Assembly (NCBI GenBank): GCA_965218115.1
Contig: OZ244584.1
Location: 1,646,576 to 1,710,575 of the forward strand
Direction: 5' to 3'
Length of the DNA: 64,000 bases
Origin: Dehalococcoidia bacterium
GTDB taxonomy: Bacteria; Chloroflexota; Dehalococcoidia; Bin125
Part shown: positions 1-64,000 of the stretch, piece by piece
Numbering within the stretch: position 1 is the first letter of the stretch
Layout: each line of letters opens with the position of its first letter
Program-made: the position numbers and the translations under genes
Notes under the pieces: model-generated
What the model saw: the letters and a program-made list of their open reading frames with translations, nothing else
Told to the model about the DNA's origin: nothing
Databases searched by the model: none

Positions 1-1062
1 CTCGAGGATGGAGCGCGAAGAAAGCGCATCGGAAATCGTGCGCGCAGCACTCAAACCGACTTCGGCGATCCTGATCTCGTGCCTTTTTCGCCCTCCTCCC
101 CCTCCTCCTCCGCTGCGTTTCGCGTCGTCCGCCGCGAGCTGTGCATCGATCGCCTTGTACGCCGTTTCAGGCAATACCTCCACGTTGATCATGGCGATCG
201 TCGCTGCTCGAATACTCACTTTAAACCGACGGGCCGCCTTCTTGGCTTGCTCAAGATCCGAGAGCTTCGCAATCGTCTCTCGATGAGCAAACGAAGCCAC
301 ATCATCACGGGGTATGAGCACGGCATTGGCCGTTTGATCACACCACCGCTCGATTGCAACGGCCTCTTGCCGCAAGCTCAGGCAACTCTGCTGCTCGCCA
401 AGCCCCAGATGCGCCATCTCGTGCCAGAGGGTGAACGAACGGGCGGGGAACGACTCGGCGCTGTTCACCGCTGCTACCGGAGCGAACGCATCAGGGAGTG
501 TGAACCCGCGAAGGCCATTGCGGCCCAGCGCCAGCTGCATTGGCATTACTCGGCGGAACTCTAACGCGCCCCGCCAAGCCTGAAACGCTTCCGAATCGCT
601 GCCCCACTCATACTGCTCTCCAACGGAGATGGTCGACCATTCGCGCAGGACGCCGCCCGCCTCGTGTGGGGACATCTCTCTGCTCAGGCGCGGAAGTTCG
701 ACCGGTCCATTGTTCTCACGAAGTTCGGAGATCAACGCCTGGCGCCGCATCGCGCGACGAATCGACAAGCGCTCTTCTGGGCGAAGTACTCGCGGCTCGC
801 GCCCCTGGGCCACCCGCAGCCCGGTCGGCAGCGACGCATCCTGCGGAGGCGATTTGAGATAGAACAGGGTGAACGGCCGATGCAACTTGGCGGCCAGCTT
901 GGTCAATTGCCCTCTCGTCGGAGTTGAGCCGCCGTCTACCCAGCTTTGGACCGCCTCGCACGACACCCTGACAGACTTGGCGATCTCGTCGGGAGTGAAA
1001 CCGGACTCGTCGATCGCCCACGCGATGACTTCTGCGTTCGTCCGCGTCTGCGTGGCTGCCAT
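1..1062 (-). CDS. XRE-family HTH fused to an ImmA/IrrE-type (COG2856) zinc metallopeptidase domain. The CDS is partial: the N-terminus is at 1062 and the C-terminus runs off the window.
   Basis: I translated the minus strand by hand from the ATG at 1062: MAATQTRTNAEVIAWAIDESGFTPDEIAKSVRVSCEAVQSWVDGG... (HTH), then ...FTLWHEMAHLGLGEQQ (HEXXH motif), then ...SGGGGGGGRKRHE. No stop was seen before position 1. It is absent from the ORF track because it has no stop inside the window. Confidence 0.5.
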   Translation of the reverse strand, partial: MAATQTRTNAEVIAWAIDESGFTPDEIAKSVRVSCEAVQSWVDGGSTPTRGQLTKLAAKLHRPFTLFYLKSPPQDASLPTGLRVAQGREPRVLRPEERLSIRRAMRRQALISELRENNGPVELPRLSREMSPHEAGGVLREWSTISVGEQYEWGSDSEAFQAWRGALEFRRVMPMQLALGRNGLRGFTLPDAFAPVAAVNSAESFPARSFTLWHEMAHLGLGEQQSCLSLRQEAVAIERWCDQTANAVLIPRDDVASFAHRETIAKLSDLEQAKKAARRFKVSIRAATIAMINVEVLPETAYKAIDAQLAADDAKRSGGGGGGGRKRHEIRIAEVGLSAARTISDALSSRSILE

Positions 1063-1108
1063 CTGCTGCTGCCTTCTGTCCAAGCCAGCTTAAGGCTCCT
1101 GACTCCAG

Positions 1109-1372
1109 TCAGCCGCCGCTGATCTGCGGCACGATCGCGATCTCAGCATCCTGCGGGACGCGCGTGATCAGGCCGGTGCTGACGATGTCGCCGTTGATCG
1201 CGAGGCTGATGCCGCGGCCGATCCGGCCGTTTTCGACCAGGCGGGCGGAGAGCTTGGGGTAGCGCTCGCCGAGATCGGCGATCACGCTGCGCAGGTTATG
1301 GCCGCTGGCCTGAATCTCTGCGTCGCCGTCGCTGAGCGTGCGGAGCATCACCGGGATCAAGACCTTGACCAC
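1109..1372 (-). CDS. MoaD/ThiS-family sulfur-carrier protein
   Basis: 87 aa with a C-terminal Gly-Gly (…IVPQISGG). It sits immediately downstream of the molybdoenzyme operon. Confidence 0.55.
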   Translation of the reverse strand: MVKVLIPVMLRTLSDGDAEIQASGHNLRSVIADLGERYPKLSARLVENGRIGRGISLAINGDIVSTGLITRVPQDAEIAIVPQISGG

Positions 1373-1411
1373 GGTGATGCTCCGCCGCTCTGCGGTGTAT
1401 GAGCGGCTTGC

Positions 1412-3700
1412 TTAGACCTCCGCGGGCAGCGTTGCCTCGAGGATCGCGCGCGGCGACATCGGCAGCGCGCTCATCCGCAGGCCGATCGCGTCGGCGATCG
1501 CGGCCTGGATGGCCGGGGCCGGCGGGATGATCGGGACCTCGCCGACGCCGCGCACGCCGTAAGGGTGCCCGGGGTTCGGCACCTCGACGATGATCGGCTC
1601 GATCATCGGCAGGTCGAGCGCGGTCGGCATGCGGTAGTCGAGCAGGCTGGCGTTCTTCAGGTCGCCCGTCTCGTCGTAGTAGTACTCCTCGTTCAGCGCC
1701 ATGCCGATGCCCTGCGTCGCGCCGCCCTGCATCTGTCCTTCGACGTATGCGGGGTGAATCGCGGTGCCGGCGTCCTGGACGGCGGTGTAGCGAAGAATCT
1801 CGACCTTGCCCGTGTCGGGGTCGACCTCGACATCGACGATGTGGGTCGCGAAGGCGGGACCCGAAGAGGTCTTGTTCACGTCGGCGCGGCCGACGATGTG
1901 GCCGCCGCTGGCGGCGAGCTGGCCGGCCAGCTCCTTGAAGCTGAACGTGCGCTCATTGCCGTCGTCATCCGCGGGGCCGCGAATCATCGCGTCGTCGCCG
2001 TAGCTGACATCGTCGGCGTCGACCTCCCAAATCTGCGCGGCCCGCTGCTCCATCTGACGGCGGATGTCCATCGCGCACTCGTAGGCGGCCCAGCCGCCGG
2101 CGAAGGTCGTGCGGCTGCCGCCGGTGACCATCGTGTAGCCGACGCTGTTGGTGTCGACGACGTGCGGGTGCACTTCCTCGGCGGCGATGCCGAGCGTCTC
2201 GGCGAGCTGCATGGCGATCGAGGCGCGCGTGCCGCCGATATCGGTGGAGCCGAGCACCAGCGGAACCTTGCCGTCGCCGTTGACCTGCGCGTAGGCGCTC
2301 GATTCAAAGCCGATGTTGAACCAGAAGCCCTGCGCCACGCCGCGGCCCTGGTTGGGCCCGGACAGCTCGGAGTTCCAGTGCGAGCTGCTCTGCGCCGCCT
2401 CCATGCAGTCGACGTTGCCGATGATCCCGTAGGTGAAGCCGTCGGCGCGCGATGCGCCCTCAACAGAGGCGTTCTTGAGCCGCAGCTCGAGCGGGTCGAG
2501 CTGAAGTTGCTCGGCCAGCTCGTTGATCACGGCCTCCGTCGCGAACTCCGACTGGGGCGCGCCCGGCGCGCGGTAGGCGGCGGTCTTCGGCTTGTTGACG
2601 ACCACGTCGTAGCCGTCGATGAGCTGATTGGGGATGTCGTAGGGGGCGAGGGCGCACATGGCTCCGGCGCCGACCGGCGAGCCGGGGTAGGCACCGGCCT
2701 CGAAGGCGAGGTAGACCTCGCCGGCGGTCAGCCTGCCGTCGCGCATTGCGCCGATCTTGACCCGCATGTAGGTGCCGGAGGTCGGGCCGGTGGCCAGCAG
2801 GACCTCTTCGCGGTTCATGGTCAGCTGCACGGGGCGGCCGGTGTCACGCGAGAGAATCGCGGCGAGCGGCTCGAGATAGACGGGAATCTTCCCGCCGAAG
2901 CCGCCGCCGATCTCCATCGGCGTGACCTTGACCTGTGAGGGCGAGAGCTGCACCAGCGGCGCGACCGAGTCGCGCACCACGAACGAGCCCTGCGTGCTGG
3001 TCCAGACATCGAGCGTGCCGTCGGCGCGCCAGTAGGCGGTGCCGTTGTGCGGCTCGATGTAGCCCTGGTGCGCCATCGAGGTCTCGTACTCGCGCTCGAT
3101 TACCACATCGGCCTCGGCGAAACCCGCGTCCATGTCGCCCTTGGCGAAGCGCAGGTGCGAGGCGGTGTTGCTGTCACTGTCGCTTAGCGAACCGTCCATC
3201 TCGCCGGTCTTCATGCCGTCGTGCAGCTTGGGCGCCGTGTCGAGCATCGCGTCGCGCACGTCGAGGACCGGCGGGAGCACTTCGTATTCGACCGTGATCA
3301 GCTCGATCGCGTCCTCGGCGATGTGGTGATCGGTCGCGGCGACGGCGGCCACTGCGTGACCCTTGTAGAGCACCTTGTCGGAGGCGATCACGTTGTCGAG
3401 CAGCCAACTGAGCTGCGCGGAGCCTTCGCCGGTGTCGATCACCTCATCGGAGGCGCGCGGGAAGTCGGCGTTGGTGATCACGGCCTTGACGCCGGCCAGC
3501 GCGCTGGCCTTGCTGGTGTCGATGCTGAGGACCCTGGCGTGCGCGTGGGGGCTGCGCAGGACGCGGCCGTAGAGCATGCCGGGCAGCTGCAGATCGGCCC
3601 CGTACTGCGCGGCGCCGGTGACCTTGTCAACGCCGTCGTGACGGATCGGTCGGGTGCCGATGACTTTGTACTGTGTGTGCTGACGGTCGGCGGTAACCAT
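1412..3700 (-). CDS. Molybdopterin-binding large subunit of the xanthine dehydrogenase/CO dehydrogenase family (CoxL-like); substrate unclear
   Basis: 762 aa. The N-terminus (YKVIGTRPIRHDGVDKVTGAAQYGADL) and overall features are typical of XDH/CoxL large subunits. The loop reads …AAYRAPGAPQ…, which is neither the form I VAYRCSFR nor the form II AYRGAGR signature. Confidence 0.85.
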   Translation of the reverse strand: MVTADRQHTQYKVIGTRPIRHDGVDKVTGAAQYGADLQLPGMLYGRVLRSPHAHARVLSIDTSKASALAGVKAVITNADFPRASDEVIDTGEGSAQLSWLLDNVIASDKVLYKGHAVAAVAATDHHIAEDAIELITVEYEVLPPVLDVRDAMLDTAPKLHDGMKTGEMDGSLSDSDSNTASHLRFAKGDMDAGFAEADVVIEREYETSMAHQGYIEPHNGTAYWRADGTLDVWTSTQGSFVVRDSVAPLVQLSPSQVKVTPMEIGGGFGGKIPVYLEPLAAILSRDTGRPVQLTMNREEVLLATGPTSGTYMRVKIGAMRDGRLTAGEVYLAFEAGAYPGSPVGAGAMCALAPYDIPNQLIDGYDVVVNKPKTAAYRAPGAPQSEFATEAVINELAEQLQLDPLELRLKNASVEGASRADGFTYGIIGNVDCMEAAQSSSHWNSELSGPNQGRGVAQGFWFNIGFESSAYAQVNGDGKVPLVLGSTDIGGTRASIAMQLAETLGIAAEEVHPHVVDTNSVGYTMVTGGSRTTFAGGWAAYECAMDIRRQMEQRAAQIWEVDADDVSYGDDAMIRGPADDDGNERTFSFKELAGQLAASGGHIVGRADVNKTSSGPAFATHIVDVEVDPDTGKVEILRYTAVQDAGTAIHPAYVEGQMQGGATQGIGMALNEEYYYDETGDLKNASLLDYRMPTALDLPMIEPIIVEVPNPGHPYGVRGVGEVPIIPPAPAIQAAIADAIGLRMSALPMSPRAILEATLPAEV

Positions 3701-3754
3701 TGCGGGTGTCCCTTCTGTGGTCGGGCGTGGTCGACGTTGTTCAGGTCGGCTGAG

Positions 3755-4243
3755 TTATTGCTGTCCGGCGGCGAGTTGCACGGCGCGGATGATCTTGTCG
3801 TAGCCGGTGCAGCGGCAGAGGTTGCCGGCCAGCCAATAGCGGATTTCGTGTTCCGTCGGGTCCGGGTTCTGCTCGAGCAGCGCCTCCGCGGCGACGAGGA
3901 AGCCCGGGGTGCAGATGCCGCACTGCAGCGCGGCCTCTTCGAGGAACGCGTTCTGCAGCGGTGAGAGCTGGTCGCCGTCGGCGAGGCCCTCGACGGTGAG
4001 CACGTCGGAGCCTTCGACTTCGGCAGCCATCACCAGGCAGGAGTTGACGATTCGGCCGTCGAGGTTCACGCAGCAGGCGCCGCAGTTGCCGTTGTTGCAG
4101 CCTTCCTTGGCCCCGGTCAGGCCAATCCGGTCGCGCAGCGCTTCGAGCAGGCTGTCGCGCTCGTTGGCGAGGAAGACCGTCGGCTCACCGTTGATGGTGG
4201 TGTTGACGACGATGTGGGTCGTTGCGGGCGAGGTCTGGGTCAC
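3755..4243 (-). CDS. (2Fe-2S)-binding small subunit (CoxS-like)
   Basis: 162 aa with cysteine motifs CNNGNCGACCV…C and CGICTPG…CRCTGY. Confidence 0.85.
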   Translation of the reverse strand: MTQTSPATTHIVVNTTINGEPTVFLANERDSLLEALRDRIGLTGAKEGCNNGNCGACCVNLDGRIVNSCLVMAAEVEGSDVLTVEGLADGDQLSPLQNAFLEEAALQCGICTPGFLVAAEALLEQNPDPTEHEIRYWLAGNLCRCTGYDKIIRAVQLAAGQQ

Positions 4244-4278
4244 AGTGGCGACTCCCTACGAAAAGCTGTGCTGAATGT

Positions 4279-5142
4279 CTAGGCCGCGCGCTCGGCGGCC
4301 TGGCGGATGGTTCGTTCGGTCAACACGCCGGCCAAGTGGCGGCGCTGGCGGATCGATCCGCGCATGTCGCTGATCGGGACAGCGGCGGCGCGCGATGCGG
4401 CCGCTGCGGCTTCGATCGTCTCGTCGCTGAGCGGCTGGCCGACCAGCGCGGCGGCGGCGTCATCGACGAGCAGCGGGATCGGGGCGACCGCGCCGATCGA
4501 GACGCGCGCCCAAGTCACCGTGCCGTCTTCAATCCGCACCTGCGTGGCGGCGTTGGTGACGGCGATGTCCATCTCGTTGCGCGGGATGAAGCGCAGGAAG
4601 CGGGCGCCGCTACCGGCGGCCGGCGTCGGCACGTTGAGCGAGACGACGAACTCGCCCGTCTCCAGCACGTTGCGCCCGGGGGCAGTGCAGAAGTCCTCAA
4701 CGGCGACGCTGCGGCGGCCGTTGGGGCCGGCGATCTCAACGGTCGCCTCCAGCACGATCAGCGTGGGGATGCCGTCGGCGGCGGGCGACGAGTTGCAGAG
4801 GTTTCCGCCGAGGCTGGCGCGGCCCTGGATCGCCGTGCCGCCGATCAGCGAGGTCGAGTCGACGATCGACGGGTAGAGATCGCGGACGGTCTCGCTCGCG
4901 TAGATGTCGTAGCAGGGGGTGGCCGCGCCGATGGTCAGGCCGGAGTCGGCGTCGTATGAGAGCGCCATGACTTCGGGGATGTGCTTGATGTCGACGAACA
5001 GATCGATGTCGCGCGTGCGTTCACGCGCCTGGACGATCACGTCGGTTCCGCCGGCCAGCACGCGGGCTCCGACGCCGCCTTCGGCGAGCAATCGGGAAGC
5101 CTCTTCGACACTGGCGGCGCGTGCGTACTTGACGGCTTGCAC
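4279..5142 (-). CDS. FAD-binding medium subunit (CoxM-like)
   Basis: 287 aa. It has the FAD-binding molybdopterin-dehydrogenase layout (…LAGGTDVIVQ…) and lies in an operon with the small and large subunits. Confidence 0.8.
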   Translation of the reverse strand: MQAVKYARAASVEEASRLLAEGGVGARVLAGGTDVIVQARERTRDIDLFVDIKHIPEVMALSYDADSGLTIGAATPCYDIYASETVRDLYPSIVDSTSLIGGTAIQGRASLGGNLCNSSPAADGIPTLIVLEATVEIAGPNGRRSVAVEDFCTAPGRNVLETGEFVVSLNVPTPAAGSGARFLRFIPRNEMDIAVTNAATQVRIEDGTVTWARVSIGAVAPIPLLVDDAAAALVGQPLSDETIEAAAAASRAAAVPISDMRGSIRQRRHLAGVLTERTIRQAAERAA

Positions 5143-5273
5143 GTGTCCCGCCTCCTACCGTGAAATTTGGCGCGTGGCGCAGCATCTTGAGCGCACACAA
5201 CGCACACGCCGGAACTCCGGCGTGCGTTGGGAGGATAGCGCATCGTGGGGGGCGGGCTGTCGGTCGGTGGGGC

Positions 5274-6722
5274 TCAGTCGGCGCTCGCGGCGACCGGGGG
5301 CGCCTCGGTTTCGACGATCGCCTCGGAGGGCGCGAGGCGCCCGCCCCTGGTGATCCTCAGCACCGCGTAGCCCAGCAGGGCCGCGATGATCGAGGCGGCA
5401 AAGACGCCCATCTTGGCCGCTTCGAGCGAGGTCACACCTGAGGGGTCGTCGAGATCGAAGGAGAGATTGGCGATAAAGATGGCGACGGTGAAGCCGATCC
5501 CGGCGAGCAGCGCGGCGCCGGCGAGGTGCGTCCAGGTTAGCGAGGGAGGCTTGATCGCGATCCTGAAGCGAATCGCGAGCGCCGAGACGAGCAGAATCCC
5601 GCCGAATTTGCCCAGTAACAGGCCGAGGAAGATGCCCCAGGCGACGTTGGAGCTGACGGCGGCGGAGATGCTGTCGCCGCTGATCAGGATGCCCGCGTTG
5701 GCCAGCGCGAAGAGCGGTACCACGAAGAACGCCGAGATCGGGGCTGCCTCTTCCTCGAGGCGCTCGAGTGGACTCATGCCCTCGTGGGCGACGTGACGCA
5801 CGCCGCGCAACGCTTCTTGCGAGTCGGCTGCGGCGACACGCGGGTCCTCATCGCCCATCGCGTGGCGCAGACGCTGCAGAAAGTAGTCGATCCGCCGAGA
5901 CGTGCCTTCGTGGTTGTACAGCGAGCTTGCCGGCACGATCAGGCCGAGGATCACCCCGGCGAGCGTGGAATGAATGCCGGCTTCCCACAACGTGAGCCAG
6001 AGAATTGCACCACCGATGGCGTGCACCCCGAAGTGTCGGACCCCGACCCGCTTCAGCAGCAGCAAGAACGCGACAGCGCCGAGCAGGCCGCCGATCCACT
6101 CGATCCGGATGTTCTCGCTGTAGAAGATGGCGATGATCAGAATCCCGCCCACGTCGTCGGCCACCGCGAGTGTGAGCAGGAAGATCTTCAGCTGCACCGG
6201 GATTCGCGGCCCGACCAGCGCGAGCACACCGAGGGCAAAGGCGATGTCCGTGGCGACGGGGATGCCCCACCCGGCGCTGCCGGCGCCGCCGGCGTTGAAC
6301 GCCGCGTAGATGGCTGCGGGCACGATCATGCCGCCCAGCGCCGCAGCGATCGGCAGGGCCGCCTGGCGCGGGTTCTGCAGCTCGCCGTGCACGACCTCGC
6401 GCTTGATTTCGGCGCCGACGACTAAAAAGAAGACCACCATGAGCACGTCGTTGACGACGTGTTGCAGGCTGACTCCGCTGCCGGGGTGGAGTTTGTCCTC
6501 GAACGCCCAGATCGCCAGATCGAGGCGAACCTCCGCATGCCAGAACGACGTGTAGGCGTCGGGCGCGGCGTTCGCCCAAATCATCGCCACGACCGCAGCC
6601 GCGACCAGCACGATCCCGCCGGCGGCCTCGACCTGCATGAAGCGCAGGGTCGGTTCGACGACGAGCCGACGGATCGGCCCGGAGCCCTGCATCCACGGTG
6701 GTCGGTAGAGGTCGGCCATCAC
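5274..6722 (-). CDS. nhaA: Na+/H+ antiporter NhaA
   Basis: 482-aa polytopic membrane protein with NhaA-family sequence features. Confidence 0.8.
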   Translation of the reverse strand: MMADLYRPPWMQGSGPIRRLVVEPTLRFMQVEAAGGIVLVAAAVVAMIWANAAPDAYTSFWHAEVRLDLAIWAFEDKLHPGSGVSLQHVVNDVLMVVFFLVVGAEIKREVVHGELQNPRQAALPIAAALGGMIVPAAIYAAFNAGGAGSAGWGIPVATDIAFALGVLALVGPRIPVQLKIFLLTLAVADDVGGILIIAIFYSENIRIEWIGGLLGAVAFLLLLKRVGVRHFGVHAIGGAILWLTLWEAGIHSTLAGVILGLIVPASSLYNHEGTSRRIDYFLQRLRHAMGDEDPRVAAADSQEALRGVRHVAHEGMSPLERLEEEAAPISAFFVVPLFALANAGILISGDSISAAVSSNVAWGIFLGLLLGKFGGILLVSALAIRFRIAIKPPSLTWTHLAGAALLAGIGFTVAIFIANLSFDLDDPSGVTSLEAAKMGVFAASIIAALLGYAVLRITRGGRLAPSEAIVETEAPPVAASAD

Positions 6723-6844
6723 GCTCCTCCGCGCAAGCGAACGTTAGCCAAGCGTGGCCGCCGGGTCATGCTCCCCCGGACAGACGGGAGTTCGGCGCAA
6801 CGCGAGACGGTCGTCGCAGGCGCTTGGTTCTGAAGGCACTTGGT

Positions 6845-9800
6845 TCAGATCGTGAAGTAGTGCGCATCGGGGTGGTGGACGATCAGTGCGGAGGTCGATT
6901 GCTCGGGCTCGATCTGCCACTCCTCGGAGAGCGTCGCGCCGATCCGCTCGGGCTCGAGGATGCGCCAGAGCTGCACCTGGTCCTCGAGATTCGGGCAGGC
7001 CGGGTAGCCGAACGAGTAGCGCGCGCCGCGGTAGGTGGTCTTGAACAGGTCCTGCGGGGTCGGGCCGTCGGCGTCGGCGATGCCCAGCTCGGCGCGCATC
7101 CGGCGGTGCCAGAACTCGGCCAGCGCCTCGGCCAGCTCGACGCCGAAGCCGTGCCAGTAGAGGTAGTCCTGATAGCGGTCGGCGGCGAACAGCTCGGCGG
7201 TGTGCCGGGAGACGCGCCGGCCCATCGTGACGACGTGGAAGCCGACCGCGTCGGTCCGGCCCGATTCGACGGAGCTGAAGTAGTCCGAGAGGCAGAGCCC
7301 CTGTTTGCCGTCCTGACGCGGGAAGCTGAAGCGGGCGAGCTCGCCCTCAGCGCCGGGTCGGTAGACGATCAGGTCGTCGCCGGAGGACTGGGCGGGGAAA
7401 TAGCCGTAGACGACGGCGGGTTCGAGGATGCCCGAGCTGATCGCTTCGGCCTGGAGCCGGCGCAGTGCGGGCCGCGCCTCCTGCTCCACCAGCTCGGCCC
7501 AGGCGTCCTGTCCGTCGCGGCTGCGGAAGCCCCACTGCCCGCGGAAGAGGGTGGTCTCGTTGATGTAGGGGAAGAGCTCGGCGAGCGCGAGCCCGCGCAC
7601 GACGCGCGTGCCCCAGAACGGGGGCACGGGAATCTCGGCGACCGGGGCGATTGGGCGGGGCTCGGCGAGGGCCGTCGCGGCCCGCCTGGGCTTCGCGCGG
7701 CGCGCGACCGGCGCGTGGTCGGGCGGGTCGCCGTCGGCCAGGGCGTTCATGATGCGCAGGCCCTCGAAGGCGTCCTGACCGTACCAGACACGGCCCTCGA
7801 AGCGCTCGCGCAGGTCGGCTTCGACGTAGCTGCGGGTCAGCGCCGCGCCGCCGAGCAGAATCGGCCAGCGCTCAGCGAGATCGCGGCGGTTGAGTTCGTC
7901 GAGGTCTTCCTTCATCACGAGCGTCGACTTGACCAGCAGCCCCGAGAGGCCGATGGCGTCCGCATCGTGCTCGATCGCGGCCTCGATGATCGGACCGATC
8001 GGCTGCTTGATGCCGAGATTGACGGTGCTGAATCCGTTGTTGCTGAGAATGATGTCGACGAGATTCTTGCCGATGTCGTGCACATCCCCGCGCACGGTCG
8101 CGAGCACGATCGTGCCCTTGCCCGCCGCGTCCGCCTTCTCCATGTGCGGCTCGAGCCAGGAGACCGAGGACTTCATCGTCTCGGCCGATTGCAGCACGAA
8201 GGGCAGCTGCATCTTGCCCGCGCCGAAGAGGTCGCCGACCTCCTGCATCGCGGGCAGCAGCAGGCCGTTGATGATCTCGAGAGCCGAGCGCGCCTCGAGC
8301 GCTTCGTCAAGGTCGTCGTGCAAGCCCTCGCGCAGGCCGTCGACGATGCGGCGGTGCAGGCGTTCTTCGACCGTCAGCTCGGCGATGTCGCTCTCGTCGC
8401 GGCGCAGCGAGACGCCCTCGAAGAGGGCCATGAACTCGGTCAGCGGGTCAGCGCCATCGACCCATTCGTCGTGGATCAGCCGCAGGGCGGCTCGGCGATG
8501 CCGCTCGTCGATCTGGTGCGCCGGCAGAATCTGGGCAGCGTGCACGATCGCGGCCGAGAGGCCGCGCTCGACCGCCTCCTGTAGGAAGACGCTGTTGAGT
8601 ACCTGTCGCGCCGCCGGGCTGAGACCGAACGAGACGTTGCTGACGCCGAGGATCGTCTGGGAGCGCGGGAAGCGGCGGGTGATCTCGCGGATCGCGTCGA
8701 GCGTCTCGATCGCGTCGCGGCGCAGGTCTTGTTGCCCGCTGCCCAGCGGCATGGTCAGCGCGTCGAAGAACAGGTCCTCGGGAGGCAGGCCGTAATCGTT
8801 GGTGGCGATGCCGTAGAGCCGCTCGGCGATCGCGAGCTTGCGCTCGCAGGTGCGGGCCTGGCCGACCTCGTCGATCGAGAGCGCGACGACGCTGGCGCCG
8901 AAGCGCACGGCCGCGGAGAGCGTCTGGTCGAGCCGCTTGCCGCCATCTTCGAGGTTGATCGAGTTGACGATCGCCTTACCGCCGAGCAGCTTGAGGCCGG
9001 CCTCGATGACCGGCGGCTCGGTCGAGTCGAGCATCAGCGGCAGCGTCGAGAGCCCGCGCGCCTTGCGCACCAGCTCGTCCATGTCGGGCACCCCGTCGCG
9101 GCCGACGAAGTCGACGCAGAGATCGGCGACGTGCGCGCCCTCGCCGGCCTGGTCGCGCACGACGTTGGCCATCTGCTCCCACTGCTCTTCATCGAGCAAG
9201 CGCTTGAAGCGGCGTGAGCCGTTGGCGTTGGCGCGCTCGCCGACGATCAGGAACGAAGCGTCCTGGCGGTAGGGCACGGCGCTGAACAGCGACGCGGCGG
9301 CCGCCGGGAGACGGGGATCGCGTCGCGCCCGTTCGACGCCCTGGACGGCATCCTTGACCGCGCGCACGTGCTCGGCCGTGGTGCCGCAGCAGCCCCCGAC
9401 GATGCTGACGCCGTAGTCGCGAATGAAGCTGGCCTGCGCGTCGGCGAGCGCGTCGGGCGTGAGGTCGTAGACGGTCCGGCCGTCCTCGACGTGGGGCAGG
9501 CCCGCGTTGGGCGAGCAGAGCAACGGCAGCGGGGCGCTCTCGGCGAGGAAGCGCAGCGGTTCGTGCATCAGGTCGGGACCGGTGGCGCAGTTCAGCCCGA
9601 TCCCGGCGAGCCCGAGCGGGGCGAGCGCCGTCAGCGCTGCGCCGATCTCGCTGCCGACCAGCATCTGACCGGTCGTCTCGATCGTGACGGTGGCGAAGAC
9701 GGGGGTGTCGAGGCCGCGCTCGGCCAGGGCATCGCGGCAGGCGAGGATCGCGGCCTTGCCCTGCAGGAGGTCATAGACCGTCTCGACCAGCAGTGCATCG

Positions 9801-10255
9801 ACGTCGCCGTCGAGCAGCCCGCGGGCCTGTTCGAGGTAGGCGGCGTGCACTTCGTCGAAGTCGACGTGCCCGAGGCTGGGCAGCTTGGTGCCGGGGCCGA
9901 TCGAGCCGATCGTGAAGCGCGGCGCGTCGGCGGTCGCGAAGCGATCGGCGGCGGCGCGGGCGTGGCGGGCGGCGGCGGCGTTGATCTCGCGTGCGCGCGC
10001 CGCGAGGTCGTATTCGCCAAGCGTGATCGAGGATGCGCCGAAGGTGTTGGTCAGCACCGCGTCCGCGCCCGCCTCGAGGTAGGAGACATGCAGCGCCTCG
10101 ATGGCCTGCGGGCAGCTCAGGTTGAGGATTTCGTTGCAGCCCTCGAGCCCCTCGAAGTCCGAGAGCGGGAGGTCCATCGCCTGGATGCCGGTGCCCGTGG
10201 CGCCATCGAGCACGACGGCGCGGCGGGCGGCGAGATCAAGCAGCTTGGGACGCAC
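6845..10255 (-). CDS. metH: Cobalamin-dependent methionine synthase
   Basis: 1136 aa with homocysteine S-methyltransferase, pterin-binding, B12-binding (…GDVHDIGKN…) and AdoMet-activation domains in the canonical order. Confidence 0.9.
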   Translation of the reverse strand: MRPKLLDLAARRAVVLDGATGTGIQAMDLPLSDFEGLEGCNEILNLSCPQAIEALHVSYLEAGADAVLTNTFGASSITLGEYDLAARAREINAAAARHARAAADRFATADAPRFTIGSIGPGTKLPSLGHVDFDEVHAAYLEQARGLLDGDVDALLVETVYDLLQGKAAILACRDALAERGLDTPVFATVTIETTGQMLVGSEIGAALTALAPLGLAGIGLNCATGPDLMHEPLRFLAESAPLPLLCSPNAGLPHVEDGRTVYDLTPDALADAQASFIRDYGVSIVGGCCGTTAEHVRAVKDAVQGVERARRDPRLPAAAASLFSAVPYRQDASFLIVGERANANGSRRFKRLLDEEQWEQMANVVRDQAGEGAHVADLCVDFVGRDGVPDMDELVRKARGLSTLPLMLDSTEPPVIEAGLKLLGGKAIVNSINLEDGGKRLDQTLSAAVRFGASVVALSIDEVGQARTCERKLAIAERLYGIATNDYGLPPEDLFFDALTMPLGSGQQDLRRDAIETLDAIREITRRFPRSQTILGVSNVSFGLSPAARQVLNSVFLQEAVERGLSAAIVHAAQILPAHQIDERHRRAALRLIHDEWVDGADPLTEFMALFEGVSLRRDESDIAELTVEERLHRRIVDGLREGLHDDLDEALEARSALEIINGLLLPAMQEVGDLFGAGKMQLPFVLQSAETMKSSVSWLEPHMEKADAAGKGTIVLATVRGDVHDIGKNLVDIILSNNGFSTVNLGIKQPIGPIIEAAIEHDADAIGLSGLLVKSTLVMKEDLDELNRRDLAERWPILLGGAALTRSYVEADLRERFEGRVWYGQDAFEGLRIMNALADGDPPDHAPVARRAKPRRAATALAEPRPIAPVAEIPVPPFWGTRVVRGLALAELFPYINETTLFRGQWGFRSRDGQDAWAELVEQEARPALRRLQAEAISSGILEPAVVYGYFPAQSSGDDLIVYRPGAEGELARFSFPRQDGKQGLCLSDYFSSVESGRTDAVGFHVVTMGRRVSRHTAELFAADRYQDYLYWHGFGVELAEALAEFWHRRMRAELGIADADGPTPQDLFKTTYRGARYSFGYPACPNLEDQVQLWRILEPERIGATLSEEWQIEPEQSTSALIVHHPDAHYFTI

Positions 10256-10377
10256 TTTGGGCCCTCCGCGTTATCGATTCAGCGTAGCTACGTTCGGCGG
10301 ACGCTCGTCTCAACACTCTGTCACGCGCGCGACGCGGGGGAGCGGGCCGACCGGCCTGCCAGGAAAGCTTTGAACAA

Positions 10378-10590
10378 CTCTCCCCCCGCGCTGCGGGGGG
10401 AGATGCCGAAGCCTGCCCCTGCGCAGGCAGGGGGCAGAGGGCGGCTGCGCCGCCGACTCACTGCCGTCGCTGTATCTGGTCGGACAGGATCGGGCCCCCC
10501 TCTGTCCCTACGGGACATCTCCCCCCGCTCTGCGGGGGGAGAGGAGATCCGGATTCCGCTGACCACTCAATGTGGTCAGCGGGGGGGGAG
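10378..10590. repeat. Cluster of GC-rich palindromic REP/MITE-like elements: family A core TCTCCCCCCGC..GCGGGGGGAGATGCCGAAG, plus the palindromes CCTGCCCCTGCGCAGGCAGGGGGCAGG and GCTGACCAC..GTGGTCAGC
   Basis: Inverted repeats were read directly. The same cores recur at ~30768, 31040, 37941, 47140-47580 and 50336. Confidence 0.7.
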
Positions 10591-10623
10591 AGCGGATCTG
10601 GCTTGTTCAGAGCTTTCCCAGGA

Positions 10624-11247
10624 TCACCGCTTGCCGCGCAGCAGGCCGCGCAGGCCGCTGCTGCGGAGCTGTTTGAGTTCGGCCTCTGCAGCGCTCGCGG
10701 ACTGCGTCGCCTTCTCGTGTTCGCGGCGCAGGCGGTTCATCTCGCGGCGCCGCTCGTCGAACGCGCTCTCGTGTTCCTCGACCACGCCGGCCGCGTGAGC
10801 CTCGGCGGCGGCGGCCCTCGCGGTGGCTTCTTCCGCCGTTGCTTCGGCGGCCGCCAGCCGCGTCTGCAGACCTGCAACCTGCTCTGCCAGCCGCGTCCGG
10901 TCGGCTTCGGCGGTGCTCAGCGATTCCTGCGCGGTGGCCAGCGCGGCCTCGGTCTGGGCCTTGCCTTCGGCGACGGCGGTCTGCACGGCCAGCTCCGATG
11001 TTGCACGCTCCAGCGCCGCGCTGAGCTCCGCGACCCGGGCGCGCAGCGGCTCGACATCCTGGCCGGCGGTCGCGAGCCGATCGGCCAGTTTCTCGGCGCG
11101 CGCCTGGGCTTCGGCCGCGCGCGCCGCGGCGGCGCGTTCGCGCCGGTCGTAGGCGTTGGCCCGTTCGACGGCCACGCGGCGGCCCTGTTCGGCGCGCTCG
11201 GCGACAAGCCCGGCATCTCGCAGTTGATCACGCAGACTGCGGCTCAC
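10624..11247 (-). CDS. Ala-rich coiled-coil protein (hypothetical)
   Basis: 207 aa with heptad-like A/E/L/R repeats, on the same strand as its neighbours. The overlapping plus-strand ORF is Gly/Arg-rich and looks like a GC artefact. Confidence 0.4.
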   Translation of the reverse strand: MSRSLRDQLRDAGLVAERAEQGRRVAVERANAYDRRERAAAARAAEAQARAEKLADRLATAGQDVEPLRARVAELSAALERATSELAVQTAVAEGKAQTEAALATAQESLSTAEADRTRLAEQVAGLQTRLAAAEATAEEATARAAAAEAHAAGVVEEHESAFDERRREMNRLRREHEKATQSASAAEAELKQLRSSGLRGLLRGKR

Positions 11248-11333
11248 GGCGCACTCCGTCGCTGTGTGGTGGCGTTCAGTGTTGGTCGGATTTGGTCAGC
11301 GTTGGTCGATGGTGGTCGTGGTGGCGGGGCGGC

Positions 11334-12548
11334 TCAGCCGCCCGCCTGGACCTGGGCGATCGCCTCATCCCAGCGGGCCTCAAGCTGCGAATCGCGCACG
11401 GTATCGACGACGTAGTCGCCATAGTCGGCGGTCGTCGCGCCGGTGTTGCGGCCCGTCATGACCAGTTTCTTTTCGTATTGCCCGCAGAGGTCCATCGCCT
11501 TTTCGAGGCGCTGACCGAGCTCGACGTAGCCGATGTGGCTGAGCAGCATCGCGCCGGCGCGCAGCATCGAGGAGGGGTCGGCGTAGATATCGCGGCCTTC
11601 GCGGACCATCCGCGGCGCGGAGCCGTGGATCGCCTCGAACATCGCGGTCCTGGTCCCGATGTTGGCCGCGCCGGCGGTGCCGACGCCGCCCTGGAACTCG
11701 GCTGCCTCGTCGGTCAGGATGTCGCCGTAGAGGTTGGGCAGCGCGAAGACCTGGAAGTTGGCGCGACGCTTGGGGTCGACCAGCTTCGCGGTCATGATGT
11801 CGATGTACCAGCCCTCCCACTCGATCTCTGGGTAGTCCTCGGCGACGCGGCGGGCCGCGTCGAGGAACGCGCCGTCGGTGGTCTTGATCACGTTGGCCTT
11901 GGTCACCACGGTGACGCTGGTCTTGCCGTTCTGGCGGGCGAACTCGAACGCCGCGCGGATGATCCGCTCGCTGCCCGGGTTGGAGAGGATCTTGAAGTCG
12001 ACGTTGAGGTCGCCGAGGCTGAGGCCCTCGCTGCCGACGGCGTAGAGGTCTTCGGTGTTCTCGCGGAAGAAGGTCCAGTCGATCCCCTCGGCGGGGACGC
12101 GCACGGGTCGCACGTTGGCGAACAGGTCGAGGACCTTGCGCATCGCGACGTTGGCGCTCTCGATGTTGGGCCAGCCGTCGCCCTGCTCGGGGGTCGTGGT
12201 CGGACCCTTGAAGGTCACATCGCACTCGTTGATTTCGGCGAGCACCTCTTCGGGGATGGCGGCGAGTTCTTCGGCGCGGCGCTCGATGGTGAGGCCGTCG
12301 ATGGTGCGGAAGATGACCCGGCCGGAGGCGACCGGTTCGGCCAGCAGCTCTTCGAGCACGCGCTGGGATTCACGGGCGATGGAGGGCCCGATGCCGTCGC
12401 CGCCGAGCACGCCGATGGTGATCGTGTCGAGCTTGGTGTAGTCGGTCGGCGGGCCCTCGGACTTGATTCCGTCGACTCGCGCCTGCTGAGCCTCGAGCAG
12501 CGCGCCGAAGTGTTGCTTGGCCTGCTCAATCGAGTTCAATTCGGGCAT
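11334..12548 (-). CDS. icd: NADP-dependent isocitrate dehydrogenase
   Basis: 404 aa. It has the KGPTTTP…RPVR, FRENTEDLY and NLYGDILTD motifs of the β-decarboxylating dehydrogenase family, closest in pattern to ICD. Confidence 0.85.
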   Translation of the reverse strand: MPELNSIEQAKQHFGALLEAQQARVDGIKSEGPPTDYTKLDTITIGVLGGDGIGPSIARESQRVLEELLAEPVASGRVIFRTIDGLTIERRAEELAAIPEEVLAEINECDVTFKGPTTTPEQGDGWPNIESANVAMRKVLDLFANVRPVRVPAEGIDWTFFRENTEDLYAVGSEGLSLGDLNVDFKILSNPGSERIIRAAFEFARQNGKTSVTVVTKANVIKTTDGAFLDAARRVAEDYPEIEWEGWYIDIMTAKLVDPKRRANFQVFALPNLYGDILTDEAAEFQGGVGTAGAANIGTRTAMFEAIHGSAPRMVREGRDIYADPSSMLRAGAMLLSHIGYVELGQRLEKAMDLCGQYEKKLVMTGRNTGATTADYGDYVVDTVRDSQLEARWDEAIAQVQAGG

Positions 12549-12791
12549 GTCGGCTCCTCCTCAGGGTGACGCGACGGGGTCGCGCAGTTGGTCGGTCAGT
12601 GTGGCCCGCAGCACAGGCCGCCCCCGATGATACCCGCCCCGCGCGACGGATATCCGTCAGCGGACGGCGTGGCCAGGCCGCGGGCCCGCGGGTCGTGACC
12701 CTATCGACCCTGGCGCAGTCAATCAGCAGCCGATGGGCACTGGACTTCAACAGGTCATGTCAGCGCTCGGCGTCCGCGGGATCCCCAACCG

Positions 12792-13364
12792 TCAACGAGG
12801 AGGGGAAATCCGCTGAGCACTCTGCCATGAGGTCAGTCGCCGGACGCCCACGTTCCAGACAGCGAATGCTGCAAGGAACACACCCTTAGGAATCCCGCCG
12901 GACACAGTCTTCGGCTCCATTGCGTACCTCCAATCGACGAATGCAGTGTCCGCCGTGGCGAAGACCACGTCGATGTCGTGCTCGCTCCACCACGACGCCC
13001 ACTGTGCCTGTATGGCAGCAAACTCCGCTCGGACCTCGTCTTGTACGTCTTGGTCGAGCCGTTCGAACAGCGTATGTAGGCCATGCGTACCACGCTTGCC
13101 TTTGGGATCGGCTCCCGGATCTGTCTGTGCGATGAGTGTCTTGATCGCGATCTCCGCTCCGTGTGTCGTCAAGAGGATCGCCGACGTCTGGATGCCGAGT
13201 TCGCTCGGGTGTTCCTCCTTCGCATCGACGCGTTGCCTCATGTGTGGCTCCGCTTTTTCGATCACCATTTTCATTACTTCGAGCTCACCCAACAAGGATT
13301 TGAGCGCCAGCGGCACGTTCCAGTGAGGGTTTATGCTCGGTCCGCCCAGATACCAATGAGCCAC
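12792..13364 (-). CDS. Hypothetical protein in a lower-GC patch, with a possible HEPN-like Rx5H motif
   Basis: 190 aa. The region is visibly more AT-rich than the flanking genes. It contains KRGTHGLHTLFERL, and no confident family assignment was possible. Confidence 0.4.
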   Translation of the reverse strand: MAHWYLGGPSINPHWNVPLALKSLLGELEVMKMVIEKAEPHMRQRVDAKEEHPSELGIQTSAILLTTHGAEIAIKTLIAQTDPGADPKGKRGTHGLHTLFERLDQDVQDEVRAEFAAIQAQWASWWSEHDIDVVFATADTAFVDWRYAMEPKTVSGGIPKGVFLAAFAVWNVGVRRLTSWQSAQRISPPR

Positions 13365-13701
13365 CGTATGTCCCTTCGACTCAGATATATGATTATGCCA
13401 CAGCTCTCAACGATGTTGGGTGGCTTTCCGTTTGGATGATGCGACGTGCATGTCTCACCAGGTGCTGAGTCACATGCGTGTGGTGAGACCCCACAGATAG
13501 GATCGGCGACGTTGGGCTGGACGCTGCCGCCGCGGATGCCGGTGGCATCTGGGATGGTGTGCTCTGCTCGCTTATTGACACACAGAGCGCTGCGGCCTAC
13601 TCGCCGATGTACCAATATGATTCGTCGAGCTAGTCTAGCGTCTTGTCCCGCCTCGCCAACCAGGGGACTGTGAAGCGTTCGAGGGCCGCGACCAGACCTA
13701 T

Positions 13702-15687
13702 TCACATACTGAGGCCCAGATCGCGCAGGAAGGCTTCGGGGGAGGGGTCGCGGCCGAGGAAGCTGCGGACTAGCTGCTCGCCATCCTGGGCGCCGCCTCG
13801 TTCGAGGATTGCGGAGCGGTATTCACGGCCGACCGACTCTGGGGATGCCGCTGAGCCCTCGAATCTGGTGAACATGTCGTCGCCGTAGACGCGCGACCAG
13901 AGGTAGCCGTAGTAGCCCGCGTCGTAGCCGAAGAGGTGGCCGAAGCCGGCCTGGAAGTGCGTGTCGGGCGGGAAGGCGAAGCCGGTGATGGGGTGCAGCT
14001 CGCGCGCGATCGCGTCGGTGTCCTTGCTCGCGCCGGGGCCGTGGTAGGCGAGGTCGAGACGTGCGAAGTAGACCTGCCGCAGCGTGGCGATCCCGCTGCT
14101 CACGTACTTGGCCGCGATCAGCCGGTCGATCAGGTCGCCGGGCAGCGGGCTGCCGGTCTGCCAGTGGCGGCTGAAGCCGGCCAGCACGTCGCGCTCCCAG
14201 CACCAGTGCTCGAGCATCTGCGAGGGCGCCTCGACGAAGTCGCGTTCGACGCGGGTGCCGGAGAAGCGGGTGAAGCGCGCGCGCGTCAGCGTCTGGTGCA
14301 GGATGTGTCCGAACTCGTGGAAGAGCGTGACCACCTCGGTGTGGCGCAGCAGCGAGGGCGAGCTCTCGGTCGGCTTGGTGAAGTTGGCGACGATCGCCGA
14401 GACGGGTCGCTGGTAGCCGCCACCGGCGAGGTCGCGCCCGCCGCGCAGCGTGAAGGCGGCGGCGTGGCCGAACTTGCCGGGCCGGGGGTGTAGGTCCATG
14501 TAGAAGCGCGCCAACGTCTCGCCGCCGGCGTTGTCGACGATGTCGAAGGGCCGAGCGTCGGGATGCCAGGCGTCAGCCGCGGCGTCGTCGCGCGGCACGA
14601 ACGTCACGCCGACGAGCCGCTGGTAGACGTCGAACATGCCCTCCAGCACGGCATCGAGCGGGAGGTAGGCGGCGACCTCGAAGGGGTCGACCTGGTGCTG
14701 CTCGAGCAGGACGCGGTTGGTGTAGTAGCGCCAGTCCCAGATCTTGACGTCGCCCGACGCGCCGGTGCGCCGCTCCTGTTCGCGCTTGAGCAGGTCGAGG
14801 TCGGCTGCGAGCTTGGCCCCGAGCCGAGCTTCCAGGTCGGTGAGGAACTCCATCACGCTGTCGGGCGACTTGGCCATCCGCAGCTCGAGCACGTAGGCGG
14901 CCCAGGAGGGATAGCCGAGCCGCCGCGCAATCTCGTCGCGCACGCCGATCGCTTCTTCGAGCAGCGCGATGTTATCGCCGGCTGCCTTGTTGTGGTTCTT
15001 GAGAAAGATCTCGCGTCGCAGCTCGCCGTCGTCGGCGGAGTCGAGGAAGGGGTGCAGCTCGGGGTAGTCGAGCGAGACGCGGTAGCTGGTCGCGCCGTTG
15101 TGCTCGCTGCTCTGGAGCCGCTCGATGTACGAATCGGGCAGGCCACTGAGCTGGCCGCGCGAGACCGTGATGTGGTCCTCGTAGTCGTCGATGTTGCGGC
15201 GGAACTGGATGCCGAGCCGGACCAATCGCTCGTGCAGCTCCTGCACGGCGTCGCGTTCCTTGGCGGGCAGGTCGAAGCCGTTGCGACGGTAGTCGCGCAG
15301 GCAGAACTCGAGTAGCCGAGCGGCATCGTCGGGCAGGGCCTGAGTCTCGGCGCGGGTCGCGTAGGCCTTGAGCGCGCGGTCGATCTCCTCACGAAAGCCG
15401 AGGCCGCTGGCGAACAGATCGAGGCGCTCTTCCTGCTCGTGGGCCACGCTGCGCAGGGCGGGCTCGGCCGCGACCTGCGAGAGGAATCCGAACTGACCGC
15501 TGGCCTGTCCGATCAGGTCTGAGATGCCGTCGAGCGCGAGCACGGTGTTCTCGAAGTCGCGCCGGCCATCGGGTACCGAGGCGATCGCGTCGACGTGACG
15601 CTCGGCCTCGTCGATCGTCGCTGCGACCCCGCTGCGGATGGCGTCGGCGTCGATTTCGGACCAGTTCGGCGTGTCGAGCTCAGTCAT
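13702..15687 (-). CDS. M3-family metallopeptidase (oligopeptidase A / peptidyl-dipeptidase Dcp type)
   Basis: 661 aa with the HEFGHILH zinc motif and M3-like length and layout. Confidence 0.85.
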   Translation of the reverse strand: MTELDTPNWSEIDADAIRSGVAATIDEAERHVDAIASVPDGRRDFENTVLALDGISDLIGQASGQFGFLSQVAAEPALRSVAHEQEERLDLFASGLGFREEIDRALKAYATRAETQALPDDAARLLEFCLRDYRRNGFDLPAKERDAVQELHERLVRLGIQFRRNIDDYEDHITVSRGQLSGLPDSYIERLQSSEHNGATSYRVSLDYPELHPFLDSADDGELRREIFLKNHNKAAGDNIALLEEAIGVRDEIARRLGYPSWAAYVLELRMAKSPDSVMEFLTDLEARLGAKLAADLDLLKREQERRTGASGDVKIWDWRYYTNRVLLEQHQVDPFEVAAYLPLDAVLEGMFDVYQRLVGVTFVPRDDAAADAWHPDARPFDIVDNAGGETLARFYMDLHPRPGKFGHAAAFTLRGGRDLAGGGYQRPVSAIVANFTKPTESSPSLLRHTEVVTLFHEFGHILHQTLTRARFTRFSGTRVERDFVEAPSQMLEHWCWERDVLAGFSRHWQTGSPLPGDLIDRLIAAKYVSSGIATLRQVYFARLDLAYHGPGASKDTDAIARELHPITGFAFPPDTHFQAGFGHLFGYDAGYYGYLWSRVYGDDMFTRFEGSAASPESVGREYRSAILERGGAQDGEQLVRSFLGRDPSPEAFLRDLGLSM

Positions 15688-16643
15688 GCGGCGGCGACTC
15701 CCTCGGATTCCCAGGCGCGGTCGCGATGACCGAAGTCGAAGCGTCCGGGGTGCAGGATTTTGGCGATGATGTCAAGCGTTTCGACGACCCGCGGGCCCGG
15801 CCGATTGACGTACTGATTGCCGTCGATCAGCGCGACGCGGCCCTCGCGCACCGCGCGCAGCGTTGTCCAGCGCGGATTGGCGCGCAGCAGCTGCGCATCG
15901 CGACGGGTCTGCGGGAGGCCGTAGCCGTACGGCGCGACGATGATGATGTCGGGGTCGGCCGTCTCGAGATCGTCGATGCTGAAGTGCAGCGACTCGCCGC
16001 GGGGAGACCCGATCACGGGTCGGCCAGCGGCCAGCTCGATCAGCTCCATGGTCCAATGCCCGGCGGTCATCAGTGGGTCGGCCCACTCGACAACGGCGAC
16101 GCTGGGCCCCGTTGCTGAGCCGGAGGCCTGCTCCGAGATCTCGGTGATGCGGCGCCGGTAGCCCTCGACGGCGGCGCGTCCCAGATCAGCGCGGTCGAGC
16201 GCACCGGCCGTGCGTTGGATGTCGTCCCAGATATCGCCGAGCGAATTCGGCGCCAGTGAGACGATCCGTGATTCGATGCCGGTCAGCGTGGCGACGGCGC
16301 GTTCGACGTCGCGCAGCGAGACGGCGCAGACTTCGCATTGAGTCTGCGTGACGATGTGCGTGGGACGCAGTTCGCGGAGCAGCACAGTGTCGATCGCGTA
16401 GACGCCGAGCGCATCGGCCTCGTTGGCGTCGCGCGCCGCCCGGGCGAGCTCGCGGACGCGACGATCGATCTCCGCGCTGTCGGGGGTCGCGGCAAATCGC
16501 GGCGTGGTGAGGGCGGGCAGCGACTCCACGCCGGCGGGGAAGTCGCACTCGTGCGAACGGCCGACGAGCTGGTCCTGGAAGCCGAGCGCGCAGACGATCT
16601 CGGTCGCGCTGGGGAGCAGTGAAAAGATGCGTGGCTCGGTCAT
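15684..16643 (-). CDS. ABC-type periplasmic binding protein (Peripla_BP_2; cobalamin/iron-siderophore class)
   Basis: The conserved start is MTEPRIFSLLPSATEIVCALG. The ORF track extends further upstream, but the conserved start is preferred. No obvious signal peptide was seen. Confidence 0.6.
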   Translation of the reverse strand: MTEPRIFSLLPSATEIVCALGFQDQLVGRSHECDFPAGVESLPALTTPRFAATPDSAEIDRRVRELARAARDANEADALGVYAIDTVLLRELRPTHIVTQTQCEVCAVSLRDVERAVATLTGIESRIVSLAPNSLGDIWDDIQRTAGALDRADLGRAAVEGYRRRITEISEQASGSATGPSVAVVEWADPLMTAGHWTMELIELAAGRPVIGSPRGESLHFSIDDLETADPDIIIVAPYGYGLPQTRRDAQLLRANPRWTTLRAVREGRVALIDGNQYVNRPGPRVVETLDIIAKILHPGRFDFGHRDRAWESEGVAAA

Positions 16644-16700
16644 TTCGCTCCTCAATGCCTGGCTGGCGTCACGGTAGCTTGTGTCCGAGGGGAAGCCGCA

Positions 16701-17027
16701 GTGGACTACGGCGTGCGCTGGTTGACCTAGAATGACGCATCTGAAGACGAACTCGCTGATCATGGTCTGTCGGTTGACAATGCGCTGGATGTGTTGGTGG
16801 GACAACCGCGGTTTCACGAGCAGAAGGCCAGCCTGGTGACGCGGGACGACGGAACCGTTCGTTGGCGGCGCCGACGGCTCCACATGATTGGGCGAGACGG
16901 TTCAGGGCGGTTCTTGGTGATCGTGATGGAATTTCCGGACGCGAACGGGGATGCGCATGTGGTGACTGGCTGGCCTGGCGACGGGTCGACGCGAGTCCGT
17001 TACCGTCGGCTTGGAGGGAGACTGTAA
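16701..17027 (+). pseudogene. BrnT-like (DUF497) toxin paralog interrupted by an in-frame TAG at 16728-16730. A GTG at 16791 could restart a truncated 78-aa product.
   Basis: Hand translation gives VDYGVRWLT*NDASEDELADHGLSVDNALDV…HVVTGWPGDGSTRVRY. This aligns across the stop with the intact paralogs at 26450-26788 and 36928-37263. Confidence 0.5.
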
Positions 17028-17266
17028 TGAGCTGTCAGGACGAGGATGTAAGCGCCCTCCAAGGGGAGGCGGTGCACGTTGACACTTCACAGTTTCAGGG
17101 TGTGAAGATCGAGGTGGAGTTCGGAGTGGACGAGATTCGATCGGTCTTCGCGGTTCGACGTCAGGGGGAGAAGACGACTTCGCTGATTCGCGAGGCAGTC
17201 CTCGCGCTGGTCAGGCAGCGGGAGTCGGACACCGCCGGAGCAGTGTTGCCTGACGCAGGCTCATGA
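17027..17266 (+). CDS. BrnA-like antitoxin paralog
   Basis: MSCQDEDVSALQGEAVHV…KIEVEFGVDEIRSVF…LIREAVLALVRQRE is homologous to 26202-26453 and 36677-36931. Its start overlaps the toxin stop (TAATG). Confidence 0.5.
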   Translation: MSCQDEDVSALQGEAVHVDTSQFQGVKIEVEFGVDEIRSVFAVRRQGEKTTSLIREAVLALVRQRESDTAGAVLPDAGS

Positions 17267-18216
17267 CGGACATTTCGCACTCGACGGTTCAGCTTTCGAC
17301 GGGCATCAACATGCATGTCGCCGAGGCTGGCAGCGGCCCGGCGGTCGTGATGTGCCACGGTTTTCCGGAGCTGTGGTACTCGTGGCGGCATCAGATCCCC
17401 GCGCTCGCGGAGGCGGGCTTCCGAGCGATCGCGCCCGATATGCGCGGGTACGGCGGGACCGACGCGCCGGAAGCGATCGAGGACTACACGCAGGAGGCGA
17501 TCTGCGGCGACATGGTCGCGCTGCTCGACGCGCTGGGTGAAGCGACGGCCGTGTTCGTCGGTCACGACTGGGGTGGCGCGGTGGTCTGGAGCATGGCCCA
17601 ACACCATCCCGATCGGGTGCGCGCGGTGGCCGGAATCAACACCCCGGCCTCGCAGCGCGCCCCGATCAGTCCGCTCGACGCCATGAAGATGGACCCCGGG
17701 CGTTTCGACTACCAGCTCTACTTCCAGGAGCCGGGCGTGGCCGAGGCGGAGCTGAGCGCGAATGTACGTCGCGTCTTCACGCTGCTGCTGCGCACATCCA
17801 AGCCCGAGGATGGGATGGATGCGCTGTCGGGCACGGCCGGGGTGCGCGAGCGCGGCGGGCTGCTCGTCGGCGCGCCTGAGACGGCGCCGCGCAGCATCAT
17901 GCTGACCGAGGAGGACCTGCAGACGTTCGTCGAGACATTCGAGCGCACGGGCTTCCGCGGCGGTCTCAACTGGTACCGCAATCACGGCCGCAACTGGGAG
18001 TGGAGCGGGACGCTGACCGAGGAGACGATCAGCCAGCCCGCGCTGATGGTCACCGCCGGCCGCGACCCGGTGCTGCTGCCCGCGATGTCGCACGGGATGG
18101 AGGACTGGATCCCCAACCTCAGCCGCGGCCACATCGAAGAGTGCGGCCATTGGACGCAGCAGGAGGAGCCCGACGAGCTGAATCGGATCCTCGTTGAGTG
18201 GCTAGACTCATTGTGA
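17263..18216 (+). CDS. Alpha/beta hydrolase of the epoxide-hydrolase-like family
   Basis: 317 aa with HGFPELWYSWRHQIP…DMRGYG and a GHDWGG nucleophile elbow. Confidence 0.8.
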   Translation: MTDISHSTVQLSTGINMHVAEAGSGPAVVMCHGFPELWYSWRHQIPALAEAGFRAIAPDMRGYGGTDAPEAIEDYTQEAICGDMVALLDALGEATAVFVGHDWGGAVVWSMAQHHPDRVRAVAGINTPASQRAPISPLDAMKMDPGRFDYQLYFQEPGVAEAELSANVRRVFTLLLRTSKPEDGMDALSGTAGVRERGGLLVGAPETAPRSIMLTEEDLQTFVETFERTGFRGGLNWYRNHGRNWEWSGTLTEETISQPALMVTAGRDPVLLPAMSHGMEDWIPNLSRGHIEECGHWTQQEEPDELNRILVEWLDSL

Positions 18217-18255
18217 CTCAAGAGCTTGGGCAGTACGAGGTAAAGGGAGTAGGCC

Positions 18256-19470
18256 ATGTCCACCCCCATGCTTCGTCGCTTGATTCTCAAGAGCTTTCGA
18301 AGTGTGCATGCGGCCGCGATCGATCTTGACAACCCGACGCTCCTAGTTGGGCAAAATGGCGCGGGCAAGAGCAACGTCGTCGACGCGCTTGCATTTCTGG
18401 CCGAGCTGATGTCGTCTCCGCTGTCCGCCGCATTCGACAGGCGGGGCGGAATTGCGGCAGTCCGGAATCGCCGCCTCGGACAAAGCCACCCACCGAACAT
18501 GGGATTCCGAGTGGACGTGTCGCAGCCGGACGTCAACACAAAGGAGGCTATGTACGCCTTCGACGTACGGGCACGAAAGAACTACGGCTTTGAAATAGTG
18601 AGAGAACAATGCGCCGTGGTCGACCTAGACGGGTTCACCACATGGTGGTTCGACCGGCGCCGTGATGGAGAGTTCAGCAGCAACGCAAGTTCGTTGAGCC
18701 CCGCATTGGAACCGGAAGCGCTAGCGCTTCCACTTATCGGCGGCGACTCGAGATTTAGACCCATCGTTCAGTTCCTCAGCGACATGCGAGTATACAGAAT
18801 AGAGCCGGTCGTGCTCAGGGAGATGCAGGAACCTGATAGCGGTTTGCGCCTCAACCCGGACGGTAGCAACACAGCGAGCGTGCTCAGAGAGATCGAACGG
18901 AACTCTCCTCACGGGCGTCAGCAGATACTAGCTTTGTTAGAACATATTGTCCCGAACACTGTCGATGTCAAGCCGAAAGCACACGGCAACAAGCTGGCAC
19001 TTGAGTTCGCTCAGCAATGGCCGGACGCACGGAGCATCAAATTCGAGGCCTTCAATATGTCCGACGGAACGCTTCGCGCACTCGGGCTACTGGCTGCGGT
19101 GTTCCAGCAGGCACGACCTTCCGTCTTGGTCATCGAGGAACCCGAAGCCACCATTCATCCCGGTGCGATCGAGGCCGTGCTGGATTTGTTAGAGCATGCG
19201 ACCAGAGATATGCAAGTTATCGCAACCACACATAGTCCAGACCTGCTCGATGCCAAGTGGATCGAAGATCGATTCCTCAAGATCGTCCGCTCGGAAAGGG
19301 GCGCCACAATGGTCTCCCCGGTTTCTCCAGAAGTCAGAAGCGCATTGCAACAGCACCTCATGGGAGCGGGGGAGCTTTTACGAGCGAATGCGCTGACCCC
19401 CATCAGCTCCAGCGATTTGTTCATCCGTGACCCCCGGCAGTTACGTCTTTTCGAGTCACTTTCGTCGTGA
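18256..19470 (+). CDS. ABC/AAA_21-type ATPase of the OLD/AriA-like family
   Basis: 404 aa with Walker A LLVGQNGAGKSN, the ABC signature NMSDGTLR, Walker B VLVIEEPEATIHP and the H-loop ATTHSP. An RBS (AAGGGAG) lies upstream. GC is visibly lower than in the flanks. Confidence 0.75.
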   Translation: MSTPMLRRLILKSFRSVHAAAIDLDNPTLLVGQNGAGKSNVVDALAFLAELMSSPLSAAFDRRGGIAAVRNRRLGQSHPPNMGFRVDVSQPDVNTKEAMYAFDVRARKNYGFEIVREQCAVVDLDGFTTWWFDRRRDGEFSSNASSLSPALEPEALALPLIGGDSRFRPIVQFLSDMRVYRIEPVVLREMQEPDSGLRLNPDGSNTASVLREIERNSPHGRQQILALLEHIVPNTVDVKPKAHGNKLALEFAQQWPDARSIKFEAFNMSDGTLRALGLLAAVFQQARPSVLVIEEPEATIHPGAIEAVLDLLEHATRDMQVIATTHSPDLLDAKWIEDRFLKIVRSERGATMVSPVSPEVRSALQQHLMGAGELLRANALTPISSSDLFIRDPRQLRLFESLSS

Positions 19471-20105
19471 AGATAGTCCCAGTAGTGGAGGGGGAGGGTG
19501 AAGTTAAGGCAGTGCCTATCTTATTGCGCCGGATGATTGCACTGGTAGAGGCGTTCGAATCGATACAGGTCGGCCGGCCTATCCGCAAACCGCGCAGCCA
19601 ACTAACTAAGCGCGAGGGAATGGTTGAGGTCTTGAAGCTTGCCCGCATTCAGGGGGCGGACTCGGTTTTGTGCCTCTTTGATAGCGATGGTGTATGCCCA
19701 GTCAATCTGGCAGCGTGTTTACTGAACTGGGCGAGGGAGGAAGCATCGGACTTGGACTGTCATGTGGTAGTTGCCCATCAAGAATACGAGGCGTGGTTTT
19801 TGGCATCTATTCCTTCGCTTCGAGCGCACCCTGCGATGAGAGACGATGCAGAGTGCCATCCGAATCCAGAAGCGCGTCAAGGCGCGAAAGAACAGCTACA
19901 TAGCCGCATGCAGACTGGCAGCAGTTATTCACCAACGGCTCACCAAGCGGCATTCACCGCCAGCTTTGACATGGCATCCGCATACGCACATTGTCGATCA
20001 TTTCGAAAATTGACTAGCGCATTCGGCCAGATTCTCAGTAGGGTCGATTCGAACGTTGCTCACTGGCCACCAAGAGAATGGTCGGACACGATCATCCCCG
20101 AGTAA
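19467..20105 (+). CDS. TOPRIM-like small protein (DUF4276-like), partner of the upstream ATPase
   Basis: 212 aa with a GTG start overlapping the ATPase stop (GTGA). The N-terminus KIVPVVEGEGE resembles the TOPRIM catalytic Glu strand, CLFDSDG resembles the DxD motif, and HQEYEAWFL resembles the conserved DUF4276 HEFEALLF region. Confidence 0.6.
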   Translation: MKIVPVVEGEGEVKAVPILLRRMIALVEAFESIQVGRPIRKPRSQLTKREGMVEVLKLARIQGADSVLCLFDSDGVCPVNLAACLLNWAREEASDLDCHVVVAHQEYEAWFLASIPSLRAHPAMRDDAECHPNPEARQGAKEQLHSRMQTGSSYSPTAHQAAFTASFDMASAYAHCRSFRKLTSAFGQILSRVDSNVAHWPPREWSDTIIPE

Positions 20106-20139
20106 AGACGGTCGCGTCGTACATCCGGGCTCGACTCCT

Positions 20140-21180
20140 TCAGCCTGCCAGTGGTTCGATGTCTCGGCTTTGCCCCGTGCTCCAGGACTCCCAGACGGCA
20201 TCCGTAAAGCGCATGTAGCGGACGCCGTCCTCGAAGTTTGTAAGGGTCACTGGGGCGCCATCGCGGACTGAGTCGATGAAGTCGCGCTCGACCTGCCAGC
20301 CGTGGGCGGTGCCGGGGTCCGGCTCGATGGCGGTGAGCTCGTCGCCGTGGCGTTGCCACTCGCCGGTGTCGCCGAAGCGCCACTGGATCCGGCCGGCGGT
20401 GCCGTAGACCTCGATCGAGGGCGGTCCGGGGGCGCCCTCGGTCACGGCGCTCACCCGGTAGGTGCAGCGCGCGCCGTTGGCCATGTCGGCGAAGATGCCG
20501 AGGCTGTCGGGAATCTCGATCGACATCCGCTCGCCGCTCTCGCCGTCGACCCGCGACGTGACGAAGGTCCGCGCGTGCGCGGTGACCCACGTGGTGTCGC
20601 CCAGCCAGCGCTGGATCGTCTCGTTGAAGATGCCCAGCTGCATCATGTTCTTGCCCGAGTAGTCGGTCCGGTGGCGCCAGTGCAGCGGGCCCTCGGGGTC
20701 GAGCCCGCCGCCGTTGAGCAGGGTCAGATGCACCTCGAGGATTGAGCCCAACGAGCCGTCGGCGCAGATCCGCTTGATCGTCTTGCCCAGGCGGAAGTCG
20801 AACGGGGCCGGCACAAGCTGAGCAACCAGGTCGGGATGCGCGCGGCTGGCCGCCAGCATCTGTTCGGCCTGCGCGGCGTCGTTCGCCATCCGCGCTTCGC
20901 AGAGCACGTGCTTGCCGGCGGTGAGTGCGGCCGCGGTGAACTCGAGATGGCGGTAGGGCCAGGTGCCGATGCAGACGGCGTCGACGGCGGGGTCGTCGAG
21001 CAGCTGCTCGACGCTGTCCGAGACGCGCGGGATGCCGTACTCCGTGGCCACGGCCTCGCCGCTCGCGCGCGAGCGGTTCACGACGTTGACGATCTCGACG
21101 TCATCGATCTCGTGAAAGCCGGGAATGTGTCGCAGCCGCTGATTGCCGCCTGCCCCGATCAAGCCGATTCCGAAGGCCAT
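20140..21180 (-). CDS. Gfo/Idh/MocA-family oxidoreductase
   Basis: 346 aa with the N-terminal Rossmann motif GIGLIGAGG and the family layout. Confidence 0.8.
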   Translation of the reverse strand: MAFGIGLIGAGGNQRLRHIPGFHEIDDVEIVNVVNRSRASGEAVATEYGIPRVSDSVEQLLDDPAVDAVCIGTWPYRHLEFTAAALTAGKHVLCEARMANDAAQAEQMLAASRAHPDLVAQLVPAPFDFRLGKTIKRICADGSLGSILEVHLTLLNGGGLDPEGPLHWRHRTDYSGKNMMQLGIFNETIQRWLGDTTWVTAHARTFVTSRVDGESGERMSIEIPDSLGIFADMANGARCTYRVSAVTEGAPGPPSIEVYGTAGRIQWRFGDTGEWQRHGDELTAIEPDPGTAHGWQVERDFIDSVRDGAPVTLTNFEDGVRYMRFTDAVWESWSTGQSRDIEPLAG

Positions 21181-21293
21181 GTCTACTCCTGACGATCACG
21201 CGCTGCATCGCGGTCAGACTAGACGCGACCTGTCGTATGCTGCTGGCGATAGCGAAAAACAGCCGAATCACGAGACGATTCAAGGAGAACATC

Positions 21294-21737
21294 ATGGCAA
21301 CTGCAGATGAACTGCGCGAGGGCGTGTCGGGCGCGCGAGCGGCGCTGAGGGCGGCGATCGCGGCCTCGGCGGACAACTGGGAGACAGCGAAGGGCACGGC
21401 AGACGACGGCGAGGCGGGTTGGTCGCCGCGCCAGGTCGCGGAGCATGTGATCCCGTCCGAGATGATGTTCGCGACCGGGATCTGCACCGCGTGCGGCTAC
21501 GACGGCCCCGAGAACCCGCTCACGAGCACCGAGTTCGCCAGCGCCGAGGACGCGATCGCGGCGCTGGAGGCCGTGACGGCGGCCGTCAACTCGAAGGTCA
21601 ACTACGTGCAGGACGAAGAGCTCGGCAAGGCTGCCGGCGACGAGGGCATGGCCGCCGTGCCGGTCGCTGGTCTGCTGACGATGAACACCTGGCACCTGGC
21701 CGACCACGCCGCCCAGATGATCACCCCGATGGTCTAG
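21294..21737 (+). CDS. DinB/YfiT-like protein
   Basis: Likely start at MATADELREG with AAGGAG upstream. It has the HxxxE…H-type pattern (QVAEHVIPSE…WHLADHAAQ). Confidence 0.5.
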   Translation: MATADELREGVSGARAALRAAIAASADNWETAKGTADDGEAGWSPRQVAEHVIPSEMMFATGICTACGYDGPENPLTSTEFASAEDAIAALEAVTAAVNSKVNYVQDEELGKAAGDEGMAAVPVAGLLTMNTWHLADHAAQMITPMV

Positions 21738-21739
21738 CC

Positions 21740-21934
21740 ATGCGGCGCAAGCTGGCCGCTGTCGCGTTCGCGCTGATCGGGCTGCTGCTCGGCAGCGGCG
21801 TTGCGCTCGCCGCCGAGGGCGGCGGCGGGCTGGGCGCCGGGCCGATCATCGGCATCGTGATCTCGATCACGCTCGCGGTGCTGTTGATCGGCGGCTCGTT
21901 GGGCTACATCCTGCCCAAGCCGCCCAAGCGGTGA
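21740..21934 (+). CDS. Small hydrophobic membrane protein (hypothetical)
   Basis: 64 aa, MRRKLAAVAFALIGLLLGSGVALA…GIVISITLAVLLIGG, with two predicted transmembrane segments. Confidence 0.3.
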   Translation: MRRKLAAVAFALIGLLLGSGVALAAEGGGGLGAGPIIGIVISITLAVLLIGGSLGYILPKPPKR

Positions 21935-22593
21935 GCGACGAGTCGCCCTTTCGGCCCGAACACTTCCGCAAGTACGACGAGTCCGACGACGCGCGGTTCT
22001 ATGTCGAGCCGCGCTTCGTCGCGCACATCGACGAGACCGCGATCGCGGCGCTCTCTGAGTACTACGCGCAGGTCCTGAAGCCCGAGGACCGGGTGCTCGA
22101 CCTGATGTCGTCGTGGGTCTCGCATCTCCCGGCGGGCTACCAGCCTGCGCGCGCCGTCGGCCTGGGGATGAACGCCGATGAGCTGTCGCGCAACCCGGCG
22201 CTCGACGACTGGGTGGTGCACGACCTCAATCGCGAGCCGACGCTGCCGTTCGAGGACGCCAGTTTCGACGCGGTGCTGATCGCGGTCTCGGTCCAATACC
22301 TCCAGCGTCCTTTGGAGGTCTTCGCGGAGATCGCTCGTGTGCTCGAGCCGGGCGGCCGCTGTGTCGTCTCGTTCTCGAACCGCTGCTTCCCGACCAAGGC
22401 GGTGGCGCTCTGGCAGGGCCTCAACGATTCAGGCCACGTCCAGGCGGTGGGCGCCTACTTCCAGCATGCGGGCGGCTTCGAGGCCGCCGAATGGCTCGAG
22501 CGCAAGACGCCCGGCACGGACCCGCTCTACATCGTGCAGGCGCGGACGCCGGTGGGGAACGAAGCTACTGAGCGGACGCGGTCGCCCGCTTAA
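21931..22593 (+). CDS. Class I SAM-dependent methyltransferase
   Basis: 220 aa with VLDLMSSWVSHLP…FDAVLIAVSVQYL…LEPGGRCV, which are methyltransferase motifs I and post-I. Confidence 0.7.
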   Translation: MSDESPFRPEHFRKYDESDDARFYVEPRFVAHIDETAIAALSEYYAQVLKPEDRVLDLMSSWVSHLPAGYQPARAVGLGMNADELSRNPALDDWVVHDLNREPTLPFEDASFDAVLIAVSVQYLQRPLEVFAEIARVLEPGGRCVVSFSNRCFPTKAVALWQGLNDSGHVQAVGAYFQHAGGFEAAEWLERKTPGTDPLYIVQARTPVGNEATERTRSPA

Positions 22594-23125
22594 GATTGAG
22601 CGTGAGCAACAGCTCCAGCATCTCGTCGTCGCCGATATCGGGGGGCCAGCCGTAGGCGGCGAAGACGGCGGCGTCGAGTGTTGCGTGGAGGTTGGCGAGC
22701 CAGGTGGGGCGTTCGTTGTAGAGATTGGTCAGCGTGCGCTTGCGGAGCTGTTTTTCGGCGTGTTCGTCGACGGGCAGCAGACGCGGCGGCAGCGAGGGAA
22801 TCACGTCGGGCTCCTCGCGCACCCACTCGGGCGGGTTGAGCCAGAGGCGACGCTTCGAGTCCAGCTCGCGCGCCGCCTCGCCGATGGCGTCGCGGTGGGC
22901 GCGTTGTTCGGGGGTCAGCGCATCATCGGGTGTGTTGAGCGGCCAGGGGAATGGGAAGGTCTCGAACGTGGTGGTCGGCGTGTAGCGAGGGCGGTCCTCA
23001 AGGCTGTCTCCCATTCGCAAGGACCAGAATTCGTACGCAGGTGAGTCTGGCATCGAGGCAAAGTAGACGACGCATATGTCGCGCGGACGCCGCGTCACAT
23101 GCAGCCCGTTGACCCATGAGCCCAC
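22565..23125 (-). CDS. C-terminal fragment of an MmeI/PglX-family (type IIG/IIL restriction-modification, BREX-type) enzyme
   Basis: 186 aa with TFETFPFPWP…LTNLYNERPTWLANLHATLDAAVFAAYGW…DDEMLELLLTLNLKRA, matching the conserved C-terminus of MmeI-family proteins. GC is high, as in host genes. Confidence 0.6.
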   Translation of the reverse strand: MGSWVNGLHVTRRPRDICVVYFASMPDSPAYEFWSLRMGDSLEDRPRYTPTTTFETFPFPWPLNTPDDALTPEQRAHRDAIGEAARELDSKRRLWLNPPEWVREEPDVIPSLPPRLLPVDEHAEKQLRKRTLTNLYNERPTWLANLHATLDAAVFAAYGWPPDIGDDEMLELLLTLNLKRATASAQ

Positions 23126-23270
23126 GCCTCAGGCTCCCTCCGTAGGTCACCCGCATCCCACCCGCCGCCCGAACAGGCACTACTTCGACATGCAACGCAG
23201 CGCTAGGCAGTCAGAAAGGGTCATCAGTCCCGTGGAAACACTCACATTCCACCAGGCGCATACATTTATC

Positions 23271-24194
23271 TCACGGATTTCTGTTCGTAAGGTCCTTTAA
23301 GCGACGCGTCAACATCTCTTTGAGCCCTGTCATGTTGTCGTACTCAGGGCAATTGTATTCACTTAAGTCGAAGTGGAGCTTAGTCCCTCGTTTCCGGTAT
23401 AGTATCACCCTTTTGTCAAGCGCATGAGCGTATCCGACTTCGTAGTACACGTTCGGCTTTTCATTGGTCAAGTCAGCCATGAGGAATTCGGACTTGTTGA
23501 TCCTTTCTCTGACTTTATCTGTTATTCTGCCCTCGTGTTCGATTTCATCAGCACGCACAGCGGCTATTGAGAAATCACCGAAGCAATCGCGGATCGTATT
23601 GTAAGTGTCTTCGAGACCAGGATCGTCCCGATCAATGGCCATCATGACGAATGCCGAGTTTGGTTCGTACGATGTGGTGGATTGGGGGTTGGCTCGCCAC
23701 TCTTCAGTGACGAAGGTTGGGGAGACATCGAGGAGTTCAACCAAGCCCAGTATATTTTCGATGTCGCGCTGGTAATTGCGAAGTGCGATCTTGGGATGAA
23801 CGGGCGTCGTATCTGATTGACTGGCGGGTTGAAATCCGAGCACTTCGCCCTCATCGTGCAATACTTCCGGTTCCGAAAACTCGTAAAGCCGCAACCGAAG
23901 TGATGCGCGCGTTGACTTTGTCCACGTTCCAAGGTCTCGGTGGTCAACATCGGTCACCAGGGCCGAATACTTGAGTGAGTTCGCGATTGGCTTGATCGCC
24001 TTGAGGATCTGGCTCTGGAGGTCGGCGGACTGACTTTTCAAATCATCGTCCAGCTGGGACCAGAAATGGTCAGGCTCGATTTCCCAATACGGACGCTCAT
24101 CGTCATCCAGGTGCATTGCACGTTTGAAGAAGGTTCCGCCGTCGTCTCGGATCTGGGCGAATAGGCTGCGGTAAGGGGTGAAGTCGAGAGTCAT
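23271..24194 (-). CDS. Protein with a C-terminal nucleoside 2-deoxyribosyltransferase-like / TIR-like (SLOG-superfamily) domain and an unassigned N-terminal domain
   Basis: 307 aa. The C-terminus reads FVMMAIDRDDPG…LMADLTNEKPNVYYEVGYAHALDKRVILY, which follows the NDT pattern (…D.gt.fEvGyA.algKpvi.l). GC is clearly lower than in the flanking fragments. Confidence 0.55.
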   Translation of the reverse strand: MTLDFTPYRSLFAQIRDDGGTFFKRAMHLDDDERPYWEIEPDHFWSQLDDDLKSQSADLQSQILKAIKPIANSLKYSALVTDVDHRDLGTWTKSTRASLRLRLYEFSEPEVLHDEGEVLGFQPASQSDTTPVHPKIALRNYQRDIENILGLVELLDVSPTFVTEEWRANPQSTTSYEPNSAFVMMAIDRDDPGLEDTYNTIRDCFGDFSIAAVRADEIEHEGRITDKVRERINKSEFLMADLTNEKPNVYYEVGYAHALDKRVILYRKRGTKLHFDLSEYNCPEYDNMTGLKEMLTRRLKDLTNRNP

Positions 24195-24372
24195 CTTGTT
24201 CCGCCGATGGGAAAGGTGCGCGTCTTCGGCAAGTCATTCAGCGTCATGTTGGTGGAGTTGCTGAGCATTTCCCACGCCTAAGCCTATCCAGTTCTCCCTC
24301 GCGGCCCCCCTGCGGTTCCGCTGAACGAAACCGCACCGCGCCTTCCGTGAGTGGGCTTCAATCGCCCGAACC

Positions 24373-25155
24373 CTAACACTGATTCAGGTGACAGAGGCGA
24401 ACGCGCTTTGCCGTGTCGGCTTCCGGCGGCGGCTTTCGGCTCATCAAGTCAACGTTGTCGGGTTTGTCGGCGCGCGATCCGATCAGGTCGGTGATCAGGC
24501 GCTTGGGCAGCAGACCAACGTCCTCGGCGAAGAGGCAGAACAGCACACGATTGAGGAAGTGCGCGACCGGTTCGGGTTCGTGTCCGCGTTGCTGCATGGA
24601 GCGGGCGAGTTCGGCGAACCGCGAGGCCGCCGCGTCCGTGACCTCATCGGGGGTCTGTCGCGGACGCAGCGCCTGCGGCTCGCTCATCACTGCGCGCAGG
24701 ATGCGCAGCGCTCCCGCGGTCTTGTCCCCGCCGGCAGCAAGGTCTTCGAGCGTCAGCGAGTGGATGGTGGGACGGGTGTTGGTGAAGTTGGTGTGGACCT
24801 CGATCCGGTCCATGTCGCTGACGACGAGCACGGGCGGATTCTCGAGGTCTTCGCGGTAGTCAAGCAGTTGCCGATAGGCGGCGGCGAGGTCGGCGTGGTC
24901 GCCCTTGTACTCCCAACCGAAGTGTCGGCGCTTCCAGACGTCAGCCCAACCCTGGTTCCCGGTGCTCAGTCGTTCGGCGCCAGCCTCGAAGGTGTACCGC
25001 TCACCGGTCGGGTCGGCCTCGTTTGGGGTCTGGACGCCGAGCATGCGGCAGAGGTCGATGAAGTGCTCCTGCGAGGAGGCACGCTCGCGACGGGCGTTGT
25101 CGCGCCACTTGGCGGCGAATTGGGCAGCGGAGAGTGATCCAGGCGAAGCCGCCAT
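24373..25155 (-). CDS. N-terminal fragment of an MmeI/PglX-family enzyme: PD-(D/E)xK nuclease domain plus helical spacer, with the methyltransferase core missing
   Basis: 260 aa with AAQFAAKW…FIDLCRMLGV…ADVWKRRHFGWEYKG (D…ExK), VLVVSDMDRIEVHTNFTNT and RVLFCLFAEDVGLLP. All are hallmarks of the MmeI-family N-terminus and helical domain. It ends with a stop where the methyltransferase domain should begin. Confidence 0.65.
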   Translation of the reverse strand: MAASPGSLSAAQFAAKWRDNARRERASSQEHFIDLCRMLGVQTPNEADPTGERYTFEAGAERLSTGNQGWADVWKRRHFGWEYKGDHADLAAAYRQLLDYREDLENPPVLVVSDMDRIEVHTNFTNTRPTIHSLTLEDLAAGGDKTAGALRILRAVMSEPQALRPRQTPDEVTDAAASRFAELARSMQQRGHEPEPVAHFLNRVLFCLFAEDVGLLPKRLITDLIGSRADKPDNVDLMSRKPPPEADTAKRVRLCHLNQC

Positions 25156-25172
25156 GGGTCCTACTTGGCGAC

Positions 25173-26114
25173 CTAGCGGAACTCGGGGATGACGGTTTCG
25201 GCGAAGGCTTGGGCGGGCTCGATGGTGTCGCGGCCGAAGAACTCGATCATGAACATGTCGCAGCCGAGGTCGACGTGCTTCTGGACGCGTTGCTTGATCA
25301 TGTCGGGCGTGCCGGTCAGCGCCATCTCGCCGGCGGGGTTGCCCATGTGGCCGCCGAAGATCCTCTGAGCACGGTCGACCATCGGGCCGAGCTGCTCTTC
25401 ATTCTCGACGATCGTGACGAGGCACTGCTGCGAGACGCGCAGCTCGGCGGGGTCGCGGCCGAGTCGCTCGGCGTGGCCGTGCAGCACATCCACCTTGTGC
25501 TCGATGTCGTCCTGGCTACCGGCTGAGTTGTTCCAGATGTCGGCGTACTGCGCCGCGATCCGCATGGTGACCTGCTCGCCGCCGCCGCCGACCAGAATCG
25601 GCACGTCGCGCGGGGGTTTCGGCTGGGTGACGAGGTTTTCGGTGTGGAAGTGCTCGCCCTCGAAGGAGACTTCGTCCTGATCGGCGTCCCACATCGCCTT
25701 GAAGATCTGCAGGCCCTCTTCAAGCTGGCGCAGCCGTTCGCGGGTCTCCGGGAAGGGCATCCCGAAATCGGTGAACTCACGCGGCATCCAGCCCGAGCCG
25801 AAGCCGGGGATGACCCGCCCGCCGGCGATGTTGTCGACGGTGGCGATCATCTTGCCGGTGTGGGCCGGGTTGCGCATCCCAACCGGGGTGACCAGCGTGC
25901 CGATCTCGGCCCGCTCAGTGATGGCGGCGATGCCCGCCGCGAGCGTCCAGGCCTCCAGCATCGGGATCGCCGGTGACTGCGGACCGTAGAGGTGATCGTT
26001 GACCCAGAGCGAGTCGAAGCCCATCTCTTCGAAGGCTTCCGAGGCTCGCTTGGCCTCGGCCCAGCTGCGCTTGATCTGCGGCACCATCACGCCAAAATGC
26101 ACGCCGTCGCTCAT
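25173..26114 (-). CDS. LLM-class F420/flavin-dependent oxidoreductase
   Basis: 313 aa luciferase-like monooxygenase pattern (FDSLWVNDHL…GFGSGW). Confidence 0.8.
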   Translation of the reverse strand: MSDGVHFGVMVPQIKRSWAEAKRASEAFEEMGFDSLWVNDHLYGPQSPAIPMLEAWTLAAGIAAITERAEIGTLVTPVGMRNPAHTGKMIATVDNIAGGRVIPGFGSGWMPREFTDFGMPFPETRERLRQLEEGLQIFKAMWDADQDEVSFEGEHFHTENLVTQPKPPRDVPILVGGGGEQVTMRIAAQYADIWNNSAGSQDDIEHKVDVLHGHAERLGRDPAELRVSQQCLVTIVENEEQLGPMVDRAQRIFGGHMGNPAGEMALTGTPDMIKQRVQKHVDLGCDMFMIEFFGRDTIEPAQAFAETVIPEFR

Positions 26115-26201
26115 GGGGAATTCCTCTCGCCGCTGGAGCGGTGAATTTCAAGTCCACGTGTCTGAGGCAGGGTAGCAGCGCGGCGTGCGACGACCGTGCA
26201 A

Positions 26202-26453
26202 TCAGTCGGCAGCGTGCAGACCATCGCCCGACTTGGCCTCGGCTTCGCGGTCCGCGGTTTCGAGCGCTGCGCGCTTGATGAAACGAATCAGTGGTCCACG
26301 GGGGTGTCGGCCACGGAGGCGTTCGACCTCCTCGCGATTGAATTCAATCTCGATGCCCAGCACGCCGGGACCCTTCTTCGCAGGGTCGTAGGGAATCTCT
26401 TCCGCATCGGCGATCGGCGTGTCAATGTGCAGCTTGCTGTGTTGCTTGGTCAT
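26202..26453 (-). CDS. BrnA-like antitoxin
   Basis: 83 aa downstream of the BrnT-like gene with a 4-nt overlap. It has the conserved …IEIEFNREEVERLR…RFIKRAALE…REA…. Confidence 0.5.
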   Translation of the reverse strand: MTKQHSKLHIDTPIADAEEIPYDPAKKGPGVLGIEIEFNREEVERLRGRHPRGPLIRFIKRAALETADREAEAKSGDGLHAAD

Positions 26454-26788
26454 CGCCTGCGCATCCTTCCTCCAGGTTGATGGTATCGCGTTCGTTCCTC
26501 ATCGTCAGAAATCCAACCGGTCACCACATGGGACATCCGATCCTGGTCGGAAGGCTCCAGGACGAAGGTCAACAGGAGGCCGGTTCTGTCGGGCCCGATC
26601 ATTTTCACTCGCTCCGGCTGAAAGCGAACGTTTCCCAGCTCGTCTTCGCGTTGCCTCGCTGGTTGGGCAAAGTACTTCGCCGGTCCTTCCCAGACGTCAT
26701 CGGCGTCATCGAGCGACAGCCCGTGCGCCCAGAGTTCATCATCGCTCGCATGGTTTCCGGTCACACCGCCGTATGGGATCTCAGGCAT
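26450..26788 (-). CDS. BrnT-like (DUF497) toxin
   Basis: 112 aa with …DELWAHGLSLDDADDVW… and …MIGPDRTGLLLTFVLEP…SHVVTGWISDDEERTRY. It follows the BrnT pattern (HG[ILV]xFxxA…; R[VI]IS.R.A…E…Y) and has toxin-first gene order, as in brnTA. Confidence 0.55.
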   Translation of the reverse strand: MPEIPYGGVTGNHASDDELWAHGLSLDDADDVWEGPAKYFAQPARQREDELGNVRFQPERVKMIGPDRTGLLLTFVLEPSDQDRMSHVVTGWISDDEERTRYHQPGGRMRRR

Positions 26789-26863
26789 TTCGATTCAAAC
26801 TTGATGACACGACGAAGCCCAGCCTTGCGGCTGGGCCTCGTGTTGAGCGCCGTTGTTGGAGAA

Positions 26864-28174
26864 CTAGACGCGCGCGGGCTCCGCGTCGAACTGCGCGGCC
26901 TCGGTCGAGCCGCTTAGCGCTGCGGTTGACGCCTGGCCCTCGGTGACGGTGAGCAGCACCTCGTCGAAGTAGGACGTGCCTGCCTCGCGCTGGTGCTTGG
27001 TCGCGGTGTAGCCCTCGGCCTCGGCGGCGAACTCGCCCTCCTGCAGCTCCACGTAGGCGGACATGCCGCGCTCGCGGTAGCCGTTCGCGAGGTTGAAGGT
27101 GTGGTAGTTGATCCCGTGCCAGCCAGCCAGCGTGATGAACTGGAAGCGGTAGCCCATGTCGGCGAGCTGCTCCTGGAACGTCGCGATCGTGGCCTCGTCG
27201 AGGTGACGCTTCCAGTTGAACGACGGCGAGCAGTTGTAGGAGAGCATCTTCTCGGGGAACTCGGCGTGGATCGCGTCGGCGAACTGGCGCGCCTCGTCGA
27301 TGTCCGGCGTTGAGGTCTCGCACCAGATCAGGTCGGCGTGGGGCGCGTAGGCGAGGCCCCGTGCGATCGCGGACTCGATGCCGCCGGTGACCGAGAAGTA
27401 GCCCTCGGCGGTGCGCTCGCCGGTGATGAACTCACGGTCGCGCTCGTCGATATCGGTGGTCAGCAGGGTCGCCGACAGCGCGTCGGTGCGGGCCATCACG
27501 ATCGCCGGCACGTCCATCATGTCGGCGGCGAGGCGGGCGGCCTGCAGCGTGCGCACGTGCGCGGAGGTGGGCACGAGCACCTTGCCGCCCATGTGGCCGC
27601 ACTTCTTCTCGGCCGCGAGCTGGTCCTCGAAGTGCACGCCGGCGGCGCCCGCTTCGATCATGTTGCGCATCAGCTCGAAGGCGTGGATCGGGCCGCCGAA
27701 GCCTGCCTCGGCGTCGGCCACGATCGGCAGGTAGTAGTCGAAGCGCGTGCGGCCTTCCAGGCGGTCCACCTGGTCGGCGCGCATCAGCGCGTTGTTGAGC
27801 CGCTTGACCAGCGAGGGGACGCTGTTGGACGGATACAGGCTCTGGTCCGGATAGGTGTGCTGCGCCAGGTTGGCGTCGGCCGCGACCTGCCAGCCGCTGA
27901 CATAGATCGCCTCGAGGCCGGCCTTGGCCATCTGCACGGCCTGGGCACCGGTCACGGCGCCGAAGGTGCGTACAAACGGGCGGTCCTGGAGCGAGTCCCA
28001 GAGCCGCTCCGCGCCGGCGCGGGCGAGGGTCGACTCGGGCAGGATCGACGGGCGCAGCTTGAGCGCGTCGGCCGCGCCATAGTTGCGTTCCACACCGCGC
28101 CAGCGCGCGTCGCGCTGCCAGGCGCGGTCCAGCGCCGATGCGTCAGTTGCCTGGTCCGTCCCGTTCTGCGTCAT
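26864..28174 (-). CDS. aceA: Isocitrate lyase
   Basis: 436 aa with the KKCGHMGGK catalytic motif. Confidence 0.9.
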
Positions 28175-28243
28175 TCGGAGTCCCCTCTGTATGCCCGGCC
28201 GGTCGTCGATGACCGGTTGGTTCCGTGCTGATCGCGCGCATTC

Positions 28244-29833
28244 TCAGTCGAGATACGCGTAAGCCGGCTGCGTCAGAAACTCGGTGAACTCCTCGTTGAG
28301 GATCAGACCGTCGAGGATCTCGCGGGCGACGCCATAGCGCGACTCCGCGTCGCCGCCGAGCGCCTCGAGCTCCTCGTCGCGAATCTGCTCGTACAGCTCA
28401 GCGGTGATCACCCGGCCGTCGTCGAGCGTGGCGCCGTGATGGAGCCACTGCCAGATCTGGCCGCGCGAAATCTCCGCCGTCGCGGCGTCCTCCATCAGGT
28501 TGTTGATCGCGGCCGCGCCGTTGCCGTTGAGCCAGGAGTTCAGGTACTGCAGCGCCACACTGATGTTGAGCCGCAACCCGGCCTCCGTGATCGTGCCGCC
28601 GCTCTGGTCGAGCGAGAGCAGCTGCGGCGCCTCGATTTCAACATCGTCGCGCATCCGCTCGCGCTGATTGGGCTCGCCGTCGAGCGCCTCGGCGAAGATC
28701 TCGCGCGCGATCGACACGAGGTCGGGGTGAGCGACCCAGGTGCCGTCGAAGCCGTCGCTCGATTCGCGCTCCTTGTCGGCGCGGACGCCGGAGAGCGCGA
28801 TCTCGTTGATCGCGGGGTCGCGCCGGGAGGGAATGAAGGCGGCCATGCCACCCATCGCGTGGGCCCCGCGCTTGTGGCAGGTCTTGACCAACAGCTCGGT
28901 GTAGGAGCGCATGAACGGCGTCGTCATCGTGACCTGGACGCGGTCGGGCAGGGCGAACGTGGGCTGCGACTTGAAGCGCTTGACCGCGCTGAAGATGTAG
29001 TCCCAGCGGCCCGCGTTGAGGCCGGCGGAATGGTCGCGCAGTTCGTAGAGAATCTCTTCCATCTCGAACGCGGCGGGCAGCGTTTCGATCAGCACCGTGG
29101 CGCGGACGCTGCCCTGGGGCACGCCCAGCTCATCCTGCGCGGCGACGAACACATCGTTCCAGAGCCGCGCCTCGAGGTGGCTCTCCAGCTTCGCCAGGTA
29201 GAAGTAGGGGCCGGTCCCGCGGGCGACCCGCTCGGCCGCGTTGTGGAACATGTAGAGACCGAAGTCGAACAGGCTGGCCGAGATCGGCTCATCGTCGACC
29301 GTCACATGCTTTTCGTCGAGGTGCCAGCCGCGCGGACGGATCAGCAGCGTCGCGATCGTGTCGTTCAGCGTGCGGACGCTGCCGTCGGGGTTCTCGAAGG
29401 TGATCTCGCGGCGCACTGCATCGCGCGCGTTGATCTGGCCATTCACCACATTCGACCAGGTCGGCGAAAGCGAGTCCTCGAAGTCGGCCATGAATGCGTC
29501 GGCGCCGGAGTTCAGCGCGCCGATCATCATCTTGCGGTCGACCGGCCCGGTGATCTCGGCCCAGCGCTGCTGCAGGTCTTGCGGCGTCGGCGCGACCTTC
29601 CAGGCCCCGAAGCGAATCTCTTCGGTGTCGGAGAGAAAGTCGGGCATCACGCCGGCATCGAACTCGACCTGGCGCACGTCGCGGCGGGCCAGCAGCTCGC
29701 GTCGTCGTGCATTGAAGCGTCGGTGCAGCGCGGCGAGGAACGCCAACGCGTCCTCCGTCAGCACCGCTTCGAATCCCTCACTCAGCTCGCCGTGTACGTT
29801 CACGCCCCGTGGCAGCGTTAGCTCCGTCATCAT
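28244..29833 (-). CDS. aceB: Malate synthase A
   Basis: 529 aa with malate synthase A layout, immediately upstream of aceA. Confidence 0.9.
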
Positions 29834-30095
29834 CGTTCCAGCTCTCCGTGCTCTGCTCTCAGGAATGTTCCGCGATCCGGGCCCGACGGCCCGGGTGATC
29901 GGCGCGGATGTGAACGCCAGATTAAGCTAATCCGCCGCTCGCTCGCGTCAATGACTCGTGGGCCTCCCTATCGACAAGTTCAATACATACACGCACCAGC
30001 GCGATAGAGGGTCAGCGCCGACGTCCGCGGCGCGCGGTTCGGTAAACTGAATGCACGCGCCGCTGCCGGCGCCCAGCACATGATCGAGGTGTGGA

Positions 30096-30680
30096 ATGCC
30101 GCTCAAGAACAGCAAGACCACCGGTGACTTTGAGGTCACCGGCGTCAACCACCTCGCGCTGGTCTGCAGCGATATGCAGCGCACAGTCGACTTCTACACC
30201 GAGGTCCTCGGCTTCCCACTGATCAAGACGATCGAGCTGCCCAATGACATGGGCCAGCATTTCTTCTTCGACATGGGCAACGGCGCGAGCCTCGCGTTCT
30301 TCTGGTTCCCCGGAGCACCGGCGCCGCACCCGGGCATTTCGTCGCCCGACCCGAACACCTTCTTCGATCCCAGCGCGGAGCTGACCACCGCGATCGCCTC
30401 GATGAACCACATCGCCTTCGACGTGCCGGCGGACAAGATCGAGGCCTATCGGGACAAGCTGCTCGACCACGGTGTGCGCTGCACGCCGATCATGAACCAC
30501 GACGACTCGCCGCGCGGGATCAGCCGCGGGGTGAACGACACCACGTTCGTGCGGAGCGTCTACTTCTACGACCCGGACGGGATCATGCTCGAGTTCGCGG
30601 CCTGGACGCGCGAACTCCACGAGGGCGACGTAAGCCACGCCCCGGCCCGCGCCCTGGAGGCCGCCCTCTCCGGCGACTGA
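30096..30680 (+). CDS. VOC-family protein (glyoxalase/bleomycin-resistance/dioxygenase fold)
   Basis: 194 aa with VNHLALVCSDMQRTVDFYTEVLGF and paired βαβββ modules. Confidence 0.75.
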   Translation: MPLKNSKTTGDFEVTGVNHLALVCSDMQRTVDFYTEVLGFPLIKTIELPNDMGQHFFFDMGNGASLAFFWFPGAPAPHPGISSPDPNTFFDPSAELTTAIASMNHIAFDVPADKIEAYRDKLLDHGVRCTPIMNHDDSPRGISRGVNDTTFVRSVYFYDPDGIMLEFAAWTRELHEGDVSHAPARALEAALSGD

Positions 30681-30767
30681 GCGGGCGCGGCGCCGCCGGA
30701 CACGGAGCGGGCAGCCACTCGGTCGACGAGCAGCTGAGGCGGGCGGCAACTAATGAAGCTTCGAATA

Positions 30768-31300
30768 ACTCTCCCCCCGCTCTGCGGGGGGGAGATGTCA
30801 CGGAGTGACAGAGGGGGGCTCCCCCGCTCACCAACGGATCGCCCCCCTCTGCCTTCGGCATCTCCCCCCGCTTCGCGGGGGGAGAGGGGATCCAACGTGT
30901 TCACGGGATGCCTAATGCCTAACGGTCGCTTTGGGGTTGAACGGCATGAACGGAACCTGAACGAATCCGAACGCGGCTGAACGGCGACGATCCTGTCCCT
31001 GAGGCTGATCCTCGTATCTGGTAGCGATCCTCCGGGTCCTCTCTCCTCCCGCAGAGCGGGGGGAGATGCCACACGCAGAGGGGGGCTCGCGGCGCCCCCT
31101 CCGTCATTCCTGGGCCCCTCCGTCATTCCTGCGCAGGCAGGAATCCAGGCGATCTGTGGGGGGCAAGGGCTCTCCCAATGTTCGACGGCGCCCGCTTACG
31201 CGCGGTGAGCTGGGGCCTCTGATGGGCCGTCGGGCGGATGGAGGCTCGTCGCATGGTTAGGCGGTCGCATGGATTCCTGCCTCCGCAGGAATGACGGGGG
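30768..31300. repeat. Cluster of REP/MITE-like palindromic elements: family A copies, including a ~120-nt composite nearly identical to 37941-38040, and family B palindromes CATTCCTGCGCAGGCAGGAATC and GGATTCCTGCCTCCGCAGGAATG
   Basis: The inverted repeats and their recurrences were read directly from the sequence. Confidence 0.7.
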
Positions 31301-31524
31301 GGCAACAGCGCTGACTGGGTTGATCTGCAACACAGTTGCTCTGTCCCTCCGGGACCCCAGCGAAATTGGCCAACTGCTTACGCGCACGTAGCAGTCGCCA
31401 CACACGCGGCGTAGAGCCTGACTCACACGCGGGAACAAATCGGCGCCCGCGAGCGTACGGTAACTGTGCTCGAATAGCCCCTGATCCCGAGACGAACAGG
31501 GGCATGCGGCACGAAGGGAGGCGA

Positions 31525-33021
31525 ATGATGACGAACGAGAACCGGACGGAATCCGCTGCCCTCTTTGATGAGGTGGCTGTCTCCGAGGTGCGCGGCCCGA
31601 ACCGCCACCGCGCGGCGGATCGCCGCGCACGCGGGCGCGCTTCGATGCCGGACGAGACGGGACTGGGGAAGATCGACTGGGGCTTCGCCGAGGACGCCGA
31701 AACGGCGCCCGCGCGCGCACGCTCGCGGCGCACCGAACTGCCCGACACCGACGACCTGGTACGGCAGTATTTCACCGACATCGGCCAGCACGCGCTGCTG
31801 ACCCGCGAGGACGAGCAAGAGCTCGGTCGCGACATCGAGGCGGCGCACTGGCTGTACGGCGTCGAGGAGTCGCTTGAGGCCACGCTCGGCGTGCGACCGA
31901 CCGTCCGCCAGACCTGGATCGAGCTGCTCCGCCAGCTGTCCGAGCTGATGCCCGTCCTGCGCATCGTCGCCGGCGAACTCGGGATCTCCTACCGGCACCT
32001 GCACGAGCTGACCGCCGACCCTGACTTCCGCGAGATGATCGACGGCGCGATCAACCAGACGCTCGCCGTCAAGATCGCCGCGGAGCGCGGGATCGAGCAG
32101 TCCGGCGCCGAGGACCAGCTGATTGGACTGTCGGTCGTCACCGACCTGCTCACGCCGCGGCTGATCGCGGCGACCAGCCGGATGCTGGGCGGCGACCGTC
32201 AACTGCAGTCTCCGATCGGCGAAGCCAGCGCCGAGCTGCTCACGCCGCTCGACGGACGGATCCGCCGGCACCTGCGGCGGGTCAAGACGGCGGGCTACGA
32301 GGCCGAACAGCGGATGCTCGAGTCGAACCTGCGGCTCGTCGTGGCCGTGGCCAAGAAGTACCGCAACACCGACCTCGGCCTGCTCGACCTCGTGCAGGAG
32401 GGCAACGTCGGCCTGATTCGCGCCGTCGAGAAGTTCGACTACCGCCGCGGCAACAAGTTTTCCACCTACGCCACGTGGTGGATTCGCCAGGCGGTGACGC
32501 GCTCGATGGCGGACGCGGGGCGGGTGATCCGCATCCCGGTCCACACCAGCGAGCTGCTCAACAAGCTGCAGCGCGCGGAGCGGCGGTTCACGCAGGAGTA
32601 CCAGCGCGATCCCAACGAGACCGAGCTGTCCGAGCTGCTCGAACTGCCGATCGAGCGCGTGCGCGAGCTGCGCGCGATCAGCCGCACCCCGACCTCGCTC
32701 GACAAGGGCCTGGCGGAGGACGACGACACCGCGCTGGAGGACTTCATCGCCGACGAGCAGACGCCGTCGCCCGAGGAGGTCGCCACCCAGCGGGCCGGGT
32801 CGGCGGCGCTCGAGGACGCCCTAGACGCGCTTGACGAGCGCGAACGTGCGGTCATCTCGCTGCGCTTTGGGCTGGTCGACGGCGAGAGCCGCACGCTCGA
32901 ACAGGTCGGCAAGGAGTTCGACCTGACGCGCGAGCGGATTCGCCAGATTCAGGCCAACGCGTTCCGCAAGCTGCGCCGCCCGGAGCAGCTCAGCGCGCTG
33001 CGCGAGTACCTGTCGGCCTAG
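31525..33021 (+). CDS. Principal (group 1/2) sigma-70 family RNA polymerase sigma factor, RpoD/SigA-like
   Basis: Regions 2-4 are present (…DLVQEGNVGLIRAVEKFDYRRGNKFSTYATWWIRQ… and …LTRERIRQIQ…). The likely start is the in-frame ATG ATG at 31525, which follows a GGGAGG RBS. The ORF itself opens at 31336. Confidence 0.8.
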   Translation: MMTNENRTESAALFDEVAVSEVRGPNRHRAADRRARGRASMPDETGLGKIDWGFAEDAETAPARARSRRTELPDTDDLVRQYFTDIGQHALLTREDEQELGRDIEAAHWLYGVEESLEATLGVRPTVRQTWIELLRQLSELMPVLRIVAGELGISYRHLHELTADPDFREMIDGAINQTLAVKIAAERGIEQSGAEDQLIGLSVVTDLLTPRLIAATSRMLGGDRQLQSPIGEASAELLTPLDGRIRRHLRRVKTAGYEAEQRMLESNLRLVVAVAKKYRNTDLGLLDLVQEGNVGLIRAVEKFDYRRGNKFSTYATWWIRQAVTRSMADAGRVIRIPVHTSELLNKLQRAERRFTQEYQRDPNETELSELLELPIERVRELRAISRTPTSLDKGLAEDDDTALEDFIADEQTPSPEEVATQRAGSAALEDALDALDERERAVISLRFGLVDGESRTLEQVGKEFDLTRERIRQIQANAFRKLRRPEQLSALREYLSA

Positions 33022-33085
33022 TCATCGATGACGCAGCCTGCCGTCGCGGGGCCTCCGGCCCTGCGGCGGCTACGCTGCGCAGCAC

Positions 33086-33157
33086 GCGGGGGTAGCTCAG
33101 GGGTAGAGCTCCTGCCTTCCAAGCAGGTGGCCGCGGGTTCGAATCCCGTCCCCCGCT
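33086..33157 (+). tRNA. tRNA-Gly (anticodon TCC)
   Basis: Cloverleaf by eye: GCGGGGG acceptor, GCTC/GAGC D-stem, CCTGC-cttCCaa-GCAGG anticodon arm, GGTTCGAATCC T-loop and a U discriminator. The CCA end is not encoded. Confidence 0.8.
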
Positions 33158-33263
33158 CCCCGAATCGCCCAAGCAGGGCGATCCGGCATCGGGCCTTGCC
33201 ACAAGCGCGTCGACCCTCAACATCACGCAGACATCGGACCGCATCGGGAGATGCTCTGGTGCG

Positions 33264-34337
33264 CTATCTGAGGGGCCAGATGACCTCGGTGAGCCACTTG
33301 GAGGGGTCGGGCTCGGCGCCGGGGTCGGTGAGGTAGCGCTCGCGCGGCTCGCCGCTCAATTCGCGCCCGCTCTCCGCGCTCCAGGCCATGATCGCCTCGT
33401 AGGCGGTGGAGAGGGCTTCGTAGGGTCCGTAGTAGTCGACCTTGGCCGCTTCGCCGGCGGGCAGCTCGAGCACCGCCAGCGGCGGCTCCGGGGCGTAGCC
33501 GGCGCCCACTTCGAGGCCGGCCGACATGTCGGCGCGCTCGCTGTCCATGAAGTGGTAGACGGCCGTCGGGACGCCGATCTCGGGCGCGCCCTCGCGCTGC
33601 ATCTGCCCGTACGCGCCGGGGAACATGCGCGCGAACGCCTGCGCGAGGTCGGCCGTGGCGACCTCCTCGCGGAACGCCGCCAAGAACTGAGTGGGTAGCT
33701 GCACCAGCTGAACATCAAGCGTCATCGATCGCTCCTTCAACCGTGCACTGCCAATCGGGCCGCGCGAGCACCATATTACCTGCAATTCGGTCACAATCGC
33801 GTCGACGCGGCGGTCGCTGCCGGTCATCGGGACGGCGTCCAACACCTGCATGTCATATCCCAGCCCAACCCGAATCGCCGTCGATTCGGCGAGCAGGCGG
33901 TCGTAGTAGCCACGCCCGATGCCCAGTCGTCCGCCGGTGCGATCGAACGCGAGACCCGGCAGCAGGAACAGATCGACCTCCGCCGGCTCGACGACCTGTG
34001 TACGCGTCGGGTCTGGCTCGAGCAGGCCGAACGAAGCGGGAACCAGCTGGTCGAGATCGCTGACGCGACGCAGCTCGAGATCGGGGCCCGCGACACGCGG
34101 GCAGACGAGCGTCTTGCCGGCTGCGAGGCAGATCCGGGCCAGCTCGAGTGTCTCCACCTCTCCGGGCAACGCGCCGATGAAGAGCTGGACGGTCGCGGCG
34201 GCCTGCCACGGCCTGAACGACGCGACTCGCGCCGCGATCGCCGATGACCAGGCTCGTCGCAGCTCGGGCGGCAGCGCGGCGCGCGAGCGCCGCTGCGGCG
34301 CGCGCAGTTCCGCTTTTGCCTCGCTCAGATCGTCCAT
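33264..34337 (-). CDS. 5-formyltetrahydrofolate cyclo-ligase (N-terminal ~190 aa) continuous in frame with a GyrI-like/AraC-effector-binding domain (C-terminal ~150 aa, internal start MTLDVQ at 33725). This is either a fusion or two overlapping genes.
   Basis: The N-terminus has 5-FCL motifs (…GIGRGYYDR…). The C-terminus has the GyrI-like fold pattern (…VYHFMDSE…YYGPYEAL…). There is no stop between the two domains. Confidence 0.55.
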   Translation of the reverse strand: MDDLSEAKAELRAPQRRSRAALPPELRRAWSSAIAARVASFRPWQAAATVQLFIGALPGEVETLELARICLAAGKTLVCPRVAGPDLELRRVSDLDQLVPASFGLLEPDPTRTQVVEPAEVDLFLLPGLAFDRTGGRLGIGRGYYDRLLAESTAIRVGLGYDMQVLDAVPMTGSDRRVDAIVTELQVIWCSRGPIGSARLKERSMTLDVQLVQLPTQFLAAFREEVATADLAQAFARMFPGAYGQMQREGAPEIGVPTAVYHFMDSERADMSAGLEVGAGYAPEPPLAVLELPAGEAAKVDYYGPYEALSTAYEAIMAWSAESGRELSGEPRERYLTDPGAEPDPSKWLTEVIWPLR

Positions 34338-34343
34338 TCGGCC

Positions 34344-35252
34344 CTAGGGCAGCCCGGCTCCGCCGACCTCGACATCGAACGCGCGGATCCGGCCGGTGCG
34401 CGGGTCGCCGGGCTGCGGCGCGGCGGTCACCGCTTCGAGCGTGAATAGCGTCTTGCGTTCGGGTCCGCCGAGCATGCAGGCGTAGACGCCGAAGTCCTCG
34501 ACATCGATTCGCTCCAGCAGCTCGCCGCCCTCTGCGACGCGCGCGACGGCGCCCGGCGTGGTCGGCACCGCAACCCAGATGCAGCCCTCGGCGTCGAGGC
34601 AGATGCCGTCGGGCGGGAACCCGAGATCGGCCCAGACGCGCTGATTGCTCAGCGAGCCGTCGGCCTCGATGTCGAACGCGGTCAGGCGCTGGCCCATGCT
34701 TTCGCCGACGATCAGCGTCTTGCCGTCGGGTGTGATCACCGTGCCGTTGGGGAACTCGATGCCATCGGCCACGACGCGCGCGTCACCATCGGGGGTGACC
34801 AGCACGATCGTCGTGGCGCGCGGCGATTCGCCCGCCTGGAAGTTGAAGCCGAAGTTGCCGATGTAGGCATTGCCCTCGGCGTCGACCACCATGTCGTTGC
34901 AGTGGTACGGCGCGTATTGGCTGATGTCGGCGACTTCGTAGAGCCCGTCCGGGTCGAGGCGCAGCAGCTTGCGGTCGACCATCGAAACCACGAGCAAGCG
35001 ACCGTCGGGCAGCCAGCCCAGCCCCGACGGTTGCTGCGGGACCTCGACGATCGTTTCGCGGTTGCCGTCCATGTCGACGGCCACGACCTCATGCGCGTGC
35101 ATGTCGGAGAACCACAGCCGCCCCTCATGCCAGCGCGGCCCCTCCGGAAAGACCAAGTTGCCCAGGATCAAGTGTGGCTCGCTGGTCATGGGGACCTCAT
35201 CTCCTCTTAGGGCAGTGTAGAACTCAGGGCGCCGACCCCCGATAGAATCCAT
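34344..35252 (-). CDS. SMP-30/gluconolactonase/LRE-family protein
   Basis: 302 aa with six-bladed β-propeller repeats (…EGPRWHEGRLWFSD…, …CNDMVVDAEGNAYIGN…). Confidence 0.8.
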   Translation of the reverse strand: MDSIGGRRPEFYTALRGDEVPMTSEPHLILGNLVFPEGPRWHEGRLWFSDMHAHEVVAVDMDGNRETIVEVPQQPSGLGWLPDGRLLVVSMVDRKLLRLDPDGLYEVADISQYAPYHCNDMVVDAEGNAYIGNFGFNFQAGESPRATTIVLVTPDGDARVVADGIEFPNGTVITPDGKTLIVGESMGQRLTAFDIEADGSLSNQRVWADLGFPPDGICLDAEGCIWVAVPTTPGAVARVAEGGELLERIDVEDFGVYACMLGGPERKTLFTLEAVTAAPQPGDPRTGRIRAFDVEVGGAGLP

Positions 35253-35260
35253 GTGCCGAT

Positions 35261-35881
35261 GTGAAGGCCGACCCGATCAGGCGACGTAGAACGGTGCGGT
35301 TCGATACGAGCATTCTCGTTGCGGCCATTCCTGTGGCACTAGCCGGATCTGCATACGCAGCATCACGGCCGGATACGACCACGGCGCTCTCTTACTACAG
35401 GGCGGGTGCCGATCTCAAACTTGCAGGTGAGGCAAACGCGATGTCTGTGATCCCGAAATCTGGCCCTTCACCGGTGGTCGTCGTAGGACCGGCACTCTAC
35501 GTAAGAACAACAGAGTCTATCGCGATGATCGTGTTTGAGTGCACGCCGGACGCTCTTGGGGACTTTGTCGCACTCGGCCCGCGCTCTTGTCTTGCGGGAT
35601 CAGCCGTCTCGAGCTTGGCATTGCCATCTGACAAAGCAGGCCACACTAACCACGCGGCTACTTTCACCACCGATGCAAGAGCGCTTGGAGATTTCGCCAG
35701 ATTTAGTGATGTTGAGCGGCGAAATCTCCTGCGCACCGCCCACGAACACCACTCAGAAGCTAGCACACCGATTGTGATCAGTCCAACACTCGCATCGCCG
35801 CCGCGTCCGATTGGTGTCATGTATATTTCAGGGAACTTGAAGAAGTCAGCAATCCTCAACTACTTTCTCAAGTGTCGCTGA
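35261..35881 (+). CDS. Hypothetical, probably exported, protein in a lower-GC patch
   Basis: 206 aa with an N-terminal RRRR…hydrophobic…AYAAS signal-like segment. No family was recognised. Confidence 0.35.
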   Translation: MKADPIRRRRTVRFDTSILVAAIPVALAGSAYAASRPDTTTALSYYRAGADLKLAGEANAMSVIPKSGPSPVVVVGPALYVRTTESIAMIVFECTPDALGDFVALGPRSCLAGSAVSSLALPSDKAGHTNHAATFTTDARALGDFARFSDVERRNLLRTAHEHHSEASTPIVISPTLASPPRPIGVMYISGNLKKSAILNYFLKCR

Positions 35882-36676
35882 GTCAGGAACGGCAGGCACC
35901 TATCGCGTCGCTTTATTCGCGATCGCTGTCGCTCCCGAGTTGAGGTCGGAGAACGAAATGGTGGAGATCATCATCGGTACAGTCGTCGGGGGAGTCATTC
36001 TTACTGCGTTAGGATGGGCCGTCCCGCGCCTTCCTAGGATTTACGCACGTCACATCCGCCCCTCGTATGGGCCACACTTCTTGATCGCGACAACTAGTCC
36101 GTGGGACGATCCTGACCCTCCGCCATATCCTGACAACTGGAGTGCTCGACTGATCGAAGCGATCAAATCGGGTTGGGCCAACATCTCGGTCTGCCTGAGG
36201 CTACGGAGAATGTAGCTGTGATGCGTGGAGACTCCACGAGCTGACGCTTGTGGACCGTGTTGCGACGATGACCACCGACGGCGATCAGCAGACACCGACA
36301 GCCACGTGTCGGCGGGCAGTGGTTCAGAGCAGCGAGCCACAGGGAAAGCGGCGAAACTGTATCGCCCCTAAAGGAACACAGCCCAGACCGACCACCACAG
36401 CCCGGACTCCGACCTACGCCTCGGTTCGCGGTCGGTCAGCTCAAGCGCGGCCCCCATGACAAAGCGCGTGATCCCCTCCGGGCAGCAGGGGTACCTGCCG
36501 GCAGTCGATCGATTCCCCCGGTGCTGAGTTGGACCTCAATGACGATCGAACCGGTCCCCGTCTACGAACGGTCGTAGGCGATCACTTCGGCCTCCTCAAT
36601 CGGCGAATTCACGACGTGTGCCGAATCTTCGCGCTCGCTCATCTGCCGAGCACCGTCCCACCGCGGCTACGGCGGC

Positions 36677-36931
36677 TCAGGCGGACTCGCGCAGCCGCTG
36701 CTCGGCCTTGCGCTTGGCCTCGCGGTCGGCCAACTCCAGGGCGGCGCGCTTGATGAAACGGGCATACCTGCCGCGAGTGACAGCCTCCCTGAGCCGGTCG
36801 ATCTCCTCAGAACTGAACTCAACCTCAATCACGAACGAGCCGGGCCCCATCTGTGATGGATCGTATGCAACCTCTTCCGCCTCCCCGATCGGCGGGTCAA
36901 CAATGTGGACAGGCTCCAAGCGTTCGCTCAT
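36677..36931 (-). CDS. BrnA-like antitoxin
   Basis: 84 aa, …IEVEFSSEEIDRLREAVTRGRYARFIKRAALELADREAKRKAEQRLRESA, with a 4-nt overlap with the upstream toxin. Confidence 0.5.
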   Translation of the reverse strand: MSERLEPVHIVDPPIGEAEEVAYDPSQMGPGSFVIEVEFSSEEIDRLREAVTRGRYARFIKRAALELADREAKRKAEQRLRESA

Positions 36932-37263
36932 CTGATCCGCATCCTTCCTCCAGGCCGATCGTAGCGCGTTCGTTCCTCATCGTCCGACTCCCATCCGGTC
37001 CCCACATGTGAGCGGCCGTTGGAGTTCGGAAGTTCGATTACGAACGTCAACAGCCGGCCGCCACGATCCGGACCGATCATCAGCAACCGGCTCGGTTGCC
37101 TAGACACCTGACCGGATGCGTTGATTCGATCGCGCGCGGGCTGCCTGAAGTATTTGGCCGAGCCTCGCCACACGTCGCGGGCATGGGCGAACTCGAATCG
37201 GTGATTCCACAGCTCTTCATCGGTAGCGTCGTTGCCCGCGATCCCTCGCTCCGGGATGTCCAT
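36928..37263 (-). CDS. BrnT-like (DUF497) toxin
   Basis: 111 aa, a close paralog of 26450-26788 (…MIGPDRGGRLLTFVIELP…SHVGTGWESDDEERTRY). Confidence 0.55.
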   Translation of the reverse strand: MDIPERGIAGNDATDEELWNHRFEFAHARDVWRGSAKYFRQPARDRINASGQVSRQPSRLLMIGPDRGGRLLTFVIELPNSNGRSHVGTGWESDDEERTRYDRPGGRMRIR

Positions 37264-37330
37264 GCACTCAGTGTATGGCTGAAACTGGCGAAGTCCCGCC
37301 GGGAAGAGCGTCGGGCTCGAGGGTCACGGC

Positions 37331-37555
37331 TCAGGCGGACTCGCGCATCCGTTCCGCTGCCTTGCGCTTGGCCTCGCGCTCGGCCAACTCCAGGGCGGCG
37401 CGCTTGATGAAGCGGGTGATCCCCTCGGGACCGCGCGTATAGCCGGCGCGGAGACGCTTCACTTCCTCGGCATCGAACTCGACTTCGATCATCCAGTGGC
37501 CCGGCTCTCTGTTCGCGACCTCAATGCTGGGCGGTGGGCTGGCTGCTGAGTTCAC
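37331..37555 (-). CDS. Orphan BrnA-like antitoxin paralog
   Basis: 74 aa, …WMIEVEFDAEEVKRLRAGYTRGPEGITRFIKRAALELAEREAKRKAAERMRESA. There is no adjacent toxin gene. Confidence 0.45.
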   Translation of the reverse strand: MNSAASPPPSIEVANREPGHWMIEVEFDAEEVKRLRAGYTRGPEGITRFIKRAALELAEREAKRKAAERMRESA

Positions 37556-37797
37556 GCGGATTCGCGCAACGCTTCGTCCTGCTTCTCGGCCTCGGCGGCT
37601 GCCCGCCGATCCGCTTCGGCAAGGGCAGCCTGCCTGATAAATCCGGTGATTCGCGTACCGCGTTCCACGCCGCGTTTCAGTCGTTGCACGTCCTCAGGCG
37701 AAAACTCCACCTGAATGATCATCCGACCGGGCCGCTGGCGCTCGCAGACCAGCTCCACAGTGTTCGGTGTCATTGGTTCGTCTTCGTGCCTGCTCAT
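37552..37797 (-). CDS. Orphan BrnA-like antitoxin paralog
   Basis: Conserved core …MIIQVEFSPEDVQRLKRGVERGTRITGFIRQAALAEADRRAAAEAEK… Start taken at MSRHEDEP (37797). The ORF track extends to 37860. Confidence 0.45.
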   Translation of the reverse strand: MSRHEDEPMTPNTVELVCERQRPGRMIIQVEFSPEDVQRLKRGVERGTRITGFIRQAALAEADRRAAAEAEKQDEALRESA

Positions 37798-37940
37798 CGG
37801 CGACGCGTCCTTCCACCGGGGCGAGCGTAGCGCGTTCGCTCGTCTTCGCCGGACTCCCATCCAGTGACGAGATGCGACACGCCGTCCGCTCCAGGGAGTT
37901 CAAGAACGAAGCTAAGAATCCTCTGAACAAGTCGGACACC

Positions 37941-38040
37941 ATCTCCCTCTGCTCTGCGGGGGGAGATGTCACGGAGTGACAGAGGGGACCGCGGCCCCCC
38001 TCTGCCTTCGGCATCTCCCCCCGCTTTGCGGGGGGAGAGT
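37941..38040. repeat. ~100-nt composite REP/MITE-like element, a near-copy of 30768-30895
   Basis: CTCTGCTCTGCGGGGGGAGATGTCACGGAGTGACAGAGGGG…CCCCCCTCTGCCTTCGGCATCTCCCCCCGCTTTGCGGGGGGAGAG, made of nested inverted repeats. Confidence 0.7.
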
Positions 38041-38073
38041 TATTCACAGCTTTCCTAAGCAGTCGCGAGGCGT

Positions 38074-38871
38074 CTAGGCGCGGCCGTAGACGTCCAGCAG
38101 ATCGAAGCGGGGGCCGTCGCGGCAGCAGAGCTTGACGCCGCGACGGGTGAAGACGGCGCAGCCGTAGCAGATGCCAGTGCCGCAGGCCATCTCGGTCTCC
38201 ATCAGGATCTGCACCGCGCGGCGCATGCCGTCGGCGCGTACGACCGACCCCATGCTGCGGAACATCGGCACGGGACCGCAGGCGAACGACTGGTCGGCCC
38301 AGGCGAGGTGCTCGGCGAACAGCTCGGTGACCAGGCCCTGGCGACCGAGCGAGCCGTCTTCGGTGCTGACGTAGTACTCGACCTGCGGTGGCAGCAGGCC
38401 GGCGGGGAAGACGCCGGCCGCGGCGCGGGCGCCGAAGCAGAGCACGATCGAGCGTCCGCGCTCAACCTGCTGGTCGGCCAGCGCCACGAGCGGCGCGATG
38501 CCGACCCCGCCGCCGACCAGCAGCAGGCTGCGGGCGTTGCGATTGACCTCGAAGCCGCGACCCAGCGGGCCGGTCATCCAGAGCTGGTCGCCGGGCTGCT
38601 GCCGCGCCATCGCCTCGGTGACGCGCCCGATGACCGCGTAGAGCAGCGCGAACTGGCGCTCGCCCTCAACCCCGTCGGTCCGGCGAAAGCGATAGTAGGA
38701 GAAGGCGCGCGGCAGCAGCGGGTCGAACGATCCGGCCTCCCAGCCGGGATCGACCATCACGAACTGCCCCGGGGTGGCGCCGGCGGCGAGCGACGGCGCG
38801 TCGTACCAGGTGACGAACACACCCGGGGTGATCTCGGTGGTTTCGAGCACCAGCGCCGCATCGCGCTGCAT
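38074..38871 (-). CDS. pyrK: Dihydroorotate dehydrogenase electron-transfer subunit
   Basis: 265 aa with an FAD/NAD-binding ferredoxin-reductase fold and the C-terminal 2Fe-2S cluster CGTGICYGCAV…C. It lies immediately downstream of carB. Confidence 0.8.
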   Translation of the reverse strand: MQRDAALVLETTEITPGVFVTWYDAPSLAAGATPGQFVMVDPGWEAGSFDPLLPRAFSYYRFRRTDGVEGERQFALLYAVIGRVTEAMARQQPGDQLWMTGPLGRGFEVNRNARSLLLVGGGVGIAPLVALADQQVERGRSIVLCFGARAAAGVFPAGLLPPQVEYYVSTEDGSLGRQGLVTELFAEHLAWADQSFACGPVPMFRSMGSVVRADGMRRAVQILMETEMACGTGICYGCAVFTRRGVKLCCRDGPRFDLLDVYGRA

Positions 38872-38880
38872 CGCGCGCGC

Positions 38881-41800
38881 TCAGACCTGCCCGCTGAGGT
38901 AGGCGGGCAGCGGGGCCACGTTGTAATCGTGCTGGCGCGCGACGGTCGCGCGGACGGCGTGGACGGCGGTCTCGATGCTGGTGAAGCAGGGGATGCGCTG
39001 CTCTGTGGCGGCGCGGCGGATGTGGAAGCCGTCGCGGATCGTGACGCTGGTCTGCTCGGGCGTGTTGATCACCAGATCGACGCGGCCCGCGCGGATCAGA
39101 TCGATCACGTCGGGGTCGCCGCCGACCTCGCGCTTGGGTTGCTCCTGGACGGGATAGCCGAGACCGCGGATGAGGCTGGCGGTGCCGGCGGTGGCGTGGA
39201 GCTGGTAGCCGGCCTCGCCGAGGTCGCGGATCAGCGGGATCGCCTGCGCCTTGTCCTTGTCGGCGATGCTGAGCAGCGCGCTGCCGCATTCGGGCAGGCT
39301 CATGCCGGCGGCCTGCAGGGCCTTGGTCAGCGCGCGGTCGTAGTCGACATCGACGCCCATCACTTCGCCGGTTGACTTCATCTCGGGGCCGAGGTGGGTG
39401 TCGACACCGCCCAGCTTGGACATGCTGAAGACGGGCGCTTTGACGGCGACGAGCGGCGGCGACGGCCAGAGACCGCTGGGATAGCCCTGCTCGCGCAGGC
39501 CCTCGCCGAGCATGGCGCGGACCGCGACCTCGACCATCGGCACTCCGGTGACCTTGCTGAGGAACGGGACCGTGCGGCTGGCGCGGGGGTTGACCTCGAT
39601 CACGTAGACATCGCCGTCGCGATCGGCGCCGTTGCGCATCACGACGTACTGGATGTTCATCAACCCGCGCACGCCCAGGCTGACGCCGATCTGGCGCGTG
39701 TATTCGATGATCGCGCCGACTTCGCCGGGGAAGAGGTTGGGGGCGGGGTAGATCGCCATCGAGTCGCCGGAGTGCACGCCGGCGCGCTCGATGTGCTCCA
39801 TGATGCCGGGAATCAGCACCTCGTCGCCGCTGCAGATCGCGTCGACCTCGACCTCGATGCCGGCGAGATACTTGTCGATCAGCACGGGCTTGCCGGGGGC
39901 CGCTTCCTGGGCCTGGGTGACGAAGCGGGCGAGATCGCCGCTGCCCTGGACGATCTCCATGGCGCGACCGCCGAGCACGTAGGAGGGCCGCACGAGCACC
40001 GGGTAGCCGATCGTGTCGGCGGCGAGGATCGCTTCATCAACGCTGTTGACGCCGGTGCCGGGCGGCTGGGGGATGCCGAGGTCGGCGAGGAAGCGCTCGA
40101 AGCGGCGGCGGTCTTCGGCGAGGTCAATCGCCTCGGCGGCCGAGCCGAGGATCGGGTGGGCGGCGGAGGTCAGCGGACCGGCGAGGTTGATCGCGGTCTG
40201 GCCGCCGAACTGCAGGATTGAGGCGACCTCGTCATGCGGCCCGTCCTCAGTCTCCTCGTTCTCGATGATGTCGCGCACCGACTCTTCGTCGAGCGGCTCG
40301 AAGTAGAGCCGGTCGGAGGTGTCGAAGTCGGTCGAGACGGTCTCGGGGTTGCTGTTCGCCATGATCGCCGACCAGCCGGCGGCGTGCAGCGCCTGCGCGG
40401 CCTTGACGGAGGCGTAGTCGAACTCGATCCCCTGGCCGATCCGGATCGGCCCGCTGCCGATCACGAGCGCCCGCTTGCCCGGCTGGGCCGTGGCCTCGTT
40501 TTCGTCTTCATAGGTCGAGTAGAAGTAGGGGGTAACGGCGTCGAACTCGGCGGCGCAGGTATCGACCATCTTGTAGACGGGCAGGATGCCCGAGGCATGG
40601 CGCTGTTCGCGGACGCGCTCGGTGACGGTGCCGGCGAGGTTCGCGATCTGCTCATCGGCGAAGCCCATGCGCTTGGCGGCGCGCATCAGGGCGGGCGCGA
40701 GCGGCTCCGAGAGCAGCCGCTGCTCCATATCGATCAGAGCCTGGAAGCGGTCGAGGAACCACGGGTCGATCGCGGAGCGTTCGGCCAGCTCGGTCAGGCC
40801 GGCGCCGCTGCGAATCGCCTGCAGCACGTGCCAGAGCCGGTTATCGGTCGGGACCGCGGCGGCGGCGATCGGGTCGGCTTCGGCGTCGCGGTCCTCCCAG
40901 AGCACCGAGCGGCTACCGACCTCGAGCGAGCGCACGGCCTTCTGGAGCGCGGCCTCGAAGGTGCGGTCGATCGCCATGACCTCTCCGGTGGCCTTCATCT
41001 GGGTGCCGAGCACGCGGTCGCCGGCGCTGAATTTGTCGAACGGCCAACGGGGAATTTTGACCACGACGTAGTCGAGCGCGGGCTCGAACGCGGCCTGCGT
41101 GCGGCCGGTGACCTGGTTGGCGATCTCGTCGAGCCGCTTGCCGGCGGCGATCTTGGCCGCGACCCGGGCGATCGGGTAGCCGGTCGCTTTGCTGGCCAGC
41201 GCCGAGGAGCGGCTGACCCGCGGATTGACCTCGATCACGTAGTAGGGCAGCGGGGCGTCGTGCGGGCTGAGCGACGGGTCGGGCTCGACCTCGTCGCGCC
41301 AGGGCACGACATCGGGGCGCGGGGCCAGCGCGAGCTGCACGTTGCAGCCGCCCTCGATGCCGAGCGAGCGGATGATGTTCAGCGAGGCTGTGCGGAGCAG
41401 CTGATAGTCCTTGTCGGAGAGCGTCTGGCTCGGCGCGACCACGATCGAGTCGCCCGTGTGGACGCCCATCGGGTCGATGTTCTCCATGTTGCAGATCGTG
41501 ATGCAGGTGTCGGCGGCGTCGCGCATCACCTCGTACTCGACCTCCTTCCAACCCTGCAGCGAGCGCTCGATCAGGACCTGCGTGATCGGGCTGGCGGCGA
41601 GGCCGGACTTCACGATCCGCTCGAATTCGTCGACGTGGCGCGCGAAGCCGCCGCCGGTGCCGCCGAGCGTGTAGGCGGGTCGAATGGCGACCGGCAGGCC
41701 GATCTCGCCGAGCGCCTCGCGCGCCTGTTCGAGGGTCGTGACGACCTCGCTGGGCGGGACCGGTTCGCCGATGTCGCGCATCGCCTGGCGGAACAGCTCA

Positions 41801-42177
41801 CGGTCTTCAGCGCGGCGGATCGCGTCGAGCGGCGTGCCGAGCAGGCGCACGTTGAACTCGTCGAGGATGCCCGCGTCGTGCAGTTCGACGGCGAGATTGA
41901 GCCCGACCTGGCCGCCCAGGGTGGGCAGCAGGCCGTCGGGCCGCTCGCGCTCGATCACGCGGCGCAAGACTTCGACGGTCAGCGGTTCGATGTAGGTGAC
42001 ATCCGCGACGCCCTCGTCAGTCATGATCGTGGCGGGATTGGAGTTGACGAGGATCGAGCGGACGCCCTCCTCGCGCATCGCCTTGCAGGCCTGCGTGCCG
42101 GCGTAGTCGAACTCGGCGGCCTGGCCGATCACGATCGGCCCGCTGCCGATGATCAGCACTGATTCAGGCTTGGTCAC
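38881..42177 (-). CDS. carB: Carbamoyl-phosphate synthase large subunit
   Basis: 1098 aa with duplicated ATP-grasp halves and an MGS-like C-terminus. Confidence 0.95.
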
Positions 42178-42235
42178 TGCCGCGCTCCACGGCCGCCGGG
42201 GTTCGGCTCGGCGTCGGCCTCCGGGCTGAGCGCGC

Positions 42236-42694
42236 TCACAGCGGCAGCTCGAAGCGTGATTCGGGGTTGATCAGCGGCGCGAGTGCGCCGATCGCGCTGA
42301 GGAACGAGAGCGCGGCCTCGTTGTTGTCCGGGAGGCTGCCGACGATCCGGCGGAAGCCCTGCTCGCGTCCGTGATCGAGCAGGTACTCGGCGAGCACCGT
42401 GCCGATCCCGCGGCGGCGCCACTGGGAGCGCAGCCAGACACCGAGCGTGGCGGTCTCGGGCTGTTGGGTGTTGAAATCGAGCGAGCCGAAGCCGATCACC
42501 TCGCCGTCCTCCTCGGCGACCCAGATCGCGCCGCTCTGACCGAGCCGCGACATCCAGGCGGAGACCTGCTCGGGGCTCAGCGGACGGTCGAAGACCACGG
42601 GGTTGGGGCCCTCGACGACCTCGCGGATGACCGCGGCCACGGCCTCGGCGTCGGTCTCAACCGCGCGCCGGTAGATGAGTTCGGGATCTGCCAC
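42236..42694 (-). CDS. GNAT-family N-acetyltransferase
   Basis: 152 aa with the acetyl-CoA-binding motif (…[21 protein letters not shown]…). It is inserted between carA and carB. Confidence 0.7.
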
Positions 42695-42712
42695 TTCAGG
42701 GTGCTCCAGTCA

Positions 42713-43812
<1,100 letters not shown>

Positions 43813-43822
<10 letters not shown>

Positions 43823-45189
43823 CCGCCTTGCACGGCGTTCTGCGAGGCGTCTTGCGGGCGTCCGTCCCAGACGAGCTCGCCGCGCAGCAGCGTGGCGGAG
43901 ACGACGCCGGTCAGGCGCTGGCCGGCGAGCGGCGTGTTCTTGCCGCGCGAGGCCCAGAGCTGCGGGTCGACGATCGTCTGGACGGTGGGCGCAAGCAGCA
44001 CGACGTCGCCGGGCGCGCCGACCTGCAACGTGCCGAGGCCGCGCAGGGACTCGCCGGAGGGCATCGTGCGGCGGTCGAGCGCCCAGGCATCAACCGGGCC
44101 GATCGTGAGGCGCTCGAGGGCCTGGATCAGCGTGAGGCGGCGGGCCGCGACGAGCGAGCCGACGACGCTCCAGGCGCTTTCGAGGCCGGAGATTCCGAAG
44201 GCGGCTGCGTCGAACTCGCAGTGTTTGTCCGGCGCGGCGTGCGGTGCATGGTCGGTCGCCACGGCGTCGACGACGCCGGCCGCCAGGGCGTCGATGCAGG
44301 CGTCGACATCGGCGCGGGTGCGCAGCGGTGGGTTGACCTTGGCGGCGGTGTCGTAGGCGAGTTGCTCGCCGCAGCCGGCCACGGCGGCGTGGTCGAGCCA
44401 GAGGTGGTGCGGCGTGACCTCGGCGGTGACTCGCACTCCGCGGCTGCGGGCGCGGTCGACGGAGTCGAGCGCGGCGGCGGTCGAGAGATGGCAACAGTGC
44501 AGCGCCGCTCCGGCGGCTTCGGCCAGGGCGATGTCGCGTTCGACGATGCTCAGTTCGGCGAGGCTCGGCTGTCCGCGCAGGCCGAGGCGGGCCGAGATCA
44601 CGCCGTCGTGCATGACGCCTCCGCCGGAGAGGCGCGGGTCCTCGCAGTGCTCGGCGAGCGGGATGTCGAGGTCGGCCAGATATTCGAAGGCGCGGCGCGC
44701 GACGCCTGCGTCGGCGACCGCGTCGCCGTCGTCGGAGACGGCGACCGCGCCGGCATCGCGCAGGGCGGCCAGCTCAGCGAGCTCGCGGCCCTGACGGCCG
44801 AGCGTCACGGCGCCGATCGGCAGGACGCGCGCGGCGCTGCCGCGCGCGGCGTCGAGCACGCTGGCGACCATCGGCGGGGCGTCGACGGCTGGCACGGTGT
44901 TGGGCATCGCGCAGACGGTCGTGAAGCCGCCGCGGCTGGCGGCGGCTGTGCCCGTTGCGATCGTTTCTTTGTGCTCCTCGCCGGGGACGCGGAGGTGGGT
45001 GTGGAGGTCGACGAAGCCGGGTGCGACCACGAGGCCGGAGGCGTCGATTTCGTGGTCGCGGTCGCCGGGGGCGAGATCGACGCCCAGCTCCGCGACGCGG
45101 CCGTTGAGGATGCGGATGTCGAGCGCGGCGTCGAGCCCCACGGACGGATCGATCAGGCGTCCGCCGCGGATCAGTGCGTCGCCGCTCAT
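43813..45189 (-). CDS. pyrC: Dihydroorotase
   Basis: 458 aa amidohydrolase (…DLHTHLR…) within the pyr operon. Confidence 0.85.
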
Positions 45190-46208
45190 GACGCGCCCCG
45201 GACCAGCAGGAAGAGCACGGCCATGCGGATCGCGAGGCCGGCGGCGACCTGAGCCTCGATCCGGCTCTGCTCGCCATGCGCGACCTCGGAGGCGATTTCG
45301 ACGCCCTCGTTCATCGGGCCGGGGTGCATGACGACGGCGTGCGGCGCGGCAGTGGCGATGCGCTCGGCGGTGAGCTGGAAGCGGCGCGCGTACTCGGCGG
45401 CCGAGGGCAGCAGCGCGCCGCGCATCCGCTCACGTTGGATGCGCAGGGCCATCACGGCGTCGGCGCCGACGATCGCGCAGTCGAGGTCCGATTCGCATTG
45501 GACGTTGGGCAGCGCCAGCGGGTGCTCGCGCTCGTCTGCGCCGCGAGCCAGCCAGGAGGGCAGCAGCGGGCGCGGGGCAACCAGCGTCACGTCGGCGCCG
45601 AGTCGGGTCAACGCCCAGATGTTGGAGCGGACGACGCGCGAGTGCAGCACGTCGCCGACGATCACGACGCGGCGGCGGTCGAGCGTCCCGAAAGCGTCCT
45701 GCAGGATGTAGGCGTCCAGCAGCGCCTGCGTGGGGTGCGCATGCTGGCCGTCGCCGGCGTTGATCACGTGCGCGTCGATCGTCTGCGCGACCAGATAGGG
45801 CGCGCCGGAGGCGGGATGGCGCACGACCACCACATCGGCGCCGATCGCCGCGATCGTCTTGACGGTATCGACGAGCGACTCGCCCTTGTCGACGCTGGAG
45901 CCGTCGGCGCTGACGTTGATCACATCGGCGCCGAGCACCTTGCCGGCCAGCTCGAAGGAGGCCCGGGTGCGGGTGCTGGCTTCGTAGAAGAGGTTGCAGA
46001 CGGTCACGCCGCGCAGCGCGGGGGTGCGGGGGACCGGGCGATCGAGCACCTCGCGCATCGTTCGGGCGGTCTCGAGCACACGCTCGATCTCGCCGCGTTC
46101 GAGATGGTCGACATCGAGCAGGTTGCGGTGCCGCCAGGGCTGGACGTCGACCGCGACCGTCGGCGGCGTTTCGAACACTGGAGACGCAGGAGTGCGTTCG
46201 GCGACCAC
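45186..46208 (-). CDS. pyrB: Aspartate carbamoyltransferase catalytic subunit
   Basis: 340 aa with STRTR and HPxQ motifs (…[10 protein letters not shown]…, …HPTQAL…). Confidence 0.9.
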
Positions 46209-46210
46209 GG

Positions 46211-46811
46211 TCAGCTCCGCTCAGTCGGGGGCAGGCCGACGGGGGCCGGGTGAACGATCACGTCATCGAGCCCGTCAACCTCGTGGAGGCGCACGCGTAC
46301 ATCGTCGCCGCGGCGCGTGGGGATGTTCTTCCCGACGTAGTCGGGGCGAATCGGCAGTTCGCGGTGGCCGCGGTCGATCAGCACGGCCAGCTCGATCGCG
46401 GCGGGCCGGCCGTAGTCGATCAGCGCGTCGAGCGCGGCGCGGATCGAGCGGCCGGTGTAGAGCACGTCATCGACCAGCACGATCACTGAGCCGTCGATGT
46501 CGCCGGGGATGCGGCTGGGCTGGATCCGGGCGGTGCTGCGGCGAGCGAGGTCGTCGCGGTAGAGGCTGTTGTCGATCGCGCCGGCTGGAATGCGGCGGCC
46601 GTCGATCGCTTCGATCTGCACTGAGAGGCGTTGCGCGAGCGGCACGCCGCGGGTCTGCATGCCCATTAGCACGAGCGGCTCGGGGCCAGGGTGATGCTCG
46701 ACGATCTCATGCGCGATGCGCGTGAGCGCGCGCCGCATGCCGGCGCGATCGAGCGCCGCGGCGGGGCTGGCGCTCTGCGGTCCGCTGCCGTGAACAGGCG
46801 ACGAGCTCATT
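46211..46811 (-). CDS. pyrR: Bifunctional pyr operon regulator / uracil phosphoribosyltransferase
   Basis: PRTase motif [16 protein letters not shown]. The start is taken at MSSSPVHGS… (46811) rather than at the longer Pro-rich ORF extension. Confidence 0.8.
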
Positions 46812-46884
46812 GCAACCCCCGGGCGACGAGGCGGGAGAGTCGGGCCTGAAGGCGGGTCTGAGCGGGGCGTACGCGGGGTCGGCG

Positions 46885-46930
46885 TCGGGCCATGCGGTGT
46901 CCTTCCCGGCCTCACCGGACCGGATTAAAG
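46885..46930 (-). promoter_or_regulatory. Putative PyrR-binding leader RNA hairpin (attenuator element) upstream of pyrR
   Basis: The minus-strand RNA reads UUUAAUCCGGUCCGGUGAGGCCGGGAAGGACAC. This resembles the PyrR binding-loop consensus (R)UCC(A/U)GAGAGGCU within a stem. Confidence 0.3.
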
Positions 46931-47139
46931 TCCAACCGTCGCAGTGATTTGAGCCTATCAGCGGACGCGCCCGGAACCCGGCGCGCTTCTGTCACCACCG
47001 CTACTCGCGCTACTCGCGCCAGCCGCCTGAGTCGCGCCAGGAACGCTCTGAATGCCGGCGGGTGACGGGGGTTTGGGCAGCGCCCCGGCGGCAGTGCGGT
47101 GGAGCGCGCTCAGGCGGTCAATGCAGGAGGGCTCAGCGA

Positions 47140-47580
47140 GCGCTGACTCGGAAATGGCTCCCCCCCGAGGGGGAGCTGCGCGTAAGTCCCACTGCTCCGA
47201 CCTTCCCTGTCGGTGGCGGTGTCACGAAGTGAAGGTGGGGAGCTTCCGCTATCTGGTGAGGGGGCACCCGGAGCCCCCCTCTGCCTGCGGCATCTCCCCC
47301 CGCGGAGCGGGGGGAGAGGGGAAATGGAGATTACGCGCAGGTCTCCCGAGGGGGAGCTGCCGAAGGCAGAGGGGGAGGCCTTGCGGCGGACCACGCTGGC
47401 GGGGTTGGGAACCTCCCCCTCAGTCGCTGCGCAACAGCTCCCCCGCGGGGGGAGCAGTTGGATCGGACTGCTCGCGCGCTCCCTTAGGCGGTCGCTGCCT
47501 CGATCATCGGCGGCAGCAGCCCCCCTCTGCCTTCGGCATCTCCCCCCGCTTCGCGGGGGGAGATGGGATCCGACTTGATC
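47140..47580. repeat. Dense cluster (~440 bp) of family A REP/MITE-like elements (GGAGCCCCCCTCTGCCTGCGGCATCTCCCCCCGCGGAGCGGGGGGAGAGG etc.)
   Basis: At least five copies or partial copies were read directly. The Gly/Arg-rich ORF 47052-47759 is an artefact of these repeats. Confidence 0.7.
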
Positions 47581-47589
47581 AGAGGATTC

Positions 47590-47796
47590 CTAGCGGCGGC
47601 GGGGGTCGGGGGCGTTCTGCATCTCGGGCGGGAGCAGGTTGGGGATGCCGTCCTCGATCGGGTAGCGGAAGTCGAGCGAGCGTGAGTAGAGGTGGCCGCG
47701 GATCACCTCGCCGTCGGCGGCCTCCTGCTCGACGACGAGCTCGAGCGGCTCGTGGGTGACGGGGCAGACGAGGATCTCGACGAGTTCCTTGCGCAT
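47590..47796 (-). CDS. Trm112-family small protein (DUF343)
   Basis: 68 aa, LVEILVCPVTHEPL…. Confidence 0.7.
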   Translation of the reverse strand: MRKELVEILVCPVTHEPLELVVEQEAADGEVIRGHLYSRSLDFRYPIEDGIPNLLPPEMQNAPDPRRR

Positions 47797-47919
47797 TGCG
47801 GCAGCCTACCCTTCGCCCGCGAGCGCCACGCGCAGCGCATGCGGCGCGAGCAGCTAACCTCTGTCCGCGCCATACTGTACGCGCGAGACGAAGCATCGAG
47901 GAATCGAGGGGTGTGACCT

Positions 47920-48138
47920 GTGGCAGAAGACGTCAAGTCGCCGATGGCCGGCACGATTTTCGAATTACTGGTCGCCCAGGGCGACAGCGTTGATGAGGGC
48001 GATGAGCTGGTCATCCTCGAATCGATGAAGATGGAGATTCCGGTCGAAGCGCCGATCTCCGGCTCGGTCTCGCAGGTGCACATTGGTCAGGGCGACCAGG
48101 TGCAGGAGGGCGATCCGCTCGTCACGATCGACGGTTAG
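47920..48138 (+). CDS. Biotin carboxyl carrier / biotinyl-domain protein
   Basis: 72 aa with the biotinylation motif ESMKME and a hammerhead-fold pattern. Confidence 0.75.
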   Translation: MAEDVKSPMAGTIFELLVAQGDSVDEGDELVILESMKMEIPVEAPISGSVSQVHIGQGDQVQEGDPLVTIDG

Positions 48139-48147
48139 CAGGCCGCC

Positions 48148-49491
48148 ATGTTCAAGCGAGTCTTGATCGCCAATCGCGGCGAGATCGCGGCGCGCGTCTC
48201 GCGCACCTGCCGTCGGCTGGGGATCGAATCGCACGCCATCTACTCGGTGGCCGATGCCGACGCGCTGCACGTGCGTGAGGCGGATGGCGCGACGCACATC
48301 GGCGCGTCGCCGGTGGCCGAGTCCTACATCAACGTTGAGGCGGTGATCGAGGCGGCGGTGCATGCCGGCTGCGACGCGGTGCATCCCGGCTACGGGCTGC
48401 TCTCGGAGAACGCGCACTTTGCTCAGGCCTGCGAGGATCGCGGGATCACCTTTATCGGCCCAGCCGCCGAGCACATGGACCTGATGGGCAACAAAGACCA
48501 GGCGCGGCGCACGATGCGCGACCTGGGCCTGACGGTGATCCCCGGCAGCGAGGGGGCGGTTTCGGACGAAGAGGCTCTCGCGGCCGCTGAGGCGGTGGGC
48601 TACCCGCTGCTGATCAAGGCCTCGTTCGGCGGCGGTGGGATTGGGATGGCCAGCGTCAAGCGGGAGCGGCAGTTTGAGCGATCGCTGCGAAGGGCGCGAT
48701 CGTCCGCGTCGCGGGCGTTCGGCTCGGGCGATGTCTATCTGGAGCGCGAACTGGTCGAGCCGCATCACATCGAGCTGCAGGTGTTCGGCGACGGTCGCGG
48801 CGGCGCACTGATTCTGGGCGACCGCGAGTGCTCGGTGCAGCGGCGGCATCAGAAGGTGATCGAAGAAGCCCCGGCCCCGGCACCGGGCTTTACCGATGCG
48901 CTGCGAGAGCGGCTCTACGCGCAGGTGCAGGCGGCGGTTTCGCAGCTCGGCTACCGCAACGCGGGGACGATCGAGTGCCTGCTTGACGGGTCGGGCGAGA
49001 TGTTCTTCCTCGAGATGAACACGCGGCTGCAGGTGGAGCATCCAGTCACGGAGATGGTCACGGGGCAGGACCTCGTTGAGTGGCAGCTGCGGATCGCGTC
49101 GGGCGAGCCGCTCGCGGAGCTGCCCGTGCCGGACAGGATCAACGGGCACGCGATCGAGACGCGCATCTACGCCGAGGATCCGGTGACGCTGCTGCCCTCG
49201 CCGGGCTCGATCGACGTGCTCGAAGTGCCCGACGAACCATGGCTGCGGCTGGATACGGGCGTCGCGAGCGGCGACGACGTGCCGCATTACTACGACCCGC
49301 TGATGGCGAAGCTGATCGTGCACGGGGACTCGCGCGCGGAGGCGCTGGAGCGGCTCGAGAGCGCGCTGGCCGGCACGCGGATCGAGGGGATCAAGCACAA
49401 TGTGCCCTTCCTCCAGCGTGTGATCGAGACGCCGGAGTTTCAGCAGGGCGACTACACGGTGGCGCTGACCGACGGCTTGCTGAAGGGATGA
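48148..49491 (+). CDS. accC: Biotin carboxylase (acetyl/acyl-CoA carboxylase subunit)
   Basis: 447 aa with an ATP-grasp fold, N-terminus MFKRVLIANRGEIA…. Confidence 0.9.
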   Translation: MFKRVLIANRGEIAARVSRTCRRLGIESHAIYSVADADALHVREADGATHIGASPVAESYINVEAVIEAAVHAGCDAVHPGYGLLSENAHFAQACEDRGITFIGPAAEHMDLMGNKDQARRTMRDLGLTVIPGSEGAVSDEEALAAAEAVGYPLLIKASFGGGGIGMASVKRERQFERSLRRARSSASRAFGSGDVYLERELVEPHHIELQVFGDGRGGALILGDRECSVQRRHQKVIEEAPAPAPGFTDALRERLYAQVQAAVSQLGYRNAGTIECLLDGSGEMFFLEMNTRLQVEHPVTEMVTGQDLVEWQLRIASGEPLAELPVPDRINGHAIETRIYAEDPVTLLPSPGSIDVLEVPDEPWLRLDTGVASGDDVPHYYDPLMAKLIVHGDSRAEALERLESALAGTRIEGIKHNVPFLQRVIETPEFQQGDYTVALTDGLLKG

Positions 49492-49495
49492 GCGG

Positions 49496-50329
49496 ATGAA
49501 GTTCGGCATCTTCGGCCTGGGCTCGGGCGTCGCGGACCCGCAGACGATCACGACGGTCGCGCAGGCCGCTGAAGCGGCCGGCCTGGAGTCACTGTGGACG
49601 GGCGAGCATGTGGTCCTGCCCAAGCCGCGCGTCGCGCCGTCGCCGGCCGACCCCGACCTGCCGTTCCTGCATCCGTCCTCGGTGCTCAGCTATCTGGCGG
49701 CGGTCACCGAGACGGTGATGCTCGGGACCGGCGTCGTGCTGATCGCGCAGCGCAACCCGGTCGTGCTGGCGAAGGAGATCGCGAGCGCGGACGTGCTGAG
49801 CGGCGGACGGGCGATCCTCGGCGTCGGCGCGGGGTATCTGGAGCCGGAGTTCGAAGCGATCGGGGCCGACTTCCACACGCGCGGTGCGCGCACCGACGAG
49901 GCGATCGACGTGCTGCGGGCGCTCTGGAATCAGGAAGACCCGAGCTTCGACGGCGAGTTCAACGAGTTTTCAGGGATCGACGCGCATCCGCGACCGATAC
50001 AGGCCGGCGGCGTGCCGATCGTGATCGGCGGCCACAGCCGCGCCGCGCTGAGGCGCGCAGTGGAGCGGGGCCACGGATGGTACGGGTGGGCGCAGACGCC
50101 GGAGCAGACGCGCGATCTGCTCGCGAAGGTTGAGGAGATCTCGTCGACCGTCGAACGACCGGTGGAACTCGGCGAACTGGAGATCACGATCACGCCGCCG
50201 GCGCGGCTGACCGCGGAAGCGGTCGAGGACTACGCCGAGGCCGGCGTGCACCGGTTGGTCTCGCTGATGTCGCGGCAGGAGCCGGGGATGCTGCGCACGA
50301 TCGAGCTGCTGCACGAGCTCAGCGACTGA
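49496..50329 (+). CDS. LLM-class F420-dependent oxidoreductase
   Basis: 277 aa, …LESLWTGEHVVLP…GVGAGYLEPEF…. Confidence 0.75.
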   Translation: MKFGIFGLGSGVADPQTITTVAQAAEAAGLESLWTGEHVVLPKPRVAPSPADPDLPFLHPSSVLSYLAAVTETVMLGTGVVLIAQRNPVVLAKEIASADVLSGGRAILGVGAGYLEPEFEAIGADFHTRGARTDEAIDVLRALWNQEDPSFDGEFNEFSGIDAHPRPIQAGGVPIVIGGHSRAALRRAVERGHGWYGWAQTPEQTRDLLAKVEEISSTVERPVELGELEITITPPARLTAEAVEDYAEAGVHRLVSLMSRQEPGMLRTIELLHELSD

Positions 50330-51347
50330 GCTGTTCCCAGCTCCCCCCTGCGGGGGGAGCTGCCGAAGGCTGAGGGGGGAGCTCGCGCCCTTCCTCCAAT
50401 CGCCGCAGACACTCTCGCCCAACGCGCTGGACATCGGCCCACGAGTACCAGGGCGGAATGTCGCCGATTTCGGACCAGATGCGGTGGATGACGGCGAGCT
50501 TGTAGAGCTGGTGCAGCATCCAGTAGCGCAGGTCGGCTGGGAGGCGACCGCTGGCGAACAGTGAGGGCCGCGCGAGCGGCATCTGCTCGGGCGCTTCGGG
50601 CGAGCCGCGCAGGGCGGCAAGGGCGCAGATCAGGCCCCAGTCGGAGAGCGGGTCGCCGAGATTGGCCTGCTCCCAATCGACCACCCCGACGATCGCGCCG
50701 TCGTCGCCGACGAGATAGTTGAAGACGTTGATATCGCCGTGGCAGAGCCGTGGCGGCGGGCTGTCGGGCACCGCACCGCGGGCGACCTCGGCGAGTTGGG
50801 TGATGTACGGGTCGGCGTCGCAGGCAAACGAGATGGCGCGGGCGTGCACGGCGTCGAGGTCGCGCTCGGCGGCGTGCGGGCCGGGCGTGGGCGGATCGAG
50901 AAAGTCGAGGCCCGCGGCCCGCCAGTCGACCGCGTGGATCGCGTCGACGGCGGCCCGGTAGGCGTCGAACAGGCCCGGGCTGATCCCGACCTGGCCCATG
51001 TGCGGGGCATCGATCCACTCCATCACGATGCAGGCCGCGTCGAGCGCGGCCGAGTGGGCGGCGCCGCCGAGCATCGCCGGGACGGGCACGGCCGTGTCGG
51101 CGAGCGCGCTCAGGACGCGGCCTTCGCGGAGCACGTCGTAGGGCTGGAAGATGCCGCGCTCGCGTTCGACGCGCAGCACGACCGGATCGCGATCTTCGAG
51201 CGCGAGGCGCCAGGTGAGATTGGAGACGCCGCCATCGAGCCGGTGCAAGGAGGTGACGTGCGCCTTGATGCCGCAGTCTTCAAGCGCGACCGTCGCAAGC
51301 GCAGTGGTGAGCGCCGCAGTGATCGGCGCATTGATTGTCGGAGGCAC
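50319..51347 (-). CDS. Phosphotransferase-enzyme-family protein (APH/ChoK-like kinase)
   Basis: 342 aa with Brenner motif HGDINVFNYL and DWEQAN. Confidence 0.75.
   Translation of the reverse strand: MPPTINAPITAALTTALATVALEDCGIKAHVTSLHRLDGGVSNLTWRLALEDRDPVVLRVERERGIFQPYDVLREGRVLSALADTAVPVPAMLGGAAHSAALDAACIVMEWIDAPHMGQVGISPGLFDAYRAAVDAIHAVDWRAAGLDFLDPPTPGPHAAERDLDAVHARAISFACDADPYITQLAEVARGAVPDSPPPRLCHGDINVFNYLVGDDGAIVGVVDWEQANLGDPLSDWGLICALAALRGSPEAPEQMPLARPSLFASGRLPADLRYWMLHQLYKLAVIHRIWSEIGDIPPWYSWADVQRVGRECLRRLEEGRELPPQPSAAPPAGGSWEQLSR
50336..50395. repeat. Single family A REP-like element
   Basis: CTCCCCCCTGCGGGGGGAGCTGCCGAAGGCTGAGGGGGGAGCTCGC. Confidence 0.6.
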
Positions 51348-51784
51348 TAGCGCGGCCCGCCTCCGCTGGCGCCGATCGAGTAGGTGACGCGGGCCTTCGC
51401 GATCAGCGAGCCGAGCTCGTTGGTGAGGTCGACATCGCCGACGGCGAGGCTGCGGCCCTTTTTGATCACGTTGCTGTCGACGCGAATCAGCTTGCCGGTG
51501 GCGGGCCGCAGGTAGGAGATGTTGAGCTCGGCCGTGCCGCGCATCTGCTCGCCCTCGCGGCAGGTGCTGAGGACGGCGGCGACGACGCCGATGTCGGCCA
51601 GGGAGGCAAGAATCCCGCCATGCACGCCGCCGTTCGCGCCGCCGGCGGTGTGTTGCGTGATGGGCATCTCGAAGACGGTGTGGCCGCGGCCGATCTCGAC
51701 GAGCTGGGCGCCAAAGAGCGTCCCACCGCGATAGGAGGCCTCGATCTGTCCCAGCGGCACCAGCCAGCGCACGTCATCAGGCAT
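51347..51784 (-). CDS. PaaI/hotdog-fold thioesterase
   Basis: …HGGILASLADIGVVAA… Start taken at MPDDVRW (51784). Confidence 0.65.
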   Translation of the reverse strand: MPDDVRWLVPLGQIEASYRGGTLFGAQLVEIGRGHTVFEMPITQHTAGGANGGVHGGILASLADIGVVAAVLSTCREGEQMRGTAELNISYLRPATGKLIRVDSNVIKKGRSLAVGDVDLTNELGSLIAKARVTYSIGASGGGPR

Positions 51785-51840
51785 GGGCGTGATCCTAACC
51801 CTCTCTCGCAGCCCGATTATCATTTGCCACAGGAGAGCCG

Positions 51841-52533
51841 ATGTCACCCGCCGCTGCTGCCCCGCTGGACGTCTTCTACCGTGGCGCCCTGCGAGCCAGG
51901 CTCGTTGCCCCCCTGGCCGGCACCACGCCGAATCAACTCGCGGCGTGGCACCGCCGAAGCATTCTGACCTCCTCCTTCATCAAGGGCCGACGCGGCGTGC
52001 CACGCCTCTACTCATGGATCGACTACCAGAAGGCTCGCGCGCTCGTAATGCTGATCGGGCAAGGGATCGAGCGTCGTCGGTTGGGTCCGCAGATCGCCGC
52101 GCTCGACGCTGAAGTTGACGAATGGTGGAAGCTCCCTCTGCTCGCTTACTCGAACTATGTGATTGTCCCGAGAGACGGTGCTCCGGGATACACCATCATC
52201 GAAAAGCAGGGCGCCATGGACGAATTTATCCGCGATGCGCCACTCCTCTCCGAAGACGTAGCGGCCGACGACGCCGAGCTTGCGATCGACGTCATACGCG
52301 TCCTACGAGCGGAGGGACCCCTGGGGCGACTTGCCGAGTATCGAGAGTTCATCGACATGGATCCCCGCATCCAGGACGGCCACCCGGTCGTATCCGGCCG
52401 CCGCATCGAAACGGGCATGCTGGCGAAACTCAGCGAGTGGGGGCGCGGCTCGGACGAACTCGCCGACCGCTTCGAGCTCGCCACCGAGCAGGTCGAAGCG
52501 GCGCTCGCGTTCGAGCAGGCGCTCGCGGCTTAG
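51841..52533 (+). CDS. DUF433-domain protein (antitoxin-like) with an N-terminal extension
   Basis: The C-terminus reads …IDMDPRIQDGHPVVSGRRIETGML…, the DUF433 signature. Confidence 0.55.
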   Translation: MSPAAAAPLDVFYRGALRARLVAPLAGTTPNQLAAWHRRSILTSSFIKGRRGVPRLYSWIDYQKARALVMLIGQGIERRRLGPQIAALDAEVDEWWKLPLLAYSNYVIVPRDGAPGYTIIEKQGAMDEFIRDAPLLSEDVAADDAELAIDVIRVLRAEGPLGRLAEYREFIDMDPRIQDGHPVVSGRRIETGMLAKLSEWGRGSDELADRFELATEQVEAALAFEQALAA

Positions 52534-52543
52534 ATGAGCGTCG

Positions 52544-52963
52544 ATGCGCCTACTCCTCGACGAAAATATGTGGCGCGACACCGCCATCATCCTTACCCTC
52601 CTCGGCCATCCCTCTCAGCGTTCGATCGACGTCACCGGCCGAGGAGCAAGCGATGTGGCAATCGCGGAGCGAATCGCCGAATACGACGCATTCGTGACCG
52701 CCGACCTTCATCGCCAACCACACGAGCGGCGCGCGATCAACGAAGCGATTGTCGCCGGCGCAAACGTCGTGCGGATCAGATACCGGCGGGGCGAGCCAGA
52801 CGACGCAATGGCTGAAGTTCGCTCGCTTATCTGGAAATGGCCGACCATTCAAGCTGCTGTTCAAGACGACGAAATCGGACTCATCACGGTCTCTGCACAG
52901 GGGAACCGCATCCGCACAAACAGCCGATCTTTCGTCGCTTCGCGGCTGGCCGACGACACGTAG
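52544..52963 (+). CDS. DUF5615-family PIN-like protein (putative toxin partner of DUF433)
   Basis: MRLLLDENM… N-terminus and …AFVTADL… are typical of DUF5615. It sits 10 nt downstream of the DUF433 gene. Confidence 0.55.
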   Translation: MRLLLDENMWRDTAIILTLLGHPSQRSIDVTGRGASDVAIAERIAEYDAFVTADLHRQPHERRAINEAIVAGANVVRIRYRRGEPDDAMAEVRSLIWKWPTIQAAVQDDEIGLITVSAQGNRIRTNSRSFVASRLADDT

Positions 52964-53025
52964 AACCGGGTGACCGCTCGGAAGATCATCGGGTCATCAC
53001 CGCGATCGGTGTGGTGGAGGACACG

Positions 53026-53283
53026 ATGCTCTCCGATGACGCGACGAGGATCGCCGAGTTCGCTGGGCAACGGACCGTCTACACCTACAGCGAGATCGAA
53101 GATCTGGCGCGCCAGGAAACGCTGACGATCCTCTTCCGTCAGGATCGACTCCTTGACACACCGTGGCCGCTCGATGATCTCATCGGCGCAAGAGTCTTGA
53201 ACGCCGCCCCGCAGTCGATCACGCAAATTCACGACAAGGAGCCGATCGAATGGATCAATCGTCAACTCGTCGCATCGCGCTAA
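53026..53283 (+). CDS. Small hypothetical protein
   Basis: ~85 aa from MLSDDATRIAEF…. Its stop overlaps the next gene's start (TAATG). Confidence 0.3.
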   Translation: MLSDDATRIAEFAGQRTVYTYSEIEDLARQETLTILFRQDRLLDTPWPLDDLIGARVLNAAPQSITQIHDKEPIEWINRQLVASR

Positions 53284-53675
53284 TGTCGATCCATCCCCAA
53301 TACGCTGAGGCGCTGCTAAACGGCACCAAGAAGGTTGAGCTCCGCAAGTCGCAATTCTCCGCCGACATCTCGCACATCGTGATCTACGCCACCTCCCCCA
53401 TCAAGCAGGTGTTGGGCTGGGTGAAAGCTTCTCGTATCGAACGGGGCAGCCCGAGCAGAATCTGGGAGACACACAAGGCCCAGACCGGCATCCGCCGGAG
53501 CGCCTACCGCGCCTACTTCCGAGGCCATCCCAATGCGACAGCCATTCACGTGGATTCGCCCGAACGGCTGGCCAACCCATTGCCCCTCTCAGCGATTGAA
53601 GAAGGTCTCATCGCCCCGCGAAGCTGGCGTTACCTGTCCAACGCCGCAGCTCGCACCGTGGGCATTCCGCTGTAG
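53283..53675 (+). CDS. ASCH-domain (PUA-like) protein
   Basis: MSIHPQYAEALLNGTKKVELRK… matches the ASCH N-terminal β-barrel pattern. It lies in a lower-GC patch. Confidence 0.55.
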   Translation: MSIHPQYAEALLNGTKKVELRKSQFSADISHIVIYATSPIKQVLGWVKASRIERGSPSRIWETHKAQTGIRRSAYRAYFRGHPNATAIHVDSPERLANPLPLSAIEEGLIAPRSWRYLSNAAARTVGIPL

Positions 53676-53690
53676 CGTGGACAGCCGGCT

Positions 53691-54626
53691 TCAGAACCCC
53701 GCGATGGCGCGGAGGGCGAAGAGGGCGTTGCTGGGGCGTTCGGCGATGCGGCGGACGAAGTAGGGGTACCAACTCTCGCCGTAGGGGACTGAGACGCGCA
53801 CGCGCTCGCCGCGCTCGATCAGCTCGCGGCGCAGCTGCGGGCGCACGCCGTAGAGCACCTGGAACTCCCACGCCGCTTCGGGCACCTCGCGCTCGGCGAT
53901 CAGCCGGCGGGCAGCGCGGTGCAGCTGCGGGTCGTGGGTGGCGACGCCGACGCTGCCGCCGCCCGCGAGCGCCGGGGTCGAGGTGAGCTGCTCGAGCGCG
54001 CCGCGGTAGGCGCGGCGCACGCGATCGGCGCGCTGCCAGGCGATCTCGCGCGGCTCGGAGTAGGCGCCCTTGACCAGGCGTACGCGGGCGATCTCTTGCT
54101 CCACGAGGCCGGCGACGTCCTCGGGCGTGCGGCGCAGGTAGGCCTGAATCGCGACGCCGGTGAGCTCCGAGCGGGCGGCCGCTGCCCGATAGAGGGCGAG
54201 CGTGTCATCGACGGTCGGCGAGGCTTCCATGTCGAGCTCGAGGATCAGGCCGGCGGTCGTGGCGGCGTCGACGAGCGTGAGCAGGTGCTCGTGCGCGGTC
54301 GCGAACGAGATGGGCAGGCCGAGCAGGCTGGGCTTGACGGCGACGCGGGTGTCGGGCTCGCCGTCCAGCATCGCGATGCCGGCGATCAGCTCGAGGTATT
54401 GCTCGGTGGCGGCTGCGGCGGCCGCCGGGTCGGTGATGTCCTCACCGAGCAACGCGAGGGAGGCGCGGCAGCCCGCGGCGCCGAGGCGCTGCGCGACGGT
54501 GACTGCATCAGTGTGGCTGGGGCCGGCGATGAACCGCCGAATCAGGGTGCGGCCAAGATGGGAACGCTCGAGCGCGTCGCCGAGCCAGGCTTCCCGCGAG
54601 ATCCGAATGAGCGCCGTCCGCAGCAT
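53691..54626 (-). CDS. Proline dehydrogenase (monofunctional)
   Basis: 311 aa, …VKPSLLG…GVRPQLRRELIERGERVRVSVPYGESWYPYFVRRIAERPSN. Confidence 0.8.
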   Translation of the reverse strand: MLRTALIRISREAWLGDALERSHLGRTLIRRFIAGPSHTDAVTVAQRLGAAGCRASLALLGEDITDPAAAAAATEQYLELIAGIAMLDGEPDTRVAVKPSLLGLPISFATAHEHLLTLVDAATTAGLILELDMEASPTVDDTLALYRAAAARSELTGVAIQAYLRRTPEDVAGLVEQEIARVRLVKGAYSEPREIAWQRADRVRRAYRGALEQLTSTPALAGGGSVGVATHDPQLHRAARRLIAEREVPEAAWEFQVLYGVRPQLRRELIERGERVRVSVPYGESWYPYFVRRIAERPSNALFALRAIAGF

Positions 54627-54662
54627 GTCTCCAGTGTGTCGCGCCGCCGCGCGACCGCCGCC

Positions 54663-54779
54663 TTAGCCCTGCCGCTGTTTGTTGCGCGGATTACGCTTGT
54701 TGATGATGTACACGCGGCCCTTGCGGCGAACGATCTGGTCGCCGCGCGAGCGCTTCTTGACTGATGCACGAACCTTCAC
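54663..54779 (-). CDS. rpmJ: Cys-less (zinc-independent, C- type) paralog of ribosomal protein bL36
   Basis: Hand translation from GTG gives [38 protein letters not shown]. This aligns with bL36 ([37 protein letters not shown]), with all Zn ligands replaced. A GGAGGA RBS lies 7 nt upstream. Confidence 0.7.
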
Positions 54780-54853
54780 GCCAACATCCTCCGTCGCTTC
54801 CACGTCGCCTGGAGTGACGCTATCACACGCCCGATAGACTTCAGCGCGACGAT

Positions 54854-56053
54854 ATGACACAGACGCCGCGCGATCTGACACCCGAGCCGCTGACCCGCCC
54901 TGAGCAGGTCGCGGAGCTGGTCGGATCGATCCGCGAGCATCGCATCTTCGCGCTGGATACCGAGTTCATCACCGAGCACACGTATCGGCCGCAGCTGGCG
55001 CTGGTGCAGGTGGCCACGCCGGATCTCGTCGCCGTGCTCGACCCGCTGGCCGCGGAGGCGGTTGATCAGCCGATCTGGGACGCCGTGGCGGACGCGGAGA
55101 TCGTGACCGTGGTGCACGCGCACGAGCAGGAGTCGCGCTTCTGCGTCCAGCGCTGTGGGCGGCCGCCGGAGAATCTGTTCGATGTGCAGCTGGCGGCGGG
55201 GTTCTGCGGGTATCACTTCCCGATCGCCCACGGCGCGCTCGTGCGCGGCGAACTGGACCGCGAGGTGGCCGCGTCGCAATCGCGCACCGACTGGACGCTG
55301 CGGCCGCTGAGTGAGTCGCAGCTGCGCTACGCGGCCGACGATGTGGCGTGGTTGCTGCCGCTCTACGAGCGGTTTCGCGAGCGGCTCGCGAGCGACGAGC
55401 GGGAGCGCTGGCTGCGCGAGGAGACGGAGACCCGCGCGGCGGCGCTGGAGCCGGACGCGCAGGCGGAGATCCCGCGCTGGCGCAAGCTCTCGGGCCGGCG
55501 GCGGCTCAGCCGGCGCGGGCTGGCGGCGCTGCGCGAGCTGCACGGCTGGCGCGACCGGGTCGCCGCAACCACCGACTCGCCGCTGAAGCGCATCGCGCGC
55601 GACGAGTCGCTGGTCGCGATCGCGTCGACGCTGCCGCGCTCGCTGGACGACCTCGCGCGCGTCCGAGGCGGCGGCGAGGTGGCGCGGCGGCATCGCGCCG
55701 AGATCGTTGAGGCCGTGACGCGGTCACTGGAGCTGCCGGACTCGGAGTTGCCGGAGCGGCTGACCAACACGCCGTCGCCGCCGCGCACGCTGATGTCGTT
55801 CGTGGCGGCGCTGCTGGAATCGCTCTGCGACGATCACGAGATCGACAGCCAGCTGCTGGCGTCGCACGCGGATGTACTGGAGCTGATCAACTGGGCGCGC
55901 CGGCCGCGGCGCGAGGGCGAGCCGCCGCGGCTGCTGCGCGGCTGGCGCCGGGAGCTGGCGGGCGAGACGATCCTGGCGGCGCTGGAAGGTCGGGTGAGCC
56001 TGCGGGTGGGCGACGCGACGGGTCAGCAGCCGCTGGTCGCGGAGCGGCGATGA
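54854..56053 (+). CDS. rnd: Ribonuclease D
   Basis: 399 aa with DEDD 3'-5' exonuclease motifs (…FALDTEF…) and HRDC domains. Confidence 0.85.
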
Positions 56054-56859
56054 GCGCGGCGAGTCGCAGCGAGGCGGTGCTGGCGGCGCGCGGGCTGAGC
56101 GTGGGCTATGGCGGGCGTCACCCGACGGTGGTCCTAAGCGACGTGAACGTTGAGTTGCAGGGCGGGCGCTGCGTGGCGCTGCTGGGCCCGAACGGGTCAG
56201 GCAAATCGACGCTGCTGAGGACGCTGGCGGGGCTACAGCGCCCGTTGGCCGGCGAGGTGTTGCTGGATGGGGCTGACATCGCGCGGCTGAGCGCGGGCGA
56301 GGTCGCGCGGGTCCTGAGCGTGGTGCTGACCGACGCGATCGACGCGGCGCAGCTGAGCGCGTGGGATGTGGTGGCGCTCGGGCGCGCGCCGCACGCGGGC
56401 TTCACGGGGCGGCTGGCGGCGGCGGATCGGGAGGTCGTGCGGGGGGCGTTCGTGGCGACGGCGTCGGCGCATCTGGCGGCGCGGCCGTTGCAGGATTTGA
56501 GCGACGGGGAGCGCCAGCGGGTGCTGATCGCGCGGGCGTTGGCGCAGGAGCCGCGGCTGATTCTGCTCGATGAGCCGACGGCGTTCCTCGACCTGGAGGC
56601 TCGGGCGGACATCGCGCAGCTGCTGCGTGGGCTCGCGCACGGCGACGAGGCGCAGCGGCGAGCGATCGTGATCACAACACATGATTTCGACCTGGCGGCG
56701 CAGATCGCGGATGAGCTGTGGTTGATCCGTCAGGATGGGGTGCTGGTCAGCGGGAGTCCCGACGAGCTGGCGGACCAGGGAGCGTTCGACGCCCTGTTCT
56801 CGCACCACGCGCTGCAGTTCAACCGGGAATCGCGGCGCTTCGACCTGCGCGTTGGGTGA
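56050..56859 (+). CDS. ABC transporter ATP-binding protein (FecE/BtuD-like import class)
   Basis: 269 aa with Walker A GPNGSGKST, the signature LSDGERQR and Walker B LILLDEP. Confidence 0.8.
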   Translation: MSAASRSEAVLAARGLSVGYGGRHPTVVLSDVNVELQGGRCVALLGPNGSGKSTLLRTLAGLQRPLAGEVLLDGADIARLSAGEVARVLSVVLTDAIDAAQLSAWDVVALGRAPHAGFTGRLAAADREVVRGAFVATASAHLAARPLQDLSDGERQRVLIARALAQEPRLILLDEPTAFLDLEARADIAQLLRGLAHGDEAQRRAIVITTHDFDLAAQIADELWLIRQDGVLVSGSPDELADQGAFDALFSHHALQFNRESRRFDLRVG

Positions 56860-56941
56860 CACAGCGCGGCGCTGGAGCGGCGCTGAGGCGGCCCTGGAGC
56901 GTCGCGCGGGTGGGGTGGGCGCGCTACGATTGACGACGCCT

Positions 56942-57017
56942 TGCCCGGTAGCTCAATTGGTAGAGCGGGCGGCTGTTAACCGCTAGGTTGCGGGTTCAAG
57001 TCCTGCCCGGGCAGCCA
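56942..57017 (+). tRNA. tRNA-Asn (anticodon GTT)
   Basis: Cloverleaf by eye: TGCCCGG/CCGGGCA acceptor, GCTC-AATTGGTA-GAGC D-arm, GGCGG-ctGTTaa-CCGCT anticodon arm, GGTTCAAGTCC T-loop. The CCA end is encoded. Confidence 0.8.
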
Positions 57018-57021
57018 CGTT

Positions 57022-57453
57022 TTACGACACTTCCCGCTCCATCAGACGCTTCAGGTCTGTGATCTGCCCGCCGTCGGTGCGGCGGATCGCGAAGCGGATC
57101 AGCGGCGCCAGCAGGCGGTAGTGCAGGCCGCTGAAGTTGCATTCGGCGACAAGGGTGACGCGGGTGGCGGTCTCCCCGACGGGCTCGAGGCTGTAGCTGT
57201 AATCGGCGGTGACGCCGCCCTGCTGCGAGCGCAGCACGAGCGAGCGGCCCGGTTCACAGCTGGCGATCAGAGAATCGCGCTCGGCGCCGCGGGTGTGGAA
57301 GCGGATGCGTGTCCCCTCGGCGGAGTCGCCGTCGGCGGACATGGAGTCGATCCCATTCATCCATCGTGCCGCGGCTGGCCAGTCGGTGAGGGTGGTCCAG
57401 ACGTCGGCGGGGGATCGGTTGATGGTTTCGGTGGCTGCGAATGATTGCGGCAT
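57022..57453 (-). CDS. SRPBCC-family (START/polyketide-cyclase-like) protein
   Basis: Start taken at MPQSFAATETINRSPADVWTTLTDWPAAARWMNGI…, which is a typical SRPBCC N-terminus. Confidence 0.6.
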   Translation of the reverse strand: MPQSFAATETINRSPADVWTTLTDWPAAARWMNGIDSMSADGDSAEGTRIRFHTRGAERDSLIASCEPGRSLVLRSQQGGVTADYSYSLEPVGETATRVTLVAECNFSGLHYRLLAPLIRFAIRRTDGGQITDLKRLMEREVS

Positions 57454-57867
57454 TGGGAGCGCTCCGTCTGCGACGCCGATTCTAAGTGGGGGGAGCAGGT
57501 GGTCGATTGACGCTTCGGAGCGCTGGCGCGCGTGTCGTCTGTGGCCTCGCGGCGCAGGCGGTTTGTCGATCGCTGGAGGAAGCCGGATGCGCCGGCACGC
57601 GGTCGAGATCTGCTGGAGCGACGTTGGCGATGCGTCCGTTGCTGGGGCGCATGAGCCTTCCGGGAAGATCGCGTCGCCCCGCGGTGCTAAGCACGCACGG
57701 CGTAGGCGACCGTTCTGTCGCCGCCACCCCGCCTGCTGGAGTACGCCTACGCTGAATGAGGTGCTTTGCGGCTCGGAGCTCCGCCGCCGGTTGGTGGCGT
57801 CGCGCAACGCACGAACCAACCACCCGATTCCCCTGGAGAGCCCTTGTTAGCTTCACGCGGCTCCCCG

Positions 57868-59640
57868 ATGTCGGAAGGCCCTGCACACGACATGCAAGCA
57901 GATGACGAACGAGGCGATGACGCACCGCCGACGCCTTCGGTAACTGTGGAATCGATGACATTTTCCGATGGAACGACTATTTCGCTCAACCGAGGTGATG
58001 TCGTCGTCTTCGTCGGACCGAACAATGCGGGCAAAAGCCAGGCGCTGCGTGAACTTTCACAGGTCATTTCGGATGCCAACACAGGTCCCGTCTTGAGACG
58101 TGCATCAATCAACCGATTCGGCACCGCCGGCGAAGTCTCACGGTACATCGCAGATCATTCGATCGCGGACCAACAGCCTAGGAAGCTTGTTTATCGTGGC
58201 TACCAATACGCAGTCACCGCGGCACAGATTGCTTCCATGTGGCGGGATCGCCTCGGGCAGCTCGCGCCGTTCTTTTGCCACACTATCTCCACTGCGACTC
58301 GCATTGACGCGAGCAATCCTGCGCAAGCAATCGCATTCCCGAACGAATCCCCGTCGCATCCCATTCACTCCCTGTATCGAGACGATGCTCTCGAACGTCA
58401 GGTTTCCGATTTGTTCGACCGCGCATTCGGCTTGCGCCTATTCGTCTATCGACTAGGCGGATCGCGCATCCCGCTGATCGTCGGACCTGAAGTCCAACTG
58501 AAGCCCGGCGAAGATAGGCTCTCTACGGAATACAACGTGCGCCTCCTCGATAGTACTGTGCCGCTCGAGACGCAAGGAGACGGGATGCGGAGCTTTGCGA
58601 GCGTAATCCTACATATCCTCGCCCCACTGACGGCAAGCATTGTGCTCCTCGACGAGCCTGAGGCGTTCCTGCATCCCCCGCAAGCCCGCCTGCTAGGTGA
58701 GATCATCGCGACAGAGCGGCGTGGCACATCGCAGCTTTTTGTCGCGACCCACAGTCCCGACGTCGTATACGGATTGCTAAATGTAGTCGAGAACGAGCAC
58801 CTGCGGATCATCCGACTTGAACGTGTGGGAGACGAGAACCGCATCAAGGAGCTTGATCGAGCGGGGGCATCTCAGATTGCGAGCGATCCTCTAATGAAGT
58901 ACTCGTCCGTTCTCTCTGGCGTATTTCACCAACGAGTCATCATATGCGAGTCTGACGCCGACTGCATGTTCTATGGCACGCTTCTCCACCTACCGAGCGT
59001 GCGTGGCCCCCGTCACCCAGACGTACTTTTCATCCATCCGAGCGGGAAGCACCGCATGGCGGTTCAGGTGAAGGCACTGCGATCGCTCGGCGTCCCTGTC
59101 GATGTTATCGCGGATATGGACGTCTTAAACGACGTGTCAGTGATCAAGGGTCTATTCGAAGCGTTGGGAGGCGACTGGTCCCTCGTAGAGGCGCAGGTGA
59201 AACACGTAATAGCTGCGATCGAGGAGCGGCACCCTCCCATGACGGCGGGTGACGTGGCTCGGTCGATCCAGGATGCCTTGCATGGTATGGATCATGGTGG
59301 CACTTTTCCGAAGGCTGCCCGCAGGACAATCTTAGATACGCTGCGGGATACGTCTCCGTGGAGTTTTGTGAAGAAATCTGGCGAACACGGTGGAATCCCA
59401 AGCGGTACTCCCAACGAGGAGTACCGCACTGTGCGCGGAGCTTTCGAAAGTGTCGGATTGTGGCTGGTACCGGTGGGCGAGCTTGAGGGCTTCTGCCGCA
59501 ACGTGGGTGGTCACGGGTCCGGATGGGTGCAAAGCGTGGTCGAACAGCACGACTTGGAGCAGTCGCCCGACCTAGAAGACGCACGCGTCTTCGTCCGCAA
59601 AGTGTGGACGGGGGGTGGCCGCTCGCCGACGACGGTCTGA
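57868..59640 (+). CDS. Class-1 OLD-family ATP-dependent endonuclease: ABC ATPase fused to a C-terminal TOPRIM domain
   Basis: Walker A VVVFVGPNNAGKSQ, Walker B IVLLDEPEAFLHP and H-loop VATHSP. The TOPRIM domain has a catalytic Glu (VIICESDAD) and a DxD motif (VDVIADMDVLND). GC is lower than the surroundings. The start is uncertain, with candidates at 57766, 57868 and 57955. Confidence 0.75.
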   Translation: MSEGPAHDMQADDERGDDAPPTPSVTVESMTFSDGTTISLNRGDVVVFVGPNNAGKSQALRELSQVISDANTGPVLRRASINRFGTAGEVSRYIADHSIADQQPRKLVYRGYQYAVTAAQIASMWRDRLGQLAPFFCHTISTATRIDASNPAQAIAFPNESPSHPIHSLYRDDALERQVSDLFDRAFGLRLFVYRLGGSRIPLIVGPEVQLKPGEDRLSTEYNVRLLDSTVPLETQGDGMRSFASVILHILAPLTASIVLLDEPEAFLHPPQARLLGEIIATERRGTSQLFVATHSPDVVYGLLNVVENEHLRIIRLERVGDENRIKELDRAGASQIASDPLMKYSSVLSGVFHQRVIICESDADCMFYGTLLHLPSVRGPRHPDVLFIHPSGKHRMAVQVKALRSLGVPVDVIADMDVLNDVSVIKGLFEALGGDWSLVEAQVKHVIAAIEERHPPMTAGDVARSIQDALHGMDHGGTFPKAARRTILDTLRDTSPWSFVKKSGEHGGIPSGTPNEEYRTVRGAFESVGLWLVPVGELEGFCRNVGGHGSGWVQSVVEQHDLEQSPDLEDARVFVRKVWTGGGRSPTTV

Positions 59641-59705
59641 TCCGCTTTATCCGTTGCAGCGGACCACTATGTGCCGATTCCTCATCGTCCGCTAAAGCTG
59701 ATCGT

Positions 59706-59779
59706 TGGCTGCCGCGCCAGGATTTGAACCTGAACTAAGGGATCCAAAGTCCCTGGTGCTACCGTTACACTACGCGGCA
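59706..59779 (-). tRNA. tRNA-Gln (anticodon TTG)
   Basis: The reverse complement folds as TGCCGCG acceptor … AGGGA-ctTTGga-TCCCT anticodon arm … GGTTCAAATCC T-loop … CGCGGCA-G-CCA. Confidence 0.75.
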
Positions 59780-59780
59780 G

Positions 59781-59867
59781 TGGTACCGAGGGCCGGACTC
59801 GAACCGGCACGGGCATTACACCCAATGGTGTTTGAGACCATCGCGTCTACCATTCCGCCACCTCGGC
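59781..59867 (-). tRNA. tRNA-Leu (anticodon CAA), with a long variable arm
   Basis: The reverse complement folds as GCCGAGG acceptor, GCGG-AATGGTAG-ACGC D-arm, ATGGT-ctCAAac-ACCAT anticodon arm, a long variable arm, GGTTCGAGTCC T-loop and CCTCGGT-A-CCA. Confidence 0.75.
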
Positions 59868-59883
59868 ATTCCCGACCAGTTTA

Positions 59884-61155
59884 TCAGCGCGGCGGCGTCT
59901 CGATCCCGCCCGGGTTGGGCCGTTTACTGAACGAGACCAGCTTGATCCGCCGGTCGTCGGCGTCGACCACGGTCCAGCGGTAGCCGTGCAGGGTGGCCTC
60001 TTCGTTGGGGCGGGGCATGCGGTGGAAGTGGTGGGTGAGCATCCCGGCGACGGTTTCAGCGTCCTCGGCGCTGAGGTCGATGCCGAGTTCGGCGCCCAGC
60101 TCGGTCAGGCCGCGATGACCCTCGACGAACTGCCGGCCCGAGATGCGCACCTGAACCGGCTCGCGGGTGGTGCCCATCTCGCTGCGAATGTTGCCCACGA
60201 CCAGCTCCAGGATGTCCTCCAGCGTGACCAGGCCCGAGGTGTCGCCGAACTCGTCGACCAGCAGCATCAAGTGGTGTCCGGTGGTGCGCATCTCATCGAG
60301 CACGCGCTGGACGGAGGCGCGCTCGGACTCGAAGGGGGCCTCGCGCATCACGTCGCGCACGGCGCGGTCGGGATGGCCCTCGCCGAGCTGCGCGAGCACA
60401 TCGGAGCCGTGCAGATAGCCGACGAACTGGTCGGCGAGATCGGCGGTGACGGGCAGGCGGAGGAAGCCGGCGACGCCGAAGCGGGCGGCGGCCTGGGCGA
60501 GCGTGGCGTCGGAATCGATGCTCTCGATCTGCACGCGCGGCGTCATGATCCGTCGGGCCTGCGTGTCGGTGAGGCGGAGCGCGCCGAGCAGCACGTTGGT
60601 CTCGCCGGGTTCGAGCTCGCCGCGCTCGCGGCCGAGGTCGATGGCGGTGCGCAGCTCGCCGAGCGAGAGCGCGGCCTGTCCCTCGCCGGCGCCGCCCACG
60701 AGCCGAAGCCACACGCGCGTCAAGGTGTCCAGGGCCGCCACGAGCGGCAGGGTCAGCCGCACCCACCAGCGCAGCGGATGCGCGAGCACGCGGACCATCA
60801 TGATGTTGTGGTGCAGCGCGACCGACTTGGGGCCGATTTCACCGAAGATCACGAGTAGCACGGTGACGACCACGGTGGCCGCGAGCAGCGCCGAACCGCC
60901 GGCGATCAGCTCGGCCGCGATGGCCGTACCGACGGCGGCGGCGCCGGTGTTGACGAGGTTGTTGCCGAGCAGGATGGCGGCCAGCAGACGTCGGGGGTCC
61001 TCGAGCAGGGCAGCGGCGCGGCTCGCGCCGGACAGGCCGGCGCGGCGCGCGTGTTCCAGTCGGACCCGCTCGACTGAGAGAAACGCCGTCTCGGCGCTCG
61101 AAAAGACGCCCGAGAAGACGAGCAGCACCACCAGGACGACGACGTAGACCTCCAC
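59884..61155 (-). CDS. CNNM/CorC/HlyC-family transporter (DUF21 + CBS pair + CorC_HlyC)
   Basis: 423 aa with N-terminal DUF21 transmembrane helices, …LLGNNLVN…, then CBS domains and a CorC C-terminus. Confidence 0.85.
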   Translation of the reverse strand: MEVYVVVLVVLLVFSGVFSSAETAFLSVERVRLEHARRAGLSGASRAAALLEDPRRLLAAILLGNNLVNTGAAAVGTAIAAELIAGGSALLAATVVVTVLLVIFGEIGPKSVALHHNIMMVRVLAHPLRWWVRLTLPLVAALDTLTRVWLRLVGGAGEGQAALSLGELRTAIDLGRERGELEPGETNVLLGALRLTDTQARRIMTPRVQIESIDSDATLAQAAARFGVAGFLRLPVTADLADQFVGYLHGSDVLAQLGEGHPDRAVRDVMREAPFESERASVQRVLDEMRTTGHHLMLLVDEFGDTSGLVTLEDILELVVGNIRSEMGTTREPVQVRISGRQFVEGHRGLTELGAELGIDLSAEDAETVAGMLTHHFHRMPRPNEEATLHGYRWTVVDADDRRIKLVSFSKRPNPGGIETPPR

Positions 61156-61393
61156 CGGTGGGTCCTCCGACTCCCCTGCTTACGCTAGCCTGCGGGCATG
61201 ACTACACACGCAGCCCCGCAGACAGTCGATGAAGCCGCCGAGCTGCTCGGGGTTGATCCGAGCGCGCTTGCTGACGCGGTGGCCGCCGCCGTGGTGGAGG
61301 CGGAGCGTCCCAGCGCCAAGGATTGAACGATGCCGGGTCCGGCGCTCAGGGTGAGCGCCTTCGTCGCCGGCAAGTACGTCGTCGCCGAGCGCG

Positions 61394-62119
61394 ATGACCA
61401 GGGCGCGGAGTGGCGTGTCTCGCTCCTCTAGCGAGACTTCGACTGCGGCCGGCGGCGCGCCCGTGAGCGGGGGCTGCCGCTACCGAGCCGTGCTCTTCGA
61501 TCTGGACGGCACGCTGGCCGACACCGAGCCGCTCGTGATCGCCTGCGCGCTGGAGACGATCCGCGCGGCCGGCTATGCGGTCAGCGAAGAGCAGCTGCTG
61601 CGCTACATCGGCCCGCCGATGCCGGTGATGCTGAAGAACATGCTGGGCATGGAGCTGGACGCAGCGCAGCCGCTCTACTTCGACTACCTGGAGCGTTACC
61701 GCACGACCTACATGCCGCGCACGGCGCCGCTGCCGGGCGCGGTGGAGCTGCTCGACCGCCTCGCCGAGCTGGAGATCCCGCTGGCGGTGGTGACGAACAA
61801 GCGCGAGGACGCGGGGCGTCAGTCGGTCGAGGTGCTGGGCTGGTCGGAGCGGTTCGTGACGATCATCGGGGCAGACACGGCGGTTGCGCCGAAGCCGGAC
61901 GCGGCGCCGATTGTCTTCGCGCTGGAGGCGCTGGGGGTCGGAGCGGATGAGGCGGCGATTGTCGGCGACACGGAGTCGGACATGGGCGCGGGCGCCGCGG
62001 CAGGTCTGGCGGGCGTGATCGGGATCGTCGGGGTGCGCTCAGCAGCGTTCCTGCGCGAGCAGGGCGCGACGGAGACGGCGGTGGACCTCGCCGAAGTGGG
62101 GCGAGCGTTGATCGGCTAA
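61394..62119 (+). CDS. HAD-IA family hydrolase (phosphoglycolate-phosphatase-like)
   Basis: HAD motif I VLFDLDGTLAD, motif II VVTNK and motif IV GDTESD. The true start may be downstream of 61394. Confidence 0.75.
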   Translation: MTRARSGVSRSSSETSTAAGGAPVSGGCRYRAVLFDLDGTLADTEPLVIACALETIRAAGYAVSEEQLLRYIGPPMPVMLKNMLGMELDAAQPLYFDYLERYRTTYMPRTAPLPGAVELLDRLAELEIPLAVVTNKREDAGRQSVEVLGWSERFVTIIGADTAVAPKPDAAPIVFALEALGVGADEAAIVGDTESDMGAGAAAGLAGVIGIVGVRSAAFLREQGATETAVDLAEVGRALIG

Positions 62120-62248
62120 ATCGCGCCGTGACGGTCGCGCGGGCAGTCTCGCCGATGCCGCGATGCGGCAAGCCGAACCGCTACCGCCCGCGCGGCGATC
62201 CGCGCGTAAGCCCGGCCAACGCTGGGATGGCGTGGGCGCGTTGGCGCG

Positions 62249-63033
62249 CTACTGGTTGAAGACGGGCGGGCGCTTTTCGAGGAAGGCGGTGACGGCTTCG
62301 CTGTGGGAGGGGAGGCGGCGGGACTCGCGGTCGCGGGCTCCTTCGCGCTCCATCACGCGGTTGAGGTCGGGCTCGGTGGTGTTGTCGTTGAGCAGGGTCT
62401 TGATCTTGCGCACGACCGCGGTGGGATTGCCGGCCAGCTCCTCTGCCTTCGCGAGGGCGGTCTCGAACAGCTGATCGGGCTCGACGACGGCCGAGACGAG
62501 GCCGATGCGGTAGGCCTCCTCGGCCTCAACCATCCGACCGGAGAGGCAGATGTCGGTGGCGTGGCCGAGGCCGACGAGCTGCGAGAGCAGGCGGGTGGAG
62601 CCGAGCTCGGGGACGAGGCCGACTTTGACAAAGCGAATTGAGAGCTTCGCGCCTTCGGCGGCGTAGCGCACGTCGCAGGGCAGCGCGAGCGTGAGCCCGA
62701 CGCCCACTGCGTAGCCCTGGATGGCGGCGATGACGGGCTTCGAGCTGCGGATCAGATTGGTCCAGTTGACGCGCATCCCGGCGCCGCGGCCGGCCGCCTC
62801 GGGGTCGTCCGCCAGGCGCTGATTGAAGCCCTGGAGGTCGGCGCCGGCGCAGAAGGCGCGGCCCTCGCCGGCGATCACCATCGCGCCGATGCTGTCGTCT
62901 TCGTTCCAGGCCTGAATCTGGGTCGACAGCTCATTGGCCATGACGTCAGTCCAGGCGTTGAGCTTTTCGGGTCGGTTGAGGCGCAGCACGCCGACGCGTC
63001 CGCGGGTCTCGGTGAGGATCTGTTCGTAGGTCA
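62249..63033 (-). CDS. Enoyl-CoA hydratase/isomerase-family protein
   Basis: Start taken at MTYEQILTETRGRVGVLRLNRPEKLNAW…, with the oxyanion-hole motif GEGRAFCAGADL. Confidence 0.8.
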
Positions 63034-63126
63034 TGATTCGCTCCTGTGCTGGCCCAGAGTCTATCGCGCAGGACATATGCGCCGGCGCTGTACCGGCGTC
63101 GGGGTGATCGGCGATGATGCAGGGGT

Positions 63127-64000
63127 ATGTCCCTCGCATCCGTGAACCCGAATGGCCAGCCGGCCGGCGCTCCGCCGGACGACGCGCATCGCTGGCGGCG
63201 CAACCTGCGTCTCTACCCGTGGTTCTACTTCTTCCACGACCTCCAGGTCTGGATGCCGATCTGGATCATTTTCAGCACGGACTACATCGGCCTGAACTTT
63301 TCGCAGCTCGGTCTGATCGGGCCGTTTTTCTACCTGATCCTTTCGGTTGGACAAGCGCCCGCGGGCGCGCTCGCCGACCGCTTCGGGCGAGCCAACGCGA
63401 TGCGCCTGGGCGTCTGCTTCTACATCCTGTTCATCGTCGTCTTCGCATTCTCGACCGACATCTGGTGGGTCGCGATCGCCTGGTTCCTGTGGGGTACCGC
63501 GATCGTGATGGTCAGCGGGGCGGACAGCGCGTTCCTGCACGACAGCTTGCAGTCGCTGCGGCGGGAACGCGAGTTTGAGCGTCGCGCGGGCACGGCGTTC
63601 GGCGCGCGTTCGCTAGCAATGCTCACCGCGACGTTTGTGGGCGGCGAGATCGCGGCGCGCGTGGGGCTGCAGAACACCGTGCTGCTGGGCACGGTCGTCA
63701 CGGTGATCGCGCTGCTGATCGCGACGCAGTTCAAGGAACCGCCGCGCCGGGCGCGTGGTCGTCGCGACGGCCACGCCGGGCTGGGCTTCGTCGCGCTGAT
63801 CGGTGAAACGTTGCGACTCGCGTGGCGACGCAAGACGATCCGCTACGCGATGATTTTCGTCGCGATCTCAGGTGCGGCATCGATCCCGGCCGAGTACCTG
63901 CTGCAACCGCTGATCGCCAGCCACGGGATCGAGATCGGCTGGCAGTTCTCATTCCTCCAGGTGCCCAACCGGCTGCTGGCGATGCTTGGAGCATTCACCG
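63127..64000 (+). CDS. MFS transporter (partial; continues beyond the window)
   Basis: Hand translation from the ATG at 63127 gives MSLASVNPNGQ…LYPWFYFFHDLQVWMPIWIIFS…ADRFGRANAMRLGV…, showing MFS TM1-TM6 and loop motifs. No stop occurs within the window. Confidence 0.55.
   Translation, partial: MSLASVNPNGQPAGAPPDDAHRWRRNLRLYPWFYFFHDLQVWMPIWIIFSTDYIGLNFSQLGLIGPFFYLILSVGQAPAGALADRFGRANAMRLGVCFYILFIVVFAFSTDIWWVAIAWFLWGTAIVMVSGADSAFLHDSLQSLRREREFERRAGTAFGARSLAMLTATFVGGEIAARVGLQNTVLLGTVVTVIALLIATQFKEPPRRARGRRDGHAGLGFVALIGETLRLAWRRKTIRYAMIFVAISGAASIPAEYLLQPLIASHGIEIGWQFSFLQVPNRLLAMLGAFT

Follow-up and report, generated by a model that had tools for sequence, protein, structure and literature searches.

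An intact gene for a candidate sensor-effector protein with an NDT/TIR-like domain inside a broken MmeI-like restriction gene of a Dehalococcoidia bacterium

What is the function of an intact gene of foreign composition that lies within a broken restriction-modification (RM) gene? This question is raised by an open reading frame in the 64-kb stretch of Dehalococcoidia DNA analysed here (64,000 nucleotides, hereafter the window). From sequence, structure prediction, and genomic context, we consider it probable that the gene product combines sensor and effector in a self-contained protein of bacterial conflict or anti-phage systems, which would act by cleaving N-glycosidic bonds. The coordinates of all features are listed in Table 1.

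Table 1. Features of the locus (window coordinates)
Feature	Position	Strand	Remarks
Candidate sensor-effector gene	23271..24194	-	Complete ATG ORF, 307 aa + stop; two-domain, uncharacterised family
N-terminal domain, residues 1-160	23715..24194	-	Putative sensor/regulatory module
Beta-meander, residues 102-131	23802..23891	-	Best conserved stretch of the N-terminal domain
Interdomain linker, residues 161-174	23673..23714	-	Predicted disordered, pLDDT <50
C-terminal NDT/TIR-like flavodoxin-fold domain, residues 175-307	23274..23672	-	Putative N-glycosidase effector
Asp241 codon	23472..23474	-	Within A-D-L-T; pairs with the conserved active-site Asp of NDTs
Glu252 codon, predicted catalytic nucleophile	23439..23441	-	Motif Y-Y-E-V-G-Y-A
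Foreign insert carrying the gene	23036..24447		1412 nt, GC 0.547; delimited by tblastn of a 965-aa full-length homologue
5′ MmeI-like remnant	24448..25155	-	MmeI_N and start of the helicase-spacer domain
3′ MmeI-like remnant	22565..23035	-	End of the specificity region and C-terminal domain
Low-divergence tract versus sister contig L090	22953..24565		Insert plus ~80-120 nt of each remnant

The ORF is real, intact, and foreign. Its translation contains both motifs, FVMMAIDRDD and PNVYYEVGYAHALDKRVILY, that had been quoted in a first-pass annotation made from the DNA letters alone, and its GC content of 0.514 compared to 0.67 for the window bears out the foreign composition noted there. In windows of 500 nt, GC is 0.49 to 0.54 across the gene versus 0.65 to 0.70 in the flanks, and the kilobase holding the gene has the lowest value of the entire 64 kb. 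Consistently, GC3 is 0.61, versus 0.90 to 0.94 in the neighbouring core genes. The protein retains all residues that are invariant in its family; at near-invariant sites it shows two non-conservative deviations, W107S and G125S, both in the N-terminal domain. A search of NCBIfam with the protein gave no match, and no paralogues of either domain were found within the window.

The location in a broken RM gene, likewise proposed by the first-pass annotation, was confirmed. Specifically, the insert stands in place of residues 225 to 803 of an MmeI-like type IIG gene; relative to the full-length homologue, the two remnants span residues 1 to 224 and 804 to 956 and are in different frames. The ORF of the 5′ remnant (24373-25155) continues into the insert up to a stop at 24373, and the ORF containing the 3′ remnant covers 22565-23125. 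The 5′ remnant matches the Pfam families MmeI_N (4.3e-11) and MmeI_hel (2.8e-8), and the PADLOC profile REase_MTase_IIG is matched over positions 4 to 269 of 1136 by the 5′ remnant (2.6e-57) and over positions 888 to 1028 by the 3′ remnant (6.2e-35). An intact MmeI-like type IIG/IIL enzyme comprises nuclease, helical spacer, gamma-class N6-adenine methyltransferase, specificity, and C-terminal domains in one ORF; here, the methyltransferase core is gone and there is no single continuous ORF, i.e., the flanking gene is a pseudogene.

A metagenome contig of a sister strain (L090) shows an identical arrangement, and the insert is therefore not an assembly artefact. When this genome and L090 were compared, 7 mismatches in 1613 nt were counted inside the low-divergence tract versus 76 in 945 nt outside (Fisher p = 4e-26). 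In this comparison of two strains the divergence of the insert is approximately 18-fold below that of the flanks, which differ by 8%; the gene itself differs from the L090 copy at 2 of 924 nt. The tract suggests a recent recombinational import or sweep and, thus, recent spread. Terminal direct or inverted repeats of the insert above chance-level short matches, hsdM or hsdS remnants within it, and a tRNA near it were not found, and tblastx and blastn comparisons of the insert flanks with the hsdM/hsdS flanks of relatives revealed no similarity.

A piece of DNA acquired in this way might be an inert passenger or a decaying relic that hitch-hiked on recombination and is unexpressed or useless in this genome. 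The embedding in a pseudogene, the two deviations W107S and G125S, and a scan that found no sigma-70-like promoter site in the insert would be in line with such a fate. However, the ORF and all invariant residues are preserved, W107S also occurs in an intact homologue (P0034), and a near-identical insert in a strain with 8% different flanks suggests recent spread. Moreover, the gene is oriented like the 5′ MmeI remnant, and read-through transcription is thus possible; a scan for terminators indicated a single weak terminator-like site (23084-23070), located within the 3′ remnant. Taken together, we regard a passenger role as quite improbable.

AlphaFold2 modelling of the full-length protein gave a pLDDT of 84.7 and a pTM of 0.51, with an uncertain arrangement of the two domains relative to one another. 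In the model, the C-terminal approximately 130 residues adopt a flavodoxin-like fold of the nucleoside 2-deoxyribosyltransferase (NDT)/TIR type, and the nearest structures are those of NDT, MilB, and DNPH1. The fold label "NDT/TIR/SLOG" of the first-pass annotation thus stands in its NDT/TIR part, whereas SLOG is not the best label, the closest relatives not being members of the SLOG superfamily (LOG, DprA, ThsA-SLOG). Asp241 and Glu252 are invariant in 49 of 49 sequences and fall on the catalytic pair of NDT and DNPH1 in the weak HMMER alignments described next. As anticipated in that annotation, Glu252 occupies the position of the NDT nucleophile: in HMMER alignments, which are weak (E ~1), it pairs with the Glu of the (F/Y)-E-x-G motif of Trypanosoma brucei NDT (FEVG), DNPH1 (YELG), and Leishmania NDT (FELG), which we take to be the catalytic nucleophile of these enzymes. 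Sequence searches against solved structures gave only spurious coiled-coil matches with the single sequence and NDT/DNPH1 at E ~1 with the family profile; no solved structure of any family member was found.

The relationship to known families is distant. Pfam family PF05014 matched residues 217 to 272 only (E = 3.5e-5), and its 24.4 bits are below the gathering threshold of 28.8 bits, as are the 14.7 to 27.7 bits of nine relatives with other N-termini. The β1 strand reads S-A-F-V-M-M-A-I-D; A-F-V-M-M here replaces what we take to be the aromatic-x-A/G-G-P/S motif of NDTs and the phosphate-binding G-S-I-R-G-G loop of DNPH1. None of the Pfam TIR families (PF01582, PF13676, and PF08937) matched the protein at E ≤ 1, and the PADLOC profile ThsB1 reached only E = 0.006.

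Some database sources label homologues "nucleoside 2-deoxyribosyltransferase", which, together with the nearest structures, would agree with an ordinary metabolic NDT or a nucleotide hydrolase acting in salvage. In contrast to NDT, DNPH1 (Rcl), and MilB of the PF05014 clan, however, the window protein scores below the gathering threshold, lacks the β1 motif, and carries an additional 160-residue N-terminal domain that also occurs in TIR, deaminase, and GGDEF proteins. No gene family of nucleoside or nucleotide metabolism is conserved among the 150 immediate neighbours at 83 loci; instead of metabolic operons, the homologues occupy RM operons, defence islands, and a moron site in a phage tail module. 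With this patchy, horizontally transferred distribution and the foreign GC3 in addition, a role in nucleoside salvage is highly unlikely.

The best profile match of the C-terminal module is to the C-terminal approximately 140 positions (about 235 to 380 of 388) of the PADLOC CBASS effector profile PDLC00733. The window protein reaches an E value of 4.7e-10, most of the relatives tested lie between 1e-11 and 1e-13 (best, 2.7e-13), and a distant paralogue (L064) is at 3.4e-6; relatives also showed weak matches to PF10137. TIR-type effectors of CBASS and Pycsar (PDLC00733; Pfam CAP12-PCTIR_TIR) belong to a cyclase operon and carry a nucleotide-sensing domain (SAVED, STING, or cNMP-binding). The N-terminal 235 positions of PDLC00733 are unmatched by the N-terminal part of the window protein, and neither a CD-NTase nor a pyrimidine cyclase is present among the neighbour families listed; assignment as a CBASS or Pycsar effector was therefore rejected. 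The module recurs behind at least five unrelated N-termini, with 58 to 61% identity.

The N-terminal domain matched no known family, in agreement with the first-pass annotation. AlphaFold2 predicts it with a pLDDT of 89.6 as a four-helix bundle with a four-strand β-meander inserted between helices 3 and 4. The meander has the family consensus R-x-Y-x-x-W-D-x-E-V-L-H-D-E-G-x-V-L-G-V-x-P-A-G-Q-S-D; L101, G120, and Q126 are invariant, and H113, D114, and E115 nearly so. In other proteins the domain is fused to TIR (TIR_2), dCMP/cytidine deaminase, or GGDEF domains or to membrane tails, and the meander motif is retained in the TIR, deaminase, and GGDEF fusions. Both domains of the protein are thus modular. 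Since GGDEF domains are ordinary signalling outputs, the N-terminal domain alone is not diagnostic of defence. Nevertheless, the earlier suggestions of an N-terminal sensor and of an accessory or defence role gained independent support from these swaps, from those of the C-terminal module and its effector profile match, and from the RM, island, and phage context. Three of the alternative outputs of the N-terminal domain likewise act on NAD+ or nucleotides.

Full-length relatives number 864 (approximately 860 at 90% clustering) and come from many phyla. In eight of the nine closest non-redundant relatives, the gene is located downstream of hsdM, between hsdM and hsdS of a type I RM operon, and in six of these hsdS starts between 13 nt before and 55 nt after the stop of the NDT gene. 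In view of this close spacing and of the position of the window gene inside another RM gene, the protein might be an RM guard that is kept inactive by the methyltransferase or specificity subunits of the RM system around it and fires when a phage anti-restriction protein disables the latter; the window gene would then be an orphan left after decay of its RM partner. Precedents are PrrC and Ronin, RM-embedded cell-death effectors that are released by anti-restriction proteins (10.1101/2023.04.06.535777). However, the RM link is confined to one clade, most relatives with ≤50% identity do not adjoin RM genes, and the NDT gene has persisted intact at three loci (L002, L003, and the window) with split or deleted RM genes. 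The hsdM-hsdS gap furthermore holds varied, unrelated cargo, which is more readily explained by a hotspot than by a specific partnership; co-travelling with the RM-embedded relatives are, among others, genes for a ThsB-like TIR protein, a Lit-like peptidase U49, a Macro-domain protein, and Vsr/Dcm. TgvAB provides an example of RM-embedded genes capable of independent action (PMC11411939). Overall, we consider a guard function quite unlikely for the window protein. The window gene shares RM embedding with PrrC in EcoprrI, Ronin RonA, RloA-F, and TgvAB (an hsdM-hsdS operon in its closest relatives, a type IIG gene here), and like these it may be a second line of defence; the protein itself is unrelated in sequence or fold to PrrC, RonA, or GmrSD.

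A broader proposal centres on the N-terminal domain, which could be an unrecognised, widely shared sensor of infection or anti-restriction with interchangeable outputs; in the RM-embedded clade it would be a PrrC-like guard of restriction-complex integrity that responds to an attack of phage anti-restriction proteins on HsdM/HsdS by depleting nucleotides or NAD+. We hold this proposal to be speculative and on the whole unlikely; if true, it would define a new guard class and a new trigger-recognition fold.

Outside the RM-embedded clade, relatives adjoin genes for type III restriction, DUF4365/VspR, GmrSD, Fic, or PIN proteins. All-against-all clustering of ORFs from 89 loci, combined with searches of 150 immediate neighbours against Pfam and PADLOC, revealed no conserved neighbour family among the 83 non-redundant loci. 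This result bears on a further role that the first-pass annotation named for such domains, that of a signal generator as in Thoeris; the NDT/TIR-like domain would then, in the manner of ThsB, make a nucleotide second messenger for an effector encoded elsewhere. A ThsB_TIR gene is indeed located directly upstream at two loci (L011 and L015), and TIR-family proteins account for 5 of the 150 immediate-neighbour ORFs. Yet no ThsA-type gene (SIR2-SLOG or TM-Macro) and no other conserved partner turned up beside the homologues at the 83 loci, and the window ORFs of at least 300 nt within approximately 5 kb comprise, besides the MmeI remnants, housekeeping genes and no thsA. Because of this missing partner, Thoeris and a Thoeris-type generator were not favoured; in addition, an effector profile gives the strongest match, and deaminase and TIR domains, outputs typical of terminal effectors, occur in the sister architectures. 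A signal-generating role appears distinctly improbable.

We return to the reading of the gene as encoding a self-contained sensor-effector. Building on the computed features (fold, Asp and Glu at the NDT positions, domain modularity, absence of a conserved partner, defence and RM context, and recent foreign origin), we infer enzymatic activity, substrate, and trigger, as well as an activation through oligomerisation and an anti-phage phenotype, as follows. The N-terminal domain would serve regulation or sensing: it would keep the enzyme domain inactive and release it on meeting a cue that derives from infection, be it a phage protein or a small molecule. The cue would allow the C-terminal domains to pair or oligomerise, as the active sites of NDTs and TIR domains require, whereupon Glu252, helped by Asp241, may attack C1′ of the (deoxy)ribose and cleave NAD+ or a nucleotide at its N-glycosidic bond. 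The resulting depletion of an essential metabolite would stop phage replication by abortive infection or growth arrest. The gene arrived by horizontal transfer, with a 1.4-kb piece swapped in for the methyltransferase core of the MmeI-like gene, and would act independently of the latter, which is dead.

Two kinds of described systems come close to this scheme. Type II retrons (Ec86/Eco1 and Sen2) likewise use an NDT-like domain as an anti-phage effector, theirs depleting adenine nucleotides or NAD+; depletion of adenine nucleotides by such effectors, and their need for dimerisation and the catalytic Glu, have been described (bioRxiv 10.1101/2023.08.16.553469). The retron effectors combine an N-terminal NDT domain with a C-terminal winged helix-turn-helix and need reverse transcriptase and msDNA, whereas the domain order of the window protein is the opposite. 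Given this reversed order, the lack of a reverse transcriptase or noncoding RNA partner near the gene in the window and at the 83 loci, and the lack of a PADLOC retron match, assignment as a retron effector was rejected. The second kind are single-protein TIR or TIR-like NADases such as SpbK and Swarozyc (DUF4062). Swarozyc is activated by the phage portal; in this one described protein, E97 is the catalytic Glu of DUF4062, and the remainder forms the auxiliary domain (10.64898/2026.05.01.722283). The window protein differs in that it has no Pfam TIR, ThsB_TIR, or DUF4062 match, its enzyme domain is C-terminal, i.e., the domain order is reversed, and its sensing domain is different. A literature search found no paper on the present family, and the papers found on NDT-like proteins in defence all concern retrons.

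If active, the protein would be a one-gene addition to the defences that work by depletion of NAD+ or nucleotides. Its effector module, of NDT type and intermediate between NDTs of metabolism and the TIR NADases, could shed light on the recruitment of N-glycosidase chemistry for immunity, and comparison of the NDT, TIR, deaminase, and GGDEF fusions of the new sensor domain could reveal its ligand or trigger. Sensors fused to TIR-superfamily effectors are already an established feature of defence islands, so that the present case is no conceptual surprise. The locus also illustrates how other defence cargo uses RM genes and operons as landing pads, outlasts the RM genes, and moves among strains via short-tract recombination.

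The C-terminal module extends well beyond the full-length family. A profile search with the module recovered 4004 proteins, and the module is present in four PHROG (phage protein) families. On a viral contig, its gene is placed as a moron on the opposite strand amid large tail genes.

The gene under study encodes an N-terminal domain fused to a nucleoside 2-deoxyribosyltransferase (NDT)- or TIR-like C-terminal domain and is of foreign origin. The low GC content noted in the first-pass annotation, whose quoted motifs are all present, was confirmed: the gene has a GC of 0.514 and a GC3 of 0.61, compared with a GC3 of 0.90 to 0.94 in core neighbors (isocitrate lyase, a luciferase-like oxidoreductase, and Gfo/Idh/MocA). 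In 500-nt windows, GC is 0.49 to 0.54 versus 0.65 to 0.70 in the surroundings, and the kilobase of the gene is the lowest in GC of the 64-kb window. Window ORFs that reach 300 nt and lie no more than about 5 kb away from it are housekeeping genes, and no paralogue of either domain was found elsewhere in the window. As judged from their profile matches, the two flanking ORFs are pieces of a single MmeI-like type IIG restriction-modification (RM) gene, in agreement with the earlier claim of a broken RM gene. Relative to a full-length 965-aa plasmid homologue from Agrobacterium pDG3-1d, residues 1 to 224 (25134-24448) and 804 to 956 (23035-22583) are retained in different frames; residues 225 to 803 are absent, and thus 579 residues, including the entire methyltransferase core, were replaced by the insert. 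Terminal repeats, remnants of other RM genes, and a nearby tRNA were sought as clues to the origin of the insertion, and none was found.

Coordinates of the NDT-like gene, its surroundings, and split RM genes at two homologue loci (L002, L003)
Feature	Position	Strand	Description
NDT-like gene	23271-24194	-	ATG start, 307 aa
5' flanking ORF	24373-25155	-	Pfam MmeI_N and MmeI_hel; PADLOC REase_MTase_IIG positions 4-269 of 1136
3' flanking ORF	22565-23125	-	PADLOC REase_MTase_IIG positions 888-1028 of 1136
Foreign insert	23036-24447		1412 nt, GC 0.547; carries the NDT-like gene
AAA_21/AAA_15 ATPase (404 aa) overlapping DUF4276 protein (212 aa)	18256-20105	+	PADLOC candidate HEC-01A, HEC-01B
Overlapping pair of small ORFs (83 and 112 aa)	26202-26453, 26450-26788	-	Lower-GC stretch, 0.60-0.62
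Split type I RM genes	L002:5998-7954; L003:7116-7994, 11091-12816		NDT gene intact

A near-identical protein with a single substitution (E146D) is encoded on L090, a metagenome contig of a sister strain that has both MmeI remnants in the same arrangement. Between the window and L090, mismatches occupy 76 of 945 positions (8.0%) in the outer segments of the remnants, versus 7 of 1,613 (0.4%) across 22953-24565 (Fisher p = 4e-26, inside versus outside), a comparison to be read with the 2x coverage and possible chimerism of L090 in mind. The low-divergence tract comprises the insert plus about 80 to 120 nt per side, and the pattern fits either a gene-specific sweep or homologous recombination through the flanking remnants that brought in the insert recently. 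The gene arrangement is genuine and recent. In this genome the gene is possibly an inert passenger, because a promoter-like site was sought and not found; against this stand its intact sequence and recent spread. Just past the 3' MmeI remnant, L090 holds approximately 563 nt more than the window (L090:2559-3120 versus about 22542-22548), encoding a 126-aa ORF with retropepsin-like Asp_protease matches.

AlphaFold2, run with a 49-sequence alignment, yielded a model with a pLDDT of 84.7 for the full protein and of 89.6 (pTM 0.82) for the N-domain alone. In the model, the N-domain (residues 1 to 160) forms an up-down four-helix bundle with a four-strand beta-meander (residues 102 to 131) inserted between helices 3 and 4; the meander is its most conserved part (consensus R-x-Y-x-x-W-D-x-E-V-L-H-D-E-G-x-V-L-G-V-x-P-A-G-Q-S-D). 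As previously proposed, this domain belongs to no recognizable family, with no match in Pfam, NCBIfam, or PDB sequence searches. Following a linker predicted to be disordered (residues 161 to 174), the C-domain (residues 175 to 307) matches PF05014 with an E value of 3.5e-5 and 24.4 bits, below the 28.8-bit cut-off, and its sequence leans towards NDTs. The invariant residues D241 and E252, in the motif A-D-L-T...Y-Y-E-V-G-Y-A, align in HMMER with the Asp and the (F/Y)-E-x-G Glu of trypanosomatid NDTs and DNPH1, albeit weakly (E about 1); this Glu is the nucleophile in those enzymes, and E252 thus occupies the position assigned to it in the first pass. The beta1 strand (A-F-V-M-M) lacks the NDT/DNPH1 substrate motifs. 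Therefore, the C-domain is part of the NDT/TIR assemblage of Glu-dependent N-glycosidases and a curated member of no family; other labels suit it better than SLOG.

The searches returned 864 homologues at E ≤ 1e-3, of which the best 120 are mostly full-length (about 310 aa, 43 to 61% identity) and carry no functional annotation. Hosts include Latescibacterota, Chloroflexota, Nitrospirota, many Proteobacteria, Acidobacteriota, Verrucomicrobiota, and one Bathyarchaeota MAG. The window protein retains all family-invariant residues, and its changes at near-invariant sites are mostly conservative, the exceptions being W107S, shared with the relative P0034, and G125S. An Arenicellales MAG holds two full copies about 37 kb apart (L063 and L064). 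Second, distant paralogues of the C-terminal module (31 to 36% identity), with Cys-rich or other N-termini, occur at the same loci as a full-length member (L064:11064-12140, minus strand; L057:4465-5400, plus strand).

Both domains are modular. An N-domain-only profile, searched against 1.84 billion representatives, matched 286 proteins, in which the domain, meander motif included, precedes not only the NDT-like domain but also TIR_2 (P0215), dCMP/cytidine deaminase (P0231, P0234, P0238), GGDEF (P0229, P0185), a tail for which a membrane helix is predicted (P0197), and other short tails; the deaminase fusions parallel the dCTP/dCMP deaminase defenses. Conversely, the C-module (4,004 profile matches at E ≤ 1e-5) follows at least five unrelated N-termini at 58 to 61% identity (L078, L079, L083/84/87, L085, L086/88), with more distant occurrences at L057 and L064. 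Most variants tested match the PADLOC CBASS effector profile PDLC00733 over its last approximately 140 positions at 1e-11 to 1e-13 (window protein, 4.7e-10; L064 paralogue, 3.4e-6), and variants have matches in four PHROG families of unknown function, reaching 3e-21. On two viral contigs of 40 to 50 kb (L094, L095), a 283-aa protein that shares the C-module (52% identity) and has a different N-terminus (L094:5635-6486) is encoded on the opposite strand between genes for a 1,287-aa tail protein and a 1,104-aa tape-measure-like protein, a typical phage moron site. Sensor-effector conflict proteins typically combine, as seen here, a swappable N-domain whose outputs act on nucleotides or NAD+ with an output module that is itself swapped among N-termini.

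Clustering the ORFs of 89 loci (83 non-redundant) and scanning 150 immediate neighbors with Pfam and PADLOC revealed no conserved partner gene; the ThsA-like or other partner that the first-pass annotation proposed to look for was not found among them, and the lack of a recurrent effector partner argues against a Thoeris-like signal generator. The commonest neighbors are type I RM subunits (Pfam Methylase_S 5, N6_Mtase 3; PADLOC MTase_I 6, Specificity_I 5), ThsB_TIR (3) and TIR_2 (2), AAA_21 ATPases (3), transposases or integrases, and a type III restriction enzyme. Among the nine non-redundant relatives closest to the window protein, eight (54 to 61% identity; L001, L002, L003/L010, L011, L013-L016) are encoded within type I operons, after hsdM, and in six of these eight hsdS starts -13 to +55 nt from the NDT-gene stop codon. 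This RM-embedded clade makes a PrrC/Ronin-type RM guard an attractive reading. Against it count the persistence of the gene at loci with broken RM genes (hsdM in L002; hsdM and hsdR in L003), the missing RM link of more distant relatives, the hotspot-like behavior of the hsdM-hsdS gap, and the precedent of TgvAB, in which RM-embedded genes can act independently. Other cargo of the gap comprises ThsB-like TIR genes, DUF1828, a Lit-like peptidase U49, a Macro-domain protein, and a Vsr/Dcm/HATPase set. More distant relatives are solitary, with Fic, PIN, and GmrSD genes close by in Nitrosomonas, or belong to a Vibrio island that also carries DUF4365, VspR, and a helicase. Architecture, context, and distribution together contradict a metabolic NDT. 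The pattern in L002 and L003 is the same as that of the broken MmeI gene in the window. At L011:9223-9885 and L015:9297-9779, within type I RM operons, the gene immediately preceding the homologue is a ThsB_TIR gene (53% identity between the two), with no ThsA-like gene evident. L012 and L013 (10986-16486) share a downstream trio of Vsr endonuclease, double HATPase_c protein (716 to 718 aa), and C-5 cytosine methylase, to which L013 adds a Lit-like peptidase U49 and L012 an upstream Endonuclease_NS gene.

Beside the computed fold, conserved catalytic pair, modularity, partner absence, defense/RM context, and foreign and recent origin, we infer the activity, substrate, trigger, oligomerization, and phenotype of the window protein as follows. 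It would act as a stand-alone sensor-effector whose N-domain restrains the enzyme until an infection cue is bound; release, or induced pairing or oligomerization of C-domains, would then build the active site, E252 would cut the N-glycosidic bond of NAD+ or a nucleotide, and the resulting depletion would abort phage replication. Among precedents, NDT-like effectors of retron Ec86 deplete adenine derivatives upon activation (10.1101/2023.08.16.553469), the phage portal activates Swarozyc (DUF4062), a TIR-like NADase that works as a single protein (10.64898/2026.05.01.722283), and SpbK is similar (PMC12847820). The sensor-effector defense reading of the first-pass annotation is thus supported by modularity and RM/defense context, whereas its SLOG and Thoeris suggestions are not. 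The design, a sensor plus a TIR-superfamily N-glycosidase in defense islands or RM operons, is already well known. Full-text literature searches returned NDT-like defense proteins in retrons only and nothing on this architecture, and the models of the 2023 PADLOC release do not cover the window protein beyond the partial CBASS effector match; no earlier description appears to exist of the sensor domain, or of a stand-alone system built on this NDT-like effector module. The gene is a solid, testable candidate antiphage system, the concept itself being unsurprising.

The HEC-01A/B pair (PADLOC matches at 1e-108 for the ATPase and 7e-61 for DUF4276) has a GC of 0.54 to 0.57 and a GC3 of 0.55 to 0.65 and therefore, some 3 kb away from the NDT gene, represents a second foreign islet that is a defense candidate. 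The two small overlapping ORFs, with no Pfam match at 1e-4, resemble a toxin-antitoxin layout. Further low-GC kilobase bins are 13001-14000 (0.60), 35001-36000 (0.586), and 58001-59000 (0.572), the last of which, a possible integration site, adjoins tRNA-Gln and tRNA-Leu (59706-59867).

Follow-up and report, generated by a model that had tools for sequence, protein, structure and literature searches.

A stand-alone class 1-type OLD-family nuclease gene in a tRNA-bounded cassette slot of a Dehalococcoidia bacterium

Layout and composition of the locus

The window analysed here is a stretch of 64,000 nt from a Dehalococcoidia bacterium (GCA_965218115.1 OZ244584.1:1646576-1710575), in which a short locus is bracketed by tRNA genes (Table 1). 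ARAGORN and Rfam gave the same calls for all three tRNAs, which an earlier sequence-only reading of the window had named too, and in Rfam the RNA families at the locus are tRNAs only, with no retron RNA found. That reading had also placed just an SRPBCC gene and a protein of about 590 aa between tRNA-Asn and tRNA-Gln, and the credible genes there are indeed two, namely the SRPBCC gene on the minus strand and a long plus-strand ORF. Read from a TTG, this ORF spans 57766-59640; its start is likely the ATG at 57868, which gives the 590 aa used below (PADLOC coordinates follow a 624-aa numbering). In the longest SRPBCC ORF, the Pfam Polyketide_cyc2 domain begins only at residue 125, and the gene therefore likely has the shorter extent given in Table 1, whose 143 aa is also the length called in relatives. 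An exact-sequence look-up of both proteins gave no recorded match.

Table 1. Features of the tRNA-bounded locus (window coordinates; aa positions in the 590-aa numbering)
Feature	Coordinates	Strand	Evidence
tRNA-Asn(GTT)	56942..57017	+	ARAGORN; Rfam 68.6 bits; blastn
SRPBCC (Polyketide_cyc2) gene, 143 aa (likely extent)	57022..57453	-	Pfam 2.9e-12
SRPBCC upstream region	57454..57619	no strand	blastn, alignment
Cargo-specific leader 5' of the OLD gene	57620..57867	+	homology confined to OLD-carrying loci
OLD-family ATPase-TOPRIM nuclease gene, 590 aa, stop codon included (likely start)	57868..59640	+	
ABC/SMC-Rad50-type ATPase region, aa 23-345	57934..58902	+	
Walker A GPNNAGKS, aa 50-57	58015..58038	+	K56 invariant, 97/97 homologues
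Walker B and D-loop SIVLLDEPEAFLHP, aa 257-270	58636..58677	+	D262, E263, H269 invariant
TOPRIM core strands 1-3, aa 354-420	58927..59127	+	profile alignment, conservation
Helical insertion of ~108 aa, TOPRIM strand 3 to strand 4, aa 421-528	59128..59451	+	AF2
TOPRIM strand 4 and motif LWLVPVGELEGFCR, aa 529-550 (putative role)	59452..59517	+	conservation, hhalign
Cargo-specific spacer, 65 nt, reaching the tRNA-Gln 3' end	59641..59705	no strand	
tRNA-Gln(TTG)	59706..59779	-	ARAGORN and Rfam
tRNA-Leu(CAA), conserved flank	59781..59867	-	ARAGORN and Rfam

The codon composition of the OLD gene is foreign. Its GC content is 0.58 and its GC3 0.638, versus a GC3 of 0.85-0.92 in five neighbouring genes, and 500-nt windows give a GC of 0.57-0.59 over the gene against 0.68-0.75 in the flanks, which bears out the earlier remark on its higher AT content. 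This low-GC foreign segment covers about 57620-59705 only and leaves out the SRPBCC gene, whose GC3 of 0.85 is host-like. The leader is presumed to contain the promoter and 5' UTR of the OLD gene. The sole sigma-70-like site in the region lies on the minus strand (57506-57479), within the SRPBCC upstream region, and the promoter and terminator scan of the region gave results no better than chance.

Domains, motifs and family membership of the OLD protein

The ABC ATPase features are all present, comprising the Walker A Lys, the Walker B acidic pair, the D-loop His, and the H-loop His. The Walker A, Walker B, and D-loop residues are invariant in 97 homologues, in line with the full set of ATPase motifs described earlier. 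In the TOPRIM part, VIICESDAD occupies aa 356-364 and VDVIADMDVLND aa 411-422, so the two motifs quoted in the sequence-only reading are present, and E361 and D365 (ICESDAD) as well as D416 and D418 (ADMD) are invariant among the 97 homologues. The invariant residues of the family align to the experimentally tested ATPase and metal-A/B residues K34, E276/E277, H283, H310, E377, D381, D431, and D433 of Ts OLD from Thermus scotoductus (6p74, the class 1 OLD prototype crystal structure). More precisely, D262/E263/H269 fall on E276/E277/H283 in the profile alignment, and E361/D365/D416/D418 fall on E377/D381/D431/D433 in the family-profile alignment. The two proteins differ at Walker B, where the window protein has the canonical Asp (D262) and Ts OLD a Glu. 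In the AF2 monomer, an insertion of about 170 aa separates the P-loop helix from the signature helix, at the position of the dimerisation domain in Ts OLD.

The helical insertion in the TOPRIM domain contains three invariant residues (W498, G505, and P511). The distance from the DxD to the next acidic motif is longest in the window protein (122 aa), shorter in P2 Old (88 aa), and shortest in Ts OLD (47 aa), which reaches its S478/E480 without any helical insertion (PMC7049728), whereas helices of ~110 aa are inserted in the window protein. Downstream of the insertion, after a predicted strand (aa 531-534, AF2), Glu is found at position 538 in 92/97 homologues and at position 540 in 96/97, and position 544 has K or R in all 97. 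Judging from motif position, E538 and E540 are candidate metal-B ligands and K/R544 is a candidate catalytic base; the metal-B or catalytic residues described elsewhere are S478/E480 and R487 in Ts OLD and K562 in Bp OLD. Using hhalign, the LWLVPVGELEGFCR motif was aligned on GDIEA of P2 Old. The profile alignment to Ts OLD stops short of the candidate metal-B region, and a chimeric query with the insertion deleted matched no OLD structure in the PDB.

By its sequence, the window protein belongs to the OLD family. The Pfam model OLD-like_TOPRIM (PF20469) matches below threshold (E 1.1e-3; 19.9 bits vs a cutoff of 23.2), and many homologues carry precomputed PF20469 matches. The match to the PADLOC Old model (8e-19) spans aa 289-479 (624-aa numbering). 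Against the PDB, the family profile retrieves Ts OLD at 3.3e-8, followed by GajA (chains at about 1e-5) and retron-Eco8 OLD, and the single-protein search retrieves Ts OLD at 3.5e-5, making it the best solved-structure match by sequence. P2 Old is aligned by hhalign with a probability of 95.9% (E 5.9e-9; aa 240-541 vs P2 268-544) and found by BLASTP at 3e-9. In Foldseek, the full model has Eco8 OLD, Ts OLD, and GajA on top (Ts OLD at rank 4, 9.6e-10), and for the C-terminal 251 aa the best 3 of 350,542 chains are OLD C-terminal-region entries from two proteins, the class 2 Xcc and Bp OLD, which have extra helices there too. TM-scores against the solved OLD structures are low, at 0.3-0.4 (Ts OLD 0.36-0.40). 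The C-terminal TOPRIM domain recognised by eye is therefore retained despite the sub-threshold Pfam score, as PADLOC Old, the Ts OLD profile, hhalign, and Foldseek agree on it.

The family is large, with at least 1859 cluster representatives at E<=1e-30 (50% identity clusters), conserved over their full length and mostly about 555-620 aa long. Experimental work on this OLD subfamily was not found in the literature. In the phage records, the only tblastn matches of the OLD protein were gp28 of the P2-like Burkholderia phage KS5 and an 'AAA family ATPase' of a mycobacterial prophage (28% identity), P2 not being among them; plasmid matches are 'AAA family ATPase' genes with 24-34% identity.

Class assignment and known OLD systems

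The OLD gene stands alone between the divergent SRPBCC gene and tRNA-Gln, and in the window it has neither a helicase nor a reverse transcriptase nor a split partner gene beside it. In four other, unrelated genomes, the homologues are found amid transposases, toxin-antitoxin genes, and restriction genes; synteny is not conserved, and no neighbour gene is common to them. A UvrD/GajB helicase beside the OLD homologue is absent in the window and in these four genomes alike. Class 1 proteins are 500-600 aa long (Patel & Seed after Schiltz et al.; PMC12392090), and the window protein, with 590 aa from the ATG at 57868, lies within this range. Its context, a single gene of this length, supports assignment to class 1. 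The fused, P2 Old-like class 1 architecture proposed from sequence is upheld as well, given the collinearity with P2 Old in hhalign and the single-gene context. Neither class 2 nor class 3 fits. For class 2 (Gabija GajA), the islet lacks a helicase and tRNA-Gln follows 65 nt past the stop codon. For a class 3 retron effector, neither a reverse transcriptase ORF nor a retron RNA match was found, and the NCBIfam model retron_eff_Eco8 scores 27.5 bits against a cutoff of 250.

P2 Old (P13520, class 1) is nearly the same length (586 aa) and has the same order of motifs, namely Walker A, signature, Walker B, H-loop, TOPRIM E-x3-D/E, and DxD. In both proteins, the DxD is followed by a long helical stretch and then by a G-[ED]-[LI]-E motif with basic residues, and both are encoded by a single gene that is accessory cargo at a variable locus. 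Identity, on the other hand, is only about 18-20%, and the N-terminal half is unaligned by sequence, save for a short, non-significant Walker A match. P2 Old is moreover prophage-borne, senses RecBCD inhibition, and cleaves tRNA anticodon stems (PMC12445682), whereas the host of the window gene is an uncultured Dehalococcoidia lineage. The ATPase and TOPRIM architecture is shared with GajA of class 2, unlike the adjacent UvrD/GajB helicase.

Vc OLD from Vibrio cholerae (HAS2513945.1) and YbjD/OldB from E. coli resemble the window protein too, in that each is a chromosomal single-gene OLD of 500-600 aa. Defence by Vc OLD requires its Walker A, Walker B, and TOPRIM DxD residues (PMC12392090). 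These lie at K48, D313, and D468-D470, versus K56, D262, and D416-D418 in the window protein, a spacing that points to different subfamilies, as judged from motif positions. YbjD, also of class 1, can produce anti-phage phenotypes even without its TOPRIM domain, and its physiological role is unclear (PMC13261556); work cited in that paper reports an archaeal OLD acting in the cell cycle.

Slot occupancy, exchange and proposed role

We compared eight loci, that is, the window and seven related Dehalococcoidia loci. On the left, tRNA-Asn is 100% identical in 7/7 related loci and serves as anchor, and the SRPBCC gene is found in all of them. The SRPBCC gene and the tRNAs are conserved flanks and not cargo. 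The islet described in the sequence-only reading is thereby narrowed down: the OLD gene with its leader and spacer remains as foreign cargo, and the SRPBCC gene drops out. Homology on the left, which takes in SRPBCC upstream sequence even in relatives with other cargo, ends (blastn) at 57619 in L003 and L004, at 57590 in L019, and at 57491 in L018; on the right, homology with the other-cargo loci returns at 59700-59704, the tRNA-Gln 3' end being a sharp junction in every locus. The leader is common to the two other OLD loci only (L001 and L002, ~77% identity).

Between these edges, three of the eight loci (the window, L001, and L002) have the OLD gene, two a Panacea-like plus proteasome-like pair, one an AbiJ-like/PDC-S32 gene, and one a PDC-M30-like pair, and in the remaining locus the slot is empty. 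The OLD gene is accordingly replaced in 4/8 loci, absent in 1/8, and not core-conserved at this tRNA locus, as the comparison of relatives suggested in the earlier reading makes clear. The cassettes measure 1.4-2.1 kb, and the slot is shared with PADLOC candidate systems. Since the OLD gene of the window and those of L001 and L002 (91-94% nt identity) have diverged to the same degree as their flanks, it is not a very recent arrival and has been kept since the lineages split. A GajB-like helicase gene is inserted in L017 on the far side of tRNA-Leu, where it occupies another slot and no OLD gene accompanies it. An SRPBCC relative with 71% identity (L020) has unrelated surroundings, which marks the tRNA-SRPBCC arrangement as lineage-specific. 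The SRPBCC cluster P0121 alone comprises 60 sequences. A metagenome scan with SRPBCC gave only relatives of 49-63% without tRNAs nearby, and the slot was not covered.

We consider it likely that a stand-alone class 1-type OLD nuclease is here the cargo of an integrase-free hotspot, whose cassettes are probably exchanged by recombination. The P2 old/tin locus is itself an integrase-free defence hotspot with core flanks (PMC10568477). Like the pan-genome hotspots of E. coli and Pseudomonas, the slot has atypical GC, lacks mobility genes, and, between fixed core flanks, carries one of several defence cassettes or is empty. It differs from them in being very small (one system, 1.4-2.1 kb), in having a tRNA 3' end as edge with occasional tRNA-Asn duplicates at the other one, and in its uncultured, high-GC Dehalococcoidia host. 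Exchange would most likely proceed by homologous recombination in the conserved flanks (tRNA genes, SRPBCC gene, CNNM gene); we infer this route solely because integrases and att repeats are absent.

The protein joins an N-terminal SMC/Rad50-like ABC ATPase to a C-terminal TOPRIM domain, a putative two-metal nuclease with, as in P2 Old, a helical insertion of ~110 aa. In the mechanism that we propose, by analogy with class 1 proteins that have been characterised, a dimer that binds or hydrolyses ATP would license the TOPRIM site. Once infection is sensed, this site would cut double-stranded nucleic acid, and phage replication would be blocked or the infection aborted. A defence role is not guaranteed, because YbjD can defend without its TOPRIM domain and an archaeal OLD is reported to act in the cell cycle (PMC13261556).

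The OLD gene could instead be the remainder of an integrative element (a prophage or genomic islet) that inserted at tRNA-Gln or tRNA-Asn, lost its tyrosine integrase, and left only its defence cargo. In all cargo types, the right edge of the slot coincides exactly with the tRNA-Gln 3' end, the classic integration position, the cargo composition is foreign, and tRNA-Asn-derived sequence marks the left edge of two other cargo variants, as a second tRNA-Asn(gtt) in L018 and, in L004, as a 5' pseudo-tRNA-Asn together with 80 nt from upstream. However, these tRNA-Asn copies keep the 5' part, while integration at a 3' end would leave the 3' part behind; the cassettes are merely 1.4-2.1 kb long; and integrase, transposase, or phage genes occur in 0/8 slots. 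None of the eight slots has a tRNA-Gln-derived repeat either (z between -2.2 and 1.7), and the tRNA-Asn remnant score in the window is not significant (23 vs 20.3 +/- 2.7 for shuffles). The 25-nt inverted repeat 56993-57017/59706-59730 is a mere similarity of two tRNA 3' ends. As had been noted from the sequence, we detected in the window neither an integrase gene nor a direct repeat derived from a tRNA, the two hallmarks of a tRNA-targeted integrative island. We regard a decayed element as unlikely.

We regard it as very unlikely that the protein serves in housekeeping or DNA repair, as a RecF/RecN/SbcC-like ATPase-nuclease or an OLD with a cellular function, and not as an immune effector. 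The ATPase fold is nearest to SMC/Rad50/RecN heads, the gene has been retained for as long as the flanks have diverged, and PMC13261556 mentions an archaeal OLD with a cell-cycle role and describes the physiological role of YbjD as unclear. Against this stand the foreign codon composition, the absence of the gene from 5/8 close loci with unrelated defence-like genes in its place, the best profile matches being defence OLDs, and the setting of homologues elsewhere among transposases, toxin-antitoxin genes, and restriction genes without conserved synteny. We give the lowest probability to a PARIS-like fusion (AriA-AriB), an AbiL-like ATPase-nuclease, or an orphan ATPase with a remote partner, even though an AriA model has the top PADLOC score (6e-21) and AbiLi, PtuA, and HEC-01A models match too. 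These matches are limited to the C-terminal lobe of the ATPase (about aa 206-365, 624-aa numbering), and the fused AriAB model covers aa 291-334 only (1.2e-9). Only the Old (aa 289-479) and GajA (aa 255-458) models run through the TOPRIM domain, collinearity with P2 Old stops less than 50 aa short of the C-terminus, and there is neither a DUF4435 or RloB match nor a conserved neighbouring gene. We accordingly rejected class 4/PARIS, as AriA models reach the ATPase lobe only and DUF4435 gave no match, and likewise AbiL, whose model match is confined to that same lobe.

The reading of a class 1-type OLD nuclease as hotspot cargo leaves the understanding of OLD nucleases and defence islands unchanged and extends known patterns to a new lineage; the OLD family is already known and widespread, and the window protein adds a member rather than another system. 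Studied class 1 OLDs are few (P2 Old, Ts OLD, Vc OLD, and YbjD), and these four differ in trigger and in substrate (tRNA stems, DNA ends, and DNA nicks): the target of P2 OLD is the tRNA anticodon stem, and that of Vc OLD is DNA, which it nicks. The window gene adds an abundant, well-conserved environmental subfamily with a P2-like TOPRIM insertion and is therefore a reasonable candidate for biochemical comparison. We also entertain, tentatively and as a minority view, that it represents a deep single-gene OLD clade in which the TOPRIM helical module serves in substrate recognition or in sensing, and, separately, that the slot is a minimal cassette-exchange site. If so, the module (W498, G505, and P511) would imply a substrate or trigger unlike that of any studied OLD, for example tRNA-stem cutting as by P2 OLD with another specificity, and the convergent tRNA 3' ends would act as recombination anchors between diverged lineages.

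The ~2 kb slot at a tRNA 3' end is a natural experiment, holding four unrelated defence-like cassettes or nothing, and no mobility genes. It is useful for guilt-by-association discovery, the Panacea-like and proteasome-like pair being its least understood occupant.

The claim that the window holds two distinct OLD-type modules is not borne out. The pair at 18256-20105 has no TOPRIM profile match and corresponds to HEC-01, an AAA_21/AAA_15 ATPase with a DUF4276 protein (PADLOC HEC-01A 1e-108, HEC-01B 7e-61).

A variable slot beside tRNA-Gln

Between tRNA-Asn and tRNA-Gln lie only two credible genes, an SRPBCC gene and the gene of a 590-aa protein (the OLD gene), and both they and the three tRNAs were found by ARAGORN, Rfam, Pfam, and ORF calls as the sequence-only reading had described them. 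The SRPBCC gene likely has the shorter extent given in the first table, since the longest ORF shows its Polyketide_cyc2 domain only from residue 125 onward; 143 aa is also the length called in relatives. The OLD ORF is indeed AT-richer than its surroundings (GC 0.57-0.59 versus 0.68-0.75) and compositionally foreign, with a GC3 of 0.638 versus 0.85-0.92 in the SRPBCC, RNase D, ABC ATPase, CNNM, and HAD genes.

Features in the window (unlabelled positions) and in related loci
Feature	Position	Strand	Detail
HEC-01A	18256-19470	+	PADLOC 1e-108; Pfam AAA_21/AAA_15/DUF2813
HEC-01B	19467-20105	+	PADLOC 7e-61; Pfam DUF4276, weak RloB match
186-aa ORF	22565-23125	-	weak MmeI C-terminal-domain match
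307-aa ORF	23271-24194	-	C-terminus weakly like nucleoside 2-deoxyribosyltransferase (3.5e-5, sub-threshold)
206-aa ORF	35261-35881	+	GC dip 0.59
DUF433 protein	51841-52533	+	1e-8
PIN_10/DUF5615-like protein	52544-52963	+	
18-nt unit (GCGGCGCTGGAGCGGCGC)	56866-56905		three overlapping copies, 11-nt spacing, just upstream of tRNA-Asn
tRNA-Asn(gtt)	56942-57017	+	ARAGORN, Rfam
SRPBCC gene, 143 aa	57022-57453 (likely extent)	-	Pfam Polyketide_cyc2 2.9e-12
OLD-family ORF	57766-59640 from TTG	+	first ATG 57868, giving 590 aa
tRNA-Gln(ttg)	59706-59779	-	ARAGORN, Rfam
tRNA-Leu(caa)	59781-59867	-	ARAGORN, Rfam
Inverted repeat, 25-nt tRNA 3' ends	56993-57017 and 59706-59730		tRNA-Asn and tRNA-Gln, 84% complementary
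SocA/Panacea-like and proteasome-beta-like pair	L003 13135-14330; L019 3162-4357		stop of the first overlaps start of the second
Second tRNA-Asn(gtt)	L018 4757-4831	-	diverged, 81-84% identical (ARAGORN)
Pseudo-tRNA-Asn	L004 12793-12918		5'-terminal 46 nt of tRNA-Asn and 80 nt upstream of it
Two G/C-rich hairpin copies	L004 ~12950-13100 (slot 1135-1275)		CTCTCCCCCCGCTCTGCGGGGGGAGA and near-inverse
GajB-like UvrD helicase	L017 2659-4587	-	~2.1 kb, between tRNA-Leu and CNNM gene

The main addition to the earlier reading is a comparison of eight loci, which delimits the variable segment (the slot) and reveals its alternative occupants. Searching one genome per species with the neighbouring RNase D yielded two complete chromosomes labelled 'MAG: Dehalococcoidia bacterium' (L003, OZ253504.1, and L004, OZ250140.1; RNase D 97% and 96% identical, respectively), and exact-protein look-ups yielded the metagenomic contigs L001, L002, L017, L018, and L019 of the same lineage. 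All eight loci keep tRNA-Asn, SRPBCC, tRNA-Gln, and tRNA-Leu, with tRNAs 99-100% and flanks 90-95% identical. Homology to the window breaks off at 57491-57619, depending on the locus, and returns at 59700-59704, within 2-6 nt of where tRNA-Gln has its 3' end.

Contents of the slot, measured from the SRPBCC start to tRNA-Gln
Locus	Contents	Length (nt)	GC
Window, L001, L002	OLD gene	2252-2254	0.60
L003, L019	146-aa SocA/Panacea-like protein and 252-aa proteasome-beta-like protein	1751-1753	0.61-0.62
L004	308-aa AbiJ_NTD4 protein (PADLOC PDC-S32 1.9e-20)	1531	0.62
L018	DUF5131 protein (PDC-M30B 3e-48, PDC-M41B 7e-51) and TcmP-like protein (PDC-M30A 8e-19)	2271	0.60
L017	empty	120	0.70

The slot is thus truly variable, and the OLD gene is not core-conserved among these relatives (present in three of the eight loci, with other cargo or none in five). 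The SRPBCC gene belongs to the flank and not to the cargo, because its GC3 is host-like (0.85) and it is present in all loci; the islet, which had been drawn to include it, is smaller and starts past 57491-57619. The OLD gene of the window shares 91-94% identity with those of L001/L002, equal to the flanks (92-95%), and judged by these identities it was probably already present in the common ancestor of the three lineages.

Within the unusual pairing of L003 and L019, where the second gene encodes a protein resembling an Ntn hydrolase (PF00227, 1.6e-8), only the SocA/Panacea-like gene matches a PADLOC candidate (PDC-M19A, 3e-12). The helicase of L017, which the assembly breaks by frameshifts into three pieces, has no GajA/OLD neighbour and lies beyond tRNA-Leu, a position that suggests a second insertion slot across the tRNA pair.

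Exchange of the cargo

The simplest reading is that homologous recombination within the conserved flanks would swap the cassette, in which case the abrupt right-hand junction would mark the limit of purifying selection on tRNA-Gln. Neither a recombinase nor a tRNA-Gln-derived repeat was found in the slot of any of the eight loci, and the reported absence of an integrase and of tRNA-derived repeats holds for the window. That the cargo descends from a decayed integrative element seems unlikely. Two variants (L018 and L004) do carry tRNA-Asn-derived sequence at the left slot edge, between SRPBCC and cargo, but both copies keep 5' parts of the tRNA, whereas integration at the 3' end leaves 3' parts; in the window, no significant tRNA-Asn remnant was detected. 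The explanation as a whole, a single-gene OLD-family nuclease carried as cargo of an integrase-free hotspot and most likely exchanged through flank recombination, is put forward with good confidence.

Several small repeats were noted as well. Because the 3' ends of tRNA-Asn and tRNA-Gln form an inverted repeat, the cargo of L018 would be flanked by similar tRNA 3' ends in convergent orientation; the repeat is probably mere tRNA similarity. Part of the stretch of 18-nt units is duplicated in L004 together with the pseudo-tRNA-Asn, and a ~30-nt motif of the tRNA-Asn upstream region (GGTGGGGTGG..GATTGACG) recurs upstream of SRPBCC in relatives. In L004, the hairpin pair that separates the pseudo-tRNA-Asn from the AbiJ-like gene possibly represents a small repeat element.

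An OLD homologue of the single-gene class

The 590-aa protein is very probably an OLD homologue, and its gene is genuine and apparently intact. The motifs quoted from the sequence (ICESDAD and the TOPRIM residues that follow) are present, and the proposed C-terminal TOPRIM is supported by several searches, although Pfam OLD-like_TOPRIM stays below threshold (E 1.1e-3; 19.9 versus 23.2 bits). On the 624-aa ORF, the PADLOC models Old (8e-19, aa 289-479) and GajA (2e-13, aa 255-458) both match; AriA scores higher, yet spans the ATPase lobe only. Against all PDB sequences, a 97-sequence profile ranks Thermus scotoductus (Ts) OLD (6p74) at the top (3.3e-8), followed by five GajA chains (~1e-5) and retron-Eco8 OLD (4e-4). 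Foldseek with the full-length model puts Eco8 OLD (1.1e-10), Ts OLD (9.6e-10), and GajA (5e-9) at the head of its matches. When the C-terminal 251 aa are modelled separately (pLDDT 84.9), the three best PDB matches are Xanthomonas and Burkholderia OLD C-terminal regions (1.4e-3 to 1.6e-2, probability 0.97-1.0), with Ts OLD at rank 11; these matches are specific but weak, as TM-scores are low (0.35-0.42).

In Ts OLD, the class 1 prototype, ATP hydrolysis requires K34, H140, E276, and H310; the ligands of metal A are E377, D431, and D433, those of metal B are D381, S478, and E480, and R487 has a catalytic role (PMC7049728). The HMMER alignment pairs D262/E263 of our protein with E276/E277, H269 with H283, H295 with H310, E361 with E377, D365 with D381, and D416/D418 with D431/D433. 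Each of these residues is invariant across the homologues (97/97), as are K56 and R145. No alignment to Ts OLD extends as far as VPVGELEGFC[K/R], the sequence that follows predicted TOPRIM strand 4 (aa 531-534). Here E538 (Glu in 92/97), E540 (Glu in 96/97), and residue 544 (K/R in 97/97) are likely candidates for the metal-B ligands and catalytic base.

P2 Old (NC_001895) is almost equal in length (586 aa) and matches by BLASTP (3e-9 over aa 257-423) and hhalign (P2 268-544 against family profile aa 240-541; 95.9% probability, E 5.9e-9), the latter alignment ending with GELEG on GDIEA of P2. In both proteins the stretch from DxD to the last acidic motif is long and helical (122 aa here and 88 aa in P2 Old, versus 47 aa in Ts OLD). 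In our model, the insertion (aa 417-528) forms about six helices, with W498, G505, and P511 invariant.

OLD classes are defined by gene context: class 1 is a single gene, class 2 stands beside a UvrD-like helicase (Gabija), class 3 is a retron effector, and class 4 is PARIS (PMC10568477, PMC13261556). The OLD gene has a divergent SRPBCC gene on one side and tRNA-Gln on the other, with no helicase or reverse transcriptase among the ORFs beside it, no Pfam match to DUF4435, and tRNA as the sole RNA family in an Rfam scan. Given this context and a length within the 500-600 aa used for class 1, it belongs to class 1 by all features testable here, as had been proposed. Four homologues on long contigs of unrelated genomes share no neighbour genes: one lies near a ResIII/restriction-like and an SLFN/AlbA_2 gene, one near IS21 and Mutator transposases, one near HigB/HTH and HepT/MNT toxin-antitoxin pairs and another AAA_15 ATPase, and one near a transposase fragment. 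In 4/4, the OLD gene has a GC below its flanks.

Nucleases of this class are already known, and the gene adds one more, from a large subfamily. A word-indexed protein search gave 2952 matches; besides two 93%-identical fragments, the best share 49-58% identity across 94% or more of the length. When 1.84 billion cluster representatives were scanned exhaustively with HMMER, 1859 reached E<=1e-30. Among the best 150 of these, most are full-length (~555-620 aa), the remainder being fragments or longer proteins. Source names are few and generic ('hypothetical protein', 'AbiEii toxin/OLD-like protein'), and the relatives in phage and plasmid collections are only 24-34% identical and labelled 'AAA family ATPase'. 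We found no experimental work on this family in the literature.

A role in defence is likely. By analogy with the OLD family, the protein would act as an ATP-dependent dimer whose two-metal TOPRIM site cleaves double-stranded nucleic acid upon sensing of infection. The characterised class 1 proteins vary in substrate and action: P2 OLD depends on ATP hydrolysis and cuts off tRNA anticodon arms when RecBCD has been inhibited (PMC12445682), Vibrio cholerae OLD introduces nicks into DNA and stops phage replication (PMC12392090), Ts OLD breaks down DNA (PMC7049728), and E. coli YbjD acts without its TOPRIM domain (PMC13261556). The conserved helical insertion is an obvious candidate for the specificity determinant.

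Other low-GC islets

The pair at 18256-20105 (islet GC 0.56-0.59) had been taken for a split ATPase/TOPRIM module and hence for a second OLD system. It is the PADLOC candidate system HEC-01, an ATPase with a DUF4276 protein, and no TOPRIM profile matches it, which leaves a second OLD-type module in the window unsupported. The GC minimum of the window (0.53) is the kilobase around the 307-aa ORF, which adjoins the 186-aa ORF; this region may constitute a further small islet of accessory or defence genes. The 206-aa ORF has no Pfam match, and its N-terminus looks hydrophobic from the sequence. Finally, the DUF433 and PIN_10 genes resemble a toxin-antitoxin pair and lie where GC dips to 0.60-0.63, and their segment is variable in relatives, being absent from L001 and only 67% identical in L004.
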